The notes under the pieces were generated by a model. That model was not told the origin of the DNA and did not search any database. It saw nothing but the letters and a program-made list of their open reading frames with translations. Shown here piece after piece: positions 1-64,000 of a stretch of 64,000 nt of DNA. The position numbers and the translations under genes are program-made. Source of the stretch: a virus (lineage: Duplodnaviria; Caudoviricetes). How positions within the stretch are numbered: position 1 is the first letter of the stretch; every line of letters begins with the position of its first letter. The stretch covers positions 841 to 64,840 of the IMG/VR virus record IMGVR_UViG_3300035660_000007; one strand, 5' to 3'.

Positions 1-72
1 GATTTTGGCGCGTCCTAGCGCATCGTGGCGGGTGTCGAGTGGAAAAGGCCCGGCGGGCGCACAAACGCGGCA

Positions 73-131
73 TTTGCGCGAGGATCGCGTAGGTTGGGCG
101 CGCCGGACGGGGGCGAGGAATCAGTCGGCCG
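73..131 (+). repeat. Dispersed non-coding element, copy A
   Basis: 81-131 aligns ungapped to 55800-55850 at 39/51 nt (hand count), including the identical 15-mer GGAATCAGTCGGCCG. Confidence 0.8.
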
Positions 132-188
132 CGCCTGTGCGCGCGGGCGTGGCAGGCGCGTGGCGCGGGGGGCGGGCAGCCGCAGGCG

Positions 189-389
189 CTACGGGCACGG
201 CTGCTGCATGGCGCGGACGTGCAGCACGGCCTCGCGCATCTCTCGGTAGCGCCGGCGGTTGAGTTCGCGCATATAGACTGCGCGATGATTGCGGCGGCAG
301 CGCGGGCAGCGCATGGCCTTGCGTCCATGCCCCCGGGCGATCGGGGCCTTGCAGTCCATGCACTTCTGACCGGCGAGCGGCTTGGCCAT
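189..389 (-). CDS. Small zinc-finger protein, probably leaderless
   Basis: Two CxxC pairs (CMDC, CPRC) followed by a basic helix; a promoter ends 6 nt upstream of the ATG. Confidence 0.65.
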   Translation of the reverse strand: MAKPLAGQKCMDCKAPIARGHGRKAMRCPRCRRNHRAVYMRELNRRRYREMREAVLHVRAMQQPCP

Positions 390-395
390 GGCGCT

Positions 396-424
396 ATCAT
401 ATCACCGTTGCCCCTGGACGTCAA
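396..424 (-). promoter_or_regulatory. Sigma70-type promoter
   Basis: Minus strand reads TTGACG-N17-TATGAT, then 6 nt to ATG at 389. Confidence 0.75.
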
Positions 425-842
425 CTGGCAGTTGCGCCAATACGCGGCGTGCCACAGCGTCGGGAACGCGCCAGATCTGTTGCGCGCCACGGCACCGCAC
501 CGGGTTCGCTAGGCGGACCACATCTGCCAGCAGCCAGTGCCATACGCCGTGCTCGGCCCAGGGGCTGGTCGAGCACGTGCTGCGGCCTGCCAATCTAGCG
601 ACCGCGATGATGGCCCCGCGGTCGAGGCTGGACCTTGATGGCAATGCAACCCCGCGGCGCAGCAGGTACAGTTCCCCCGCCTCGTCATAGGTGAGGCCGG
701 CGTGGATGGCCAGCAGTTTGCCGATGCGCTCGACGGGCGGGGGCCAGTTGCGGTTCTCGACGTCCTTGAGGCCGCGCGCGACGGCCTCGGCCCAGGGCTG
801 CCAGATGGCCAGGGCGTAGAGCGGGGGATAGAGCGGGGGCAT
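402..842 (-). CDS. ASCH domain protein
   Basis: ALAIWQPWAEAVARGLKDVENRNW...LAIHAG...GAIIAVARL...WHWLL...GAQQIW ASCH signature. Confidence 0.85.
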   Translation of the reverse strand: MPPLYPPLYALAIWQPWAEAVARGLKDVENRNWPPPVERIGKLLAIHAGLTYDEAGELYLLRRGVALPSRSSLDRGAIIAVARLAGRSTCSTSPWAEHGVWHWLLADVVRLANPVRCRGAQQIWRVPDAVARRVLAQLPVDVQGQR

Positions 843-1213
843 CAGAATGCCTCCGCCGACTGCGTACTGACGTGCGGATACCGAGCGCGCAACTCAGGGG
901 TGCGGAGAATATTGCGGCAAGCTGTGTGTCGCAGGCGCCTCGCATAGTAGTCGTTGACTGTCTGTGCATCGCAGCGGAGATCGCTCTGGTACTCGCTGCC
1001 GAGTCGACGCCATTGGCGCGTGCCCTCGCGGTTGATTTTGCGATCAAGGCAGCGCCGGAACCAGGCCCGGAACTGGGTCGCGTCCCAGTAGCCCTCGTCG
1101 TAGATGCCGGTAGCGATGCGACCATGCGGGTGCTCGCGCAACCAGCGGGCCGCCACCAGCAGGCGCCGCGCTGTCGTGAAGTTGCTCCCGTTCAGTCTCT
1201 CGAAGAATGCCAT
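842..1213 (-). CDS. Hypothetical phage protein
   Basis: AGGAG RBS; stop overlaps the ASCH start. Confidence 0.6.
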   Translation of the reverse strand: MAFFERLNGSNFTTARRLLVAARWLREHPHGRIATGIYDEGYWDATQFRAWFRRCLDRKINREGTRQWRRLGSEYQSDLRCDAQTVNDYYARRLRHTACRNILRTPELRARYPHVSTQSAEAF

Positions 1214-1224
1214 GCTCGTCTCCT

Positions 1225-1737
1225 TTATCGTCTGTCGTTCAATATGATCGTGCGGATGATGTGCGTCCGCCGGCCCTTCGCGCGCTCACGCCGCATCTCG
1301 GCCTTGAGATCGTGTATGCATTCCATGCACAGCAGCACGTGCACGATGTCTTGCCCGTCGGGCGGCAAGGCCAAGCTCAATTGGCGATCGGCATCGCGTG
1401 CGCACGGCACCGCGCCGCCGAGAATGCTGATCCGCTCGCACTGCATCGAGACGTGCTGTTGCTGGAGTGGGCGGACACGTTCATTGATGAGCGTGCCCTC
1501 CGGCGCGCCCTCCAGCAGTACCATCAGGTGGTCATAGCACAGATAGCCGTGCCACGGAACCTTGCCTCTGAAATCGCGCCCAATATCGAGGATGCCCCAC
1601 ACCTCGATCTCGGCGGGCACATCGTAGTTCTCGCCGCGTCGGCAACTGCCGCATATTCTGATGGGCTGTGCTCGGCAGGGTGCGTTGCGTGCATTCTGAC
1701 TGCACGCCTCGTCCTCTGTTGTCCTGTTCATCCTCAT
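1225..1737 (-). CDS. Hypothetical Cys/His-containing protein
   Basis: GGAGGAGG RBS before ATG 1737; CGSC, CYDH and CMEC motifs. Confidence 0.5.
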   Translation of the reverse strand: MRMNRTTEDEACSQNARNAPCRAQPIRICGSCRRGENYDVPAEIEVWGILDIGRDFRGKVPWHGYLCYDHLMVLLEGAPEGTLINERVRPLQQQHVSMQCERISILGGAVPCARDADRQLSLALPPDGQDIVHVLLCMECIHDLKAEMRRERAKGRRTHIIRTIILNDRR

Positions 1738-1946
1738 CTTCTTCCTCCTCCCCTTCTCGGGCCTCCGCCCGCGCCCGGCCCCGCCGCCGCAGGGCCGGAT
1801 GCTGGAGGATGCTATTTCTGTCCCGTGCCGTGGCATGTCGGGCAAACGCGCACGCAAGGCTTCCAGCGTCTATCTGCACCCTTCCATCGACCTCCCGTGC
1901 GCTGGCTATCTGTGTTCGGTGCATCTCGCTCCTCAATCCTGCTGCT

Positions 1947-1975
1947 ATGATAGCAGAATAGCGCAAGGGAGTCAA
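1947..1975 (-). promoter_or_regulatory. Sigma70-type promoter for the leftward block, with a palindrome over the -10
   Basis: Minus strand reads TTGACT-N17-TATCAT; inverted repeat CTGCTA-tga-TAGCAG (1942-1956) overlaps the -10. Confidence 0.75.
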
Positions 1976-2082
1976 GAGGGCAGGTTGCCCTTGTCCCGCG
2001 CCACGTTGCGCACAGGCGCGTCGAGCGTCGGGGGAGCGCGCTCTTGCGCGATTTTGCACAGTGGCAGGGATGGGCCGCCCGG

Positions 2083-2097
2083 CCTGGAATAGTAACG
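2083..2097 (+). promoter_or_regulatory. Late-promoter motif, variant (CCTGGAATAGTAACG)
   Basis: Shares CCTGGAATA with six other copies; lies just upstream of the first plus-strand gene. Confidence 0.55.
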
Positions 2098-2099
2098 AT

Positions 2100-2687
2100 G
2101 TGCCGCGCGCACGTGCCAACGCTGCATCGCCCCCGCCGCGCCCCGAGCCGCGCCTCGAGCAGGTGCCGGTCGAGAAATGCCGCACGCTGCGCCGCAACCC
2201 GCAGTTCCTCACGGCCGCCCAGATGGATAGTCTGAAGATGAGCATTCAGCGCGACGGGTTTCTCGTGCCCATTCTCGTGCGCCCGCTTGATGGCGGGCGC
2301 TATGAGGTCGTGAGCGGCAACCATCGACTGCTGGCGGCGCGCGAGGTTGGTCTCAAGACCGTGCCCGCCCTCGTGACGGATCTGAACGATCAGGAGTTTC
2401 TGCGGCTGGCCGTAAATCTCAACACCATCCACGGGGAACCGCAGGCAGAACTGCTGGCACCCTTTCTCGCCGAGTTGGCCGACGAGATGCTGGCAACAGT
2501 CCACCTCGAAGCCGGTCTCATCAAGGAGATGACGGCATTCGACGGCCTGCTTGAGATGCGTCTCGCGCAGCTCCAGATTCCCGAGCCCATGGATGCTCCA
2601 TCGCCAATCAGTCCCCTGCCCACGGGAAACTGTATATGCCCGAAATGCGGCCATCGGCATGTGGCTGCGCGCAAGACTTCGAGCTGA
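2100..2687 (+). CDS. ParB/Srx N-terminal domain protein
   Basis: LKMSIQRDGFLVPILVRP...YEVVSGNHRLLAA ParB box; C-terminal CPKCG; start uncertain (2061, 2070 or 2100). Confidence 0.85.
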   Translation: MPRARANAASPPPRPEPRLEQVPVEKCRTLRRNPQFLTAAQMDSLKMSIQRDGFLVPILVRPLDGGRYEVVSGNHRLLAAREVGLKTVPALVTDLNDQEFLRLAVNLNTIHGEPQAELLAPFLAELADEMLATVHLEAGLIKEMTAFDGLLEMRLAQLQIPEPMDAPSPISPLPTGNCICPKCGHRHVAARKTSS

Positions 2688-3083
2688 TCATCGGGCGCGC
2701 ATCCGATTACAAGCGCTTCAAGACCGTGCTCAATCGGGGCCGGCATCCAACGTTCATCGGCCCGGATTCAGCGCGCAAGCACGCGCGCAACGGCGGTATG
2801 CTGATTTTTCGCTACAACGCGCTTGACGTGGCAGTCGCGCTGGTCAACCCACGCCTGAGCGTTCTGCTGGTTCTGAATGTGCTGCCACAACACCGGCGGC
2901 ATGGGCTTGGCAGCGCCGTGCTGCGTTACGCAAGTCCGAGTGCCGTGGTTCCTGGCGCGTGGCTACATCAGTCTGGGCGAGCCGAAGCAGGGGCGCCGCT
3001 ATCGCACGCAAGTCATGGTGCGAGCTGATCTGCTGCCGCTGGCCGGGCGCATTGCCCGGATCTTCGGCGAACATGGGAATTGA
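2636..3083 (+). pseudogene. GNAT-like acetyltransferase split by a frameshift near 2930-2942
   Basis: First frame has LNVLPQHRRHGLGSAVL (acetyl-CoA motif A); second frame continues VPWFLARGY (motif B-like) to stop 3083. Confidence 0.6.
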
Positions 3084-3087
3084 AGCG

Positions 3088-3104
3088 CCTGGAATATACC
3101 GGCG
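3088..3104 (+). promoter_or_regulatory. Late-promoter motif CCTGGAATATACCGGCG
   Basis: Exact repeat, intergenic, upstream of the ParB-MTase/terS/terL genes. Confidence 0.75.
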
Positions 3105-3149
3105 GAACGAAGTGGGACGGCGTTCCGCGCGGGCGAACAGGAGGCCAGG

Positions 3150-4463
3150 ATGGCGAAGGCAGGAAAGAAGGGGGCGAAGAGCAGCGGCGAGAGCGCAGCA
3201 GTGCTAGCAACCGCAACCCCAGCCCCAGCCGCAGCCCTGGGCAAGGCGCGCATCATCGAGGTGGCGGTCGCCGACCTGCAGGCCAATCCCTGGAACCCCA
3301 ACGTCGTCCCGGCCCACAGGCTTGAGGCGCTGGCGCGCACGGCGAAGCACGACGGCGCGCTTCTCTCCCTGCCCCTCGTCCGCCCGGCCCCCGCCGGCGA
3401 CGACAAATTCGAGATTGTGGACGGCGAGCATCGCGTGATGGCCGCCCAGGCCGCCGGCCTCGCCAGAATCTCCGTGCTGGTGATTGAGGCGACCGACGAG
3501 GAGGCGCGGGCCCGCACGGTCGCGATGAACCAGATACGGGGCGAGCCGGACGCCGCGAAGCAGGCGGCGCTGCTGGCGGAGCCGAATCTCGCGCTCTCAG
3601 CGCTGCTGGGGTTCGATGCGGCAGAGTGGGCCGAGGCCCTGAATCCGCCGACGGAGCCGCGCGGCGACGGGTTCAACGTCCAGCAGGCGATGGAAGATCC
3701 CAATGCGGCCGGCATTGTGGTGCGCACGAAACGGGGAGAGGTTTGGCAACTGGGTCGGCATAGATTGGGATGTCTCGATGCTACGGATGCGAAAGATACA
3801 TCGCGCTTGCTCGAAGGCATAAGTCCTTCGGTCTGCCTCACTGACCCGCCGTATTCGGTTGGATATACTGGAGCATTCTCGGATCGGCGTCAATTGAAGG
3901 ATGCAGGTGAGCAGTCAGCATATCGCGACGCTCCCGAAGCCGGCGAGTTGCTAATGAAATTCCTGGCGCTTTGCCCTGCATCGCTGCTGGTGATGACTTA
4001 TCCTGTGGATAGGCACTATCGCGCACTGGGGCAGGCATTGGAATACGCGGGATTCATCTCCCTTCGCGAGCTAATCTGGGTGAAGAATAGGGCTTCATTT
4101 CATCCAGGGGCAGCGTATCAGCAGGCACATGAGCCAGTGCTGATCTGCCGCAAGGCTGACGTGCCGTATCCAGCAACGATACCACCCGAAGCCTGCACGG
4201 TTCTGCGCTTTGACATGCCATTGGGGCATCCAGCACATCCTACAGAGAAGCCCATTGATCTCTGGTGTATGCTTTTGCAGTGGCATAGCCGACCTGGCGA
4301 TGCGATATATGATCCCTTTGTGGGATCGGGCACGACTTTGATCGCCGCAGAGCGGCTTGGCAGGTGCGCTTTCTGCGCGGACATCGAACCGAGATACTGC
4401 GACGTGACAATCGCTAGGTACGAGGCCGAGACGGGCATGAGCGCCGTGAGGCTGGAGCAGTAG
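3150..4463 (+). CDS. ParB domain fused to an N6A/N4C DNA methyltransferase (beta class)
   Basis: NPWNPN and IVDGEHRV ParB motifs; GEVWQLGRHRL, TDPPY, HPTEKP, DPFVGSGTTLIAAE MTase motifs. Confidence 0.92.
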   Translation: MAKAGKKGAKSSGESAAVLATATPAPAAALGKARIIEVAVADLQANPWNPNVVPAHRLEALARTAKHDGALLSLPLVRPAPAGDDKFEIVDGEHRVMAAQAAGLARISVLVIEATDEEARARTVAMNQIRGEPDAAKQAALLAEPNLALSALLGFDAAEWAEALNPPTEPRGDGFNVQQAMEDPNAAGIVVRTKRGEVWQLGRHRLGCLDATDAKDTSRLLEGISPSVCLTDPPYSVGYTGAFSDRRQLKDAGEQSAYRDAPEAGELLMKFLALCPASLLVMTYPVDRHYRALGQALEYAGFISLRELIWVKNRASFHPGAAYQQAHEPVLICRKADVPYPATIPPEACTVLRFDMPLGHPAHPTEKPIDLWCMLLQWHSRPGDAIYDPFVGSGTTLIAAERLGRCAFCADIEPRYCDVTIARYEAETGMSAVRLEQ

Positions 4464-4464
4464 T

Positions 4465-5022
4465 ATGCCGCCAGGCCGCCAATACCCCCCCTATCCGCAC
4501 GACGTCCGCCTTGAGGCCGAGCGCATGTTCCTGGCCGGCGCCGGGCCGGGCGAGGTCGCCCGGGCGCTGAAGATCCGCTCGCGCTCGACCGTCTTCCGCT
4601 GGGCCGAGGCCGGGGGATGGGAGGCGAGGCGGGAGCAGGCCCGGGCGCGGGCCTCGCAGATGCAGGTGCGGCGCGCGGCCGACAACATCGCGGGGCGCAA
4701 TGATCGGTTCCGGCGCTTCTTCGAGACGGTGGCGACCTCGGCCTTCTCCGACCTGTTCGAGCGCGACGAACAGGGCAACATTGTGATGGGGCCGGACGGC
4801 GCGCCCAAGATGCGGCACTACAAGGAGGCGATAGACGCCGTCCGGGCGATAGTGCTGGCGCACGTTCAGATCCGGCTGATCGACGGGCAGGCCACGGAGC
4901 GCCAGGAGTTCCTGCTGCCGATGATCGAGATCGTCAGGGGGATGGCGCCGGAGGATCGCCAGGCCATGGGCAATGAGTGGATACGGCGTCTCGACAGCGC
5001 GAACGCGGAGGCGGAGGAATGA
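4465..5022 (+). CDS. terS: Terminase small subunit (putative)
   Basis: N-terminal HTH (GEVARALKIRSRSTVFRWAEAGGW); ATGA overlap with terL. Confidence 0.7.
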   Translation: MPPGRQYPPYPHDVRLEAERMFLAGAGPGEVARALKIRSRSTVFRWAEAGGWEARREQARARASQMQVRRAADNIAGRNDRFRRFFETVATSAFSDLFERDEQGNIVMGPDGAPKMRHYKEAIDAVRAIVLAHVQIRLIDGQATERQEFLLPMIEIVRGMAPEDRQAMGNEWIRRLDSANAEAEE

Positions 5023-7868
5023 GCCTCGCCGGTATATCGCAGGCTCAGCAGGCGGACTTCGGTCATGCCCTGGAGCTGGCGAACATGCACGAGCTGGCGC
5101 GTGAGCGGCTCGACTGGTTCGCCTACGCCTGCCTGCGGGACGAGGGGCTGCGGCGGCTGGTGATCGAGCCATACCACATGGCATGGTGCGAGCTGGCCGA
5201 GCGCGTCGCGCGCGGCCACGAGAAGCAGGTGGTGATTACGGCCCCGCGCGGGCATGCGAAGAGCACCTGGTGGAGCGTGGCGCTGCCGGCGTGGTTCCTG
5301 GCCTGCAACCCCAACCGCACGGTCATATCGGTCGGCAACACCGTGGACATCGTGGCACCGTTCAGCAAGGCGGTGCGCAGCGTGATAGACGGCAGCCCGG
5401 AGTTCAAGGCGCTGTTCCCGGGCGTAGCGCTCGACCGCGAGCTGGGCGAGGCGGTGGCGCACTGGTACCTGCAGGGGCAGGCGGCGGGCCAGAAGGACCC
5501 GAACTACGTGTGCGCGGGGATCGGGGGCGGGCAAGTTGGCCGCAGAGGTGACCTCATAATTATTGACGACCCAATCAAATTACCCCAGCAAGTCGCCACC
5601 GAGGCCCAGCGCGACGCGATGGAGCAGTGGTTCTGGCAGGTCCTCTACCCCTGCCGCCGCAACTCCGAGACGCCCGTGGTGGTGATAGGGACACGCTATC
5701 ATTGCCTTCTTCCGGGAAACCTGCTATACTGCGCTGGTGGCTCCATGGTAATCGAAGAGGTCAAGCCAGGAGAGTTGCTACTGACTAGCCAGGGCTGGCA
5801 GAAAGCGCTGGCGGTAGCTCGGAAATCCCATTGCGGACCGGTCATCTCACTGGTGCTCTATGGTTATCCGATGCCACTCAATATGACCGCGGAGCATCGC
5901 GTGCTTACCGCGCGCGGCTGGAAGACGGCGGGGGCTCTGGAGAAACTAGACTGCCTGATGATGCCCATCCCATCCATGCGAGATGCACTGCCGCGGGTGC
6001 GCTCCATATTGCGCTACAGTCCGCCGCAATCTCCGAATCGCACCGGCCTGACAGGAGATAAGCAGGCAATATCCCGACGGGCATTGGCCGACCTGCTCGG
6101 TGAAGGATTGACCTACGAGCAGATCGCGCATCGCTTCGGGCGCGCCGGCCGGAGCTGGACCGCAAAGTACGCGGAGTTGTATGGCCTGAAGAAGGGGCGC
6201 TTGAATACCTTGAGGGGCGACCCTGTTGTGGATCCGGCTTTCTGGCGAGTAGTGGGACTGTGGATTGCTGAAGGTTCACTGAGCCACTGGCGGCCTCGAT
6301 TGCGCAGGCGCGGTCGCCATCTCATAAGATGGAGTTTCGGACACCACGAGATGCATCTCGCCGTGTTCGTGCGCGAGACCCTAGAGCGATATGGCATCCG
6401 AACTGGAATATGGAAGGGCAAGAGCACTCTGGTAGCGAGCTGCTCGAATAGCCAGCTACTTGCTCTGCTGGAACATTTCGGGCATGGCGCGGCGGCGAAG
6501 CATGTGCCGGACTGGGTGTTTGGACTGCCATCATGGGCGGCACAAAACTTAGTGCACGGCTATGTTGAAGGGGATGGCTACCTGGATAGGCGGAAATGGG
6601 TTCGTGTCTCCTCGGTCTGTCTTCCTCTTCTGGAGGGGTTCCAGCTCCTACTGGCCTACCTGGACGTAACCGCGAGCATCATGGGTGGCCACAAAGGCGG
6701 GATCACAGCAGCGGCACCGTCTTTGTGCAGCGCGAATCTCTATATCACCCAAAGACGCGGATTCGAGTTGCGATTTCCCGCCTGCCAGGCAGGATGGCTC
6801 TATGATGCCACGCAATCCGTGCGCTCATACGGGCGCGCGATTCGGGGGCAATATGTAGCCGTCCGCATAAAAAGTATCTCTGTTGAGCAATACACAGGGC
6901 CAGTCTACGATGTTCAGACGGCAAGCCATGACTTTGTCGCCAATGGCATTATCGTCCATAACTGCGATGATCTACTTGGCCGCCTGATTGCGCGGCCCGA
7001 CTGGAAGTCCGTGGAGTTCCCGGCCATCACCGCCGACCCGGAGACCGGCGAGGAGCGGGCGCTGTGGCCCGCCAAGTTTCCGCTGGCCGAACTGCATCGC
7101 CTACGCGACCCCGAGACCGGCATGGGCTCGCGCGAGTTCAGCTGCGTCTATATGTGCAACCCCCTGCCGGCCGAGGGCGGCATCATCGCGGAGGCCTGGA
7201 TGCGGCCGCGCTGGCCGCGCGACGTGCCGGAGCCCATGCTGCCCGGCCACTGGGACGCGAGCGCCGGCCGCTACGTCGAATACAGCGACCGCGAGCGCGA
7301 GGAGGCCGGGCGGGCGGGCCGGCCGGTGATCGAGATCGTAATCCAGGCGTGGGACGTGGCCGAGAGCCCCAGCGGCTCCGCGGACTTCTCGGCCGTCGTC
7401 ACGCTCGGGATGGACCAGCAGGGCCGGATGTTCGGGCTCGACGCCTGGTGGGGCCGGGAGATCGCCCCGCGCCTCGAGGAGCGGATGGTCAGGGCCTACG
7501 AGATGTGGCACCCGATGGAGGTGCTGGTCGAGCAGGCGAGCAGCGGGACGGCCCTGCTGCAGAGCATCGCGGACTCTCACCCCGAGCTGCCGTTCGAGCC
7601 CGTGCGGGCCGACCGGAATAAGGCATTGCGGCTTGAGGCCGTGGCGAAGGTGTTTGAGGCGGGCCGCGTCATACTCCCCGCTGGCGGCCCGCCCATGCCG
7701 ACGTCGAAGAAGGGGGCGCGGGGGCTACGGCCGTGGCCGGACGCGCTGGCTTCGCTCGTCGTCGGGTTCCCCGGGGCCGAGGTGGACGACCCAGTGGATG
7801 CCTTGGCTTACGCGGTGCGGCGGCTGGAGCGGCTCCATAGGCACGAGCCCAGAATCATCGAGCTGTAG
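5019..7868 (+). CDS. terL: Terminase large subunit, intein-containing
   Basis: Walker A APRGHAKST, Walker B DLIIIDDP, GTRYH|CDDL, nuclease QAWDVA...ADFSA...VEQASSG...DDPVDA. Confidence 0.96.
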   Translation: MSLAGISQAQQADFGHALELANMHELARERLDWFAYACLRDEGLRRLVIEPYHMAWCELAERVARGHEKQVVITAPRGHAKSTWWSVALPAWFLACNPNRTVISVGNTVDIVAPFSKAVRSVIDGSPEFKALFPGVALDRELGEAVAHWYLQGQAAGQKDPNYVCAGIGGGQVGRRGDLIIIDDPIKLPQQVATEAQRDAMEQWFWQVLYPCRRNSETPVVVIGTRYHCLLPGNLLYCAGGSMVIEEVKPGELLLTSQGWQKALAVARKSHCGPVISLVLYGYPMPLNMTAEHRVLTARGWKTAGALEKLDCLMMPIPSMRDALPRVRSILRYSPPQSPNRTGLTGDKQAISRRALADLLGEGLTYEQIAHRFGRAGRSWTAKYAELYGLKKGRLNTLRGDPVVDPAFWRVVGLWIAEGSLSHWRPRLRRRGRHLIRWSFGHHEMHLAVFVRETLERYGIRTGIWKGKSTLVASCSNSQLLALLEHFGHGAAAKHVPDWVFGLPSWAAQNLVHGYVEGDGYLDRRKWVRVSSVCLPLLEGFQLLLAYLDVTASIMGGHKGGITAAAPSLCSANLYITQRRGFELRFPACQAGWLYDATQSVRSYGRAIRGQYVAVRIKSISVEQYTGPVYDVQTASHDFVANGIIVHNCDDLLGRLIARPDWKSVEFPAITADPETGEERALWPAKFPLAELHRLRDPETGMGSREFSCVYMCNPLPAEGGIIAEAWMRPRWPRDVPEPMLPGHWDASAGRYVEYSDREREEAGRAGRPVIEIVIQAWDVAESPSGSADFSAVVTLGMDQQGRMFGLDAWWGREIAPRLEERMVRAYEMWHPMEVLVEQASSGTALLQSIADSHPELPFEPVRADRNKALRLEAVAKVFEAGRVILPAGGPPMPTSKKGARGLRPWPDALASLVVGFPGAEVDDPVDALAYAVRRLERLHRHEPRIIEL
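5703..6962 (+). mobile_element. Intein (420 aa) with LAGLIDADG homing endonuclease
   Basis: Starts CLLPG, block B TAEH, ends VYDV...IIVHN followed by Cys; LAGLIDADG-like VVGLWIAEGS and LVHGYVEGDG; lower GC than the exteins. Confidence 0.95.
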
Positions 7869-7901
7869 GGGATTGCCCGCCGCGTAGCGAAGAAGGCAGA
7901 C

Positions 7902-9356
7902 ATGGCGAACCTTCGCGATTGGGAAGGCCGGGTGTGGACGGGAGACTGCCTGGGGTTCATGGCTGTACTTCCCGATAACAGCGTGGATGCGGTCGTTACC
8001 GATCCGCCTTACGGCCTGGAGTTCATGGGGAAGGAGTGGGATAGGCTGTCGGGTGACGTGATAGATGACCCTGCCTCTGTTGGCGGGTTCCAGGATGGTG
8101 CTGGCGGGAATCCTTATTCGCGTAGCCGAATTCGTTATGGAGTAGGGCCTGCGATGCAAGGCTAGCACCTCGCCTGGGCGACTGAAGCCCTGCGGGTGCT
8201 GAAGCCGGGCGGCCACCTGCTTGCCTTCGGGGGAACCCGAACCCACCACCGCCTGACGTGCGCGCTGGAGGACGCGGGGTTCGAGATACGTGACGAGTTG
8301 TGCTGGCTGTATGCGTCGGGGTTCCCGAAGAGTCTGGATGTCAGCAAGGCGATTGACAAGGCGGCGGGGATGGAACGCCGAGTGGTGGGCACAGGTATCA
8401 ACTACGATGCGAAGTGCCGCCATGCAGCGGCCCACGTTACTAGCAATAGTGCGACATATATTTCTGCGCCAAGGGGACCGCTAATTACCGAACCCGCCAC
8501 CGACGCTGCTAAGCAATGGGAGGGCTTTGGCACCGGCCTGAAGCCCGCGCACGAGCCGATTGTGCTGGCGCGCAAGCCCATCGGTGAGAAGAACGTGACG
8601 GCCAACGTCCTGCGCTGGGGGACGGGGGCGCTGAACATAGACGGGTGCAGGATTGAGGTGCCGGGCGGATGGAAGACGGAGCGTGGCGAAACATGGTTGC
8701 GGAGCGGAAACCCTACGGGGGCTGCCGGATATGATGCTTGGCAAGGCCCCCGCGTGCCGACCGGTAGTTGTGCTGACCGAGTTACAGATAAGGGCCGCTG
8801 GCCGGCAAATCTGATTCTGGATGAGGAGGCCGGCGAATTACTTGACCGGCAGAGCGGCCAGAGGAATGCTGGACATTTTCCGCGTAACAGACCTGGACTG
8901 GGCAGTCATGGGATATATGGGGAGAGCAAACCCTATCAGCAGGAGGAGCGGTTCCTACATGATTCCGGTGGTGCTTCCCGCTTCTTCTTCTGCGCGAAGG
9001 CGAGCAAGGCGGAGAGGGAGGCGGGGCTGGAGGGGATGGACCTGCACCCGTTCCAGACGAACCAACCCTACGGCGAGGGCGCAGACGCGAGGACAGAAGG
9101 GAATAAGAAGGGCAATCGTAATAATCAGCCCACCGTCAAGCCTATCGCGCTCATGCGCTACCTGTGCAGGCTCATCACCCCTCCCGGCGGTCTGATTCTC
9201 GACCCATTCCTGGGCAGCGGCACCACGGCAATCGCGGCGATCCTGGAGGGTTTCCGGTGGACGGGCTGCGAGAAGGACGAGCATTACGCGGACATCGCGC
9301 GATGCAGGACCGCCCATTGGATAGGGCTGTTCAAGACGCCATCGCAGCAGGCATAG
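7902..9356 (+). pseudogene. N6A/N4C DNA methyltransferase interrupted by an in-frame TAG at 8163-8165
   Basis: GDCL...VTDPPY before the stop; same frame continues HLAWATEALRVLKPGG...PTVKPIALM...DPFLGSGTT. Confidence 0.85.
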
Positions 9357-9362
9357 ACCGCG

Positions 9363-9379
9363 CCTGGAATATACCGGCG
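9363..9379 (+). promoter_or_regulatory. Late-promoter motif CCTGGAATATACCGGCG
   Basis: Exact repeat ending 8 nt before the portal ATG. Confidence 0.75.
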
Positions 9380-9387
9380 AGGCCCCT

Positions 9388-12300
9388 ATGCCGGTATCGA
9401 AAGCAGAGCCGCGCCCTGCGCGCGGCAGGCCGCCGCGCGACGCCGCTGACTTCAGCGCCCTGAACCGGGCGCTGTCGGAGCTCAGCGGTATGGGGGCCAA
9501 GGCGATCCCCTCCGACTTCCTGCTGAGACTCAGCGGGGAGATGGACGACGCGCCCGGCCCGACCGTCAAATTCCGCGAGCGCACGACCGCGCTCGACGCC
9601 CCCCAGCAGGTATCGTATTGCTACGCCTGCATCAGCAGGCGGGCCTCGGCCGTGGGTTCGGCCCGCTGGTACCTGGCGAAGCCGGACGGGGACAGGGTAG
9701 ACATCGAGAAGGTCGACGAGGGCCTGCGCGGCATCCTGACGCAGCCCAACAAGCTCATGACGTTCAGCGACCTCATGGAGGCGGTGGTCTGGAACCTGGA
9801 CATCGCGGGCAACGCCTACTTGGCCTGGGAGGCCAGCAACGGGCGGGCCGCCAGCAGGGGTCGGCCCGACACGCTCTGGCCGCTGCGGCCCGACTGGATG
9901 AAGATCGACGGGGGCGGCACGGCCGCCGACGTCGTCACGCAATTCATCTACCGGGTCAACAACCGGGACGTGCCGTTCAAGCCCGAGGACATCGCGTGGT
10001 TCAGGTACTATTGGCCGGGCGAGACGCGCTACGGCATGGGGATCGTGCAGGCCATGGCCCGGACCCTCACGCTCGACACCTACGCCACCGAGAGCAACCT
10101 GCGGCTGTTCCAGCAGGGGCTGCAGATCGCCGGCGCGTTCGTCACGCCCGACAAGGTCAGCCCGGACGCCGTCAAGCGCCTCAAGGAGTCGGTGGACCAG
10201 CGCCACAAGGGGGTGGGCAGATCGCACCGCCCGCTGGTGCTGAGCGAGGGCATGGACTTCAAGCAGATGCAGTTCGCCCCGAAGGACGTCGAGTTCCTCG
10301 AGATGATGAAGTTCACGCGCGAGAACGTCTGCAGCGCCTTCGGCGTCCCGCCGGCCCTCGTGGGCATCCTGGAGTTCGCCAACTACGCCAACATGGACGC
10401 GCAGGAGCGGTTCTTCTTCAAGTGGACGCTGGACGCGCTGCTCCGCAAGTTCGCCGGTGTGGTCACGCAGAACATCGTGCGGAAGTACGACGACGAGCTC
10501 CTGTTCCGGTTCGAGTCCGTCGTGCCGTCCGAGCTGGCCATGAAGGCCCCGGCCTGGGCCGCGATGCTGGACCGGGGCGTGATGACCCCGAACGAGGTTC
10601 GGGAGGAGATGGCGATGCCGCCCCGGGCGGACGGCGACTTCTTCTACCAGCCCATCCAGATGCTGACGGTCGGGGAGGGCCAGAAGATCGTGCAGGCCGT
10701 GGAGATCGTGCGGCCGGCCGCGAAGGCCCTGACGGGCGGCGGCGAGAAGGCCGCGGAAGCCCAACCCGCGCCCGCGCCCCGCGACGCCGTCGCCGAGATG
10801 ATGGCGGCGCTGCGCAAGTTCCTGCGCAAGCAGGGCGACCGCGTGGCCGCCAACTTCGGGCGCATGGCCGACCCCGAGACGTTCGGCAAGGTGCTGGAGC
10901 CGCCCGCCGACCCCAACCTATTCGGCGACTACCAGCGGGCGCGGCACCTGAAGGCGCAGCAGGGCGTGAACATCGTGTGGGCCCTGACCGACTGGGAGCG
11001 GGATGACGAGGTGCTGGCAGCGGACCTGAAGGATTCGGTGAGCGCGGGGTTCGCCGATGCCGGCGAGTCCGCCATGGCCGCCATGGGCTTCGAGCTGGGC
11101 TTCGATGTGCTCAATGAGGAGGCCTTGGCGTTCTCGCAGCAGTACCCCATCCGGCTCGCGCACGCGATCAACGAGGAGACGCGGACGGGCCTGATGGAGG
11201 CCATCCAGGCGGGCATTCGGGAGGGCGAGGGCATCCCGAAGATCGAGGCGCGCCTGAACCAGGCATACGACTACGCCGAGGGCTACAGGGCCGAGCGCAT
11301 CGCGCGCACCGAGGTCATGCGGGCCGAGAACCGAGGGACGCTGGAGGCTTGGCGGCAGCAGGGCGTGAAGAGCAAGCAGTGGATGACGTTCGAGGACGAC
11401 CGGACCTGCGAGATCTGCCGCGACCTGGACGGCACCGCGATCCCTGCCGACGGGGACTTCTTCCAGTCGGACTTCGCGGGCGGCTCGAGTCCGCCGGCAC
11501 ACCCGAACTGCAGGTGCCGGATGGTGCCGAGCGTGGGGGCGGAGATGGCGGCCCGGCAGGAGCTGCAGGGGAAGGGTGTGGGCTTCGGCTTCGACTGCTA
11601 CGGGTGCGACGCGAAGACGCTGAGCGACAAGGCCGTGAAGGCTTGGGGCGCGCATGTTGCAAAGCGTACGCCGAAGGCGACCGCACGATATGAGGAGCGC
11701 GCCCGGGCGCTGGCCAGACTGCGCGGCAAGAAGAAGTTCACCTCGATGGCCAAGGATCGGGACGCTGACTATATGATGGCGCGCAACGCTCGGCGGGCGA
11801 AGGCGATCGCGGCATGGCAAGAGCAGAGAGGCATCTCCGAGGGCGCGCGGCTCGCGACCCTGCGCGCGCAGATGACGACCGAGATCGAGAGCAGGGACGC
11901 CGCCGCGATGCTGCTGCGCGAGAAGCCGGCCGACCTCGTCGGGCTCGACAAGGCGCTCGACAGGGCGGCGACCGATGGCGAGGTCCGTGAATACTTCGCC
12001 TGGCGGCACGGCCTTGACGTCTATCCGACCGACTTGGCGAAGCGCGACCTGCTCGCGAAAATAGACGCCGCGCTGATTGGCGTACCCGATGAATTGCGGA
12101 GCCCACTCAATGGGGTCCAGATGGTGGCTAATGCGAAGGGCGAGCGCGGGGCTGGCCTGAACGAAAGTTATGCGTTCCCCATGGGCAATGACGGGCGCGG
12201 GCAGGTATTGTTTGCCGAGGCTGATCTTGACCTGGACTTCGCCTACATGCCTACGCATGAGCTGGCCCATGCGCTGACCGGGTCCCGGGGGTTGTTTAGT

Positions 12301-12594
12301 GAGGAGTTTGAGGTGAACTTCCTGCCGTGGGCTACAGCGAGGCATGATGTCGACCAGGCTCTGATCACGCCGCACGGGTATGCGCAGGCGCGCAAGGCGC
12401 ACGCGGCCGGACTGTCAGCCGAACGAGAGGAATGGGCGGCGGCCCAGGAGGACTGGGCGATCAACCTGTGCGATGCGCTGGGTATCAGGTCCAAACGATC
12501 ACCACAACCCTGCCCGTGGGAGACGCGCCAGAAGGTCGGGGAGGTCCTGGGAATCCCGACGCCCGCGCGGATGCCGGAGGGATGGGTGCCATGA
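9388..12594 (+). CDS. Portal protein fused to a MuF (SPP1 gp7-like) domain and a C-terminal HExxH domain
   Basis: HK97-type portal motifs (GNAY, AFGVPPALVG, GVMTPNEVRE); MuF RAERIARTE...TCEIC...PPAHPNCRC; THELAH and QEDWA. Confidence 0.9.
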   Translation: MPVSKAEPRPARGRPPRDAADFSALNRALSELSGMGAKAIPSDFLLRLSGEMDDAPGPTVKFRERTTALDAPQQVSYCYACISRRASAVGSARWYLAKPDGDRVDIEKVDEGLRGILTQPNKLMTFSDLMEAVVWNLDIAGNAYLAWEASNGRAASRGRPDTLWPLRPDWMKIDGGGTAADVVTQFIYRVNNRDVPFKPEDIAWFRYYWPGETRYGMGIVQAMARTLTLDTYATESNLRLFQQGLQIAGAFVTPDKVSPDAVKRLKESVDQRHKGVGRSHRPLVLSEGMDFKQMQFAPKDVEFLEMMKFTRENVCSAFGVPPALVGILEFANYANMDAQERFFFKWTLDALLRKFAGVVTQNIVRKYDDELLFRFESVVPSELAMKAPAWAAMLDRGVMTPNEVREEMAMPPRADGDFFYQPIQMLTVGEGQKIVQAVEIVRPAAKALTGGGEKAAEAQPAPAPRDAVAEMMAALRKFLRKQGDRVAANFGRMADPETFGKVLEPPADPNLFGDYQRARHLKAQQGVNIVWALTDWERDDEVLAADLKDSVSAGFADAGESAMAAMGFELGFDVLNEEALAFSQQYPIRLAHAINEETRTGLMEAIQAGIREGEGIPKIEARLNQAYDYAEGYRAERIARTEVMRAENRGTLEAWRQQGVKSKQWMTFEDDRTCEICRDLDGTAIPADGDFFQSDFAGGSSPPAHPNCRCRMVPSVGAEMAARQELQGKGVGFGFDCYGCDAKTLSDKAVKAWGAHVAKRTPKATARYEERARALARLRGKKKFTSMAKDRDADYMMARNARRAKAIAAWQEQRGISEGARLATLRAQMTTEIESRDAAAMLLREKPADLVGLDKALDRAATDGEVREYFAWRHGLDVYPTDLAKRDLLAKIDAALIGVPDELRSPLNGVQMVANAKGERGAGLNESYAFPMGNDGRGQVLFAEADLDLDFAYMPTHELAHALTGSRGLFSEEFEVNFLPWATARHDVDQALITPHGYAQARKAHAAGLSAEREEWAAAQEDWAINLCDALGIRSKRSPQPCPWETRQKVGEVLGIPTPARMPEGWVP

Positions 12595-12848
12595 CGATCG
12601 AGGAGTTGCGGGAGCAGATCGAGATGATCAGCCTGCGTGAACTGAAGAAGCGTTGGCTGGAGTTATGGGTCGCCATCGGCGAGACCGGGGCTGAGAAGGA
12701 CGACAGAAACAAGGTGGCAGACCTGCTGCTTGGCCGCCTGGAGAAGGCCAAGGTTGATATTCGGCGGTGCGGTGGCGTTAGTCACGAAGGGCAGCCGGAA
12801 CGCGTGGCGTCACCTGGCGGCAAATCCGAACAAGAGGAGCCGGACTGA
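12591..12848 (+). CDS. Small helical protein, candidate immunity partner of the MuF extension
   Basis: ATGA overlap with the portal-MuF stop; GGAGG RBS. Confidence 0.5.
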   Translation: MTIEELREQIEMISLRELKKRWLELWVAIGETGAEKDDRNKVADLLLGRLEKAKVDIRRCGGVSHEGQPERVASPGGKSEQEEPD

Positions 12849-13189
12849 TGGGCATCGACAACGGCGGGCTGGGGCAGATCATCAGCGGGATCGTGGGGGT
12901 GGCGCTGACCGCCATGGGCGCGCTCGTCTGGATCAGCAAGCGGCAGTCGAAGCAGTTGGAGCGGCAGAACGACGAAAAGCAATCCCTCGTGGAGGAAATG
13001 AGGGCCGAGACCCGTACATACTCGGCGCGGCTGCTCGACGTGATCGAGAAGAACACCGGGGGCTTCGCCACCGTCGTCGAGGTGGTGCGGGAGAACTCCG
13101 GCGCGATAACCGGGGTCAAGGCGGTCTGCAGCGAGATGGTGCAGGCCGTCAAGCAGTGCAACGTGAAGCAGCGGCGCAGGAAGCGGTAG
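12848..13189 (+). CDS. Single-TM plus coiled-coil protein (holin-like)
   Basis: N-terminal TM IISGIVGVALTAMGALVWI, coiled coil, basic tail. Confidence 0.55.
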   Translation: MGIDNGGLGQIISGIVGVALTAMGALVWISKRQSKQLERQNDEKQSLVEEMRAETRTYSARLLDVIEKNTGGFATVVEVVRENSGAITGVKAVCSEMVQAVKQCNVKQRRRKR

Positions 13190-13200
13190 TGGGCGGCGCG

Positions 13201-13238
13201 GGGCCGGCCGAGGACACCAGCCTCCTGCCGGCCGGCCC
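13201..13238 (+). terminator. GC-rich hairpin without a U-tract
   Basis: GGGCCGGCCG / CGGCCGGCCC 10-bp arms plus inner AGGA/TCCT. Confidence 0.4.
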
Positions 13239-13263
13239 GGCCGCACCGCGCAGAAGTCAAGCA

Positions 13264-13280
13264 CCTGGAATATACCGGCG
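13264..13280 (+). promoter_or_regulatory. Late-promoter motif CCTGGAATATACCGGCG
   Basis: Exact repeat directly before the AGGAG RBS of the prohead protease gene. Confidence 0.75.
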
Positions 13281-13292
13281 AGGAGCCTCAAC

Positions 13293-14657
13293 ATGACACA
13301 GGCAACGGCGGCAGAGACGCGCTACAAGATGGCGGGGGCGGCCTTCAACGTCGAGGACAAGAAGGCCCGGATCATAGAGGGCTTCGCCAGCACCGACGCC
13401 CTCGACCTGGGCAATGAGATCGTGGAGCTGGACGCATGGGGGGATGAGGTGCTGGCCGAGTTCATGGCGAACCCGCAGTTTCTGTTCTGCCACGACCCCG
13501 CGATGCCGCTGGGCGGCGCGCTGGCCGTCGAGCGCCGCAAGGGCGGGCTGTGGGCGCGCCTGCAGTTCAGCCAACGCGCCACCCTCGCGGACGACATATG
13601 GGGCATGGTCGACGAGGGGTTCCTCAAGACCCTTTCGATCGGCTACATGCCGGCGGAGTACGCGGAGCCGACTGATCGGACGGAGCCGAGGCGCATCCTG
13701 CGGATGGAGCACCTGTTCGACATCAGCATCGCGCCCATCCCGATGAACCCCGAGGCCACGTTCGACGTTGTCCGCAAGGGGTTCGAGCGCGGCGACCCGC
13801 GCATGTTCAAGGCCTTCGACCCCGCCGACCTCGTCAGGATGCTGAAGGCCGGGGCGGCGGACCTGCGGGCGCTGAAGGGCGCGGTGGCAGGCCACGAGAC
13901 GGCGAAGGCGGACGAGGGCGACGAATGGGACGGGGCCGCGGCGGTCGCGAGCCTGCAGAAGTGGGCGAGCAGCGACGGCAGCGGCGACAAGGACAAGATC
14001 AACTGGGCCAAATACCGCCAGGGGTTCACCTGGTTCAACGGCGAGGACGCCGAGAACATCGGGGCCTACAAGCTCCCGCATCACAAGGCCGACGGGGGCC
14101 TGAAGGTGGTGTGGCGGGGCGTGGCCGCGGCAGCCGCGGTCGTGATGGGCGGGCGCGGGGGCGTGGACATCCCGGAGGGCGACATGGACGGGGTGAAGGC
14201 GCACCTCGGCCGGCACTACGCGCAGTTCGACAAGGAGCCGCCATGGGCGGGGAAGTCGGCGGTCCTACCGGTGACCATAGAGTTGAAAGAGGGTCGGATT
14301 CTTAGCGCCAAGAACGAGGGGCTGATACGCGAGGCGCACGAGCGCCTCGGGCGCGTGCTGGAGACGCTGGGGGAGCCGAAGAAGGCGGAGGATGCAACGA
14401 TCGCGGCCACTGACGGACTGGTCGCGGCCATGAAGTCTGACGGGGCGGGCGATCAGCCCGCCGCGGGCGGCGCGGCCCCCGATGCGGGGGCGGCGGTGCC
14501 CGACGGACAGGACAAGGGCGACGAGGGGCAGGGCGAGCAGCCCGAGGCCAGCGTCGTCGACCTGCTGGCCGACGCGCCGGGGATGCCGACGGACCCGGTG
14601 CTGCGCGAGGCCACCAGGGCGGCGCTCAGGGTGAGCCAGGGTGCCAGGGACAGTTGA
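13293..14657 (+). CDS. HK97-family prohead protease with an extra C-terminal domain
   Basis: IEGFAST...FLFCHD...TLSIGY...LFDISIAPIPMNPEA; then WDG...YKLPHH...VVWRGV...HLGRHY and EGRILSAKN. Confidence 0.9.
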   Translation: MTQATAAETRYKMAGAAFNVEDKKARIIEGFASTDALDLGNEIVELDAWGDEVLAEFMANPQFLFCHDPAMPLGGALAVERRKGGLWARLQFSQRATLADDIWGMVDEGFLKTLSIGYMPAEYAEPTDRTEPRRILRMEHLFDISIAPIPMNPEATFDVVRKGFERGDPRMFKAFDPADLVRMLKAGAADLRALKGAVAGHETAKADEGDEWDGAAAVASLQKWASSDGSGDKDKINWAKYRQGFTWFNGEDAENIGAYKLPHHKADGGLKVVWRGVAAAAAVVMGGRGGVDIPEGDMDGVKAHLGRHYAQFDKEPPWAGKSAVLPVTIELKEGRILSAKNEGLIREAHERLGRVLETLGEPKKAEDATIAATDGLVAAMKSDGAGDQPAAGGAAPDAGAAVPDGQDKGDEGQGEQPEASVVDLLADAPGMPTDPVLREATRAALRVSQGARDS

Positions 14658-14979
14658 GGGTCGCGCCCGCAGGGGCGCGACGGTCGGCGGGTCGGGTTAC
14701 ACCGGGCCGCGCCGCGAGCCGGAGACGGCCGAGGAAGACCGGCGGCTCCGGGTCCAGGGGCGCAGCGGCGCGCGGACGAGGACGATCACGTCGTTCGCCG
14801 GGCCGCACGACCCTGAACAATACAGGGCGGCCATGCTCGCCGCCCGCCTGAGAGTCATGAAGGACATCTTGACGAAAGGTCTGACGAAGCGGTTCCACGA
14901 GCTGCTCGGCGAGGGAATGTCCCCGCAGGAGGCAATCGCGGAGCTGGACGGGGCCGCCAAAGGAGAGGACGATGCCTGA
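14641..14979 (+). CDS. Hypothetical protein
   Basis: Fills the gap between protease and capsid; start uncertain. Confidence 0.4.
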   Translation: MPGTVEGRARRGATVGGSGYTGPRREPETAEEDRRLRVQGRSGARTRTITSFAGPHDPEQYRAAMLAARLRVMKDILTKGLTKRFHELLGEGMSPQEAIAELDGAAKGEDDA

Positions 14980-16318
14980 GGAAAAGGACGAGAAGAAGGA
15001 CGGCGGGGCGAGCGCGACTGCGACCGCCACGCCTCCCCCCGCGGCCCCGACCGTGGAGGAGAAGGCCAGGAAGTATGACGACCTGATGTGGCAGCAGCAG
15101 CTCGCCGACTTGGCCGAGAAGAAGGCCGACGAGATTGCCAAGCAGGTGCTGGCGGCGAAGGTCGGGACCGACGCGTCGCTGGCTCGCATGATCGAGCAGG
15201 CCCTGGCGAAGCGCCTGCCCGCGAACATGCCGACGGCCGCGGGTGCCGAATGGCAGCCGCGACTGATGTTCCCCGCCGGCGTGCGCGTCGCGGAGGACGC
15301 GTTCGGCAATCTGACGCCCGGCCAGAAGCAGCTGGCGGACAAGATGCTGCTGGCCGTCACCGAGGGCCGCAAGTCGCTGAACACCGGGGTGGCAGGCCAG
15401 GGCGCGGAGTTCGTTCCGCGCGAGCTGGCCGCCGAGCTGTGGGAGTGGATCGCCGAGCGGTCCGTGTGCCGCCAGCAGTTCAGGGTGATCGTCATGCCCA
15501 CCGACCCCTACGACCTGCCGGTCTCGATGGCGGGCGTCAGCGTCTACAAGGCCAGCGGCGAGTGCAGCAGCACCACGACCAGCCAGCCGACCACCGCGAG
15601 GCGGACCCTCGACGCCGTCAAGATCATGGCGGACGTCGAGATCTGCGAGGAGTTCAATGAGGACTCCATCATCGCGGCGGTGCCGTGGGTGATGCGCGAC
15701 ATCACCAAGTCGTTCGCGCAGGCCGAGGAGAACGCTTGGATAAACGGCGACGTGAACGTCCCGAACATCTCGGCGATCAACCCGGCCGGCAACAGCGTGC
15801 TGGCGTGCTTCAGCGGCATCCGCCGCCTGGTGTTCGACGGCGCGGCCGCCTGGCGCATCAACGGCGCGGGCGGCATGGTCGCGGCGTTCCGCGGCCTCGA
15901 GACGGTCCTGCGGCCCTACTGGGACGACCCGACGGAGTGCGTCTGGCTCATAGACGCCCTCGCCCGGGTCAACATCGGGACGACGCTGGAGTTCACCTCG
16001 GTCGAGAAGATCGGGGCGGGCTTCGCGTTCAACCTGAAGGGCCTGAGCGGCATCTTCGACGGGACGCCGACCGCGCAGTGCGGCCTGCTGCCCGCCGTGG
16101 ACGCCACCGGGATCATCAACGCGAACGCGGCCCTCAACACCACGCGGCTGTCCATCCTGGCCTACAAGGATGCGGTGGTGCTGGGCGACAGGCGCAGGCT
16201 GACGATCCGCACGGACTTCGACGTGCGCCGCGACGCGCTGTACGTGGTCGGCACCGAGAGGATCGCGATCGCGTTCCCCTACGGCGCCGGCAGCGTCGGC
16301 TACGTCTACGGCTACTAG
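14972..16318 (+). CDS. Major capsid protein (HK97 fold) with an N-terminal delta-like segment
   Basis: GAEFVPRELAAELWE...EEFNEDS...FAQAEENAWINGD pattern; position; strong RBS. Confidence 0.9.
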   Translation: MPEEKDEKKDGGASATATATPPPAAPTVEEKARKYDDLMWQQQLADLAEKKADEIAKQVLAAKVGTDASLARMIEQALAKRLPANMPTAAGAEWQPRLMFPAGVRVAEDAFGNLTPGQKQLADKMLLAVTEGRKSLNTGVAGQGAEFVPRELAAELWEWIAERSVCRQQFRVIVMPTDPYDLPVSMAGVSVYKASGECSSTTTSQPTTARRTLDAVKIMADVEICEEFNEDSIIAAVPWVMRDITKSFAQAEENAWINGDVNVPNISAINPAGNSVLACFSGIRRLVFDGAAAWRINGAGGMVAAFRGLETVLRPYWDDPTECVWLIDALARVNIGTTLEFTSVEKIGAGFAFNLKGLSGIFDGTPTAQCGLLPAVDATGIINANAALNTTRLSILAYKDAVVLGDRRRLTIRTDFDVRRDALYVVGTERIAIAFPYGAGSVGYVYGY

Positions 16319-16376
16319 GCCGCAGGGCCGAGCGGAGCGTAGAGGATTAGGGCGATTGACAGCCGCCCCGAATGGC

Positions 16377-16414
16377 GCGGGGCCGGCCCCGCCGGCCCCG
16401 CCCTTTCACCTTTG
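16377..16414 (+). terminator. Probable intrinsic terminator or attenuator after the capsid gene
   Basis: GCGGGGCCGGC-ccc-GCCGGCCCCGC then CCTTTCACCTTTG. Confidence 0.6.
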
Positions 16415-16427
16415 CAGGAGGAACGAA

Positions 16428-16529
16428 ATGGCCGTCGAAAAGGGCTGCTACGACACGAAGGACGTGAAGGCCGGGTGCTGTGCGACCAAGGGCGGGTCGC
16501 GCCGCAAGAAGAAGCGCCCGAAGCGCTGA
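16428..16529 (+). CDS. 33-aa Cys/basic microprotein (MAVEKGCYDTKDVKAGCCATKGGSRRKKKRPKR)
   Basis: AGGAGG RBS; too short for the ORF track. Confidence 0.55.
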   Translation: MAVEKGCYDTKDVKAGCCATKGGSRRKKKRPKR

Positions 16530-16569
16530 GTCGGCCCGCGCGCCCCCGTCGAACTACGAGGAGGACGGC

Positions 16570-17043
16570 ATGGACACGGTTCGCATTCGGCACGAGGGCC
16601 CGGGCTACAACGAGCCCGCCCAGGTCCTGAAGGACGGCACGATGGGCGTGGGGCTGATGAATCCGGGCGACGAGCGGGACGTCTCGCCCCAGACGGCGGC
16701 CCGCCTCATGGAGAGGTTCCCGGAGGGCTGGTTCGTGATAGTCGCGCCGAGCGGGAAGGCGGCACCGGAACCCAAACCCACGAAAGATGAGCCCGCGAAG
16801 GTCGCGCCGCGCGCGCGTCCCGAGAAGGAGCAGCCGCGGCAGGGCGGCCGGTTCGTCTCCCGCGAGCCGACGGGCGCACCAGCGCAGGCCTCGTCGGAAC
16901 CCCCAGCGGAGCAGGAGGCCGCGGCCCCAGCCCCCTCAGCGACCCAGGACGCGGCTCCCGCTCCGCTGCAGCCTGGCGGCGGGCAGCAAGAGGCCCTGCG
17001 GCCCGGCCGCAGGCTGGGCGCGCGCAAGGCGCCGGGGGGCTAG
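16570..17043 (+). CDS. Hypothetical head-associated protein with a Pro/Ala-rich tail
   Basis: GAGGAGG RBS; position after the capsid. Confidence 0.65.
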   Translation: MDTVRIRHEGPGYNEPAQVLKDGTMGVGLMNPGDERDVSPQTAARLMERFPEGWFVIVAPSGKAAPEPKPTKDEPAKVAPRARPEKEQPRQGGRFVSREPTGAPAQASSEPPAEQEAAAPAPSATQDAAPAPLQPGGGQQEALRPGRRLGARKAPGG

Positions 17044-17046
17044 GCC

Positions 17047-17658
17047 ATGCCCGAAGTCCTCGACCCCTACGCCCTGACGACCCTCGCGCGCGTCAAGGCG
17101 ATGTTGGGCATCACGGGCAGCACGCACGACGACGTTCTGACGCGCCTCATCAATGCCGTCAGCGCCTACATTGAGAAGTACGTCGGTCGCGGCATACTGG
17201 CCCGCGACCATGACGCCTACTACCCGAGCGAGCACGGCGACTCCTTCCTGATCCCGGAGTTCCCCATCAACAGCGTCGCGGCGCTGGCGATCGGGACGGT
17301 CGGCGGGACCTACACGGCCTACGGGGCGGCGGACGAGAACGACGACTGGAGTTGTGACTACAAGGTTGGCATCCTCTACGTCCATTCCACCCGGTTCTAC
17401 ACCGACGTGCGCGGCGTGCACCTGCAGTACAACGCTGGCTATGCCGCGACGCCGCACGATCTGGAGGAGATGTGCATCCGGCTGGTCGTGAACCGCTACC
17501 AGCAGGGCGGCACGACGAGCACGCACGAGGTCGAGAGCGAGCGCGTGGGCGACTACTCGGTGTCCTATCACTTCAGCGACGCCGACCTGACGGACGTGGA
17601 CCGCGAGATATTGGGCATGTACCGCCGGTGCGAGCCCGGCTGGGGGAGGTCGGCGTGA
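17047..17658 (+). CDS. Head-tail connector (gp6/gp15-like)
   Basis: LTTLARVKAML...LINAVSAYIEKYVGR...YNAGY...SERVGDYSVSY. Confidence 0.88.
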   Translation: MPEVLDPYALTTLARVKAMLGITGSTHDDVLTRLINAVSAYIEKYVGRGILARDHDAYYPSEHGDSFLIPEFPINSVAALAIGTVGGTYTAYGAADENDDWSCDYKVGILYVHSTRFYTDVRGVHLQYNAGYAATPHDLEEMCIRLVVNRYQQGGTTSTHEVESERVGDYSVSYHFSDADLTDVDREILGMYRRCEPGWGRSA

Positions 17659-17993
17659 GCGCGACGATGCTGAGGCCGCTATCCGTGACGTTCCAGCGGG
17701 AGCGGGGCGCGGGCAAGTGGACGCTGCAGGCATGCATCTCGTCCGGCGTGCTCGCCCGCGTGTCCGAGGCGGCCCTGCGCGAGGTGCTGGTGGCGGCCGC
17801 GGAGGACGCGCTGATGATCGTGCGGCAGGGCTTGGGCGCGGGCGCGGGCGCGGGGGAGCAGAACGGGGGCGGCCCCTCGCGGGAGGTCGGGGAGGACTTC
17901 GTGGACGCCTGCGATCTGCGCGCCGCCGCGCAGGAGATGGGTTCCGGCCTAGCCGCCGAACTGCGGCGTCGCGCCGGGCTGGCGGGGAACTGA
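17655..17993 (+). CDS. Hypothetical protein
   Basis: GTGA overlap, GGAGG RBS. Confidence 0.5.
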   Translation: MSATMLRPLSVTFQRERGAGKWTLQACISSGVLARVSEAALREVLVAAAEDALMIVRQGLGAGAGAGEQNGGGPSREVGEDFVDACDLRAAAQEMGSGLAAELRRRAGLAGN

Positions 17994-17994
17994 C

Positions 17995-18333
17995 GTGGCG
18001 CTGACCGACCACCTGCCGCATGCCGCCGCCGTCCACAGGCGCTCGGAGGTCGCCGACGCCTTCGGGGGCTTCAGCGAAACCTTCGGGCAGGTCATCGCGG
18101 CGTGGAAGTGCAGATTGTACTTGGGGCGCGACCCGTTCCTGCAGCGGCCGGCGCCCGGGCAGGAGGACAAGAAGGTGCTGCGGCTGATCGGGGAATACGC
18201 GGACGTGCGGACGGGCGACCGGCTGCTGATCGACGCGGTCTGGTACGTCGTGCGGACGGCCTGGCCGGTCCACTGCAGCGGACTATCGCCGGCCCACCAC
18301 GTCGAGGGCGTGGCGGAGCAGTTGAACCAGTGA
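17995..18333 (+). CDS. Head-closure protein (gp16-like), copy 1
   Basis: DAFGG...ADVRTGDRLLID..WYVV...HHVE pattern. Confidence 0.7.
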   Translation: MALTDHLPHAAAVHRRSEVADAFGGFSETFGQVIAAWKCRLYLGRDPFLQRPAPGQEDKKVLRLIGEYADVRTGDRLLIDAVWYVVRTAWPVHCSGLSPAHHVEGVAEQLNQ

Positions 18334-18349
18334 CATATCAAGGAGAAGA

Positions 18350-18895
18350 ATGATGAGGAAGACGCATCACGCGAAGGCGACCGTCCGGCATCTCGACGGG
18401 CGCGGGAACGTCCTGTACCAGGAGGACGGCATCCTGAACGTCTGGCATGATGAGGGCGAGCTGTACCTGCTCTCGCTGGCGTTCGCAACGGGTTATTCGC
18501 TGTACGGCAGCCCGACCGTGGCCAACATGTACATCGGCCTGGACGCTAGGGCATCGCTGGCCGAAGCCGACACGCTGGCCTCGTTGTCCGGCGAGCCGTC
18601 CGGCAACGGGTACGCGCGCCAAGCGGTGAGCACGGCCGGCACCGGGGCGGGCGGGCAGGACTTCGTCATCACGCAGCCAGCGGCAGCCTACCAGGCGAAG
18701 ACGAAGACCGTCACGTTCACGGCGAGCGGCAGCGCGTGGGGGGAGGTCAAGAACTGCTTCCTCTGCACGCACCTCAACGCCGTATCCCCTGCCCAGGGCC
18801 AGCGCCTGCTCTGTAGCCTGACGCTGAGTGTGCCGCGGACGCTGCAGGTCGGCGATAGCCTGCAGGTCGACATGACGATCGGGATTTCAGAATAG
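18350..18895 (+). CDS. Virion structural protein (neck/fibre-module type)
   Basis: MYIGL...EPSGNGYARQAV...VTFTASGSAWG...PRTLQVGDSLQV. Confidence 0.7.
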   Translation: MMRKTHHAKATVRHLDGRGNVLYQEDGILNVWHDEGELYLLSLAFATGYSLYGSPTVANMYIGLDARASLAEADTLASLSGEPSGNGYARQAVSTAGTGAGGQDFVITQPAAAYQAKTKTVTFTASGSAWGEVKNCFLCTHLNAVSPAQGQRLLCSLTLSVPRTLQVGDSLQVDMTIGISE

Positions 18896-18914
18896 ACGGC
18901 GGCGGTAAGACAAG

Positions 18915-21056
18915 ATGGCGCTGGCTTTCGGGGCATCCGGGCAGGCAAAGGCGGCGACCAACCCAGTCACGCTTTCGTTCACCTGCCCCGCAAACACGCG
19001 GGTATTGGTGATAGGGCTCGCGGTTGGCAGCCTGACGGCTAGGGCAGGCACTCCCACCTACAACGCCCTGCCGATGACGCAGGCCTACGCCCGCCAGCAG
19101 GCGGCGAGCGAGGTGGCGGCGGAGATGTGGTATCTCGTCAACCCGCCCATCGAGTCAGCCTACGACATCAGCGTGCCCAACGCCGGACTGCTGAGCGTCA
19201 GGGTCATAGCCTCCTGCTACACCAGCGCGACGGCCACGGGCGCGGCCCTCGATGTCGCCAACGGTCAGGCGGGCACGATTCTGAATCCGTCCACATCCGT
19301 CACGACGGCGGCCGACGGGGACGCCATCGTCGACATCATGGCGAACTCTCTGAATACCGCGGAGACGGGGCGCAATCGGACGCTACTCTATGCCACGGAC
19401 GAGGGAACATGGAATTCGGCGGCGCAGTATGCGTTGCAGGCGACGCACGCCACCATAGCGTTCAGCCACACCATCGCCGCCGCGAGCTGGGGCCACATCG
19501 TCGCCGCCTTCAAGGAAGCCACGACGTACGACGAGAAGGGCAAGTCGCAGGCACTGCTAGCCGCGCAGGGCAACAATGCGGCCGCCCTGCGTAAGGAATC
19601 GCGTTCCCAGGGCGTGCTCGCGTCGCAGTCGCGCGCGGATACTGCGGCTCGGAACGAGATCGGGCGGTTGATCGCGCTGTTGCTGCCGCAGGCGCGCGCC
19701 GCCTCCGCGACCCGGAACGAATCGGGGCGCACTCAGTCGGTTTCGTTCGCGCAGTCCCGCAGCGACTCCAGGGTCTTCCTCGAAAGCCGGCCGCAGGCCG
19801 TAACCGTCGCGCAATCCGGCATGGACGTGGCCTATCGGGTGGAAACCCGGGCGCAGGACTTGTTGGCCGCGCAATCGCGGAGCGATGCTCGAACGCTCCA
19901 CGAGATGATGATGCAGCCTATACTAGCCGCGCAAGCGCATGCCGACGTCGCGCAGTGCGTTGAAGCGCAACCAGAGGTCTTGCTGATACCACAATCGGGC
20001 ACAGATGTTGCGGACCTCGTGGACGCGCGGGCGCAGGTATTGAAGGCCGCGCAGGGACGCGCCGACAGCGCGAGGTTTGCCGAGGCGCGGATGCAGGCGC
20101 TGACCGCCAGCCAGTCCCGGTCGGACGCAGCGCAATGGGCGGAGCCGGGGCGGTCGCAGGCATTGGCGCTGATGCAAGGCGAAAGCGATGCGCAGTTGCT
20201 GGTCGCATCGCATTCCCAGATGCTGCTGGCGGGGGCAGATCGGCAGGATCGAGCGGGCTGGGTCGAGACCCGGACGGCGCCCATGATAATCGCGCAGGTC
20301 TGCGCGGGGCGGGCCATCCTGCGGGAGAGCGAATCGCAGGCGATTCTCGCCCCGCAGGGGCGATCGGACGCGGCTGTCCGGGCGGATGCGACCTTGCAGG
20401 CCCTGCGGTTCGGGCACCAGCAAGCGGACGCAGCGGTCCTCGTCGAGGGTCGCAGCGGAGCGCTGCTGTTCATGCAGAGCGAAACCGACGTGCCGTCGGG
20501 CGCGTATGAATCGCCCTCGCAGACGATACTGCTGGGCGTGGCGCGCGGTGATGCGGCGATGCGGGTCGAAGAGCGGGCGCAGCAACTGCTGACGATGCAG
20601 TCGACATCTGCCGGCTGTTCAGCGGTCGAGGATAAGGTGCAGACGCTGACCTGCGTGCAATGGCGGTCGGACGCGGCGCTGCGAATCGAGGCGCGTTCGC
20701 AGTCGCTGCTCTGTACCCAGGATCGTACCGATTCCTACCAGATGGGCGGGTGGTACGAGGGCGTCACGCAGACGGTCCTCGTGTGGCTGGCGCGCCGGGA
20801 CGCGGCCCGCCTGTTGGACGCGACCTGGGCGCATGTGCTGCTGGCCCAGGCGCGGGGCGAGCGCGCGGGATACGTGGAGCGGCGCAGTCAGACGCTCGCG
20901 ATGATGGAGGTCGGGCGGGACGCCGTGCCGGCTCCCCCGCTGCGCAGGTCGGCGGCGCTGAGTGCGGGCGTGGCAGCCACTGCAGCCATTCCGGCCGGCG
21001 TGGTCGCGCGCCAGACGGCGCTGAGCGTCCTTGCATCCGTCGAAGGCCAAATATAG
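18915..21056 (+). CDS. Repetitive fibre-like protein: beta-rich N-domain plus about 23 repeats of 20 aa
   Basis: Repeat consensus E-x-R-x-Q-x-L-x3-Q-S-R-S-D-A-x4 from about residue 205. Confidence 0.75.
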   Translation: MALAFGASGQAKAATNPVTLSFTCPANTRVLVIGLAVGSLTARAGTPTYNALPMTQAYARQQAASEVAAEMWYLVNPPIESAYDISVPNAGLLSVRVIASCYTSATATGAALDVANGQAGTILNPSTSVTTAADGDAIVDIMANSLNTAETGRNRTLLYATDEGTWNSAAQYALQATHATIAFSHTIAAASWGHIVAAFKEATTYDEKGKSQALLAAQGNNAAALRKESRSQGVLASQSRADTAARNEIGRLIALLLPQARAASATRNESGRTQSVSFAQSRSDSRVFLESRPQAVTVAQSGMDVAYRVETRAQDLLAAQSRSDARTLHEMMMQPILAAQAHADVAQCVEAQPEVLLIPQSGTDVADLVDARAQVLKAAQGRADSARFAEARMQALTASQSRSDAAQWAEPGRSQALALMQGESDAQLLVASHSQMLLAGADRQDRAGWVETRTAPMIIAQVCAGRAILRESESQAILAPQGRSDAAVRADATLQALRFGHQQADAAVLVEGRSGALLFMQSETDVPSGAYESPSQTILLGVARGDAAMRVEERAQQLLTMQSTSAGCSAVEDKVQTLTCVQWRSDAALRIEARSQSLLCTQDRTDSYQMGGWYEGVTQTVLVWLARRDAARLLDATWAHVLLAQARGERAGYVERRSQTLAMMEVGRDAVPAPPLRRSAALSAGVAATAAIPAGVVARQTALSVLASVEGQI

Positions 21057-21068
21057 GAGGGCGAAGCG

Positions 21069-21359
21069 ATGCCGGACTTCCACGTCGGGGATTACGGCGG
21101 AATGATAGAGGTGGCATTGACCCAGGCGGGCAAGCCCTTCGACCCGACGGGGGCCGCGGTCACCGTCGTCTTCTATGCGTCGGGGACGGTCAAGCCCGCG
21201 GTCTCGATGGAGGTCATGGCACCGCTGGCGGCGGGCAAGGTGCGTTACGCGATTCCGAAGGGGCTGCTGGACGTCGAGGGCGACTGGCGGGCCAAGCTGA
21301 CGGTGACGAAGCCGGATGCCATCCTGCAGGCGTGGTTCGAGTTTTCCGTCGGCGCTTGA
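21069..21359 (+). CDS. BppU-N-like small beta-sandwich virion protein
   Basis: VGDYG...GKPFDPTGA...GKVRY...LDVEGDW...FSV. Confidence 0.6.
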   Translation: MPDFHVGDYGGMIEVALTQAGKPFDPTGAAVTVVFYASGTVKPAVSMEVMAPLAAGKVRYAIPKGLLDVEGDWRAKLTVTKPDAILQAWFEFSVGA

Positions 21360-21375
21360 AGATGGGAGCGTGGGC

Positions 21376-21654
21376 GTGTCGAACCCGAAGGTATTGGAGA
21401 CGCCGCTCGAGGCCCAGGTTTCGCGGCTCGATGAGGTCGTGCTGCAGGCGTGGCGCTGTAACATCTGGCCGGGGCCGGACCCCTCGGTCATCAGCGAATA
21501 TGTGGCGGTGCTGCGCGGCAGAGGCTTGGCGGCGGACGTACAGGCGGGCGACGTGCTGACTGTGGCGGCGCGGCGCTACCGGGTGGCGCGGGCTTGGCCC
21601 GCGCGCTGGTGCGGGTTAGTGAACGTGACGGAGCTAATCGTCGAGGAGGAATAA
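21376..21654 (+). CDS. Head-closure-like protein, copy 2
   Basis: WRCNI...ADVQAGDVLTV..RYRVARAWP resembles WKCRL...ADVRTGDRLLI..WYVVRTAWP of 17995-18333; start uncertain. Confidence 0.6.
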   Translation: MSNPKVLETPLEAQVSRLDEVVLQAWRCNIWPGPDPSVISEYVAVLRGRGLAADVQAGDVLTVAARRYRVARAWPARWCGLVNVTELIVEEE

Positions 21655-21655
21655 G

Positions 21656-21967
21656 ATGGCTGGAAAGGATGCTCCGGTAAGGAGCAGGTGGCAGGGTGGT
21701 CGTTGTGCTAGCCCCGACGCGAAGCGCAGCTGGGAGGACGGGCAGGCGCTCGCGGCCGAGGTGAAGCCAAGTCTGGTCGCGGAGACGAGCCAGATCAAGG
21801 TGGCGAAGCGCAAGGGCGAAGCCTGGCTGACGAAGTGCGGGTTCCACGACGTCGGGGACGCCTTCGCCTATGCAGTGTCCGCGCTTCTCCAGGGCGCGGC
21901 GGATGAGGTGGAGGTCGTCGCGAGGTTCCGGTTGCGCCTCAGGAAGCCGCGCGCCAAGAAGGTATAG
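21656..21967 (+). CDS. Hypothetical protein
   Basis: GAGGAGG RBS; in operon. Confidence 0.55.
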   Translation: MAGKDAPVRSRWQGGRCASPDAKRSWEDGQALAAEVKPSLVAETSQIKVAKRKGEAWLTKCGFHDVGDAFAYAVSALLQGAADEVEVVARFRLRLRKPRAKKV

Positions 21968-21970
21968 GGC

Positions 21971-22456
21971 ATGCCCTACCGCGCCCCCGTCGGCCCGGCC
22001 CCCACCGCCACGATGCGCGCGCGGGTGGTCGGGTCGGAGCAGCTGCACCTCAAGTTCGGGGCCCTCGGGGCCGAGACGCAGGCGCTGCTGGGCAAGCTGG
22101 TGATGATGGGCGGGCGGAAGATCGAGGCCCTGGCCGCCGCGGGCTGCCCGGTGGACACTGGCCGGCTGCGCGGGAGCATCACGACCCAGCTGCTCTACGC
22201 CGACATGCGCGGGGCCATGGCGCGGGTGGGACCGCACGTCGAGTACGGCATATTCGTGGAGATGGGGACGAGGCCGCACCTTGCGCCCGTGGGGGAGCGG
22301 TGGGCGCGCCGCCACGGGTTCCCCAAGGGCACGCGCATCATCCGGGTCAGCGGCCGGCCCCACCCGTTCATGCGTCCGGCCGCCATACAGGGGATGCCGT
22401 TCGTGCGCGGACTGTGGGACGCGGCCCTGCGAAAGCACTTCGGGCGCAAGCGATGA
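21971..22456 (+). CDS. HK97 gp10-family tail/neck component
   Basis: CPVDTGRLRGSI...VEYGIFVEMGT...PHPFMRPA. Confidence 0.9.
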   Translation: MPYRAPVGPAPTATMRARVVGSEQLHLKFGALGAETQALLGKLVMMGGRKIEALAAAGCPVDTGRLRGSITTQLLYADMRGAMARVGPHVEYGIFVEMGTRPHLAPVGERWARRHGFPKGTRIIRVSGRPHPFMRPAAIQGMPFVRGLWDAALRKHFGRKR

Positions 22457-23628
22457 AGAGGCCGCCGCCCGGGGCCTACGACGGCTACACCTTCAGGCTC
22501 CTGGCGGAGCCCTGGACGGCCTCCACCTTTTCGTTCGCCCTCGGCGCGGACGAGTGGGACGTGCAGTGCATCTTCGGCCTGACCGAGAGGATGGAGGGGG
22601 CGGCCGATCCGCGCAGCGACCCGACCGCGCGCGTGGACCGCCCGGGCATGCCCCGCATGCACGTCGGCGTGATGATGCCCGGCGGCCTCGGCGACGACCT
22701 GTGGATGGGGGCGGTGTGCGCCGCGGCGAAGCGGAAGCATCCCGGCTGCCACGTCACAGCCTTCTCGCGCGGCGACGGGGACACGCCGATCCTTGGGCGC
22801 CATCCAGCCATCGACAGATTAGTGCGCATGGGGCGGTGGCGGCGGTGGAACGACCTGGCGGCCGAGATGGCTCCCCGGTTCGACCTGCTGCTCGACGTGC
22901 GCTACGTCACCAAGACCACCTACCGCCAGGGCCTCGAGCCCGAGGAGCAGGCGGCGTGCGACGCCGCCTGGCAGGGCTGGGCGCAGGAGTGGTGGGACTT
23001 CCCGGCCCGCAACGACAAGACCGCGCGCCGCTGGGGCCAGCACCTCTTGGGGTTGATAGCCCAGACCGGGAGGCTGGACGCCAGGCCGGACGACATGCGG
23101 CTGCACCTCGACCCCCGCGACACCTACAAAGCCGGCCTGCTGCAGCGTCCTTACGCCGTCGTGCACTGCGCGGACGCGCTGGCGCGCGGCACGAAGCGCT
23201 GGCCGACGCGCCACTGGCTCCGCCTCGTCGAATGGCTGCGCGGGCGCATCAACGTCGTGCAGATCGGCATGCCGTACGAGGAGGATGCGGGGGCGGGCGT
23301 GGACCTCCGGGGCCGGACCAACCCGTTCGAAATGTGCAGCGTCATCGAGGGGGCGCGGGTGCTGATCGACAGCGAGGGCGGCCCGGCGCACATCTCCCGG
23401 GCGTTCGGCACGCCGGCGGTGGTATTATTCGGCCCGACGACGAAGGAATCGTTCGGCTACCCGGAGAACGTCAACATCACGTCGCCGTTTCGGTGCACCG
23501 GCTGCGCATGGTCGCACGAGTTCTGGTACTCGGACTGCGCGCTGGGTGAGGCAGAGCCGCCGTGCATGGCGGCGATAGAGCCGGAGGCGGTGATGGCAGC
23601 GGCGGAGCCGCTGCTGGAGGGCGGATAG
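22453..23628 (+). CDS. Glycosyltransferase family 9 (heptosyltransferase-like)
   Basis: GGLGDDL...TKRWP...DLRGRT...LIDSEGGPAHISRAFGTPAVVLFGPT; Cys-rich end (C..C...C...CM..I). Confidence 0.9.
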   Translation: MKRPPPGAYDGYTFRLLAEPWTASTFSFALGADEWDVQCIFGLTERMEGAADPRSDPTARVDRPGMPRMHVGVMMPGGLGDDLWMGAVCAAAKRKHPGCHVTAFSRGDGDTPILGRHPAIDRLVRMGRWRRWNDLAAEMAPRFDLLLDVRYVTKTTYRQGLEPEEQAACDAAWQGWAQEWWDFPARNDKTARRWGQHLLGLIAQTGRLDARPDDMRLHLDPRDTYKAGLLQRPYAVVHCADALARGTKRWPTRHWLRLVEWLRGRINVVQIGMPYEEDAGAGVDLRGRTNPFEMCSVIEGARVLIDSEGGPAHISRAFGTPAVVLFGPTTKESFGYPENVNITSPFRCTGCAWSHEFWYSDCALGEAEPPCMAAIEPEAVMAAAEPLLEGG

Positions 23629-24369
23629 ATGGCGCAAGGTGCGAGGCGGATCGAGCTCCAGCCTCTGCGCGACCTGAACCACAGGCGCGACGGGACGGGG
23701 CGGCTAAGGCGGCCGTCGGCCATGCCGCGTCGGGCCTGCATCCTGGGCACTCAAGTCTGCCGGTTTCTAGCCGAGGCCCGCGACGAGACGAACCTGCAGG
23801 TCTGGCGGTGCTGCCACCCGGGCGGAGGGTTCGAGGTAGACCCGCACGACGCGGAGTCAGTCTGCGGCATGGGCGAGACCATACGCACCAGCGCGCGGAT
23901 GAGGAAGTGGCGCATCCCCTCCGATCTGCTCATGCTCAAGGAGGAGATGGCGAAGGGACGGGGGTGGACCAAGCGGGCCGCGGTTCGGCTAGGCGTTAGC
24001 CCGGGCGCGGTGGATCACGCCCGGCGGGCGTTGCTGCCAGAGACGCGCACGAATACAACCCCCGTCGCCAAAAGCGTCCTCGCAAGGGCGCTGTCGCTGT
24101 ATCACGAGGCGCGGATGGCGCGCCAGAAGTATGCGCGGTTCTGCCGGGAGAACGGCGTCAAGCAGACGAATGCGCGCACGCGGTACTGGCAGAGGATGCG
24201 GCGGGCCGACAGGATTCCATGCAGGGACCTGGAACACGTAATCTGGACGGACAGACCAAAGGGAGCAAAACATGGCAAAGTGGGTTCTGGCAATGGCGGT
24301 TCTGCTGATGGCGGGGTGCGTCGAGACGGTGGTGGTGTCGGGCGCAAACGCGACGCTTCGCCCGCCTGA
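23629..24369 (+). CDS. Hypothetical protein with an HTH-like motif
   Basis: WTKRAAVRLGVSPGAVDHARRA; Cys-rich N-half. Confidence 0.5.
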   Translation: MAQGARRIELQPLRDLNHRRDGTGRLRRPSAMPRRACILGTQVCRFLAEARDETNLQVWRCCHPGGGFEVDPHDAESVCGMGETIRTSARMRKWRIPSDLLMLKEEMAKGRGWTKRAAVRLGVSPGAVDHARRALLPETRTNTTPVAKSVLARALSLYHEARMARQKYARFCRENGVKQTNARTRYWQRMRRADRIPCRDLEHVIWTDRPKGAKHGKVGSGNGGSADGGVRRDGGGVGRKRDASPA

Positions 24370-24742
24370 CCCGGCACTCGTGTGCCTGACGCCGCAGTTG
24401 AGTCTGCAGCCGGGCGCACAGGGGACGCTCAAATGGGAGGCCAGCGTGCCTGCTGGCACGAGCATCACGAACAAGGCGACGCTGTCGGGCACGGCTGGGG
24501 GCGTGAACTTCTCAGTGGACAGTAACCCGGTGAGGATCAACGTGGCAGAGCCTACTGCGACGGTCGCCACCTTCTCTTGGACGATTCCTGCGGTTGCGCA
24601 GTTCGTAAGCGGCACGGTTACCAAGGCGGATGGGAGCAATGCGACGATTGCCGCGCCCGTGGCTGGCGTGGTGTCCGTCGCATGCGGCCCTATCGCGGCG
24701 GGCGAGAAGGCGACGATTGCTGTGGTGATCAAGGCGCTGTGA
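24272..24742 (+). CDS. Lipoprotein with a DUF11-like Ig fold
   Basis: Signal peptide with lipobox LMAG-C; VPAGTSITNKATL...IPAVAQFVSGT...GPIAAGEKATI. Confidence 0.7.
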   Translation: MAKWVLAMAVLLMAGCVETVVVSGANATLRPPDPALVCLTPQLSLQPGAQGTLKWEASVPAGTSITNKATLSGTAGGVNFSVDSNPVRINVAEPTATVATFSWTIPAVAQFVSGTVTKADGSNATIAAPVAGVVSVACGPIAAGEKATIAVVIKAL

Positions 24743-24747
24743 TACAG

Positions 24748-25002
24748 ATGGGACCGTGGCACTTCCGGGTGCGCGCATTGGGTCTGCTGATTGAGGGCTG
24801 GCCGTGGTGGGTGTCCATAAACTACCGGCGAATGGCACCGCCGGGACTGGTGCCGTGGTATCGGGCCGTATTTATCTTATGGCATGACCGGCGTGGCTGG
24901 CAATGGTTCTGGGCCCCCTGGGCGCACCGACGATACCGGGTCGCCAGGGGAATCCCATTCGCGCGCAGAAGCCGGAGGGCGAAGTGCAGAGACGGCTGCT
25001 GA
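24748..25002 (+). CDS. Trp/Arg-rich hypothetical protein
   Basis: Fills the gap between genes. Confidence 0.4.
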   Translation: MGPWHFRVRALGLLIEGWPWWVSINYRRMAPPGLVPWYRAVFILWHDRRGWQWFWAPWAHRRYRVARGIPFARRSRRAKCRDGC

Positions 25003-27080
25003 AGGTCGCGTTCCTCGGCAAGCTCGGCGCGGGCGGCCAGGAGGAACAGCTGGCGCGCACCGCGCGCGCCATGTCGGCACACGCTGACGTTGGACTGATC
25101 TCCGACGACCCTGGCATACGCATCAGCCTCGAGGGGTTCAACGTGGCGCATGTCTTCCACTCCTCCGACGGGCTGTGCCTCGCGCGCCTGCAGGCGGGAC
25201 AGCGCCACCGCTGCGCCACCGCCTACAGCACGATATGGTGGCCGCCTGAGCCGACGATGGACTATGCGACCAGGCTGGGGATGTATACGGCCCACGAGTC
25301 CGCCATGTACTGCTCGCGCACGCGCGCGATGTACGCCGGTTTCCTGGGGCAGGCCGACGTGCTCCTGCCCAACAGTAGGCGCGAGGCCGAGGAGCTGATG
25401 AAGGTCGGGGGGATGCACGGCGCGATGTTCCCGGTGGTGAATGCGGCCCCGCCTGAACTGCTCACGGCGGCGCCGTCGCTGGCGTTGCCGCCCGGGGGAC
25501 GCGGTGCCATAATCCTGTGCGCAGGCCGGCTGGAGCCGCGGAAGAACCAGCTGGCGCTGATCCAGGCGTTCCAGCTCGCGCGCCTGGAGGGCTGGAGGCT
25601 GGTGCTGGCCGGCTCCGTGACGCACGACCCGGTCTACGCGAGCATGTGCCGCAGGGCGGCGGATGGGTGGGACGGGATCGAGTTCGCCGGCGAGTTGCCG
25701 CAGCCCGAGCTGTGGGCGCTGATGGCGCGTTGCGCCGTCTACGCGCAACCGTCCTGGGCCGAGACGCCCGGCTTGGCCAGCATCGAGGCCGGCCTGCTGG
25801 GCTGCTGCCTCGTGTGCGGGGACGGCAGCACGAAGGAGGCATTCGGGCCGTTCGCGGACTACTGCGAGCCCGGACGCGTCGGGATGATCGCCGGCGCGCT
25901 GCAGCAGGCCGCGCGGCAGGGGCCGCTCAGCGCGGGGCAGCAGGAGGCCCAGCGCGACCACCTGTCGACGCTGACCTGGGAGAGGGCGGCCCTGCAGACC
26001 GCCCACGCCTACCTGCAGGCGATGGTGTCGGCCCCCGATTGGCGGGCCAGGTTGGGCGAAGTGCGGGTGGCGGCACCGGCCGGGGCGGTGGCGATCTTCA
26101 GCGGGGCGGGCGCGTGGGATACCGGCGGCGGGCAGCGGACGGCGCAGCTCGCGCGGGAGTTCGCGCGAGCCGGCATCCTGTCCGTGCTGGTGCAGGTCCC
26201 GGGCGTGCCGCCCGCGATGCTGCACGACTTCGTGGTGGCGCAGGAGGAGAGGGCGTTCGACCTGCTGGCCGCGGTGGACGCGGCGAGGCGTCTGGCCGTC
26301 ATCGCCGTCCCGTTCCCGTCCTACGCCTCGACCGCGGCTCGCCTGCGGGAGGCAGGCTGGCGCGTGGCCTACGATCTGCTGGACGACTGGGAGGGGTTCA
26401 GGGACATGGGGCAGGGCGACTGGTACGACGCGAATGCGGAGCGCGCGCTGGTGGGCACGGCCGACGCCGTCGTGGCCACGTCGCGGGCGCTGCAGGCGCG
26501 GGCCGTCGAGCTGGGCGCGTCCGCGGCCGCCCGCGTGCCGAACGGCTACGCGCCGCAGTCCGCGGAGGCACAGGGCGGCAGGCTGGCACGCGGGACCGTC
26601 ACGGTGGCCTACCTCGGCACGCTCTACGGCCGCTGGCTGGACTGGGGCCTGCTGACTGCGATATGCGATGCCCGGCCCGACTGGACGATCAACCTGATAG
26701 GGCCCGACCGGCCGCGCGACGCGCCGGTCAGGCCGAACCTCTGCTACATCGGGCCCGTGCCGCACGAGGCCGTCGGGGCGTGGCTGCGGCAGGCGGACGT
26801 GGGGATCGTGCCGTTCGCGGCCGGGAGGGTCGCGGCCGCGGTCTCCCCCGTCAAGGCGTACGATTACCTTGCGGCCGGCCTGCCCGTAGTGGCGACGCAG
26901 GGGATGGACGACTTGGCCGGCATGCCAGGCGTGGTGTTCGCGGCGACGCTGGAGGAGTGGTTGGCGCAGATCGAGCACGGCGCGGCATCCCCGCTCAGCG
27001 AGGGGGAGCAGGAGGCGGCGCTGGTCGGCGCGACGTGGCGCGAGAGGGCGGCGGCGTTCCTGGAGGCGGCGGGATGGTGA
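24984..27080 (+). CDS. Tandem double GT-B glycosyltransferase (GT4-like)
   Basis: Domain 1: CAGRLEPRKNQ...QPSWAETPGLASIEA; domain 2: YDLLDDW...ADVGIVPF...SPVKAYDYLAAGLPVV. Confidence 0.9.
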   Translation: MQRRLLKVAFLGKLGAGGQEEQLARTARAMSAHADVGLISDDPGIRISLEGFNVAHVFHSSDGLCLARLQAGQRHRCATAYSTIWWPPEPTMDYATRLGMYTAHESAMYCSRTRAMYAGFLGQADVLLPNSRREAEELMKVGGMHGAMFPVVNAAPPELLTAAPSLALPPGGRGAIILCAGRLEPRKNQLALIQAFQLARLEGWRLVLAGSVTHDPVYASMCRRAADGWDGIEFAGELPQPELWALMARCAVYAQPSWAETPGLASIEAGLLGCCLVCGDGSTKEAFGPFADYCEPGRVGMIAGALQQAARQGPLSAGQQEAQRDHLSTLTWERAALQTAHAYLQAMVSAPDWRARLGEVRVAAPAGAVAIFSGAGAWDTGGGQRTAQLAREFARAGILSVLVQVPGVPPAMLHDFVVAQEERAFDLLAAVDAARRLAVIAVPFPSYASTAARLREAGWRVAYDLLDDWEGFRDMGQGDWYDANAERALVGTADAVVATSRALQARAVELGASAAARVPNGYAPQSAEAQGGRLARGTVTVAYLGTLYGRWLDWGLLTAICDARPDWTINLIGPDRPRDAPVRPNLCYIGPVPHEAVGAWLRQADVGIVPFAAGRVAAAVSPVKAYDYLAAGLPVVATQGMDDLAGMPGVVFAATLEEWLAQIEHGAASPLSEGEQEAALVGATWRERAAAFLEAAGW

Positions 27081-27247
27081 AGATCGGATACAAGGTACTG
27101 CTGATGGTGGCCTTTCTGTGCGCTGGGGTCCACCTGCGCTGCGGCGAATGGTGGGGCTTTGTGGGTGCCATGCTGATCGGATGCATCGCGCTGACGCTGC
27201 TGGAGTGCCGCATAGCGCGCGAGACGGAGGAGGCGGCGAGGCGATGA
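27074..27247 (+). CDS. Small two-TM membrane protein
   Basis: MVKIGYKVLLMVAFLC...WWGFVGAMLIGCIALTLL; coupled to neighbours. Confidence 0.55.
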   Translation: MVKIGYKVLLMVAFLCAGVHLRCGEWWGFVGAMLIGCIALTLLECRIARETEEAARR

Positions 27248-27675
27248 AGCGAAGAGGCTGGCTGATGCTGGAGGGCCGTATGAGCCGTCCCGGTCCGCCC
27301 ATCGGCATGCTGCGGGTGGGACCATTGCAGATAATCTGGGGGCCGGACGCGCCGACATGCGGGCATTTCGTCGTCTATTTGAACCTGCCCGGTGGGCGGT
27401 GCCTGATCATCTGGCGCTCCGGGCGTGGCGGCGAGGTGCGATTGCACGGCAGCATTCAAACCAGGCGACGGCGAACTCTCTGGATCATCACGATGGATAG
27501 GCTTTGCCGACTACTACCAGGACGCCATACCCGGCATTGGCAGGCGCCCCTCGAGTTCCGCCTGCCCGCCCCCGCCTCCATTGACGACCAGTTCCGCAGT
27601 CTGCGGTGCTGGATAGATCAGTCCATCCTCCAGGCCAGCCGGATGCCGTGGCCGAAGATGGACGGGAGAAGATGA
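27244..27675 (+). CDS. Hypothetical protein
   Basis: ATGA overlaps on both sides. Confidence 0.5.
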   Translation: MKRRGWLMLEGRMSRPGPPIGMLRVGPLQIIWGPDAPTCGHFVVYLNLPGGRCLIIWRSGRGGEVRLHGSIQTRRRRTLWIITMDRLCRLLPGRHTRHWQAPLEFRLPAPASIDDQFRSLRCWIDQSILQASRMPWPKMDGRR

Positions 27676-27893
27676 TGCCGGAGAAAGTTTGCCCGCTCAC
27701 GAAGCTGCTGTGCATCGAAAGTGCATGCGCTTGGTGGGACGCCGGCCAGGACATCATGGACCCGGCCTGCGCCTTGAGGACGCTGGTGGGCGCATTGTAT
27801 CTGCTGGCGCGGGCGGGTGCTGGACTGTCGCTCGCGACCCAGCGCCCGCTAGTGCAGCAAAGGGGCGTTGATGCCCAAGGCGAAGAGACATAG
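27672..27893 (+). CDS. Small Cys-rich protein
   Basis: CP..C....CAWW....CA pattern. Confidence 0.55.
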   Translation: MMPEKVCPLTKLLCIESACAWWDAGQDIMDPACALRTLVGALYLLARAGAGLSLATQRPLVQQRGVDAQGEET

Positions 27894-28023
27894 AGCGGGC
27901 TGCGCCAAGCGGAACAGGCGGCGATGCATGTGCAATCCCTGGAATCGGATGGGGAATGCCGCGGAGAGGCGCAAGCCGCGCGATCGGCTGACGAAGGCTG
28001 AAACAGAGGCGATATGCTGCTGA
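27871..28023 (+). CDS. 50-aa basic Cys-containing peptide
   Basis: MPKAKRHRAGCAKRNRRRCMCNPW..., AAGGGG RBS-like sequence, fills the gap. Confidence 0.4.
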   Translation: MPKAKRHRAGCAKRNRRRCMCNPWNRMGNAAERRKPRDRLTKAETEAICC

Positions 28024-28739
28024 CGGTCGAGGAGGTCTATGCCCTGGCCCGCGGCGCCCTCGCGGCCCGCGAGCCCTTCGCGCTCGTGCGCTGCGGGGAC
28101 GGCGAGGCGATCGCGATGGCGCAGGGCGAACTCGTGGACCAGAAGTGGGTGGAGCAGCACGCGGCGTGGCTGGCGCGCGGGGCCGGCATCGAATCGGGCG
28201 ACGCGGCGGCCGGGGAGGCGCTGGCGGAGGCGGTGCGGAACGCCGACGTGGTCGGCGTGCCGCTGTCCGGTGGCTATGCCTTCCGCCCGGAGTACCTGCC
28301 GCTGCTGCTGCAGGCGTTCGGGGCGCACGACGTGAATACCGCGAGCCTGAATGTCTGCGACTGCCTCGTGAACTACCGGTGGCACGAGCAGCGGATGCTG
28401 CTGACTTTAGGCATATACCGGCGCGTGATACTGGTTGGCAGGAGGGCGCCGGAGGCGCTCGCCCACCTGCAGCGGGCGGCCGACCCCGCCATGGGGCGCG
28501 CGAGCTTCTCGCTAGACATGACGGCGTTCGCGGGCGCGGTGCCCGGGCCGGAGGGTTTCGCCGGAGTGCCCGGCGTCGCGTCCGCCCTCGTCGCGCGTGC
28601 CGGTGACTTTGACTTGGCGCTGGTCGGCGCAGGGGCGTGCGCGCTCCCTATCTGCGTGGCCGCCAAGACGCTCGGCAAGGTCGCGATTGATCTTGGTGGG
28701 ATTCTCGATAAATGGGCGCGCGGAGAGATATTGCTCTAG
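28014..28739 (+). CDS. GT-D-fold glycosyltransferase-like protein
   Basis: FALVRCGDGE...AVRNADVVG...FDLALVGAG...GKVAIDLG. Confidence 0.8.
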   Translation: MLLTVEEVYALARGALAAREPFALVRCGDGEAIAMAQGELVDQKWVEQHAAWLARGAGIESGDAAAGEALAEAVRNADVVGVPLSGGYAFRPEYLPLLLQAFGAHDVNTASLNVCDCLVNYRWHEQRMLLTLGIYRRVILVGRRAPEALAHLQRAADPAMGRASFSLDMTAFAGAVPGPEGFAGVPGVASALVARAGDFDLALVGAGACALPICVAAKTLGKVAIDLGGILDKWARGEILL

Positions 28740-28806
28740 GGAAGAGCATGAAAATGCCCTGGGAATTCGCAGGGAGACTGCTCTGATGCGAAGAGAGCAT
28801 GCTGAT

Positions 28807-29361
28807 ATGACTAAACCGATAGCGCAGGGGCTGTGGGAATCGCTGTCGGAAGCGGAGCAGGCAGCGCTGGAAGGTACCGCGCGAGAATTCAACGAGCATC
28901 TATCCCGGACGGGGGCTGCAGCGGCGCAGTCGGTAAAGGACTTCGGCATCGCATACGACCACGCCCTCGCCGCCGTGCCCGTCCGCCGCTGGGGCGCGAC
29001 TCTGCGGGAAGACATTCGCGCAGATGTTCACGCGCATCTCATCCCGCCCGGCCTGGTCCTCCTACATTGTGATTTTGTCGGCGACCGGGTATGGTGCGCG
29101 CCTGCTTGGCATCTCCCGGCCCGCGCTGCCTGGGCAGTCTGGAGGGCCTCGATGTGGTGGAGAGGGCGCTTCTGGCGCGCCCTTTACCGCGTCGGGCTGA
29201 TAGATATTCCGCCCGGGATCCGATACGGGTGGCGGCATGTAACTCTTCGGGGCGTGCGCGCAAGGCGGGCTGAACGGGCGGCGCGACGGCATAGTGGTGT
29301 TCGCGGAGATGGTAAGACGGGGGCACCAGGGGGTTCCCAGAAGCCGCCGAACATGGTATAA
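28807..29361 (+). CDS. Hypothetical protein
   Basis: Open frame between genes; Trp-rich C-half. Confidence 0.45.
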   Translation: MTKPIAQGLWESLSEAEQAALEGTAREFNEHLSRTGAAAAQSVKDFGIAYDHALAAVPVRRWGATLREDIRADVHAHLIPPGLVLLHCDFVGDRVWCAPAWHLPARAAWAVWRASMWWRGRFWRALYRVGLIDIPPGIRYGWRHVTLRGVRARRAERAARRHSGVRGDGKTGAPGGSQKPPNMV

Positions 29362-29362
29362 G
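29334..29362 (+). promoter_or_regulatory. Possible sigma70-type promoter (extended -10) for the SLH gene
   Basis: TTCCCA-N17-TATAAG with TG at the extended -10 position. Confidence 0.45.
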
Positions 29363-29407
29363 ACCCTTAGGGCTGCCTCGACGGTACGCCCCACAAGGAG
29401 GCTGGAA

Positions 29408-29905
29408 ATGAGATTGAAGAGGTTTGGATTGGTGATCGGGGCCCTCGCCCTGGTCGCCGCGGTGGCGTCCGGGACCGCTTTCGCCACCATCTACTACCTG
29501 CATCACCACGGCTCCTACTACTTCACCGACATCGCGCCGACCGACTCGGCCGGCCACCACGTCGGCTACGCGGTCGAGGCTGGCACGACGGCCGGCTGCG
29601 GCCCGCAGCGGTTCTGCCCCGGCGACTACGTGACGCGCAGGCAGATGGTGGTGTTCCTGCAACGGCAGGCGGTCAATGAGTTCATGATCAATTACCTGCT
29701 GTTCGACTGGATCTTCCACGACGGGCGGTACTTCGGCGAGACGGCCCTGCACACCGGGCGGATCACGCAGGCGCAATTCGACGAGTATCTGGAGCATTAC
29801 CAGTGGGCGATCGGACGGCTGGAGGCCCTGCTGCCGCCAGCCGCTCCGTCCGCGCAGGCCGGCCGCATGCTGGAGGCGCTGCGGCAGGCGGAGGAGGCAA
29901 GATGA
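29408..29905 (+). CDS. Secreted protein with an S-layer homology (SLH)-like motif
   Basis: Signal peptide ending AFA; FTDIAP...GTTAGCGPQRFCPGDYVTRRQMVVFLQR; AAGGAGG RBS. Confidence 0.8.
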   Translation: MRLKRFGLVIGALALVAAVASGTAFATIYYLHHHGSYYFTDIAPTDSAGHHVGYAVEAGTTAGCGPQRFCPGDYVTRRQMVVFLQRQAVNEFMINYLLFDWIFHDGRYFGETALHTGRITQAQFDEYLEHYQWAIGRLEALLPPAAPSAQAGRMLEALRQAEEAR

Positions 29906-30930
29906 AGGTCCGCATCCTGGGCCTAGTCAAGTACGCCAGCAACGGGGACCTCGCCACCGTGCTGCGACAGCGCGAGCGCTTCGACCGTGCACTAGCCTTC
30001 TGGGACGCGGCGCCCGATTTCCTGCCGCCCGACGGCGTCGCCATCTACGACATGCGGGAGGATTCGCGGGTCCATTCGTGGGCCGAGGGTGCCGAGGCGG
30101 TCGCGCGCGACTTCCGGCCGACCCACGTCGTGATCTGGGGCCACGACGAGCCGTGGAATCAGGCTTTCAGGGATGCCGTCGCGGGGGCAGCGCCGCAAGC
30201 CCGCATGGTCTATGTGGAGGTGGGCCTCTGGCCCGGCACGTTCTGGTGCGCGGCTTTCATGCACTACGTGGAGCCGGAGCGCATACGGGGATCGTGGGTG
30301 CCGGGGATGGCTTCGACGCCCGACAACTTGCAGCGGCTCGCAACCTACACGGATGCGATCTACGGGCCGGACGGAGCGCGCGCGGGGGCGCGGGATGATT
30401 TCGTGCTGCTCGTGCCCCAGTATCCCGATGGTCGCGCCCCGTTCTATGCGACCGGGAGGCATTGCGACATCGCGTGGATGATGCAGTCAATTGCACCCTG
30501 CATCCCGGACGGAACGGAAGCGTGGCTGAAGGTGCATCCGCTCGACCTGACGGACTCGTGGATGCGCGAGGCCGCGCGACTGGACGTCCACGTCCTGCCG
30601 CGCGAGGAGCCGATCTATCCGCTCGTTGCGCGCGCGGCTGCGGTCGTGACGGTCAACAGCGTCGTCGGGCTGCATGCAATGCTAGCAGGAACGCCCGTGC
30701 TTGCGCTCGGTCAGGCATATTACGCGGGGATAGCGGGGGTGAGGATGCGGGCGCTCGAGCCGCAACGGAGGTCGCAGGCGCTGAACGTTCGCGAACCCGG
30801 CGGCGACTTCGATCGGTGGCTGCGGGAGATCGGGCCGGCCCTGAAGGAGACGCTGGCGACGGAGGTGGATCCGGCCACCGCCGACGACTTCTGCTGCCAT
30901 ACGATGCGGTTCTGCGAGGCCGTGCGGTGA
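29902..30930 (+). CDS. KpsS/KpsC-like capsule-synthesis family glycosyltransferase
   Basis: YVEVGLWP...LVPQ...LKVHP...VVTVNSVVGLHAMLAGTPVLALGQAYY. Confidence 0.8.
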   Translation: MKVRILGLVKYASNGDLATVLRQRERFDRALAFWDAAPDFLPPDGVAIYDMREDSRVHSWAEGAEAVARDFRPTHVVIWGHDEPWNQAFRDAVAGAAPQARMVYVEVGLWPGTFWCAAFMHYVEPERIRGSWVPGMASTPDNLQRLATYTDAIYGPDGARAGARDDFVLLVPQYPDGRAPFYATGRHCDIAWMMQSIAPCIPDGTEAWLKVHPLDLTDSWMREAARLDVHVLPREEPIYPLVARAAAVVTVNSVVGLHAMLAGTPVLALGQAYYAGIAGVRMRALEPQRRSQALNVREPGGDFDRWLREIGPALKETLATEVDPATADDFCCHTMRFCEAVR

Positions 30931-31265
30931 AGGTCTACATCGCTGGCCTCTACACGCCGCGCGGCGGCGACGAGGAGGCGCGGCTGCGGAACGTGGCGCA
31001 GGCGCGCGAGGCCGGAGTGGCCCTGATGAAGGCTGGGCACACCCCGTTCTGCCCGCACACGATGACGGACGGGTGGGAGGCGGAGGGGATAGCATACAAG
31101 GAGTTCATGCGCGTCGGGCTGGAGTGGGTCGCCGTCTGCGACGCGCTGCTGCTCCTGCCGGGGTGGAGGACTAGCCCGGGGGCCCGCGCGGAATGCGCGC
31201 TGGCGAAACGCATAGGCCTGCGCATCTGCACGTGGAACAAGTTCTGCAGCACAGGGAGGTTGTGA
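30927..31265 (+). CDS. DUF4406/DUF1937-like protein (nucleoside 2-deoxyribosyltransferase fold)
   Basis: KVYIAG...GHTPFCPH...CDALLLLPGWRTSPGARAE. Confidence 0.85.
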   Translation: MKVYIAGLYTPRGGDEEARLRNVAQAREAGVALMKAGHTPFCPHTMTDGWEAEGIAYKEFMRVGLEWVAVCDALLLLPGWRTSPGARAECALAKRIGLRICTWNKFCSTGRL

Positions 31266-32053
31266 TGACGATCCGCGAGGCTTTCAATCTGGTGGATGAT
31301 TGCCAGGCGAAGCGTATAGGTCGCTGGGGGCAGCCCCACCCACTGGACCCGGACGGGTATACGACCGCGAGACTAATGCACATCGCGCGCGTCCTGTCGA
31401 TGCTCCCGCCCGGTCCGCTCTCCGACTACTGCTGCGGGGACGGGATCGTGTCCGCGCTGGCGACCATGATGGGATGGCGCGCGGACTTCGGCGTGGACAT
31501 CCGCCCGCAGCCGATGGCGGCGGGCGTCTTCGCCCGCGCGGTGGAGGTGGCCGACGTGGAGGACCCGAAGGCCTGGCATGCGTTCCCGCCGAACGAGGCC
31601 AGCGAAACCGCCGTCTTCACCGAGGCCCTCGAGCACATGGCGTTCCACCCCTTGCCGACCCTGCGGCGGATCACCTCCCGTTCGGATTCGCTGCTCCTGA
31701 CTACGCCGAACGCGCCGTGCTTCGACGAGCCGGGGATCCACATGGGCAAGCCGGTCTCGGCGCTGCCGCGCCGTGCGGCGCGCTCCGTCCGGCCCCCTCT
31801 GCGCGTGCCGGGCGAGGTCATGGGGCCGGGCGACCACGGCGAGCACACGAGGTTCTACACAGCCGAGGAGGTGGCCAACCTGCTCCTGATGGCGAAGATG
31901 GGGGAATGGGAGGATGTCGGCGTCTGGATGATCGTGGGCGGACGATGGCTGCTGGCCGTGGCGGGCGCGGCCTATGCGCCGGTGCACGAATGCTACGAGA
32001 AGGAACTGAAGGCCGGCGTCCCGAACGACTTCATGCTGGCGAAGGCGTGGTAA
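31265..32053 (+). CDS. Class I SAM-dependent methyltransferase (divergent)
   Basis: DYCCGDG...GVDI...FTEALEH...LLLTTPN...EHTRFYT. Confidence 0.75.
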   Translation: MTIREAFNLVDDCQAKRIGRWGQPHPLDPDGYTTARLMHIARVLSMLPPGPLSDYCCGDGIVSALATMMGWRADFGVDIRPQPMAAGVFARAVEVADVEDPKAWHAFPPNEASETAVFTEALEHMAFHPLPTLRRITSRSDSLLLTTPNAPCFDEPGIHMGKPVSALPRRAARSVRPPLRVPGEVMGPGDHGEHTRFYTAEEVANLLLMAKMGEWEDVGVWMIVGGRWLLAVAGAAYAPVHECYEKELKAGVPNDFMLAKAW

Positions 32054-32059
32054 TTGAAA

Positions 32060-32178
32060 TGGGCGGGGGCGGCGCTGGTGCGGCGACATGGCAGAAAACA
32101 GCGACAGGAGAGCGCGCCAGGCTACGCCTGCTTCCTGGTTCGCTGAACCATGCGCAGCGGCCGGCCCGCCCCCGCTCA
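32060..32178 (+). ncRNA. Candidate rod-like structured RNA or long hairpin
   Basis: Nested complementary blocks TGGGCGGGGGCGG/CCGCCCCCGCTCA, GCTGGT/GCCGGC, CATGG/CCATG, CAGCGA/TCGCTG, CAGGAG/TTCCTG fill the intergenic gap. Confidence 0.55.
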
Positions 32179-32198
32179 CCTGATTAGAGGAGGCTGGA

Positions 32199-33095
32199 AT
32201 GCCGAAGGATACGCAAAACGCAGCGGGCCCTCCCCTACCGCCGACGCGTGCCGTGGACATCGGGCGCATAGCGTTGGAGAGGCTGATGTTCAGCCACCGG
32301 ATGTTGGTTAGCCCGGATATGCTACGATGGGGGGGCGGCGTCGATGAATTGCGCGACCTGCTCGAGCGCTTGCACGCGCGGCTAATCGGGAGGGAGGACG
32401 AGCCGTCGCAGACCATCGCCGCGCAGATCGAGGGCTTGCTGTTCGGCCCCCTCCGCGTGACGTACGACCACATGGCGCTGGACCTCCGGGCCTACATCAT
32501 GGCCGAGCGCGTGCGACAGTTCCGGTGGCCAGCCGGATGGTGGCAGGCGCTGAAGGAGAGGGCCTATCGGATGCGCATCGTGCCGCGCCGCGTGAAGACG
32601 CGGTGGCCGGTGGCGTGGTGCTGGGTGAATATAAACCGGTGCTTCCCGGACATCGCCATGCCTGGCCACACGGGTTACATCATTGCGACTGGCCCGCTAT
32701 CGGCGGCACCCTACGGCGTCCAGGGCGAAGCCCTCCGCGAGGGAGAGACATGCGCGGAGGGCGGCCGCAGGGCCGAGGCGGTCGCGCCCCCGCAACCCGG
32801 ACTAACGAAGCGCATAGTGCGCGTCTACTGCATAGACTTCGCGCGCGCCGGCATCTGGTCGCTGTCGCTCTGCTGCGCGAGTTGCCACGAAGACCTGGCA
32901 TCGGGTTTCGGCATGAGCGAGAGGGAGGTGCCGGAGGACTTGGTGCCACCGCACGCCCGGGGCGTCGCCGAGGTCTGCTGCGAGCTGAATCGCGCGCTCG
33001 ATCAGCGGGTGCTGTCGGCGGAAGAATGGAAGCGCGTCCTCGCCGGGTTGCAGCCAGCGGACGCCGGGGAGGGCGGGGATGCCGCGGCCGATTGA
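32199..33095 (+). CDS. Hypothetical protein (two-domain)
   Basis: GAGGAGG RBS; WPAGWWQALK motif; C-terminal CCASCH...CC. Confidence 0.6.
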   Translation: MPKDTQNAAGPPLPPTRAVDIGRIALERLMFSHRMLVSPDMLRWGGGVDELRDLLERLHARLIGREDEPSQTIAAQIEGLLFGPLRVTYDHMALDLRAYIMAERVRQFRWPAGWWQALKERAYRMRIVPRRVKTRWPVAWCWVNINRCFPDIAMPGHTGYIIATGPLSAAPYGVQGEALREGETCAEGGRRAEAVAPPQPGLTKRIVRVYCIDFARAGIWSLSLCCASCHEDLASGFGMSEREVPEDLVPPHARGVAEVCCELNRALDQRVLSAEEWKRVLAGLQPADAGEGGDAAAD

Positions 33096-33804
33096 CAGAC
33101 TAGGCGGATTCAGCGCCGAAGAGTGGCGGCGGTACCTCGCCGTCGAGGCCCAGGAGTTCAGCGCCGGCAGCCAGTGGCCAGAGAACCAGGCGATCCAGAA
33201 GGCGCTGGCTGATGAACTGCTGTTCCCCATGCTCCCGCCGGGGCCAGTGCTTGACTTGGGTTGTGGCGACGGTTGGCTGGTTCAATACCTGCGCCCGCTA
33301 GGTTGGGACGCATGGGGCATCACGATCAACGAGGCGGAGGTGCGCGTGGCGCGGGAGCGCCGCGGAGGCGGATTGGGATGGCCCTATGTGGTGCTGGGTG
33401 ACGCGCACCGCATCCCCTTCGGCGACGGTGAGTTCGGTGCCGTCTATGCGCGCGAATGCCTGGAACATTGCATCGCGCCTCACATCGTATTATGGGAAGC
33501 CAATCGGGTGCTGCGGGATGGCGGCTCATTGCTGCTGCACACGCCGTCGGAGCAGTGGACTGAGGAGACTTCGCATAGATGGGTGCCGACCTGGCAGCAA
33601 GGCCGGGACATGCTGGCGAAGACGGGCTTCGACATGGTGCGCGAGATGGTCATTTCGGACCATGCCGGGGCCGCGCTCCGCGAGCGACAGGCCGAGGATG
33701 GTGAAGATTGCTACCACATCTGGCTCGCCCGCCAGGCCCGCCGCATGCCCGCGTCCTGGGAGCGCGGGCCATGGTTCCCCTACATGGCGAAGGGCGGACC
33801 GTGA
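33079..33804 (+). CDS. Class I SAM-dependent methyltransferase
   Basis: VLDLGCGDG...GDAHRIPF...CLEH...RVLRDGG. Confidence 0.9.
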   Translation: MPRPIDRLGGFSAEEWRRYLAVEAQEFSAGSQWPENQAIQKALADELLFPMLPPGPVLDLGCGDGWLVQYLRPLGWDAWGITINEAEVRVARERRGGGLGWPYVVLGDAHRIPFGDGEFGAVYARECLEHCIAPHIVLWEANRVLRDGGSLLLHTPSEQWTEETSHRWVPTWQQGRDMLAKTGFDMVREMVISDHAGAALRERQAEDGEDCYHIWLARQARRMPASWERGPWFPYMAKGGP

Positions 33805-34004
33805 ACAAAGGCCTCTATCCGGAACCGGAGGGATATCGAGGCGCATCCATGCGCGCACGGGACATCATCGGGCATGCCCTGCGTGACTGCCGCGCTCTGT
33901 CGGCAGCGGAGGAAGCCGAACTCGAGCGTCTACACACTGTCATGCTCGGGTATCGTTGCCGATGCAGCCTGATACCACACGAGGATTGCGCCGATGGGCA
34001 TTGA
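33801..34004 (+). CDS. Hypothetical protein
   Basis: GTGA overlap; fills the gap. Confidence 0.4.
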   Translation: MNKGLYPEPEGYRGASMRARDIIGHALRDCRALSAAEEAELERLHTVMLGYRCRCSLIPHEDCADGH

Positions 34005-35196
34005 GATCCTCGTTGTAAACGCCCCCGGCACTGCGCAGCCCCAGGACGCCTGGTACTGCCCGCCTTTGAATCTTCTCTGCCTCGCCGCCTATGCCCGCGC
34101 CCAGGGCATCGGCGTCGAGGTGGTGGACGGGAACGCCGTGGGCTGGGACGGCGTGATGGAGGCGCTCGACCGCCGCCCCCAGGCCGTCGGCATCACCATG
34201 CTGACGTGGGGTAGGCACGCGGCGCTGGAGGTCCTGCGGCGCGCCAAGGCGCGCGGGGCGCGCACGATAGCGGGCGGAGCGCACGCCTCGGCCTGCAGCC
34301 GCCAGATACTCGAGCACTACCCGTTCGTGGATGCGATCTGCGTGGGCGAGGGGGAGGCCGCGCTACTTTCATGGTTGCGCGGCGGGCCAGCGGAGGCGGC
34401 CCCGCTCGACCTAGCGGAGTTAGCGATGCCAGCCTGGGACCTCCTCTACACTCAGGTGCCGCCCGACCGGTATCCGTCCTGGCCGACCGCGAACCTGCAC
34501 TTCTCCCGCGGCTGCCCGGGCCAGTGCTCGTTCTGCCATTCTTGGGTCGCATGGGGCGGATGGCGGTCGCGATCCCCCGTGGCCGTCGCTAACGAGATGC
34601 TGATGCTCGCCGAGCGCTGGGGGTTCCGCTCCTTCGAGTTCCACGACGACTGCTTCACCGGCAGGGCGGAGAACGTCCACGACCTCTGCTTCGTGTTCAA
34701 GCAGATGCTGGGGGCGGCACCAGTCTCCTGGGGTTGCACCACGCGCGCCGACCTGGTGGACGACGCGCTGCTAGCCCATATGCGCGCGACCGGCTGCACG
34801 CAGGTCGCGCTAGGGCTGGAGAGCGGAAGCAACAAGATCCTCGAGCTTGCGAAGAAGGGCGTGACGGTGCGCCAGAATGTGGAGGGCGGGCTGGCCGTCA
34901 AGCGCGCCGGCCTGATCCTCACGGCCCTGGTGATGGTGGGGAACCCGGGCGAAACGGACGAGACGATAGAGCAGACGGCGGCGATGCTGCGCGCCATACA
35001 ACCCGACAAGATCGGGACGGTCGGGCGCGTCTGGGTGTTCCCGGCGACCCGGCTGTGGGCGCGGCTCAAGCGCGAGCATCGCTTCACGGAGGATTACTGG
35101 CTGGAGCAGCCGGGCGAGCCCCCGACCTGGCCGGCCGCAGACGAGGCGACGCTGGCGCGGTGGACCGCACGCATCCACGACTGGCGGCGCGAATGA
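33994..35196 (+). CDS. Cobalamin-binding radical SAM enzyme (class B methyltransferase-like)
   Basis: PPLNLLCLAAY...GGAHAS...GEGE B12 domain; SRGCPGQCSFC (CxxxCxxC); GLESGS; MVGNPGET. Confidence 0.93.
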   Translation: MGIEILVVNAPGTAQPQDAWYCPPLNLLCLAAYARAQGIGVEVVDGNAVGWDGVMEALDRRPQAVGITMLTWGRHAALEVLRRAKARGARTIAGGAHASACSRQILEHYPFVDAICVGEGEAALLSWLRGGPAEAAPLDLAELAMPAWDLLYTQVPPDRYPSWPTANLHFSRGCPGQCSFCHSWVAWGGWRSRSPVAVANEMLMLAERWGFRSFEFHDDCFTGRAENVHDLCFVFKQMLGAAPVSWGCTTRADLVDDALLAHMRATGCTQVALGLESGSNKILELAKKGVTVRQNVEGGLAVKRAGLILTALVMVGNPGETDETIEQTAAMLRAIQPDKIGTVGRVWVFPATRLWARLKREHRFTEDYWLEQPGEPPTWPAADEATLARWTARIHDWRRE

Positions 35197-35215
35197 GCGC
35201 CGCAGAGCACCCGTA

Positions 35216-35434
35216 ATGAGCATTACGAGTCAGATGGGGCCGAAGGAGCAGGCGCGCTTCGCCCGGACCGTGCGTCGCGCGCGACGCTGGTCGTGGCTGA
35301 TACGGCTGCGCGGCTGGCTTCGTCATGCTGTTCACCCCCTGCGGCGCGCCTGGTATGCGCTCTGGTGTCCCCATTACTTTGAGATCGGGCAGCACGCGGT
35401 CGGCGTAGCTTGCAACCGCTGCAGACGCGGTTAG
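35216..35434 (+). CDS. Small basic hypothetical protein
   Basis: C.H...C..C at the C-terminus. Confidence 0.4.
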   Translation: MSITSQMGPKEQARFARTVRRARRWSWLIRLRGWLRHAVHPLRRAWYALWCPHYFEIGQHAVGVACNRCRRG

Positions 35435-35614
35435 GCGAACGTGAAGTGGCTGCCTCCTGGCTATCCTGATGACGAGGAGTTCCGCGCCTGGTGGCGCGAT
35501 TATCAGGGTTCCCTCCATTCTCTCAACAGACCGACCCGGGGCGGCAGGAAACCATAGCATCCCCGTCACGCGGCCCCGCGCCGCGCCCCTGATGCCCCCA
35601 CTGCTCGTTCTACA

Positions 35615-35679
35615 GCCCTGCCCGAGTAATCACTAAGCCCCCGCGCGAACGCCCCATCCCGGGGCATCGTAGCGCGAAA
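35615..35679 (-). repeat. Dispersed non-coding element, copy B (inverted)
   Basis: Reverse complement TTTCGCGCTACGATGCCCCGGGATGGGGCGTTCGCGCGGGGGC matches 55791-55833 at 34/43 nt (hand count). Confidence 0.7.
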
Positions 35680-35717
35680 CGCGCCCTCCCGCAGGTTTCC
35701 TCCCCCGCAACGCCCCG

Positions 35718-35734
35718 CCTGGAATATACCAGCG
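35718..35734 (+). promoter_or_regulatory. Late-promoter motif CCTGGAATATACCAGCG
   Basis: 13-bp core identical; upstream of the GT2-like/tail terminator/tail tube genes. Confidence 0.75.
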
Positions 35735-35743
35735 GAGACTGCC

Positions 35744-36475
35744 ATGCAAACCGCCGACGAAATCCCCGCGGGCGCGATTCATCCCGCCGAGGCGGCGAGT
35801 CGCCGCGCTCTGATGGTGGCGACGCTGCTCGACGGCGACGCGGAGTTGCTGCAACGGTTGCTCGATGGGGCCATGCCTTGGCTGCAACAGGCGGAGGGCG
35901 CGGCCTTCGTCGCCCTGGACCGGGGCGAGGACGAGACCGCCTGGGGTCTGGCCGACGCGCTGGCCGCGCACGGCGACGTGGAGTATACGCCGAATGCGGG
36001 CGAGACGTTCGGCGCGCGGGCTGGCACCGCCGGCGCGATTGCGGTGGTGGCTGGCCGCGACCTGCTGCTCGTCGACCCTGACGCGTCCTGGACGCCGGAG
36101 CAGTTCGATTCCCTCGTCACGGCCTGCGGTTCGCCCTGGGGCCCGATGGTAGCGCACAGGGCGCTGTGGTTCGGCGACGGGGACAACCCGGGCGTCGCAC
36201 GGCTCTACAGGCGGGAGGCCCTCCTGCAGATCGGCTGCTTCGACCGCAACCTGCCGACCCTCGAGGCCGAGGACTGGATCGGGCGCGCCATCTGGGCGGG
36301 CTGGACGGGCGAGGTGGTGCCGGTGCTCGGCTCGCATGCGGCTACGTGCCGACGCGACCGGGACGCGGCCAGTCCCGCTGGCCTGCTGCGGGAGGCGCGC
36401 GACGTCCTCCGGGGCAAGTGGGGCCCGGAATTCTGGCGGCGCTGTCTGCCGCCCTGGCTGTCGGAGGGCGCATGA
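35744..36475 (+). CDS. Degenerate GT-A (GT2-like) protein
   Basis: DLLLVDPDA...LYRREALLQIGCFD...EAEDWIGRAIWAG...GKWG. Confidence 0.65.
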   Translation: MQTADEIPAGAIHPAEAASRRALMVATLLDGDAELLQRLLDGAMPWLQQAEGAAFVALDRGEDETAWGLADALAAHGDVEYTPNAGETFGARAGTAGAIAVVAGRDLLLVDPDASWTPEQFDSLVTACGSPWGPMVAHRALWFGDGDNPGVARLYRREALLQIGCFDRNLPTLEAEDWIGRAIWAGWTGEVVPVLGSHAATCRRDRDAASPAGLLREARDVLRGKWGPEFWRRCLPPWLSEGA

Positions 36476-36876
36476 AGGAATTGTGGGCCGCGATCTACGC
36501 CGCGTTGACGGGCGACGCCCTGCTGGTGGCGCTGACGCATCACGCCGCTGGCGACCCCCACATCTCGCGCGCCCGACAGGGCCAGCGCATCTCGCCGCCC
36601 TGCGTGCTATTCGACACGGCGGGCGTAGAGCCGGGTTCGGACGGCGCCGAGTACCAGCGGCACCGCATCGCCGCGCACGTCTATGCGGCGGACGAGACTG
36701 TGGCGGCCGACATCGCGCAGCGCGTCATGCTGGCGCTGCACGGCAAGTCGCCGACCGCCGCGCATGTCCGCGTGGCGCTGTGCGCGCACGAGGCATCGGG
36801 CGCGCTGGCGTGGGACGACCCCAACCAGTGCTACGCCCAGGACATCTGGTTCATGGCTGGAGCGATCAACACGTAG
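36472..36876 (+). CDS. Tail terminator / tail completion protein
   Basis: LWAAIYAALTGDALL...PCVLF...HVYA...IAQRV...ALH; directly before the tail tube. Confidence 0.8.
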   Translation: MKELWAAIYAALTGDALLVALTHHAAGDPHISRARQGQRISPPCVLFDTAGVEPGSDGAEYQRHRIAAHVYAADETVAADIAQRVMLALHGKSPTAAHVRVALCAHEASGALAWDDPNQCYAQDIWFMAGAINT

Positions 36877-36885
36877 GAGGAGAAG

Positions 36886-37413
36886 ATGCCAGCACCAACC
36901 ATCACCGCGACTAACCTGATCAGCGGCCCCGCCCAGGTCCTCGTCGGACCCGGCGCCGGCGTGGACGTCGGCGCGATCGAGGACGGCGTCGAGCTCGAGC
37001 GGACGCGCGAGTACCTGCAGGTCGAGTCCGACAGCGAGATCGGCGGCCTGAAGGAGATCATGCTGACCGAGCAGTTCGTCTTCCGGTTCAACTGCCAGGA
37101 GGCGACGCTCGTGAACATCCAGCATGCCTTCGACCTCTCCGCCGGCCCCATCGGCAACAGCCTGAGCTTCGGCGGGCTCGTCGGCGGCCTGCCGCCCGGA
37201 GGCAACGAGCTGCAGGTCATAATCCGGGGCATAGGCCCGGCCGGCACGTTCCGCACCGTCACCGTCTACAAAGCCGTGAGCATCGGGGCCGGGACCCAGC
37301 GCTACCAGCGCCGGAACATCACGGTCGTGCCGGTGGAGATGCGCGCGATCCTCGACCTCAGCAAGCCGGCCGGCCAGCGGATCTGCAACATCACGGACGC
37401 GGCGCCGCCGTAG
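36886..37413 (+). CDS. Major tail tube protein
   Basis: NLISGPAQV...DVGAIEDGVEL...QEATLVNI...TVYKA; AGGAGG RBS. Confidence 0.82.
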   Translation: MPAPTITATNLISGPAQVLVGPGAGVDVGAIEDGVELERTREYLQVESDSEIGGLKEIMLTEQFVFRFNCQEATLVNIQHAFDLSAGPIGNSLSFGGLVGGLPPGGNELQVIIRGIGPAGTFRTVTVYKAVSIGAGTQRYQRRNITVVPVEMRAILDLSKPAGQRICNITDAAPP

Positions 37414-37422
37414 GGGCAGGCC

Positions 37423-37857
37423 ATGTGCACCCCTCGCGCGGACGGCGCACTCGGCCCGACGGGCGTGGACCTGCTGGGCCTCGGGGACGCCCTCGGGGTC
37501 GAGCCCTACCGCGTCCTGGAGAAGCTGGGGCTGGGCGACCCGGACAGCCGCGCCGTGGTCGAGGCACTGATGGGCGTGGCGCGGGCGGCGGCGGCGCTGC
37601 GGGCTTCCCTGGATTCGGCGGTGCGCCAGGCCGCCGCCTTGGCGGGTGCCTGCGCGGAACTCGAAACGGCCACGCCGCGGCTGCTGGCATTGCTGGCGGT
37701 GAGCGGCGGGCGCATAAGGCGGACGGCCGAGGCGGTGCATTGCCAGGCCGACCTCGAACGCATGGAACAGGAGGCCATGAATGGCGGACCCAATGACAGC
37801 GGAAGACAAGCTCAAGGAAACGACGGCGGCAGCGGCGGCGAGCAAGGAGCGGCCTGA
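37423..37857 (+). CDS. Hypothetical helical protein
   Basis: Open frame between tail tube and chaperone; overlaps the chaperone start. Confidence 0.45.
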   Translation: MCTPRADGALGPTGVDLLGLGDALGVEPYRVLEKLGLGDPDSRAVVEALMGVARAAAALRASLDSAVRQAAALAGACAELETATPRLLALLAVSGGRIRRTAEAVHCQADLERMEQEAMNGGPNDSGRQAQGNDGGSGGEQGAA

Positions 37858-38365
37858 ACCGCCCGCCGAGGAGAGCAGGCCGGCCCTCACCGAGCCGGCC
37901 CCGCGCGACGTGATACTCGCAGGCGCGCGGTTCGTCGTGCGCGAGATGCCGATCGGCAGGCTCAAGGAGTTCTGGCGGCGCGTCGACGCCATCACCAGCG
38001 ACATGCTCACGACCTACCGGCAGCAGGGTAAGACGATGGGCGACGACGACGCCCGCGAGCTCGGCAGCCTGCACACGCTGCGTCTGGCCTACCACGACAG
38101 CGACGTCGAGCTGGTGGCGGCCGCGCTGGCGGACCAGAAGGCGCCGGACGGGCAGCGGGTGACGCGGCAATGGATTGAGGACCACGTGACCGACCCGAAT
38201 GAACTATCGCTGGTCGCCGACGTGGTCTGGGACGTGAATATTCTAGGCCCAAAAGTGACGCGCCGGATGGAGGCGATCATGAGAAGGCTTCTGTTATTGG
38301 CTGGAACGTATACGACCGCCTCGCCCACGAATACGGATGGGCCCCCGAAGTCGTCGACCGCCTGA
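37781..38365 (+). CDS. Tail assembly chaperone (gpG-like)
   Basis: Position between tail tube and tape measure; slippery site near the 3' end. Confidence 0.78.
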   Translation: MADPMTAEDKLKETTAAAAASKERPEPPAEESRPALTEPAPRDVILAGARFVVREMPIGRLKEFWRRVDAITSDMLTTYRQQGKTMGDDDARELGSLHTLRLAYHDSDVELVAAALADQKAPDGQRVTRQWIEDHVTDPNELSLVADVVWDVNILGPKVTRRMEAIMRRLLLLAGTYTTASPTNTDGPPKSSTA

Positions 38366-38595
38366 CAGTCACCCAGGTTAAGGGGCTTCTCGGCGCGTGC
38401 AGGAACAGGCGGATGCGAGATCTGGCTGACCTCGCGTATGTAACGCGGCTAGCCTTCCATGCGGACGCGAACCAGTTCCGCACGGAGATCCGGGAGATGA
38501 CGCGCGGGGAGGGCGCGGCACCGGCGCGCACAGCGACGGAGGCGGAAATGGCCGCGATGGAGATCGGCCATACCATGGCGGACCCTACAAGTTGA
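38248..38595 (+). other. Programmed -1 frameshift site C CCA AAA (38248-38254) and gpGT-like extension
   Basis: XXXYYYZ heptamer in the correct phase; -1 frame open to 38595, encoding YDRLAHEYGWAPEVVDRLTVTQV. Confidence 0.8.
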
Positions 38596-38617
38596 GACAA
38601 ACCTGATCGGGTAGCGG

Positions 38618-38839
38618 TCAGTGAAGTATCAAGTTCAGCAATAGCCAGACCGCCAACAGAATGATCCCCAGCGAGATCAGCCCCAACCCGACTATCTGGC
38701 AGTCGAGGCAGAAGCACTCCACTGACGTCATGTGCTGCCGGATCGCCATCTTCTCCTCCCGCGTCATCCTCGACAGGCGGGCGGCGCGCTCGGCGGGATC
38801 GAGGTCGTCGAACGGCGAGGCCTTTTCAGATTTCGACAT
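38618..38839 (-). CDS. Small membrane protein (antisense insert)
   Basis: AAGGAG RBS; C-terminal TM. Confidence 0.6.
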   Translation of the reverse strand: MSKSEKASPFDDLDPAERAARLSRMTREEKMAIRQHMTSVECFCLDCQIVGLGLISLGIILLAVWLLLNLILH

Positions 38840-39708
38840 GTCGTTCTCCTTTCCCGGCCCCGCCGCGCGGGGCCTGGGTTCGCTGTTTTTCGACTGGCCA
38901 CTACTAGGTCGAAGGATTGCACCATTGGCAGGGGCGGTGCGGTGGCGCTGAAGCACTTCTGCAAAACCCGATCCTGCTTCTTAGAATTGCACCCCTGACA
39001 GGACGGCACGACGTTGCCTCTCATATGCGGGCCGCCTTTGCTAATGGGTGCGAAATGGTCTTGCGTCAGCTTTACGTCTCCCCTCCCGCAGTAGGCGCAT
39101 CTCTGCCCAAAGCGCTCCTTTATTGTCTGCCATCCCTCGTTATCCAGCCGGGCTTCTATAGGGGTTGCATGGAGGCGCGCTCGATACAGGACTGCTTGGC
39201 GTCGCTGATAAGCTCGGCCCTCTGGCGTTTGGACCCACTTGCGCTCATATTCGCGACTACGGGCCTTCACCTCCGGTCGCTGGCGCCGAGCACGTCTGCG
39301 GGCGGTGACATCTGGGCGATGTGACCAGGCACGTTTATAATCCCGTTTACGGGCCTTCACGTCTGGCTGCTGATTGCGAACCCGCGCTTGTTCGGCCCGT
39401 CGTTTCCCTACATCTGGCCGGTGCCTCCAATCTCGATATAATTTGGCATGTCGCTCCTTGATTCCGGGGCGCCGATAATAGGCGTAGCCGACTGGGACCC
39501 TGCAATTCTTACAGGATGGATACCGCCCATAGAGATGCTGACGGCTCCGGTGAAAGGCATTCAGAGGAAGCCATTCTTTGCATTTTGTGCACTGCTTATT
39601 GCCGGGAACGGACCCGCGCTTGTCATGGCTCCCGACGGGGGCTTTAGGGCGCGAATCCGCCCCGGCATCTACTACAAAATCCTGGTTGGGCAATGTATCG
39701 GTTGCCAT
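38764..39708 (-). CDS. HNH endonuclease (homing-type)
   Basis: KQCTKC...CKNC, basic repeats, CAYCG...QDHFAPISKGG...NVVPSCQGCNSKK. Confidence 0.9.
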   Translation of the reverse strand: MATDTLPNQDFVVDAGADSRPKAPVGSHDKRGSVPGNKQCTKCKEWLPLNAFHRSRQHLYGRYPSCKNCRVPVGYAYYRRPGIKERHAKLYRDWRHRPDVGKRRAEQARVRNQQPDVKARKRDYKRAWSHRPDVTARRRARRQRPEVKARSREYERKWVQTPEGRAYQRRQAVLYRARLHATPIEARLDNEGWQTIKERFGQRCAYCGRGDVKLTQDHFAPISKGGPHMRGNVVPSCQGCNSKKQDRVLQKCFSATAPPLPMVQSFDLVVASRKTANPGPARRGRERRTTCRNLKRPRRSTTSIPPSAPPACRG

Positions 39709-39716
39709 GACACCCT

Positions 39717-39745
39717 ATTCTACCGCAAATCGCCCGGTCTGTAAA
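39717..39745 (-). promoter_or_regulatory. Sigma70-type promoter for the HNH gene, near-leaderless
   Basis: Minus strand reads TTTACA-N17-TAGAAT, 8 nt before ATG 39708. Confidence 0.7.
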
Positions 39746-39754
39746 GCCCCCCTG

Positions 39755-39771
39755 CCTGGAATATACCGACG
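39755..39771 (+). promoter_or_regulatory. Late-promoter motif CCTGGAATATACCGACG
   Basis: 13-bp core identical; upstream of the tape measure gene. Confidence 0.75.
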
Positions 39772-39793
39772 AGACGTCGTGTAGGCTATCCAG

Positions 39794-42700
39794 ATGGCAA
39801 AAATCGCGGATTTGTACGTAGAGCTTTCTCTGCGCGCCCAGGGCCTAAATGCGGGTCTCAAGGCCGCAGATGCTCAGATCAAGCAGACCGCTAAGAATTG
39901 GGACGCTACCTTCGCCGCCGCCCAGGGCATCGGCAAGGGCATGATGGTGGCGGGGGGCGCGATCGTGGCGGCGATCGCGATGGGGACGCGCGAGGCAGCC
40001 AGCCAGCAGCAGGCAATGGAAGTCCTGAACCGCACGCTCGGCATGACGACCGGCAAGTTGAACGAAGCCTCGTCCGCGGTCGACACCCTGAGCATCGCCA
40101 CCGGCAAGGCCGACACAGAGATAATATCAGCCTGGACGGACATCGCGCGCATGGGCATCAAGGCGAGCGACACGATGCGAGTCCTGGAGGCTTCGACGCG
40201 CGCCGCGGCTGCCACGGGTTCCGACGTGGTCACAGTCGGGCAGGCCGTCGCCGCGGTTCTCCGCACATGGAACCTCTCCGCCTCGGACGCCACCAAAGTG
40301 ACGGACCAGATGGCGTATTCGACGACGCAAGCGAACATGAGCATGGGCCAACTCGGCGAGGCGCTGAAGGACATTGCACCGTCGGCCTCGATTCTCGGCG
40401 TGAGCTACACCGACCTGCTTGCGGCCTTCATGACGATGGCTCAGCGCGGCCGGGATGTTGAGAGCAGTGTGATGGGTCTGTCGCGTGCCCTCATGAGCCT
40501 GTCGAAGCCCACGGACGATGTCAGAGCGGCCCTGAAGAACTACGGATACGAATCGGGCCAGGCGCTAATCGCGAGCGAGGGGCTCCTCGGCGTGGTCAAG
40601 TTCATAACGGTGGCGGCGGGCGGCAGCACCGAGAAGATGATCATGCTGACGGGCGGCACCAAGTCGTTCCGCGCCATGGCCGCGATCGCCGAGGAGGGCG
40701 GCACCTACCTGCGGAAAAACCTGGAGGCGCTCGCTGCCGCGGGCGGCACCGTCGCCACATTCCTCACGGATCTTGCCAAAACGGCGGGATTCCAGTGGGA
40801 CCGGTTCAAGAAGGCTGTTCTGGAGGCGAGTGAGGCCCTGGGCCAGCCGTTCCTCTCCATCGCCACGGCAGCGCTAACCAAGTTGACGGCATTGACGGAT
40901 GTAACCCGGAAATGGACGGAGGCGCATCATGCCCTGACCGTAGCCATCGGAATAACGGGCGCTGCCATCACAGCCCTGGGGGCCGCAGCTTACGGATTGT
41001 CGTGGCTTTACGGAATGCTGGTCCGCCTGCGGGCCGTCTGGATGTTCCTGGCTGCTAATCCCCTCGTGCTGCAGATCATCGTGCCCGTGGCGGCGATAGC
41101 CGCAATTTGGAGAGCCGTGGACGCCTACATGGCCTTCGTGGAGGCGCGGCGCAAGGCTGGCGTGGCCGGCGAGGTGCAGATAGCGAAGGCGCACCTGGCG
41201 AAGGTGCCGTACCCCACGACGCGCGATGTGTCGGAATGGACTCCGCAGCAGGTACAACGGGTCAATGACCTCACCAACGCCTACAATTTCCTGAGGCGAG
41301 GCATCGCAGACGCGAAGAAGGCGCAGGATGGCTGGGTGCAGGTCAATCGCGAGAATGTCGCGGTCTTCAACCGGCTGGCGGCCAGCATCGGGGGCACGAC
41401 CTACCGTACGGGTGACTTGCGCTTGTCGATCGAGAGGGCTCAGCAGGCCCTTGCCTTGGTGAAGGAAAGGTTGCATGGGGGCAACGAGGCCCTCAATAAA
41501 CTCGACGCGACTGTGGTGAAGACGACGCCGCATCTCGGCGGAGGGGGGCTTGCAGGTGCCGCTGGCAAGGCCGGCGAGGCCGTGAAGACCGCGGCCGAGA
41601 AGGCCATGGACTGGCTGGGCAAACTCGAGCAGCAGTATGGGTTCGCCAAGGCCATCGGCGACCCGGCGCTCATCCAGCAGACGTTCAACGCCATGATGGC
41701 CGGCTACGACCACGTGCGCGCGAGCGCCGACAGGTTGCACCTGAGTGACACGGCCCTCCTCGACATCAGGGCGAGGATCGCCACGGCGACGCGCGAGTGG
41801 GCAGACGAGATGCAGAAGATGCCGGAGGAGGCGAACCTCCTGGGTGCCGCCCTGTATGCAGGCCCCGTGCCCGCCATGATCATGCTGGCCGCGCAGGCCG
41901 CGGCCGCGGGGGCCGCGATGTCGGGCCTCGAGGACGTCAAGATGCCAGAACTGGGGCCGACCGCGGAGGACAAGGTACGCTTCGCGGTCTTCATCGACAT
42001 GTGGTCGGAATACCTACGGAAGCAGAAGGAGGCGGCGAAGGCCACGGACCTGGCGAAGCGCAGCGTCGAGGCCCTCATGCAGCCCATCGACGAGCTGGCG
42101 ATAGGGTGGGCGACCGGAGCGGTGAGCGCGGATCTCTTGTGGGATGCGTTGAAGGAGATCGAGCCGACCATCCGCGCGATCGGGGGGCCGGAGGCCGTAG
42201 CGGCGCTCGAGCGCATCAAAGAACTCTTCCAGGGCATAGTCAAAGTGGCCGTGGATGCGAACGTTCCGATCGAGGAGATGCCGCAGAAGCTGACGGCCGC
42301 GCAGCAGGCGATGAAGGACCTGGGGGAGGCCGGCAAGCGCGTGCTCGAGCAGATCCGGATGGACTTCGAGGACGCGATATTCCAGCTCATCAAGGGCACG
42401 AGGTCGTTCGGCGACTTCTTCAAGAGCGTGTGGGATGAGATACTGAAGTTCGCCATCCACGTGATGGTGGAGATCGTGCTGAAGAGCATCATCCTGAAGA
42501 ACATCGGGGCCAACCTGTCCGCGGGCGGCGGCGAGGAGGGCATGAGCGGGGCGATCGAGCAGGGCGTGGGCGGCGCCGGACTCGGCAACCTGTGGGGCAC
42601 CCTGTCTTCGGCGCTCGGCGGGATAGCCGGCATAGCGGCAGTCGGACTGATGCTCGGCGGGCTGGCGGACGTCTTTGGCGGCGGGGGCGAGGCACCGCCG

Positions 42701-42982
42701 CCGGTCGTGACGATGCGCACCGTGGACACCGGCACGCAGGGCGGCGCGAACTATCCGACGCAGCCGACATACTTGGCTGGCGGGGGCGCGGCGGCCGGCC
42801 AGAACATCCCGCTGACCCGGACGATCAACCTGTACGGGAACGTGAATGTGGACGCGCCCATCGCGGTGGAAAACTTCGAGGAGTCGGCGGTGCGGCGGCT
42901 TGCGAGTCGGCTGCGCGACGCGCTGGAGGACCAGTTGGGCAAGAAGGACGCGACCCGCGGGCTGGCCGGGGCGGGGGTGTGA
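39794..42982 (+). CDS. Tape measure protein (TP901-like core)
   Basis: IADLYVEL start, Ala-rich helical, QLGEALKDIAP...GVSYTDL core, hydrophobic segments. Confidence 0.92.
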   Translation: MAKIADLYVELSLRAQGLNAGLKAADAQIKQTAKNWDATFAAAQGIGKGMMVAGGAIVAAIAMGTREAASQQQAMEVLNRTLGMTTGKLNEASSAVDTLSIATGKADTEIISAWTDIARMGIKASDTMRVLEASTRAAAATGSDVVTVGQAVAAVLRTWNLSASDATKVTDQMAYSTTQANMSMGQLGEALKDIAPSASILGVSYTDLLAAFMTMAQRGRDVESSVMGLSRALMSLSKPTDDVRAALKNYGYESGQALIASEGLLGVVKFITVAAGGSTEKMIMLTGGTKSFRAMAAIAEEGGTYLRKNLEALAAAGGTVATFLTDLAKTAGFQWDRFKKAVLEASEALGQPFLSIATAALTKLTALTDVTRKWTEAHHALTVAIGITGAAITALGAAAYGLSWLYGMLVRLRAVWMFLAANPLVLQIIVPVAAIAAIWRAVDAYMAFVEARRKAGVAGEVQIAKAHLAKVPYPTTRDVSEWTPQQVQRVNDLTNAYNFLRRGIADAKKAQDGWVQVNRENVAVFNRLAASIGGTTYRTGDLRLSIERAQQALALVKERLHGGNEALNKLDATVVKTTPHLGGGGLAGAAGKAGEAVKTAAEKAMDWLGKLEQQYGFAKAIGDPALIQQTFNAMMAGYDHVRASADRLHLSDTALLDIRARIATATREWADEMQKMPEEANLLGAALYAGPVPAMIMLAAQAAAAGAAMSGLEDVKMPELGPTAEDKVRFAVFIDMWSEYLRKQKEAAKATDLAKRSVEALMQPIDELAIGWATGAVSADLLWDALKEIEPTIRAIGGPEAVAALERIKELFQGIVKVAVDANVPIEEMPQKLTAAQQAMKDLGEAGKRVLEQIRMDFEDAIFQLIKGTRSFGDFFKSVWDEILKFAIHVMVEIVLKSIILKNIGANLSAGGGEEGMSGAIEQGVGGAGLGNLWGTLSSALGGIAGIAAVGLMLGGLADVFGGGGEAPPPVVTMRTVDTGTQGGANYPTQPTYLAGGGAAAGQNIPLTRTINLYGNVNVDAPIAVENFEESAVRRLASRLRDALEDQLGKKDATRGLAGAGV

Positions 42983-42983
42983 C

Positions 42984-43367
42984 ATGGCCACGAACATAGT
43001 GCTTGATAGCTACGAGTTCGAGATCAACCCGCGGCGCATGGGCATCGGCGGTAGGCACGATGCGCCCAAGCGGGACGCCTATCAGGAGACGCTGACCGGC
43101 GGGGTGCTCCACCTCTGGGGCTTCGTGCGCCAGGACCAGGAGATCACGATGGCCTGGGACTGGATGAGCCAAGCCATGTACGGCGAGTTGCGCAAGCGCT
43201 ATATCGCCTCGAACGGCACGCAGCAGTACCAGCTCAGCAACCTCGACGTGGGGGTCGAAGGCCACGTCTACAACGTGGTCATCACCGCGCTGGACTGCCG
43301 CGGCCGCATCGGCCGCGACTTTCTAGACATCGCGATGGTCATGCGCGTGCTCGAGACCGTGCCGTGA
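42984..43367 (+). CDS. Distal tail protein (putative)
   Basis: Follows the tape measure; FEINP...ETLTGG...WDWMS. Confidence 0.65.
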   Translation: MATNIVLDSYEFEINPRRMGIGGRHDAPKRDAYQETLTGGVLHLWGFVRQDQEITMAWDWMSQAMYGELRKRYIASNGTQQYQLSNLDVGVEGHVYNVVITALDCRGRIGRDFLDIAMVMRVLETVP

Positions 43368-44740
43368 GAATCCTAGACCCCGCATATGAGGCGACGCTGA
43401 TCGAGAAGGCCAGGGAGGCCACCTTTCAGGTCGAGGTTTACTCGGGCGCGGCCTGGCGCGACATCACTGACGACGTGAAGAACATCCGGCTGACGCAGCC
43501 GGAGGAGGCCAGACCGGCCGAGGCGAGACTGGAGGTCGAGAACCCGGAGGGCAAGTATGACCCGACCCGGACATACGCGGTGACCTGGCCGGCCGCGGTC
43601 GCCCAGTACCTCGCGCGGAGGAATCCGATCAGAATCCATCTCGGCGGCCGGGCCGGGGGCGTGGACTATCTCTATGACGCTTTTACTGGGATAATCGCGA
43701 CGGGCGGCGGGGATTATCAGCGCGGCGAGGCCGAGACCGTGGCGCTCCAGGCTTTCGACAACAGTCTGCGCTGGGGCAAGCAGGACATCACAAGCCCCGT
43801 CTACGAAGCCTGGGATGCCAATGACATCCTGAAGGACCTCTTCGTGCGCTACGCCGGACTCGCCGACCCGGGCGACTTCAACCTGGCCGCGATCAACTAC
43901 CAGATCAGGCGGATCCAGTTCGTGGAGGAGACGCTCATGGACGCCGGCCGCCTGCTCATGCAAGTGGGGGACCATCGGCTGTTCTGCGACTATGATGGGA
44001 GGTTGCGCAGCGCCGCGCCGTCGGCGAGCAAGCCCGCCTACGACTACGCCTACACGGGCGAATGGGTCGAGCGCGTCGGCCTCGAGTGGCAGTTGCCGCA
44101 GGTCAACACCGTCGTGGTGCTGGGGCGGGAACTCGAGCCGGTCCTGACGCTGGGGGCCCAGGTCGCGTTCGCCACGATCGCGATGTGGCTGTATGGCGAG
44201 GGCCGCAAGACGGCCGTGGTCGTGAAGTTCCCGGAGGGCGAGCGCTACATCAACTGCCAGCCCGATCTCCCCCCGTTCCGCATGATGTATGCCGACCGCG
44301 ACGTGCTCTGGGAGCGCGTCTACGAGGACGAGAAGGAGGTGAAGTTCCAGTTCTGGTGCGCCGGGGCGGGCAACAGCGTCGTCATGAACATCGTGGCCGA
44401 CACCGCCGCCTACGTGGTGCCCCAGGTCAGCGGGTTCGCGCAGGACGCGGCGGGTTACGCAGCGGACGGTCGATTGCCGCTGGAGATCACGAACCCCTGC
44501 CTCCAATTCGACGCGGACTGCCAATGGCTGGCCGACACGCTGCTGGCCCGGCAGGCATGGTATGAGACGCAGATCAAGTTGCGGGTGCCCATGAATCTGA
44601 AGCACGAGCTCGGCGACACCATCATGTTGTCAAACCCGCGGACCGGCGACGACCTCTGGCTCTATGTGCGGGCGATCTCGCACGGCGTGAAGCGCGGCAC
44701 GGCCTCCTATACCGAGCTCGACTGCCTGATGGAGCAGTGA
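43364..44740 (+). CDS. Baseplate hub / tail tip protein (putative)
   Basis: WRDITDDV...ENPEGKY...FTG...DYDGRL...ELGDTI pattern. Confidence 0.7.
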   Translation: MRILDPAYEATLIEKAREATFQVEVYSGAAWRDITDDVKNIRLTQPEEARPAEARLEVENPEGKYDPTRTYAVTWPAAVAQYLARRNPIRIHLGGRAGGVDYLYDAFTGIIATGGGDYQRGEAETVALQAFDNSLRWGKQDITSPVYEAWDANDILKDLFVRYAGLADPGDFNLAAINYQIRRIQFVEETLMDAGRLLMQVGDHRLFCDYDGRLRSAAPSASKPAYDYAYTGEWVERVGLEWQLPQVNTVVVLGRELEPVLTLGAQVAFATIAMWLYGEGRKTAVVVKFPEGERYINCQPDLPPFRMMYADRDVLWERVYEDEKEVKFQFWCAGAGNSVVMNIVADTAAYVVPQVSGFAQDAAGYAADGRLPLEITNPCLQFDADCQWLADTLLARQAWYETQIKLRVPMNLKHELGDTIMLSNPRTGDDLWLYVRAISHGVKRGTASYTELDCLMEQ

Positions 44741-44750
44741 GGTCAGCAAG

Positions 44751-45143
44751 ATGCGGATCGGGATCGACATTGACGGGGTGCTCGGCTACGTTGAAGGCCC
44801 CGGCGTGGTCCGACCCTGGCGGGCGACGCGGGTCTTTTCGGCTTTGCTCGAGAGCCTGCAGGAGATGCACCAGATATTCTTCGTCACGGCCTGCTGCGGG
44901 CCGGATAGCGATCCCGAGGCATTCCGCCCGGTGCGCGAGCACCATCTGCGCGACCTCGGGTTGGGCCATCTATCGGCGCGTTTGCTTCTGACCCGGCACA
45001 ACGAGAAGGGCGCAATATGCCGTGAAATGGGCCTCGACATGCTCATTGACGACTCGGACGACAATCTGGCGCAGGTACGGGCCGCATCGCCCCGCACGAT
45101 CTGCCTGAAGTTTATACCGCCCGCAACGATGGAGGCACTATGA
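44751..45143 (+). CDS. HAD-superfamily 5'(3')-nucleotidase-like protein
   Basis: RIGIDIDGVL...FVT...K...LIDDS. Confidence 0.8.
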   Translation: MRIGIDIDGVLGYVEGPGVVRPWRATRVFSALLESLQEMHQIFFVTACCGPDSDPEAFRPVREHHLRDLGLGHLSARLLLTRHNEKGAICREMGLDMLIDDSDDNLAQVRAASPRTICLKFIPPATMEAL

Positions 45144-48100
45144 GCGTCGGCGAGATACTCGGGGCGGGCGCGCTGAAGCGCAGGGCGGACCGGCAGGACC
45201 GGTACCGCCGCGAGTCCTTCCCCGGCTACGTGCAGGCCATCAGCTACCGGACCGGACCCTCGAACGCCGGCGTCGGCAGCGATTATTCGCTTGTCGTCGG
45301 CGGCGGCAACATGCTCGCGATCCGCGTCAACATCACCGAGAACGCCATGGGGCTGATGTGGGCGCAGTTGCGCATCAAGACCGATGGGGGGGGCGCGACG
45401 GGGCGCCTCCGCATCGTCATGTGGCCCGACATGGCTGGGTGGAACTGGAAGGCCAGCGCGCTCGAGCACTACCCTGTCTTCGTGGACATAGACGACCCGA
45501 CCCTGCAGAGCGACTGGTTCGAGGCTGGCAGGCTCACCGCGGCATACCAAGCCGTGACGTTCCGCTGCCGTCGCGGCATACCGCTCCCGCCGGCGGCATC
45601 GAACGGCTGCGTATGGATCGTGGTGGATGCGCGCCTAGTGGTCGGCAACGTCTGGCTGGACTCGGTCGCGGCGGGCACGAAGCAGATTGCGACCTCTGCC
45701 GATGCCGGCACCACCTGGGCGACAGCCGATGGGCGCGCCATATGGTTCGAATCCTGGTACAGCGACCACGGGGGCACGTTGGACGTCGCACTGCCCTCGA
45801 GCTGGCAGCGCCTGGACTACAACCACACGGCGACGGGATGGGTGACGCTGAGCGCCGCGGCCGGTAGGCTCGCCGCGCTGCGCTTCACCGCCCCGGCCGG
45901 CAGCCCGGAGATATGGCAGGCGCACGCCCGCATGGGCAGCGACGCGACCGGCGCCACCGGCGCGATCGGCCTGGAGATATGGGACGACGACGCCGGGGAG
46001 CCGGGCCAGAGGCTCGCGAGCTTCAACCAAGTCGCGGCGGGGCGGTTGCGCGACATCGCCCTGTGCGGCGGTGACCGCATCGTCTTCGCCATCCCGCAGG
46101 GCGTGGCGCTAACGCCAGCGGCCGATTACTGGTTGGTGATGAACATCCAGGATACAACGGGCGCCGTCAGGCTGGCGGCCGAGAACTTGGGGTGGCCGAC
46201 CTCTGCTTCCATGGATTCAACGGATGACGGCGACAACTGGAGCGGCGGGGTCTGGCGGCCGTGGTTCGAGGCCTACCAGGTCCAGCCGGTCGAGGACGTG
46301 CCGGACGCCAGCGGCCAGTCCCACCTGCCGGGCGGCGAGGTCGCGCTGGGCCGCCTGGGCGGCAGCCACTTCGAGCACAGCGTGGCCGGCCCCGTGGCCG
46401 GCAGCTACGCATACCTCGGGTCGCAACCGGCGGGGGAGCCGGAGAATCCGACCGAGGGCGGATCCGTGCTGCCCGACAACCTCCTGGCCGATCCGCAAAC
46501 GGTGCCCAACATGACCGTGCGGGTGCGGTCCGGGACGTTCTACCTGGGGCGCGGGCGGCATTGGGCCACCACGCAGAACAGCCCCGCCTTCACCCCGCCT
46601 ATGGCCGGGACGCGGCGCGATCTCCTCTCGATAGACGAGGCCGGGGCACTATCCATCACGCAGGGGCCCGGCGGCATGACCGCCCCGACCTACCCGCTCG
46701 ACGAGCTGCCGATATGCCTAGTGACCCTGGTGGCCGGCCAAACCGAGATCATCGCGCAGGACATAGACGACGCACGGCCGATGGTGCCGGAGCGACGGGG
46801 GGTGAGCGCCAGCAATCCGCAACCGGTGGGGCTGACGGCCGCCCCAGGCGCGACCGGGTACGCCTCGGACGCCGACCACGTCCACACCCTCGCGGTCGCC
46901 GCGATCGGCGGCGTATCCCAGGGTGCCATCATCTACGGGCACGACCCGGGCGGCGGGGCGGAGTGGACGGTGCTGCCGCACCCCGGCGACCCGAACCGCT
47001 TCCTGGCCAGCACCGCGACGGAAGTGGGGTGGCGCCTGCTCGCCGCCTCGGACCTCCCCGCGCATGGCGCGGCCTACCATACCGGCAACGTCCTACCCGG
47101 GGCCAACCAGGACCTCGGGGCTTACTACATGGACGTAGCCCAGATCGCGGCGCCAGCTAACCCCGCCGCGGGCACCCGCCGCCTGTTCACTGACCAGGCC
47201 ACCGGTGAACTGTCCGTGCGCACGAATGCAGGCACGACTGTCAGCCTCGAGGCTGGCGCGACAGGGATCGCCCATGCGATCCTGAGCCTGACACATACTG
47301 ATACTACGGCAGCGGCCGTGGTGCGCGGCGACCTCATGACGGGGCAGGTCGCGGCCCCCAACACGAAGTGGACGCGGCTCGCGCACCCGGGCGCGGGAAG
47401 GCTGCTGACCACGCCGAACGCGAACGACGTCGCCTGGGGGTTGACGGCGGTGCGCGGCAGCATCCTGGTCGGCAATGCCACGCCCATCTGGTCGCTGCTG
47501 GCGAATCCGGGAGCCGTGGGGTCGGTTCTCATAAGCGGGGCGACTGACCCTTCCTGGAGCACGACAGCGCAACTTGCGCGCCTGGGCCTGGGCGCGGCGG
47601 CGGACGCCAGCATTCCGCTGACCCTATTGCGAGCCAATGCCAGCCAGATACAACTACTGTCTGCAAGCGGCCAGGCCGCATCGCTTATGGCCTACGGCAC
47701 CTACGGGTCATTGCAAATGCTGGCGAACAACTACTACACCGGCGCGGCTTATACGGCCTATGATGCCGCCAGCCCGATGTGGGCGATGGTGCTGAACACG
47801 AGCGCCGCCGTGGATAAGTTCCTGCTGTATCGGGCACCGGCCGGGGCGACTGCTACATGGACTAACGTATTCGCAGTCGGGGCGACGGGCGGCGTTGGCG
47901 TTCTACTCGGACTGCAAATCGGGACGATTACGCCACCGACCGTCGCTGGCCTCGGCGTCGGCACCGCGCCGCTGGGCGCAGGGCAGGGCGCTTTCAGCAG
48001 CCATGTTACCCTCGCGGGCAACCTGCTCTCGACGGCTGTAGGCGGCACGAACCTCGGCAGCACGACCTACGAACTCGGCCACATCTATCAGGCGCAGGAT

Positions 48101-48463
48101 AACCGGCACTACTTCGGCAACGCGCAAGAGGCATCGATCTATTATGCCAGCGCGAGTGGCAAGCTGGTAATTTTCGCCGCGACTGCCTTGGTATATAACC
48201 TGGAAATCACCGATACATGCAACGTTGTGCTCGGCACGACGATCGGCACGAAGATAGGGACGGGAACCACGCAGAAACTAGGGTTCTGGAACCAGCCGCC
48301 GGTTGTGCAACCACTCCATGTCGCGGATGCGGTAGCAGGGGGCGTGAGCGGGGGAGATTTAGTGAGCCAGAGCGCAATAGAATCGAACTTTAGCAATGTG
48401 ACAGATGCAATAAACACTTTGCTCAGCAGGCTTGAGAGCATCGGGATACTAGCGACCAGTTAG
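45140..48463 (+). CDS. Large tail fibre / receptor-binding protein
   Basis: Two related N-terminal beta domains, PNMTVRV...RRDLL...DDARP module, G..L/I...W..L.(H/N)PG fibre repeats, C-terminal QKLGFW...INTLLSRLESIGIL. Confidence 0.8.
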   Translation: MSVGEILGAGALKRRADRQDRYRRESFPGYVQAISYRTGPSNAGVGSDYSLVVGGGNMLAIRVNITENAMGLMWAQLRIKTDGGGATGRLRIVMWPDMAGWNWKASALEHYPVFVDIDDPTLQSDWFEAGRLTAAYQAVTFRCRRGIPLPPAASNGCVWIVVDARLVVGNVWLDSVAAGTKQIATSADAGTTWATADGRAIWFESWYSDHGGTLDVALPSSWQRLDYNHTATGWVTLSAAAGRLAALRFTAPAGSPEIWQAHARMGSDATGATGAIGLEIWDDDAGEPGQRLASFNQVAAGRLRDIALCGGDRIVFAIPQGVALTPAADYWLVMNIQDTTGAVRLAAENLGWPTSASMDSTDDGDNWSGGVWRPWFEAYQVQPVEDVPDASGQSHLPGGEVALGRLGGSHFEHSVAGPVAGSYAYLGSQPAGEPENPTEGGSVLPDNLLADPQTVPNMTVRVRSGTFYLGRGRHWATTQNSPAFTPPMAGTRRDLLSIDEAGALSITQGPGGMTAPTYPLDELPICLVTLVAGQTEIIAQDIDDARPMVPERRGVSASNPQPVGLTAAPGATGYASDADHVHTLAVAAIGGVSQGAIIYGHDPGGGAEWTVLPHPGDPNRFLASTATEVGWRLLAASDLPAHGAAYHTGNVLPGANQDLGAYYMDVAQIAAPANPAAGTRRLFTDQATGELSVRTNAGTTVSLEAGATGIAHAILSLTHTDTTAAAVVRGDLMTGQVAAPNTKWTRLAHPGAGRLLTTPNANDVAWGLTAVRGSILVGNATPIWSLLANPGAVGSVLISGATDPSWSTTAQLARLGLGAAADASIPLTLLRANASQIQLLSASGQAASLMAYGTYGSLQMLANNYYTGAAYTAYDAASPMWAMVLNTSAAVDKFLLYRAPAGATATWTNVFAVGATGGVGVLLGLQIGTITPPTVAGLGVGTAPLGAGQGAFSSHVTLAGNLLSTAVGGTNLGSTTYELGHIYQAQDNRHYFGNAQEASIYYASASGKLVIFAATALVYNLEITDTCNVVLGTTIGTKIGTGTTQKLGFWNQPPVVQPLHVADAVAGGVSGGDLVSQSAIESNFSNVTDAINTLLSRLESIGILATS

Positions 48464-48472
48464 GAGGCGAGA

Positions 48473-48745
48473 ATGGCAGCAACACCTGAACAGAAACTGA
48501 CCGCCCTGCGCAGGGCCCTCGCGGCCGTGGAGCAACCGCTGCAGGCGGCTTTCGGGTTCATCGAAGCGGGGCAACTCTTCCTGCGCACGGATCGGCTGCC
48601 CCTGGACGCTGCCGAGAAGGGGACGGCGGCGATAACCGGTTGGGCCGAGATCCGACAGGGTATCCTCGCGGCGGCGGAGAAGCTGCCGCAGGAGGACCTG
48701 GCGCGGTGGGACCCCAAACCGGAGGAGGGCCCACCGGAACCATAA
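48473..48745 (+). CDS. Hypothetical protein, possible fibre chaperone
   Basis: GGAGG RBS; follows the fibre gene. Confidence 0.55.
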   Translation: MAATPEQKLTALRRALAAVEQPLQAAFGFIEAGQLFLRTDRLPLDAAEKGTAAITGWAEIRQGILAAAEKLPQEDLARWDPKPEEGPPEP

Positions 48746-48773
48746 AGCGAGGCCGTTTTAGGAGGAGGCAGGC

Positions 48774-49268
48774 ATGTCACGGCGAATCACGGACATCATA
48801 ATCCACCATTCGGCTGGCAACTGGGGGGACTTCGCGGCCATCGACGAGTGGCACAGCCAGCGCGGCTGGGCGGTGAAGCTGCCCGGGGGTCGGGTGGTGC
48901 ACTGCGGATACCATCTGCTGGTGCTGAACGGGTTCCGCACCTACGCGGCCTGGGCCGCGAACCGGCGGGCGCGGCGGTTCGACGGGTGGCTGCAGCCCGG
49001 GCGGCCCTACGAGGTGGTGGGCGCGCATTGCGCCGGCCACAACGCCCGCAGCATCGGGATCTGCCTGATCGGCAACCTCGACCTCCACCCCGCGACGACG
49101 CGCCAGTGGGCGGCGCTGGTGGATGCGTGCGCCCGACTCTGCCGGCGCTACGGCCTCCGCTCGGCGAACATCCACGGCCACCGGGAGTACGCGGCGAAGA
49201 CCTGCCCGGGCAGGAAGGTCTCGATCACGAACCTGCGGCGCGAGGTCGCGGCGGCGCTTGCAGGATAA
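48774..49268 (+). CDS. N-acetylmuramoyl-L-alanine amidase (Amidase_2 / T7-lysozyme-like endolysin)
   Basis: IIIHHSA...GYH...GAHCAGHNARSIGICLIGN...GHREYAAKTCPG. Confidence 0.95.
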   Translation: MSRRITDIIIHHSAGNWGDFAAIDEWHSQRGWAVKLPGGRVVHCGYHLLVLNGFRTYAAWAANRRARRFDGWLQPGRPYEVVGAHCAGHNARSIGICLIGNLDLHPATTRQWAALVDACARLCRRYGLRSANIHGHREYAAKTCPGRKVSITNLRREVAAALAG

Positions 49269-49307
49269 TCGGGGGGCCGCGCGGAAGACCGGCGCGGAGG
49301 TATAGCG

Positions 49308-49853
49308 ATGCCGAAGAAACGGAAGCCGAACGGTGCACCGCCCGCCGAGCCACCCGCCGACCCCGAAATGATGCTGGCGTTGAAGGGCCTGGATGAGATG
49401 GTTCTCAACTTCGACGGCAGCGAGCTCGCCGCTCGCCCCGTGGCGGAGACGCCCGTCGAGTGCTACCTGCGCATCCGAGCGTGGGCACAGCAGTTCGAGG
49501 CGCGGGAGGGCAGGGAGCCGACGAGGGCGGAGATCGAGGCATGGCCGCGCGCCAACGGCGCGTTCAGGCCGCTGACCGTCGGGCGCGTAGCCCTGCAGCT
49601 GCTCGAGGCCATGGGCGGCAGCGGGTGGGAGGATGCGCAGCTCATCACAAACCTGGGCAACAGGATCGCGCAGGCCGTCCGCCCGGGCGGAACCGGCCGC
49701 ATCCAGGTCAGCCCCGACGAGCTCCTGATGCTGCGCGCCGCCGGGGCGCGGAACGCGAAGAACATATCGGAGGGCCGACCGGGCCTGCTGGACTTCGTGA
49801 TGGGGCGGTTCTGGGACGTGATCGGGCCGCCGCGAAAGAAGGAGACGGAATAA
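49308..49853 (+). CDS. Hypothetical protein
   Basis: GGAGG RBS; in operon. Confidence 0.6.
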   Translation: MPKKRKPNGAPPAEPPADPEMMLALKGLDEMVLNFDGSELAARPVAETPVECYLRIRAWAQQFEAREGREPTRAEIEAWPRANGAFRPLTVGRVALQLLEAMGGSGWEDAQLITNLGNRIAQAVRPGGTGRIQVSPDELLMLRAAGARNAKNISEGRPGLLDFVMGRFWDVIGPPRKKETE

Positions 49854-49875
49854 CCGGCGGCGAAGGGACGCGCTG

Positions 49876-50031
49876 ATGATGGAAGGATTCGCCATTTCGA
49901 TCCCGCTGGCCGCTGCGATGATACTGGCGGCATGGATGCTGCGCGCGCCCCGCACGCGCCTGTCGGATACCCAGGACGCGGCCCCGCCGGAGCCGGAGAA
50001 GCGCGACAAGTGGCGGCTGGTGGAGGTGTGA
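49876..50031 (+). CDS. 51-aa single-TM peptide
   Basis: MMEGFAISIPLAAAMILAAWML...; fills the gap. Confidence 0.45.
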   Translation: MMEGFAISIPLAAAMILAAWMLRAPRTRLSDTQDAAPPEPEKRDKWRLVEV

Positions 50032-50032
50032 A

Positions 50033-51250
50033 ATGACCACGCCCAATTCGGCGACGCAGCAGTTCCTGCTGGGCCTCGCCGCGGCCAACCAGCCCGTAAC
50101 GCTAAGCGCCGACATCGACTGGCCCTGGGTTATGGCTCAGGCCCCCTACCTCTACGTCGACGGCATACTGGCCGTGCGCTGTGCGAGGGGCGAACTGGCT
50201 GGCGTCCCCGACTGGGTCCGCATGGACTGCGCGAAGACGCCCACCGTATGGAACGAGCATATGCGGGACTGGGATGGGATCGCCGCCGCGGCGATTGCGG
50301 CGCTCGACGAGTCGGGGCTGCCGTACGTCGTGCTCGGCTACCCGTTCGAGTATAGGACATTCAGGCCGGAATGCCACATGCGCCCGGCCACCGACCTCGA
50401 CGTGGCGGTGGATGCGCCGATCAAGCAGGTGGTGGAGGCGCTGGCCCCGCACGGATTTACCGCAGGGCTGGTCAGGAAGAACGGCCAACGGCAGGTCCTA
50501 ACTCTCGGCGAGGCCCTCAAGCGGCCCGTGCATATGCTCCACGAAAGCCGTCTGCTGCTCCACCGCGGGCGACCGTGCCTCGAGGTGTACTGCGCGCCCT
50601 GCCGTGCGCTCGGCGTACCCACCGCGTGGTTGGTCGAGGGGCGCGTGCGCGAGACATGCAGCGGGCTGTCCGCCTGGATCCCCGGCCCGGCCCGCGAGTT
50701 CTTCTCGTCCTCCTGGAGGGCCGGGCAGATCGTCGAGGGCGGCAGGACGCCCTTCTACATCTTCGGGTGCCTGCGGAACATCGCGCAGACCATTCCATGC
50801 GCATCTGCCGACGTCCAGGATGCGATCCTGGAGGCCGTGGGGACTGCATGGGCATCCGTGGCGGACGACCGGTGGATGAACGGCCTGTGGCGCGGCCACT
50901 GGTCGAGCGCGCGGAACATCCAGGTGATCTGGGCGTGGTTGGGCGAAGCCTACGTGGAACTGGAGGGATTGGGCGCGGAATTCCGCGGGATGCTTGATGC
51001 CGCCCTGCCCGCTCACTGCGGCCCGTTCCTCTCGGACTCGGGGGGCGCGCCCAACTGCAACCTCCTGTCCACCATCGTCTCGCCTCCGCCCTGGCAGGAG
51101 GCCGTCTTCGACCTGCATACGCTCCAGGATTGGGTCGCGCGCGGATATGCGGACGCGCCCGTGCTGCACCAGGGCGGCTGGGAGGTCGTGCGGGACCAGT
51201 TGCCGCCCGGTCTGCAGCCGGAGAAGGCGATCACGGCGGAGCAGACATGA
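50033..51250 (+). CDS. Nucleotidyltransferase-superfamily protein (NTP_transf_5-like)
   Basis: ALDESGLPYVVLG...RPATDLDVAV...EALAPHGF. Confidence 0.7.
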   Translation: MTTPNSATQQFLLGLAAANQPVTLSADIDWPWVMAQAPYLYVDGILAVRCARGELAGVPDWVRMDCAKTPTVWNEHMRDWDGIAAAAIAALDESGLPYVVLGYPFEYRTFRPECHMRPATDLDVAVDAPIKQVVEALAPHGFTAGLVRKNGQRQVLTLGEALKRPVHMLHESRLLLHRGRPCLEVYCAPCRALGVPTAWLVEGRVRETCSGLSAWIPGPAREFFSSSWRAGQIVEGGRTPFYIFGCLRNIAQTIPCASADVQDAILEAVGTAWASVADDRWMNGLWRGHWSSARNIQVIWAWLGEAYVELEGLGAEFRGMLDAALPAHCGPFLSDSGGAPNCNLLSTIVSPPPWQEAVFDLHTLQDWVARGYADAPVLHQGGWEVVRDQLPPGLQPEKAITAEQT

Positions 51251-52404
51251 TCTCGCTGGTGACATGGACGCTGAACGAGGCCGCGACGCTGCCGCGCATG
51301 GTCGAGTCGTTCGCGGGTCTCTACGACGACCTGGTCGTGCTGGACAGCGGGAGCGGCGACGGGACGCAGGACGTGGCGCGGGGCCTCGGGGCCAAGGTGT
51401 TCGATTACGCGGACCCCGAGCACCGCTGCCCCTGCCACCCCGTTATGGACTGGGCGAGGATGCAGAACGAGGCGGCGGCGCACGCGGCGGGCCCGGTCGT
51501 GATGGCCCTGGATGCGGACCTGCTGCTGACGGGCGAGGATGGCCGACCGCTGGCGCCGAGCGAACGCAACGTGCTACGGCAGCGGCTCGAGGCATGCGCG
51601 GAGGCACCGCACGGTCGAGGGACGCTCGCCATCACCGTCCTCGACCACTATCCCGACTTCGACACCAGCGCCCCTCCCATCTGCGACCGCCGCGCGGTGC
51701 TGGCATATCGCCCCGCGGACGACGGCACGTGGCAGGGGCGCGCGCGGCCCGTTCTTTCGGATGGGTCGCGTTGGCAGCATACGGACCCCTGGCCCTATGC
51801 TGCGCTGCACCACCATCTGCACCGGGGAGACGAGGCGGGGCGGGGGCGGGCGCGCCGCGAATATCTGCTGGCCCTTGCCTGCTACGGCGGCACGGCCGGC
51901 GAACTCGAGTGGAACATGCTGCACTGGCCAGCCGACGACATGATCTACGCCGCGCCCTACCAGCAAGCGCGCGTCGCGGCCCTCGTTGCGATGTGCAATG
52001 GGTCGGTGCTGGAGGTAGGGTGCGGCACGGGCTACATCGCGCGCCGCATCGTCCAGGCGGGCCACGCCGTCACGGGGCTGGATGCCAGCCTGATCGCCGT
52101 CGAGCGAGCGCGCATAGCCGGGGTCGAGGCCGTCGAGGGCTGGGCCGAGAACATCCCGTTCGATGACCATTCATTCGACACCGTACTGCTGGCCGACGTA
52201 CTGGAGCACCTGGTGGACCCCGGCAGGGCGCTGTCGGAGGCCTGCCGGGTCGCGCGCGCGCTGGTGCTGGCGAGCCTCCCGACCTTCCCCCCGCACGCCG
52301 CCGACCCCATGCACCGGTGGATCGCCGACTCATTCGTCATCACGGGCGCGCAGGTGCATCCCGTCGGCGAGTTCGTGCTGCTGGCACTGAGGCCCAAGCC
52401 ATGA
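51247..52404 (+). CDS. GT2-like glycosyltransferase fused to a SAM methyltransferase
   Basis: ISLVTWTLNEA...LDSGSGDGT...ALDAD; C-terminal VLEVGCGTG...AENIPF...DVLEHL. Confidence 0.9.
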   Translation: MISLVTWTLNEAATLPRMVESFAGLYDDLVVLDSGSGDGTQDVARGLGAKVFDYADPEHRCPCHPVMDWARMQNEAAAHAAGPVVMALDADLLLTGEDGRPLAPSERNVLRQRLEACAEAPHGRGTLAITVLDHYPDFDTSAPPICDRRAVLAYRPADDGTWQGRARPVLSDGSRWQHTDPWPYAALHHHLHRGDEAGRGRARREYLLALACYGGTAGELEWNMLHWPADDMIYAAPYQQARVAALVAMCNGSVLEVGCGTGYIARRIVQAGHAVTGLDASLIAVERARIAGVEAVEGWAENIPFDDHSFDTVLLADVLEHLVDPGRALSEACRVARALVLASLPTFPPHAADPMHRWIADSFVITGAQVHPVGEFVLLALRPKP

Positions 52405-53342
52405 TCGAACGCCGCACTGACCTGACCGTGGCGACGTTCGGCATCGGACGGTGGCCCGGCAACAAAGAATTGGCGCTGGCCTTCCTCGCAGACCTGCGAC
52501 TGGTCGGCGACGAGGTCGCGTACTTCGGCGTGGGCGACGAGGACGGGGCGGTCGAGGCGGTCCGGGAGGCGGGCGGCCACGCATGGGCCTTCGACTGGTA
52601 CCCCATCCCCCACTTCTACTGCCAGCAGATGATCGAGGCGGTCGAGACGCTGCCGCCGACGAACGTGCTGTACCTGGATTTGTGGGAGAGGCCGTCGCGC
52701 GGCCTGGCGGAGGAGATGCCGCGCCTCGTGGCGTCCGCCTCCCCTTACCGCCTGATCCCCCGCCTGTGGTATCAGGCGGATGGGGAGTTCATGGGCGTCT
52801 GCGGCGCGGCCCTGCGGATGTGGCGGCGCGGCAGCGTCTGGCACACCGGCAGGTTCGGGGCGGGGATAGAGCCGCGCGACCGCGCCGAATGGGACCTGGC
52901 CGCGACCGCGTGGCACCCGATCATCGGCTACCAGCCGACCGACCACGCTCACCTCGCGCAGTATCCGAGGGTTCGATTTGCCAAGTGCGTCCACGACATG
53001 CGCGCGCGCCGCACCGACCTCGCCAACATCCGGCACCTGCAGGGCGTCTACCCGCAGGTCTTCACGCCCGACGTGGTGCGGTGGATCGTGGACGTGCCGT
53101 ACGCGGACGAGGCGCTCCTGGTGCCCGGGACGCCGGAGCACGAGCGAATGCTACGCATCGTGCTGGCCGACCCGGACCCTGATGATGCCGTGCCGGAGGA
53201 CTGGCGCGACATCGTGGAGCAGGTGAAGGGTGGCGCGTTCGCCTTCGACTACCCGCGGCCGCCGGAGGGATGGACGCCGTGGCCGGCGGCGCTCGAGCAT
53301 CTCATCTACCGGGGCGCACTGCGCGAGGGAGGGAGCGCGTGA
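52401..53342 (+). CDS. Divergent GT-A-like hypothetical protein
   Basis: DGAVEAVREAGG...VLYLDLWER resemble GT2 segments; coupled between two GTs. Confidence 0.45.
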   Translation: MIERRTDLTVATFGIGRWPGNKELALAFLADLRLVGDEVAYFGVGDEDGAVEAVREAGGHAWAFDWYPIPHFYCQQMIEAVETLPPTNVLYLDLWERPSRGLAEEMPRLVASASPYRLIPRLWYQADGEFMGVCGAALRMWRRGSVWHTGRFGAGIEPRDRAEWDLAATAWHPIIGYQPTDHAHLAQYPRVRFAKCVHDMRARRTDLANIRHLQGVYPQVFTPDVVRWIVDVPYADEALLVPGTPEHERMLRIVLADPDPDDAVPEDWRDIVEQVKGGAFAFDYPRPPEGWTPWPAALEHLIYRGALREGGSA

Positions 53343-54577
53343 CCGATCGCCCCGAGCTGTTGTTCCGCGGCCTAATCGAGGGGCCGGCCGGCTACGACCG
53401 CCTGAACCGGCGCCTGCTCGAGGGGCTGCACCTCGCGGGCGTGCGCGTCCGCCTCTGGCCCGACCGGCAGCCGGTCGAGAACAGGATCGCGCTGGAGGCG
53501 GCGGATCGCCGACTCATAGATTCATGCCTGCACACTAAGGTCAGCGACCGCGCGCCCTTCCTGCACTCGACGATCGCCCACGGCTTCTACGCGGACGTGG
53601 CACGCTACCGCATCGGCCTGACGATGTGGGAGGCGCACGACACTATCCCGCCGGAGTTCGCCGAGCGCTGCAACCGCATGCACGAGATCTGGGTACCGTC
53701 CGAGCAGTGCCAGCGGACCTTCGCGGAAGGCGGGGTCAAGGTGCCGATCCTCCGCATGCCGCTGGGCGTGGACCTGGAGCAGTTCAACCCGAACGTCGAA
53801 CCCGTCTGGAATATCCTGGCCGGCACCAGGGGGTTCAGGGCGCTGTGCGTGGTCGGGCACAGCCACCGCAAGGGGTTCGCGGAGCTGCTGCGCGCCTGGT
53901 ATACGGCCTTCGACGGGTCGGACGACGCCACCCTGATCTACAAGGGTTACTTCGCTGGCAGTGCGTCGCGGTCAGCGCAGGCGCGGGTGATGTCGGACCT
54001 GCGGGCGGTCAAGGCCGAATTCGACCCCGGCCCGAACGGCCACGCCCACGTCGTGGCGCTGCCGGAGCTGCTGGACGAGGCCGACATGCCCGGCCTCTAC
54101 GCCTCCTGCGATCTCTTCGCGCTGATGACGCTGGGCGAGGGATTCTGCCTGCCGGCCCTGGAGGCGGCGGCCTGCGGGCGGCCCAGCCTGATTACGGCCG
54201 CCGGGGGCCATATGGACTATCTGCGGGACGATGCGGACCGCCCGGACGAGGCCAACGCCTTCCTGGTGCCGCCGCGGGGATGGGAGGCCGCCAGGGACGA
54301 CGTGGTGGACGCCTGCCATCTCTACAAGGGCCTGCGGTTCCCCATCATAGACGTGGCGCGTGCCGCGGCGACGTTGCGGTCGTGCTACGAGAACCGCGAC
54401 GAGGTGCTGCGGCGCGGGCGGCGGGCCCGCCGGACGGTGGAGGAGATGGGCTTGACCTGGCGGGCGCTGGGCGCGCGGGCGGCTGCCCGCGTCGCGGACG
54501 TGAACGCAGGGTTGCTGCTCGCCGGGGCCGCCACGCGCATCGAGCGCATGGCACTCACGAAAGAGCAGCTCCCATGA
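53339..54577 (+). CDS. GT4-family glycosyltransferase
   Basis: GLTMWE...EIWVPS...HRKG...LYASCDLF...GEGFCLPALEAAACG. Confidence 0.92.
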   Translation: MTDRPELLFRGLIEGPAGYDRLNRRLLEGLHLAGVRVRLWPDRQPVENRIALEAADRRLIDSCLHTKVSDRAPFLHSTIAHGFYADVARYRIGLTMWEAHDTIPPEFAERCNRMHEIWVPSEQCQRTFAEGGVKVPILRMPLGVDLEQFNPNVEPVWNILAGTRGFRALCVVGHSHRKGFAELLRAWYTAFDGSDDATLIYKGYFAGSASRSAQARVMSDLRAVKAEFDPGPNGHAHVVALPELLDEADMPGLYASCDLFALMTLGEGFCLPALEAAACGRPSLITAAGGHMDYLRDDADRPDEANAFLVPPRGWEAARDDVVDACHLYKGLRFPIIDVARAAATLRSCYENRDEVLRRGRRARRTVEEMGLTWRALGARAAARVADVNAGLLLAGAATRIERMALTKEQLP

Positions 54578-55065
54578 ACGAAAGCGGGTGCACCGTCCGC
54601 GGGCTGGTCGCGCGCTTGGCCGCGAAGCGGCCGCGGATGCGCCTACGCGCGCGTCCCGGCCCCCCGCTCTCGCCCGACGTCCCTTTCGCGGCGGTACTGC
54701 GCCTCATGGGGTCGGAGTTCCGCCCGATTGCCATGCGGCTCGAGCCGCATATGCTCCACACGGACGACCTCGCGCAGGTCGGGGCCGTCGAACTCCTGGA
54801 GGCCTACCCGGACGCCCGCCTGCCGCTGGATTGGGTACCCCCGGCGGACTGGCTCGACCTCGGGCCGCTCCTGCCCGTCAAGCCGTACCTGCGGAGCCGC
54901 GTGACGGGGGCGATGCGGCAGTATCTGCGCGACAAGGCGTTCCTGATCCGGTCGCCGGAGGAGATGCACGCCCCGCGGCCCGACTGCAGGGTCTTCACCG
55001 ATGTGCCGCCGGGGGACCTGCGGGAGGCAGGCGTGGACTGGTTCGGCGGCGAGCCAGACACCTAA
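54574..55065 (+). CDS. Protein with only a sigma70 region-2-like domain
   Basis: DDLAQVGAVELLEAY...PYLRSRVTGAMRQYLRDKAFLIRSP resembles regions 2.2-2.4 of FliA/SigB-type factors; ends about 30 aa later. Confidence 0.7.
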   Translation: MNESGCTVRGLVARLAAKRPRMRLRARPGPPLSPDVPFAAVLRLMGSEFRPIAMRLEPHMLHTDDLAQVGAVELLEAYPDARLPLDWVPPADWLDLGPLLPVKPYLRSRVTGAMRQYLRDKAFLIRSPEEMHAPRPDCRVFTDVPPGDLREAGVDWFGGEPDT

Positions 55066-55082
55066 CCTGGAATAGACCTGCG
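55066..55082 (+). promoter_or_regulatory. Late-promoter motif, variant CCTGGAATAGACCTGCG
   Basis: 12/13 match to the core; upstream of the holin-like gene. Confidence 0.7.
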
Positions 55083-55110
55083 GCCCCGCGCGGGCCGGAG
55101 GAGGTGCGCA

Positions 55111-55401
55111 ATGGATCTCAACGCCGTTCAGGCTTCCGCCATGGTCGGATACGCCGCGGCCGCCAACCTCCTGACCTACCTGGTCAGGCTGGGCTGGAGG
55201 GCCAGCGGGACGACCGCCAAGGTCCTGGCCTTCGCCCTGACCGTGGCGTGCGTGCTGGTCGGGATGTGGCAGCAGCACGTCGCCTTCACCGTAACGAACG
55301 CCGTCCCGATCATGTCGGGCGCGCTGATCCTCGGCCAGACCCTGTTCTACAAGTTCATAGGGCTGGACGGGCTGAAGACGGCCGGGGACGCCCCGGAATA
55401 G
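55111..55401 (+). CDS. Holin-like three-TM protein
   Basis: 96 aa, three hydrophobic segments, GGAGGAGG RBS. Confidence 0.65.
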   Translation: MDLNAVQASAMVGYAAAANLLTYLVRLGWRASGTTAKVLAFALTVACVLVGMWQQHVAFTVTNAVPIMSGALILGQTLFYKFIGLDGLKTAGDAPE

Positions 55402-55412
55402 AGGATGCCCAA

Positions 55413-55461
55413 GGCGGCGGGCCGCCTACCCCCTGGATTGCCCTTCCAGCGGCCCGCCGCC
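55413..55461 (+). terminator. Strong GC hairpin without a U-tract
   Basis: GGCGGCGGGCCG / CGGCCCGCCGCC 12-bp perfect arms plus CTGGA/TCCAG. Confidence 0.45.
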
Positions 55462-55495
55462 CCCGCACGGGGCCGAATCGCAAGGAGGAGGAGAG

Positions 55496-55780
55496 ATGAA
55501 CCTGAACCTGTTCTCGCTGCTGGCGCAGATAGCCAAGCTGGGCGCGGCCGTGCAGGCGGCGAAGCCGTGGCTGGAGGCCCTCGACCGGAACGACTACGAG
55601 GCGGCCGCCAGCATAGCCGAGTCCCACGCCGACATCCAGAAGGCGATGGCCGACGCGCTGGTCGGCCTGCCGGATGACCTGCGGCCGCTCGCCGAGGCCC
55701 ACAAGCACGAGATGCTGGTGTGGGCCATGTACGTCGTGGACCGCATCGTGCCCGAGACGGAGATCCTGAAGGTCATGTAG
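55496..55780 (+). CDS. Hypothetical helical protein
   Basis: AAGGAGGAGG RBS. Confidence 0.7.
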   Translation: MNLNLFSLLAQIAKLGAAVQAAKPWLEALDRNDYEAAASIAESHADIQKAMADALVGLPDDLRPLAEAHKHEMLVWAMYVVDRIVPETEILKVM

Positions 55781-55790
55781 GCGGGCCGCC

Positions 55791-55850
55791 TTTCGCGCCA
55801 GGATGGTCCAGGCTGGGCCGTTCGGGCGCGGGCGGGGAATCAGTCGGCCG
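55791..55850 (+). repeat. Dispersed non-coding element, copy C
   Basis: Matches copies A and B; lies between convergent operons. Confidence 0.8.
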
Positions 55851-55887
55851 GGGCGCTTCGCGCGCGCTACGGCCAGCGCAGCGGGCA

Positions 55888-55909
55888 GCGCGGCCAGTCC
55901 TGGCCGCGT
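55888..55909. terminator. Hairpin at the convergence of the two operons
   Basis: GCGCGGCCA-gtcc-TGGCCGCGT. Confidence 0.45.
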
Positions 55910-55911
55910 CT

Positions 55912-56442
55912 TCAGCCTTCCCGTTCAGGTTCGACGACCACGTCGCCCATGAGCCCCAGCGCCTCCCGCAACCGCTCAACGCCTGTGCGAACCAGGTAAC
56001 AGGCGTAGTTCACGGAGATACCCATGCGTTGCGCAGTATCCGTGAATGAATAACCGGCGGCACAGAGTGCCAACGCCCTCTTGCGCTTGCGGGCGGCAGC
56101 CGACTCTGCCTCGAACTCTATCCGCCAGCACCGCTCGCGGAAGGCGGTCGGCCCTGCCAAGGCACTGTAGTAGCCTATGAAGTCCGACCAGGTGGCGAAC
56201 CCTTCCTTGTGCGCCTCGTTAGTCAGTTCGGGATTCGTGCAGAGATGGCCGGGATAAGCCTCGTAGCGGACAGCCAGAATCCGTAGGAAAGCGAACGGCT
56301 CGGCGAAGGGTGCGATGCGCGCCTCTACCTCCATCCCAGGATGCAGGCGTTTCCGCTTCGACCGGCGGCGCGTTACGGTCTTCACGCCCTCGCATATCTT
56401 GTCGGCCATCGCGTCGCGGAACAGAATGAAAGTGCGGCTCAT
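55912..56442 (-). CDS. ASCH domain fused to a sigma region-4 / LuxR-like HTH
   Basis: ILFRDAMADKICEGVKTVTRR...EAHKEGF...WRIEF ASCH; RKRALALCAAGYSFTDTAQRMGISVNYACYLVRTGVERLREAL. Confidence 0.75.
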   Translation of the reverse strand: MSRTFILFRDAMADKICEGVKTVTRRRSKRKRLHPGMEVEARIAPFAEPFAFLRILAVRYEAYPGHLCTNPELTNEAHKEGFATWSDFIGYYSALAGPTAFRERCWRIEFEAESAAARKRKRALALCAAGYSFTDTAQRMGISVNYACYLVRTGVERLREALGLMGDVVVEPEREG

Positions 56443-56494
56443 CCCGCCTCCATCAGCGCCGCCGCGCCCCAGACCAGGATTTGCACGAGGGCTG

Positions 56495-56722
56495 TCATGG
56501 CCGCCCCATCCACCTGTCAATCGCGTCGTCTATGTTATCCAAAGCCGCGTTCTGTTTTTCGGTTACGTGTTCGTGCTCTTCAATCCAGCCAGCCATTGAC
56601 TCCAGCGTTGCCTGCACTGACACCGCAAACTCCTCGGCCCGCTCCGGCAAGTCGTCTAGTTTGCGCAGCAGGTTTTCGGCGTCAGCCAGAGCATCTTCCC
56701 AGCCGCAGTCGTTACACATCAT
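56495..56722 (-). CDS. Small acidic hypothetical protein
   Basis: GGAGG RBS; ATGA coupling. Confidence 0.65.
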   Translation of the reverse strand: MMCNDCGWEDALADAENLLRKLDDLPERAEEFAVSVQATLESMAGWIEEHEHVTEKQNAALDNIDDAIDRWMGRP

Positions 56723-57051
56723 CCCACCTCCGCCGCAATCATAGCCAGCGTCAGGACGTGGCCAGCCTGGTCGCCGTGAATCGTAGTCCAGCCTTCGCAC
56801 TTCGCAAAGTCCAGAAGCCAATGCACAGCCGCCACTATAGCACCTACCGCTGGCATCGCAACCACCAGGGCGACAAGTCCGCCGTGTATCAGGGCATGGG
56901 CGGTCAGCCAGTAGAACCAATTCACCTGCGGCTTCTGGCCTGGGGGTGGTTGAAGCGTAGTATGTCGGTTCTTCCCTCGCGCCACCGCATCGGACTGCAG
57001 GGCGAAGTCGGCGAGGGCATGAGCACAGAGTAGCCAGAAGAAAGTCGTCAT
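56719..57051 (-). CDS. DUF3307-family membrane protein
   Basis: AHALADFALQ...LTAHALIH...HWLLDFAK...DQAGH. Confidence 0.85.
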   Translation of the reverse strand: MTTFFWLLCAHALADFALQSDAVARGKNRHTTLQPPPGQKPQVNWFYWLTAHALIHGGLVALVVAMPAVGAIVAAVHWLLDFAKCEGWTTIHGDQAGHVLTLAMIAAEVG

Positions 57052-57054
57052 TAT

Positions 57055-57402
57055 TCATCCCACCTCCACCGGCAACTTGGCTTGCTTGATAAACCGCTTC
57101 AAGTCTCGCAGAAGGCGCTGCTCGTTAGCGCCTTGAGGATGCGCGGCGATTGTTCCGCCCCCCGCCTGGCAACAACCTGCAGGCCACCCGTTCCACTCAA
57201 CGTAAATGCCGAAGGGCGGGATGTCCTTCTGCTCCCGGTTGCTGGGGTTCATCGCAACGCCCCACTTATTTCCGCCTGTGCTTGGCACCTCGAAGCGAAG
57301 CAGACCATCCTTGTCCAGGTGATCCGCTGCAGGCGACAGACCAGCGGCTATTGCTGCCTCCGAGCACATCAACCAGACCTGGCACATTCGGTCAGGCTTC
57401 AC
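57055..57402 (-). CDS. Hypothetical protein
   Basis: GTGA coupling; VEWNGWPAG motif. Confidence 0.6.
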   Translation of the reverse strand: MKPDRMCQVWLMCSEAAIAAGLSPAADHLDKDGLLRFEVPSTGGNKWGVAMNPSNREQKDIPPFGIYVEWNGWPAGCCQAGGGTIAAHPQGANEQRLLRDLKRFIKQAKLPVEVG

Positions 57403-58454
57403 GGCGCAACCTCCATCTCCAACCGCCCCTGTGCCCGCTCGCGGGCGAGGCGCCCGCTCAATACTGTCCATGCTCTCGCAGCCACTTGCGGAACGACTCC
57501 TTCGCCGATTGCGCGCAGTCGGTCCACCCTAAAGGCCAGCCCATCAACCACTCTACCCACGTCGGGTTCAGTTTTCCACCAACCTGCGCCCTCAACTGGC
57601 TCTGGCCCTGACCGTGCGAGTTCTTGGTCAGCGAAGTAGGCGTTCGGAACCGCACTGCCGTCCTCAAGTCCTCGCCTCCCTCGCCGTATTTCCCCGCCCC
57701 GAAGCCGTCCGACTGCCTCGGCGTCGGCCACCGTTTCACTTCCTGCTCCAATACCCTGCCACCCCTGCTCTCTATGCGGCTGCCTAGGTTGCTGCCCCGT
57801 AGGGTAGGCCACATTCGCACATTCCCCTGATCCGGCAGGTAGAAGTCCGCAGGTTTCCGCTGACTGCCCTTCGCTCCTGTCACTCCACCCTTGCCGTCGT
57901 TTGCTCTGGGAGTGCGCCAGTATGAAAAGCCTTCGCCGCAAGTGCGGCGCTCCGACTCCTGCCGCCGAGAACACATCCCATTCCGCATCATACCCGACCG
58001 AGGCCAGCGAACCGAGGACTTCTCCGAAGGCGCTGCGAAGGAGCCCTGGCACATTTTCCAGGAAGACGAAGCGGGGTCGAACTTCGCAAACCACTCTGAA
58101 GATGTCGGGCCATATCCAGCGTTCGTCGGCTGTGCCTCTCCGCTTGCCTGCGACGGAGAAGGGCTGGCAGGGTGGCCCGGAAGAGACAATATCCACTTTG
58201 CCGCGCCACGGCTTGCCGTCGAAGGTGGTAACGTCATCCCAGATAGGAGCCGCATCCAGGGCTTCGTCCGCCATGCGCGCAACAAGGACTGCGGCTGAAT
58301 GGGCTTCTCTCTCGATGTGACAGACAGTCCGGTATCCGGGTATGGCGAGTTTGATTCCAAGTTCCAGTCCGCCGACGCCGGCGCAGATTGCAAGACCGTT
58401 GAGGGTATGTAGAGCCAACTCATCGTCGGTCCTCCGCCATAAGTCGTTCATCAT
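57399..58454 (-). CDS. C5-cytosine DNA methyltransferase, alpha-type polypeptide (motifs I-VIII and X)
   Basis: ICAGVGG, GPPCQPFS, FLENVPG, PHLRRRLFI, RLRAIGEGVVP; motif IX not evident in this frame. Confidence 0.93.
   Translation of the reverse strand: MMNDLWRRTDDELALHTLNGLAICAGVGGLELGIKLAIPGYRTVCHIEREAHSAAVLVARMADEALDAAPIWDDVTTFDGKPWRGKVDIVSSGPPCQPFSVAGKRRGTADERWIWPDIFRVVCEVRPRFVFLENVPGLLRSAFGEVLGSLASVGYDAEWDVFSAAGVGAPHLRRRLFILAHSQSKRRQGWSDRSEGQSAETCGLLPAGSGECANVAYPTGQQPRQPHREQGWQGIGAGSETVADAEAVGRLRGGEIRRGRRGLEDGSAVPNAYFADQELARSGPEPVEGAGWWKTEPDVGRVVDGLAFRVDRLRAIGEGVVPQVAARAWTVLSGRLARERAQGRLEMEVAP
57458..58423 (-). CDS. Nested alternative-frame beta-type polypeptide of the C5 MTase (motif IX)
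   Basis: Own GGAGG RBS 8 nt upstream; W(P/R)TP repeats; GGKLNPTWVEWLMGWPLGWT motif IX-like. Confidence 0.75.
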   Translation of the reverse strand: MSWLYIPSTVLQSAPASADWNLESNSPYPDTGLSVTSREKPIQPQSLLRAWRTKPWMRLLSGMTLPPSTASRGAAKWILSLPGHPASPSPSQASGEAQPTNAGYGPTSSEWFAKFDPASSSWKMCQGSFAAPSEKSSVRWPRSGMMRNGMCSRRQESERRTCGEGFSYWRTPRANDGKGGVTGAKGSQRKPADFYLPDQGNVRMWPTLRGSNLGSRIESRGGRVLEQEVKRWPTPRQSDGFGAGKYGEGGEDLRTAVRFRTPTSLTKNSHGQGQSQLRAQVGGKLNPTWVEWLMGWPLGWTDCAQSAKESFRKWLREHGQY

Positions 58455-58503
58455 CCCGCCTCCATCTCCAGCCGCCCCTGCGCGCGCTCAAGCGCGATGC
58501 GCT

Positions 58504-59388
58504 TCATGCTACGACCCCAACTGGCCGGGTCTTCACGAATGGCAACGCCGCACACTGAAACCCTGCTGCGCCCTTGTGTCCGCCGCCGCCATGCCTCTTC
58601 GCAATCTCCGCGCAGTCCACGCCTTTCACGGAGTAGAGGCTGACTGTCCAGGTCGCTCCGTCGAAGTAAAAGGGCATGAGCAAGTCATACTGTTCGGCCT
58701 TGTGGCCAAAGAACTCTGACCCGCACAAGCCATTGTTGCACGCAAGCGCACGGTGGCCCTCAAAGACCGTCTCGAATGCAAGGGCTTTGACCTTATCCGC
58801 GTGCTGCCACCTGCGGTAGGCCATGACTATCTTGCCTTCCTCCCGCATTTCTCGAACGCCAGGACTAGCGTCCCAGTTGAGATAATCCCATAGACGAGCG
58901 CGCGGGTTTGTATCGTGTGCAAGGAGGCCAGCACAGAATTCTCGCGTCGCCTCGCCATACTGAAAGCGCCAAACGTCGCGGTCGCCAATCAGCCGCGTAG
59001 CAAGAGGTGCACAGTCTGCGCCTACGGCAACGCCGTCCAGGTTATCAGGCGTCTGCGTGTAGAGGTAAGTCAGGACGCAGGCTGCTATCCCATCCTCGCG
59101 CAGGCCAGGCACGTGCAACGGGATATTCGCCTCCACGACCTCGCGCTGGAACCGGTCAAGGGCCGTTTTGTGATGGTCAATCCAGACAACAGTCCGACAT
59201 GCGAGTTTCACCAGGGTATCGGTTGGTACAGAGTAATCCACCAGCCAAACCTCTGCATACTGCAGGGCGATTGCCAGCGGGAACTCGTCTTTGTAGTCAA
59301 TCTCGTAGAGTTCCGCCGATGGGCAGAGACGCCTTACCCAGTAAGCAGCACACCTTCCGTCAAGGTCGTTGTGATGAAAACAAATCAT
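58504..59388 (-). CDS. DHH/DHHA1 phosphoesterase
   Basis: HHNDLDG...LVDYS...WIDHHKT...DRDVWRF...GGGGHKGAAGF. Confidence 0.92.
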   Translation of the reverse strand: MICFHHNDLDGRCAAYWVRRLCPSAELYEIDYKDEFPLAIALQYAEVWLVDYSVPTDTLVKLACRTVVWIDHHKTALDRFQREVVEANIPLHVPGLREDGIAACVLTYLYTQTPDNLDGVAVGADCAPLATRLIGDRDVWRFQYGEATREFCAGLLAHDTNPRARLWDYLNWDASPGVREMREEGKIVMAYRRWQHADKVKALAFETVFEGHRALACNNGLCGSEFFGHKAEQYDLLMPFYFDGATWTVSLYSVKGVDCAEIAKRHGGGGHKGAAGFQCAALPFVKTRPVGVVA

Positions 59389-59468
59389 CTTCTGTTCCTC
59401 CTCTAGTTCGCGCGGGTCAATGGCTAGGGCCGAAGGCCCGCCATCGCGGTCGCTATGCGACCTAGCGA

Positions 59469-59798
59469 TCACGGCAAGAGCCTCCACTCCTCCAGGTTCG
59501 TGCCGGGCAGACGGCGCTTCTCCATCTGCACGCCGTGCTCGCGCATATCCCACAACCTCGCTCCATACCGCCAGCAGATGCGTTGGAGCGCGATGACGCT
59601 GTGCCATTCGCCGTCCGACAGGAGGGCATAGAGAAGTTCCATCTGCGTCGGCTTGCGCGGGCGCTCGCCAAGGGCAAGTTGAATGCTAGCCACGACGCCA
59701 CCGCGTTCGCGGCGGCATGGTCTGTGCTGACAGCATCGTCCCACTCGACAATCACGAGACGGCCAATAAGGTTTTCGAGTTTCGTTTTCATCCCTCAC
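59469..59798 (-). CDS. Winged-helix-like protein; true start probably downstream
   Basis: LLYALLSDGEWHS...RYGARLWDMREHG. Confidence 0.55.
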   Translation of the reverse strand: MRDENETRKPYWPSRDCRVGRCCQHRPCRRERGGVVASIQLALGERPRKPTQMELLYALLSDGEWHSVIALQRICWRYGARLWDMREHGVQMEKRRLPGTNLEEWRLLP

Positions 59799-60192
59799 CC
59801 TGCCCGCGCAGTTCGCTCATAGCATGGCCCCCTTGCCCTGCCAAGCCGAGGGGAAGTCGCTCACGCGCCATCTTCTCCAGCCCACTACGCAATTGGTCAA
59901 ACAACTGCAAGACGTCGTGCACGTGCACCCCGTCGTCATAGTGCTGGTTCACGACCAACTTTGCTGAACTCGGCCACCATTCGACCCGCAACGAGCCTCT
60001 CGTAAAAACCCAATGGTGCCCGCCGTTCGAGATTCGCAAGCCCAAGCCAGCGGCCCTACACCATGCCCTGACAATCTCACGCGCCTCCAGCGCAGCCTGC
60101 CACCGCCGTTCATGCCGAAGAGCAGGCGTTTCTCCGCCATCAAACGGCACCAGGCAACTGCGTCCTGCGCTGCGTCTATCGTGCTTGCTCAC
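59788..60192 (-). CDS. Hypothetical protein
   Basis: Coupled overlaps; NGGHHWVF...EWWPSSAKL. Confidence 0.6.
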   Translation of the reverse strand: MSKHDRRSAGRSCLVPFDGGETPALRHERRWQAALEAREIVRAWCRAAGLGLRISNGGHHWVFTRGSLRVEWWPSSAKLVVNQHYDDGVHVHDVLQLFDQLRSGLEKMARERLPLGLAGQGGHAMSELRGQGEG

Positions 60193-60887
60193 TTCGGCAT
60201 CTCCATCTCGACTGCTTGCGCAGCCAGCGCTGCAAAGTCAATGGTGCTAGCCGCCCTCGCCGCCCTCGCCGCCGCCCACGCCGCCGCCCACGCCGCCCTC
60301 GCCGCCGCCCACGCCGCCGCCCCCGCCGCCCACGCCGCCGCCCACGCCGCCGCCCACGCCGCCGCTCTCGGCGCCGCCCACGCCGCCCACGCCGCCGCCC
60401 ACGCCGCCCACGCCGCCGCCCCCGCCGCCTCCTCCCCGTCAGTCTGCGTTGCTCCCTTCCTCAGCAACGCCAGTATACTCTCGACGGCCTCGCGCACCGC
60501 CGAGAGGTCGGGGTCGCCCGCGTTCACAGCCGCACTGGCCAGCAGAGCGTAACGCAGTTGAACCCGCAGCCGGATGCGCTCGTCAACATACCAGGACGGC
60601 AGCGGTATCTCATGGGCGTCCCGGAGCAAATAGCAGCCTACTTTGAGCGGACTGTCAACCGCGACCTCGCCCTCAACCTCCCACGCGCGGCATTCTGGCC
60701 CATACTCACCGTCCATCGGGTCTTGCAGCAAGCCCACGTTCAGGTCGCGGTAGCAGTGCAGTAACCCGACCTCGCATAGCACTGTGCCGCGTTGCCCCTC
60801 CGGTATCTCGTGCGTCGCGCCCTCGGCCCATTGGAGGTCGCTGTGCTTGCTCTTGCCTGTCGTCGTCGTCAGTTTGTAGAGTTTCAT
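60189..60887 (-). CDS. Phage protein with an AAW low-complexity repeat tract
   Basis: MKLYKLT...LCEVGLLHCY...WEVEG N-domain; AAWAAWAAAW tract. Confidence 0.8.
   Translation of the reverse strand: MKLYKLTTTTGKSKHSDLQWAEGATHEIPEGQRGTVLCEVGLLHCYRDLNVGLLQDPMDGEYGPECRAWEVEGEVAVDSPLKVGCYLLRDAHEIPLPSWYVDERIRLRVQLRYALLASAAVNAGDPDLSAVREAVESILALLRKGATQTDGEEAAGAAAWAAWAAAWAAWAAPRAAAWAAAWAAAWAAGAAAWAAARAAWAAAWAAARAARAASTIDFAALAAQAVEMEMPK
60251..60430. repeat. Coding 9/12-bp tandem repeat (CCACGCCGC / CCACGCCGCCGC)
   Basis: Direct inspection; encodes AAW/AAAW units on the minus strand. Confidence 0.9.
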
Positions 60888-61420
60888 GGCATCTCCATCT
60901 GTTCTGCCAACTTCCTCGCCTCTTGAACCGGATTGATACGAATCACGGGACTCGGCACGCCCATGCCCATCTGCCGCTCGCGCCCGACCGGCATGCCGCC
61001 GAAACCCTCGGCGATGAAGGCGGGCTGGAACCGCAGCAGCTCCCGCACGGCCACCGCGCTGTGGTTGTCGCAGCCGAAGCCGGCCAGGCAGCCATCCATG
61101 ATGGCGAGGAGTTGCGACTCCAGGCGAGACTCACTTTCAAGCAGGCAGGTGTCGCGCCATTCGTGCTTGCTGCTCGCCAGGTCCGTCCGGATGAAGCAGG
61201 GCAGGCCGACCCACTGCACCGCCGACATCAGCCGCTCCATGAACTCCAGCCACCCCGCAGGCGCGGGTTTATGATCCATCATGGCGAATGCCCACTCATC
61301 CAGCATCCCGGGCTCCGGGCACCGCACCAGTTCGGTGCGCGGGCCTGGCACGCCGGACTGCAGGACGGCCGGCCACCAGATCACCATGCTGTTGGGGTCC
61401 ACGTCCCTGATCACCGTCAT
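60884..61420 (-). CDS. ATP-grasp-like phage protein, possibly truncated
   Basis: GLPCFIRTDLASSKHEW...VAVRELL...MPVGRERQ, then an unrelated-looking end. Confidence 0.5.
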   Translation of the reverse strand: MTVIRDVDPNSMVIWWPAVLQSGVPGPRTELVRCPEPGMLDEWAFAMMDHKPAPAGWLEFMERLMSAVQWVGLPCFIRTDLASSKHEWRDTCLLESESRLESQLLAIMDGCLAGFGCDNHSAVAVRELLRFQPAFIAEGFGGMPVGRERQMGMGVPSPVIRINPVQEARKLAEQMEMP

Positions 61421-61881
61421 TCTTCACCTCCGTACTTCGACCAACTCAGTGGCAACGTCTCATCTGAGCGCGCTGCCGGAACGGGCCGGCTCCCGTGCTC
61501 CCTGCGCAGGCGCGTGAACTCCCGCGCGCGCAGCACCCCGGCCCTCGTGGCCTCCTCGACGCACCCGCCCACGTGCGCGGGGCTGACGAACCAGCGCCGC
61601 CTGCCCAGCGTCCTCTCCGGCCACAGCACGATGTCGTTGCCGTCCGCCATGGCCTTGGCAATCTGGGCGGGTTGCGGGCGGCTGGACTTCACCTCCGCCT
61701 TCCACGGCATCCCCGCGCCGGGCTCGCCCCACTTCACGTCGCCGACCGCCGGGTTGTCCTGCCGCATGCCGGCCGGCACGCGCTGCGCCTCGAAGCCGAT
61801 GCCGCGCAGTATGTTGGCCGCTTCCCGCTCGACCCTCTTCCCTTTATTCACGGCGCGCCCGCCGCACATCCTTGCCTTCAC
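61417..61881 (-). CDS. Holliday junction resolvase-like PD-(D/E)XK nuclease
   Basis: KGKRVEREAANILRGIGFEAQR...GDV...AEVK. Confidence 0.75.
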   Translation of the reverse strand: MKARMCGGRAVNKGKRVEREAANILRGIGFEAQRVPAGMRQDNPAVGDVKWGEPGAGMPWKAEVKSSRPQPAQIAKAMADGNDIVLWPERTLGRRRWFVSPAHVGGCVEEATRAGVLRAREFTRLRREHGSRPVPAARSDETLPLSWSKYGGEE

Positions 61882-62477
61882 TGCCCCATCTCCGCCCCGA
61901 GCGGCAGGATCGGCTGCATGGCGCTCCGCACCCGCTCCAGCCGCCATGCGATGAGTGACGCGACCGCCTGGCGCGCGATGGTCAGCGGCCGGCGTGCCTC
62001 GGCCCTGCGCCGCGCCCAGATGCGGTGCTGCGCGCGCGTCTCGCGTTTATGGCAGCGCCAACAGAGGGTGATATAGTTGTCGAGGTCGCAGCCGTAGCCA
62101 CTCTCGGCTACCGCGACCAGGTGATGGGCCTCCCAGACCGTGCGGTTGCGCACGGCGCTGAGCCCCATCTCCCGCAGGAACTCCTCCCATCGATGCGAAT
62201 GCATCCCCATCCCGTCCGAGCCCCCGGCCACGCGCAAGCGGAACAATTCCGCTTCGAGCGCAGCGCAGTCCAGGCCGCACCCCCAGCATACGCCCCGGTC
62301 CCGCTCGAAGAGCCGTGAACGCACGAATGCCGGGCTGGTGCGTAGCAGATAATCGTCAATGCAGGCTTGACTGCACCATCTTTGGCGCGGCGGTTTTACG
62401 CCGCCTCCACACCAGCAGCACACGCCCTTCCTCGCTGGCAGGCGCATGCGGGCGAGGCGCTGCTCGATGGTCACCAC
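61878..62477 (-). CDS. HNH endonuclease-like protein
   Basis: CCWC...WCSQAC...RDRGVCWGC...WEAHHLVAV...NYITLCWRCH. Confidence 0.85.
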   Translation of the reverse strand: MVTIEQRLARMRLPARKGVCCWCGGGVKPPRQRWCSQACIDDYLLRTSPAFVRSRLFERDRGVCWGCGLDCAALEAELFRLRVAGGSDGMGMHSHRWEEFLREMGLSAVRNRTVWEAHHLVAVAESGYGCDLDNYITLCWRCHKRETRAQHRIWARRRAEARRPLTIARQAVASLIAWRLERVRSAMQPILPLGAEMGQ

Positions 62478-62511
62478 GGCACCTCATCTACGTGGCCGAG
62501 AAGCACCTCGC

Positions 62512-63003
62512 TCACGGGACGGCCTCCTTGAGGGCGGGTTGATGTCGTAGCCTATATCTCTCGCGCCAGAACTTTTCGACCTGGTGATCAACAAGGTGAG
62601 ACACACCATGACGCGCCTGCGCCGGAATGAGAACTTGGCACCCTTCCTGTCCCACCCCTATCAGGCCAATCCCGTTCCAGTCCGTCTTCGGAACCCGACT
62701 GACAACCACGTCTAGAGGCACGGCCACGTAAGACTCATCCACATGCGGGCGATTCTCACGGGCCTGCCGCAGAACTGCCGCGACTTTGGATAGTTTCAAC
62801 TCGACTGCGATGATGCGGCGATGCAGAGGCCTCCAGCCCTTCCGTCGGTTCTCGCGTCTGTTCACCATATCCCAGTCCAACTCGCAGCCGATGAGGTCAC
62901 AGTAAGACCACAGGAGCACTTCGCGTTTGACGAGGAGTCCCTGCGCCTGCAGCCAGGCCACGACTATCGGTGTCATGTCGCGTTCTCGTGCGAAGGGCTT
63001 CAC
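62512..63003 (-). CDS. PD-(D/E)XK-fold protein (MmcB-like)
   Basis: ERDM...REV...DLIG...AVELKLSK...QAREN...SYVAVP...GIGLI. Confidence 0.7.
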
Positions 63004-64000
63004 GGCACAACCTCCACCGGCAACTTGCCCTGCGCCCGCTCGCGGGCGATGCGCTCGTCTATCATAGGCAGGTATTCCTGGGCAATCTCGATACCCACCC
63101 AGCGCCGGCCAAGCCGTTCCGCCACGGCCAGCGTGGTGCCCGAACCGGCGAAGGGGTCAAGCACTATGCCCGGTTGCGTTTCCTCGCAGCCGCACTGGCA
63201 CGAGGGACGCCAGCCGATGGTTTCCCGCACGCTCACGGTATCCCCGGCTGTACGACAAACCCCATCTATCGTTTCCTGGCTACCCGCCCGGATCTCGCGC
63301 GAGGCCATACGGGGATGGGCGCGGCCATCACCCACTATCTTGCCGCGATCAGCAAGCGCCCTGACCCACCCCGCCCCGCACTTCCCGCACACCTTCGGCG
63401 GGCAGCCCGCCAGGATGCAGCGGCGGGGGAGTTCTTCGGGGAAGACTGCGAAATGCGCGCCCGGATATGGCTGCGTCGCAAACCGCCACACGCTCCGGCA
63501 GTTGCGGCCCGCGTCAGGATTCACGAACGTTTTCGCCCTATACCAGGACGGGAACTCCGGGGAATCGTCAGCCGCATACTTGCTGCCCTTGGCATTCCCC
63601 TGTGTATGCCGGCCCGTCGCATTGCGGGAATCGGCGAGCGTCAACGGGGAAAGCGGCTCCCTTATCGCATCCGCGTCATACCAGTATTTTGCGCTCTTCG
63701 TCAGCAGCAGGATATATTCGTGGCTCAAGGTTGGGCGATCCTTCACCGACTCGGGCATCGGGTTCGGCTTGTCCCACACAATCACGCTCCGCACCCACCA
63801 CCCGTCCGCCTGCGCCGCCAGTGCCACGCGGAAGGGAATCAGGGCCATGTCCTTCGGTTTGGTGCCATTACCCGTCGTAGCCATCGGGGGGCGACCACCG
63901 TGCTCCTCCCACGCATCACGCGCGTAACGCTCCTTGCGCCGCGTCCGCTGCTTGCCGTTCCGCGCGCCATAGTTTCCCCAACTGCCCAGATACGAATCCC
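63000..64000 (-). CDS. N4C/N6A DNA methyltransferase, 5'-partial (continues beyond the window)
   Basis: GDSY...[16 protein letters not shown]...HEY...HFAVFP...[11 protein letters not shown]. Confidence 0.92.

Follow-up and report, generated by a model that had tools for sequence, protein, structure and literature searches.

A phage-encoded sigma-70 region 2 protein related to SigB/SigF-type factors as a candidate reduced late sigma factor

Genes and features of the locus

The window analyzed here is a stretch of 64,000 nucleotides from the viral record IMGVR_UViG_3300035660_000007. The phage is uncultured, siphovirus-like, and from sediment, with a high-GC sediment host. The gene under study, P0001, translates without a stop, and its ATG start shares the sequence ATGA with the stop codon of the upstream glycosyltransferase gene. 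Third-position GC content is 0.91 overall and is high in both parts of the gene (0.89 in codons 1 to 44 and 0.92 in codons 45 to 163), so the entire frame looks coding. The public gene call (P0003, 119 amino acids) omits the N-terminal 44 residues, which can be aligned to those of a homolog, P0004. The protein consists of an Arg/Pro-rich basic arm (residues ~1 to 30), a sigma domain 2 (~31 to 131) in which region 2.2 is set apart from region 2.3 by an insertion of ~13 to 20 residues, and an acidic tail (132 to 163), ending ~35 residues past region 2.4.

From the tape-measure gene to P0001 the genes are packed without gaps; translation of P0001 is coupled to that of the gene ending a run of glycosyltransferase and methyltransferase genes, and P0001 has no separate promoter. 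This bears out a caveat of the sequence-only reading, that the sigma gene lies inside the late region. Directly downstream is a gene for a small, holin-like membrane protein (55111-55401). The gene for P0002, which joins an ASCH domain with a helix-turn-helix (HTH), lies 847 bp from the P0001 stop and closes a minus-strand operon whose genes are tightly coupled, in agreement with the spacing (~850 bp) and arrangement noted earlier.

Table 1. Positions of genes, protein domains, and putative promoter boxes in the window
Feature	Position	Strand	Evidence or context
P0001, sigma-70 region 2-only protein, 163 aa	54574..55065	+	translation, Pfam, P0004 alignment, PDB profile match, BLASTP
P0001 region 2.1-2.2, residues 52-80, including DDLAQVGAVELLEAY	54727..54813	+	Sigma70_r2 profile positions 12-40
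P0001 region 2.3-2.4, residues 102-122, PYLRSRVTGAMRQYLRD	54877..54939	+	Sigma70_r2 profile positions 49-69
P0002, ASCH + HTH fusion, 176 aa	55912..56442	-	translation, structure search, Pfam, operon position
P0002 ASCH (PUA-like) domain, residues ~6-118	56089..56427	-	Atlas structure search
P0002 C-terminal HTH, residues ~117-164	55951..56094	-	profile scores, fold matches
Box CCTGGAATATACC, exact	3088..3100	+	49 nt upstream of ParB-methyltransferase/terminase block
Box CCTGGAATATACC, exact	9363..9375	+	12 nt upstream of portal gene
Box CCTGGAATATACC, exact	13264..13276	+	16 nt upstream of head protease gene
Box CCTGGAATATACC, exact	35718..35730	+	13 nt upstream of ORF 35744-36475
Box CCTGGAATATACC, exact	39755..39767	+	26 nt upstream of tape-measure gene; nearest copy upstream of P0001
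Box CCTGGAATAGACC, one mismatch	55066..55078	+	first base directly after P0001 stop; 32 nt upstream of 55111-55401

Sequence affinities of P0001

The Pfam profile Sigma70_r2 (PF04542; cutoff, 24 bits) matched P0001 alone below its cutoff (18.7 bits, E 0.0015, residues 52 to 79), and a six-frame scan recovered both halves of the profile in P0001 in the right order. P0004, which is encoded on a 3.9-kb contig, is 144 amino acids long and 43% identical to P0001 and was its sole relative among 1.84 billion representatives, making this two-member family very rare. P0004 scored above the cutoff (29.7 bits, E 5.6e-7, profile positions 12 to 67 of 71). A profile built from both proteins matched the PDB chain 8x6g_H, by its entry title the Staphylococcus aureus SigB open complex, over residues 53 to 152 (E 3.2e-4). 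In BLASTP comparisons with a SigF-like full-length sigma factor (L001, 230 amino acids), P0001 gave an E value of 5e-8 at 38% identity and P0004 one of 1e-13 at 45%. The best NCBIfam match of P0004 was to SigB/F/G, and each of the five families given for P0001 at E<=1 was one of sigma factors; no PHROG family matched P0001 at E<=10. An Atlas feature search returned clusters of short sigma region 2 proteins (score 0.95). The predicted model of P0001 is poor (pLDDT 51.7); with it, Foldseek placed sigma factors in 9 of its best 12 rows, with no match at E<=0.001, and VIA in 8 of its best 12, the best being ShbA at Z 6.7 and all falling below Z 7. The region 2.2-2.4 pattern originally reported in this protein is thus present, and the family resemblance behind it holds in P0004 and in the SigB match, although the proposed Pfam check succeeded for P0004 and not for P0001 by itself. 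Taken together, the profile scores indicate that the Sigma70_r2 signal in P0001 exceeds chance.

Group 3 sigma factors (SigB, SigF, SigG, and FliA) are closest to the domain in sequence and share several motifs with it: DL.Q.G in region 2.2, G-x-[IM]-[KR]-x-Y-[LM]-R-D in region 2.4, and, where region 3.0 starts, I-R-x-P. The first, in the DDLAQVGAVELLEAY region, is invariant between P0001 and P0004. PYLRSRVTGAMRQYLRD aligns with FLVPTVIGEIKRYLRDK of SigB and with the SigF-like sigma, and is followed by LIRSP, where region 3.0 begins. With just two family members, little can be read from the conservation seen in the 2.4 helix. Unlike P0001, group 3 factors are 230 to 260 amino acids long, include regions 3 and 4, and depend on a -35/-32 element; the Arg/Pro-rich arm and the insertion between regions 2.2 and 2.3 are features of P0001. 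By these comparisons, the closest full-length sigmas to P0001 are of the SigB/SigF/FliA type.

Pfam found neither region 3 nor region 4 in P0001, as had been noted from the sequence, and Sigma70_r3 had no match at E<=10 across the whole 64.8-kb record. Six-frame matches to region 4 in the record were confined to subthreshold ones in P0002 and one of 12.8 bits inside the terminase open reading frame. P0001 is therefore not a complete sigma-70-family factor, as region 4 is missing from the same protein. The record is 72% complete by CheckV, so its missing part could encode a partner, a complete sigma, or some other late activator. It is improbable that P0001 is instead what is left of a host sigma gene that was captured and is decaying, or a region 2-like helical protein with a nontranscriptional role, for example with the neighboring glycosyltransferase or lysis genes. 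The odd site between glycosyltransferases and the holin-like gene, the small size of the family, and the low confidence of the model would suit such an origin. However, the frame is intact with a strong coding-type base composition, remnants of region 3 or 4 are absent downstream in every frame, and P0004 has the same short form, with the region 2 motifs the best conserved. The profile and alignment evidence thus identifies P0001 as a genuine sigma-70 region 2 protein without regions 3 and 4.

The textbook case of a sigma factor cut down to region 2 is T4 gp55, which works with the coactivator gp33 and the gp45 sliding clamp, and T4 late promoters consist of a single box, TATAAATA, with no -35 element. 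P0001 is likewise a small phage protein limited to region 2. Membership of P0001 in the gp55 family was considered and rejected: hhalign gave the P0001-P0004 profile a probability of 0.1% (E 0.53) against gp55, and PHROG returned nothing. P0001 and P0004 also resemble canonical region 2 more closely than does gp55, which scores 13.1 bits with Sigma70_r2. The T4 system differs further in that the present phage is siphovirus-like by genome, with a tape-measure gene, and in that the P0001 gene sits in the late unit. The best reading of these comparisons is that P0001 descends from a SigB/SigF/FliA-type group 3 sigma rather than from T4 gp55.

A putative single-box late promoter motif

Five exact copies of CCTGGAATATACC and one copy with a single mismatch were found, all on the plus strand and all 12 to 49 nt upstream of late-gene starts (Table 1). 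A search allowing up to two mismatches gave seven matches against 0.42 expected, and none of 100 shuffled sequences reached seven. Motif position 17 is G and position 18 is a purine at all six sites, and no conserved -35 element was found in the flanks upstream of the six boxes. The resulting picture, single-box promoters lacking a -35 element and repeated ahead of virion genes, resembles that of T4, whose late motif is given as 8 bp in the available part of one study (PMC3152322). The core (TGG-AATATA / GGAATA) is similar to an extended -10 or to the -10/-12 boxes of SigB/SigF sigmas. Those boxes begin with GG, as the phage core does: according to portions of the respective sources, Synechocystis SigF requires GGTAA at -12 (PMC2532724), and SigB-type -10 boxes read GGGTAT, GGGAAA, or GGTAAG (PMC8346170). 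It is plausible that P0001 reads the CCTGGAATATACC sites. The absence of a conserved -35 suits a sigma without region 4; on the other hand, the invariant box of 13 to 17 bp is longer than a domain 2 footprint, so another protein may read or co-read it. The link between P0001 and the box rests on one genome, and the search for related phages returned none.

P0002 and the question of a partner in trans

The sequence-only reading had proposed that P0001 might act with a sigma domain 4 supplied in trans by P0002. For its N-terminal part, the Atlas structure search returned ASCH clusters with TM scores by row of 0.84 and 0.86 over 102 to 106 aligned residues; one of these rows reaches the service's naming bar, and query and targets alike are predicted models. 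Pfam ASCH (PF04266) stayed below threshold (13.3 versus 21.2 bits). On the strength of the modeled fold, residues ~6 to 118 are an ASCH domain.

Profile searches with the HTH gave HTH_23 as the best match (24.8 bits), with Sigma70_r4 (13.9) and r4_2 (13.8) both below their cutoffs; the corresponding six-frame matches scored 13.7 and 13.1 bits. A fold search with the confidently modeled residues 117 to 164 gave sigma-4 domains, by title, in ~23 of the best 30 matches, at Z 6.4 to 8.3, including sigma-28 (Z 7.9; rmsd, 1.2 over 48 residues) and SigH (Z 7.8; rmsd, 0.7 over 47), although Z values of 6 to 8 are within what the tool classes as a "common arrangement." No PDB sequence matched P0002 at E<=10, and no sequence relatives were detectable. 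The HTH therefore looks most like sigma domain 4 by predicted fold and like a generic HTH by sequence; of the fusion first described, the ASCH domain and a sigma-4-like fold stand, and a region 4.2 identity has only subthreshold matches at the sequence level.

A split sigma factor, with P0001 as domain 2 and the P0002 HTH as domain 4, and with ASCH coupling late transcription to a nucleic acid or modified-base signal, would account for the concentration of the record's region 4-like signals in P0002, barring the match in the terminase frame, and for its predominantly sigma-4 fold matches. P0002, being encoded in the early-side operon, could be made first. Sigma functions are divided between two small mobile-element proteins in Bacillus subtilis SigO-RsoA, SPO1 gp33-gp34, and Tn916 Sig7-Sig8, and mobile-element precedents for the split include T4 gp55/gp33 alongside SigO-RsoA and Tn916 Sig7-8 (the last as described in part of bioRxiv 10.64898/2026.10.01.756105). 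In contrast to these pairs, the sole candidate partner here is encoded on the opposite strand and in a different operon, differs in third-position GC content (0.75, versus 0.91 in P0001), and has an HTH that is generic by sequence. No two-box promoter was seen in this phage, which leaves a domain 4 without a second conserved element to read. HTH-ASCH fusions are also frequent and tied to modified DNA, at least in the sections available from a survey of prokaryotic defense and modification loci (PMC7641849), where they stand beside DNA modification genes; the P0002 operon likewise holds a C5 DNA methylase, though the HTH of those fusions is of XRE type and that of P0002 is C-terminal and HTH_23- or sigma-4-like. 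The proposal of a sigma-4 in trans thus found no support, and a split factor is an improbable account of the pair. In the most likely case, P0002 acts separately, as a DNA-binding regulator or modified-DNA reader of the early, methylase-rich operon.

The phage encodes four DNA methyltransferases, and a more elaborate two-part scheme can be drawn, although we regard it as very improbable: a SigB/F-derived P0001 would read the box, the HTH of an early P0002 would dock on the beta flap, and ASCH would act as a modified-base reader, so that late transcription would be licensed only on phage DNA marked by its own methyltransferases. If true, promoter use would be coupled to the DNA modification state.

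A reduced late sigma factor as the preferred explanation

In sigma factors, helix 2.2 binds RNA polymerase at its beta-prime clamp helices. This invites the explanation that P0001 is a decoy or sigma displacer that reads no promoter but occupies those helices late and so silences sigma-dependent transcription of the host or early phage, the box being read by something else. Phages are known to encode proteins that displace the host's sigma; phiEco32 gp79 is reportedly one. Another, mycobacteriophage D29 gp53 (gp53-gp52), is likewise a small protein at the sigma site of the host polymerase, but in the available part of its description it is an HTH protein of Pfam PF25684 (bioRxiv 10.64898/2026.10.05.756390), whereas P0001 is a region 2 homolog with no PF25684 match. 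Invariance of the core-binding DL.Q.G in both family members fits a decoy, as does the gene arrangement, which suggests expression with the late genes and not earlier. However, the 2.3-2.4 helix (GAMRQYLRD in P0001, GAMRHYMRD in P0004) and the tyrosine preceding it are conserved equally to the docking helix and would be superfluous in a pure decoy; a late decoy would block late transcription as well, unless another late factor escapes; and a sigma that lacks region 4 suits this genome's promoters, which have no -35. We therefore consider a decoy unlikely, if less so than a relic or a split factor.

We tentatively favor, at somewhat short of an even chance, the explanation that P0001 is a reduced phage late sigma that works like T4 gp55 but arose independently from a group 3 sigma, reads a SigB/F-like GGAATA box without a -35, and feeds its own synthesis. 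Helix 2.2 would dock onto the host core polymerase at its beta-prime clamp helices, and the 2.3-2.4 helix would read the single-box late promoters CCTGGAATATACC-NN-CG, perhaps helped by the region 3.0 stub and the basic N-terminal arm. Initiation is predicted at motif position 17, the invariant G, or at the purine that follows, which would give leaders of 9 to 46 nt; GAGG or GGAG stands at the head of three of them. No RNA sequencing run was found to contain the phage. Many alternative sigmas amplify their own synthesis, and P0001 may do so too, as its gene lies within the late transcription unit. Precedents, each taken from part of its source, are the positive feedback of Tn916 Sig7-8 on their own promoter (bioRxiv 10.64898/2026.10.01.756105) and the autoregulation of SigF (PMC2532724). 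Because P0001 is coupled inside the late run and lacks its own promoter, its first supply is unexplained by this scheme.

If the reduced-sigma explanation is true, P0001 would be a second reduced sigma, of separate origin from a SigB/SigF-type factor, and loss of region 4 together with one long -10-type box would be a convergent solution. It would also offer a small, sequence-tractable domain 2 in which to study -35-independent initiation, with the six near-identical boxes as ready-made test templates.

P0001 is a sigma-70 region 2 protein

The ORF encoding P0001 begins with an ATG that shares bases with the stop codon of the GT4 glycosyltransferase gene before it. The public gene call is 119 amino acids long, 44 N-terminal residues short of the 163-amino-acid form. 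Third-position GC content is of coding type in the first 44 codons (0.89, against 0.91 overall) and the extra residues align with P0004, a 144-amino-acid homolog of P0001 with 43% identity, so the longer form is the likely product.

The sequence-only reading had assigned sigma-70 region 2 to this protein, and the assignment is borne out by the Pfam score of P0004, a profile match in the PDB, and a BLASTP alignment to L001, a full-length SigF-like sigma factor of 230 amino acids. P0001 itself scored 18.7 bits (E 0.0015) against Sigma70_r2, below the cutoff of 24, with both halves of the profile found in order in the six-frame scan (positions 12-40 and 49-69), and P0004 passed the cutoff (29.7 bits, E 5.6e-7, profile positions 12-67 of 71). 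A profile built from the two proteins matched chain 8x6g_H, from an entry titled as the S. aureus SigB open complex, over residues 53-152 (E 3.2e-4), with FliA and SigE N-terminal chains next at E ~0.7. The best NCBIfam match of P0004 was the SigB/F/G subfamily, and all five families listed for P0001 at E<=1 were sigma factors. L001 was 38% identical to P0001 (E 5e-8) and 45% identical to P0004 (E 1e-13), in alignments that span the DL.Q.G helix and GAMRxYLRD and extend to LIRxP. A language-model Atlas placed P0001 beside short sigma-r2 clusters (score 0.95). The fold evidence is weak, since the AlphaFold model of P0001, made from a two-row alignment, was poor (pLDDT 51.7). The model of P0002, the facing ASCH-HTH protein, was poor as well. 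Foldseek found nothing at E<=0.001 in either the PDB or BFVD; sigma chains occupied 9 of the 12 first listed PDB rows for P0001, all with E>0.001. A fold search independent of Foldseek had sigma factors in 8 of its top 12 rows, the best being ShbA (Z 6.7, rmsd 3.6, 78 aligned). Judged by its sequence relationships, P0001 is a sigma region 2.

The proposed absence of regions 3 and 4 also held: Pfam matches to both are absent, and the C terminus lies ~35 residues past region 2.4, just after the I-R-x-P that opens region 3.0. Across the six frames of the record (72% complete), Sigma70_r3 gave no matches at E<=10, and Sigma70_r4 and r4_2 gave only subthreshold matches in P0002 and a 12.8-bit match within the terminase ORF. 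P0004 has the same short form, making this a conserved architecture rather than a fresh truncation. That P0001 is a relic or has passed into an unrelated use seems improbable. A read-through fusion of P0001 with the in-frame ORF 55111 was considered and rejected, as by eye the latter resembles a membrane protein and not a sigma region.

The P0001 family is very rare, with two members. A HMMER search of 1.84 billion representatives returned P0001 itself, P0004 (E 1.1e-14), and P0005, a repeat protein in which nine short stretches match P0001 residues 102-123 and which was discarded as spurious. A word-index search with P0001 found only itself among 338 candidates, and the two-protein profile found only these two among 2825. 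Pattern searches with P0001 confirmed 0 of 111 matches in viral contigs, 0 of 114 in genome contigs, and 1 of 151 in metagenome contigs, the last being L001 and not the P0004 locus; P0004 was found on a single contig of 3891 bp. Among 50,697 phage records, tblastn gave no match for P0004 and one for P0001, at E 0.1 (fliA of Microcystis phage MaAM05).

A candidate late-promoter box

The 13-bp box CCTGGAATATACC, a late-promoter candidate with the core GGAATA, occurs in five exact copies and one copy with one mismatch, all six on the plus strand, and a match with two mismatches lies on the minus strand. These seven matches compare with 0.42 expected, and seven were reached in none of 100 shuffles. 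A plus-strand copy ends 12-49 nt ahead of each of six genes, namely those for the ParB-methyltransferase, portal, protease, and tape measure and ORFs 35744 and 55111. Their upstream flanks hold no common element that could be a -35. Downstream lies NNCG; at six of six sites position 17 is G and position 18 a purine. Were transcription to start at either of these positions, the leaders would be 9-46 nt long, three of them beginning with GAGG or GGAG. The box can be read as TGG-AATATA, which has extended -10 spacing (cf. TGnTATAAT). Its core is similar to the -10/-12 boxes of SigB and of cyanobacterial SigF, which open with GG: GGGTAT, GGGAAA, and GGTAAG for SigB (PMC8346170) and GGTAA for SigF (PMC2532724).

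The box was also considered as a sigma-54 promoter and rejected by eye, the GG-to-GC spacing being off by one and the center A/T-rich. The motif extended by NNCG (CCTGGAATATACCNNCG) was found in 45 IMG/VR contigs, in a single copy each; these look like chance matches that point to no related phage. A scan for sigma-70-type promoters and terminators over 48000-58000 gave nothing useful near the P0001 and P0002 genes. A ParB-like ORF has a partial box, CCTGGAATAGTAAC, at its start (see the table). In both P0001 and P0004 an Arg/Pro-rich arm precedes the sigma domain (residues 1-30 and 12-22, respectively), and RRPGRPRR in the P0004 arm is akin to an AT-hook core (GRP motif). The arm might contact the A/T-rich center of the box.

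Function of P0001

We tentatively favor, at a little short of an even chance, a reduced sigma factor that works like T4 gp55 and is of different origin. The picture is coherent in that a sigma factor lacking region 4 occurs alongside candidate promoters that have no -35, and the core of these is like the boxes read by the sigma factors closest to P0001. The profile of P0001 and P0004 aligned to gp55 by hhalign with a probability of 0.1%, and gp55 itself scores just 13.1 bits on Sigma70_r2. Reduced and split sigma factors of phages and mobile elements are already known (T4, SPO1, SigO-RsoA, and Tn916); what is new in P0001 is the proposed independent SigB/F-type derivation, the two-member family, and the pairing with a set of 13-bp single-box candidate promoters. 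No description of such a region-2-only phage sigma factor was found in the open-access papers searched.

The main difficulty is timing. The P0001 gene is coupled to the late genes: from the tape measure on there are no intergenic gaps, the apparent ones being filled by small ORFs. Only read-through or an unseen promoter could therefore provide the first P0001. The reduced sigma factor would thereafter amplify its own synthesis, for which Tn916 Sig7-8 (bioRxiv 10.64898/2026.10.01.756105) and the autoregulation of SigF (PMC2532724) offer precedents. Alternatively, P0001 could be a late decoy that fills the sigma site without reading DNA. The model for such a decoy is sigma displacement by D29 gp53, which is reported to displace SigA (bioRxiv 10.64898/2026.10.05.756390); we regard this reading as unlikely.

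The facing ASCH-HTH gene

The sequence-only reading had further suggested that P0001, if it does not act alone, might form a split sigma factor with the product of the facing gene, described as an ASCH domain fused to a sigma4-like HTH. The ORF of P0002 lies 847 bp from the P0001 stop. Its ASCH domain stands by fold and its HTH is sigma-4-like by fold; by sequence, the HTH is a generic one. The Pfam ASCH score is 13.3 bits, below the cutoff, and an Atlas model of the exact P0002 sequence (pTM 0.73) matched ASCH clusters over residues 6-118 with TM scores, by row, of 0.84 and 0.86. The C-terminal 76 residues scored 24.8 bits against HTH_23 (cutoff 24.6), 13.9 against Sigma70_r4, and 13.8 against r4_2. 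The single-sequence model (pLDDT 50.9) is confident for residues 112-162 only, and a wide fold search with these residues gave, by entry titles, ~23 sigma-4 domains or PhyR sigma-like domains among the top 30 rows, the others being LuxR/GerE-type regulators, DeoR, an archaeal factor, and a small terminase. The matches included SigL (Z 8.1), sigma-28 (Z 7.9, rmsd 1.2 over 48), and SigH (Z 7.8, rmsd 0.7 over 47), where a Z score under 8 may reflect merely a common arrangement. A viral-contig search with P0002 confirmed 0 of 2 matches, the word index returned only itself among 178 candidates, phmmer against the PDB gave no match at E<=10, and the Atlas feature search gave no usable match.

The sigma-4-like fold of the HTH favors the split sigma factor, but the HTH sequence is generic, there is no second promoter box, the two genes lie in different operons of unlike base composition, and an alternative role for P0002 is readily at hand; we consider the pairing very doubtful. 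HTH-ASCH fusions are frequent and suggest binding of modified DNA by ASCH, according to PMC7641849. P0002 is the final gene of a tightly coupled operon with a C5 methylase upstream. Two small ORFs lead into the P0002 ATG through successive ATGA overlaps (see the table).

Phage genome and setting

The IMG/VR record is 64.8 kb long, of the linear class, and 72% complete (CheckV), and the window is nearly all of it, with a GC content of 60-72%. PHROG and Pfam scans describe a siphovirus-like genome. A plus-strand block (~3.1-55.8 kb) carries, in order, ParB-methyltransferase, terminase, portal, head protease, major head protein, tape measure, endolysin, and glycosyltransferase/methyltransferase genes, and a lower-GC block on the minus strand, convergent with the first and starting at 55.9 kb, carries ASCH-HTH, DUF3307, C5 DNA methylase, DHH phosphoesterase, RusA, HNH, and a further methylase. 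The phage has no close cultured relative, with the best portal match to a cultured phage showing 27.5% identity at 87% query coverage and no match at >=60%. A blastn search of 54000-57000 against phages gave no matches, and no tRNA genes were found.

The same phage, in near-identical form, is present in several sediment metagenomes, with contigs from four runs differing little; among the runs listed for it, none is an RNA run. In three other sediment runs the match of the same-phage contigs ends exactly at one position, with unlike sequence beyond it in two, and a segment nearby is without cover in any of the four sediment runs compared (see the table). In variants, the genes upstream of P0002 (the small ORF and DUF3307) seem to have been exchanged, with P0002 and the end of the late block retained.

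Features of the window with their coordinates
Feature	Position	Strand	Remark
81-nt stretch	68-148		73% identical to 55787-55867; common GGGGAATCAGTCGGCCG
ParB-like gene	2061-2687		separate gene
Partial box	2084-2097	+	
DNA methyltransferase gene	3150-4463		
Large terminase ORF	4977-7868	+	963 aa
Weak Sigma70_r4-type HTH match	6066-6140		in terminase gap
Onset of high third-position GC	7011		in terminase ORF
DNA methyltransferase gene	8196-9356		
Small ORF	48474-48745	+	uncalled
Small ORF	49876-50032	+	uncalled
P0001	54574-55065	+	163 aa
Arg/Pro-rich arm of P0001	54574-54663	+	
ORF 55111	55111-55401		membrane-protein-like
81-nt stretch	55787-55867		convergent gap right after late block
P0002	55912-56442	-	176 aa
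Mini-ORF	56439-56498	-	19 codons, hydrophobic
ORF	56495-56720	-	75 aa
End of contig match	56500		
Segment without cover	56775-56925		
62-nt repeat	57395-57456		
DNA methyltransferase gene	57399-58454		
62-nt repeat	58444-58505		
GCC-rich tandem array	60204-60474	-	
62-nt repeat	62996-63057		
DNA methyltransferase gene	63000-63884		

One of the four DNA methyltransferase genes is fused to a ParB-like domain. The 62-nt repeats (68-84% identity) lie at 3' ends and junctions of the minus-strand methyltransferase-region genes. Within a minus-strand ORF, the GCC-rich array comprises 18 overlapping copies spaced by 9 or 12 nt, and it would encode a glycine-rich repeat. The two 81-nt stretches are possibly a terminator pair or some other end element that is repeated. 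PHROG matches in the large terminase cover residues ~33-242 and 675-958, with ~430 unmatched between them; an intein or an inserted domain of homing-endonuclease type may account for the unmatched segment. The two uncalled ORFs occupy apparent gaps around the endolysin region, and the product of the second is a short peptide that apparently spans the membrane. With this peptide and ORF 55111, the lysis genes seem to be scattered.
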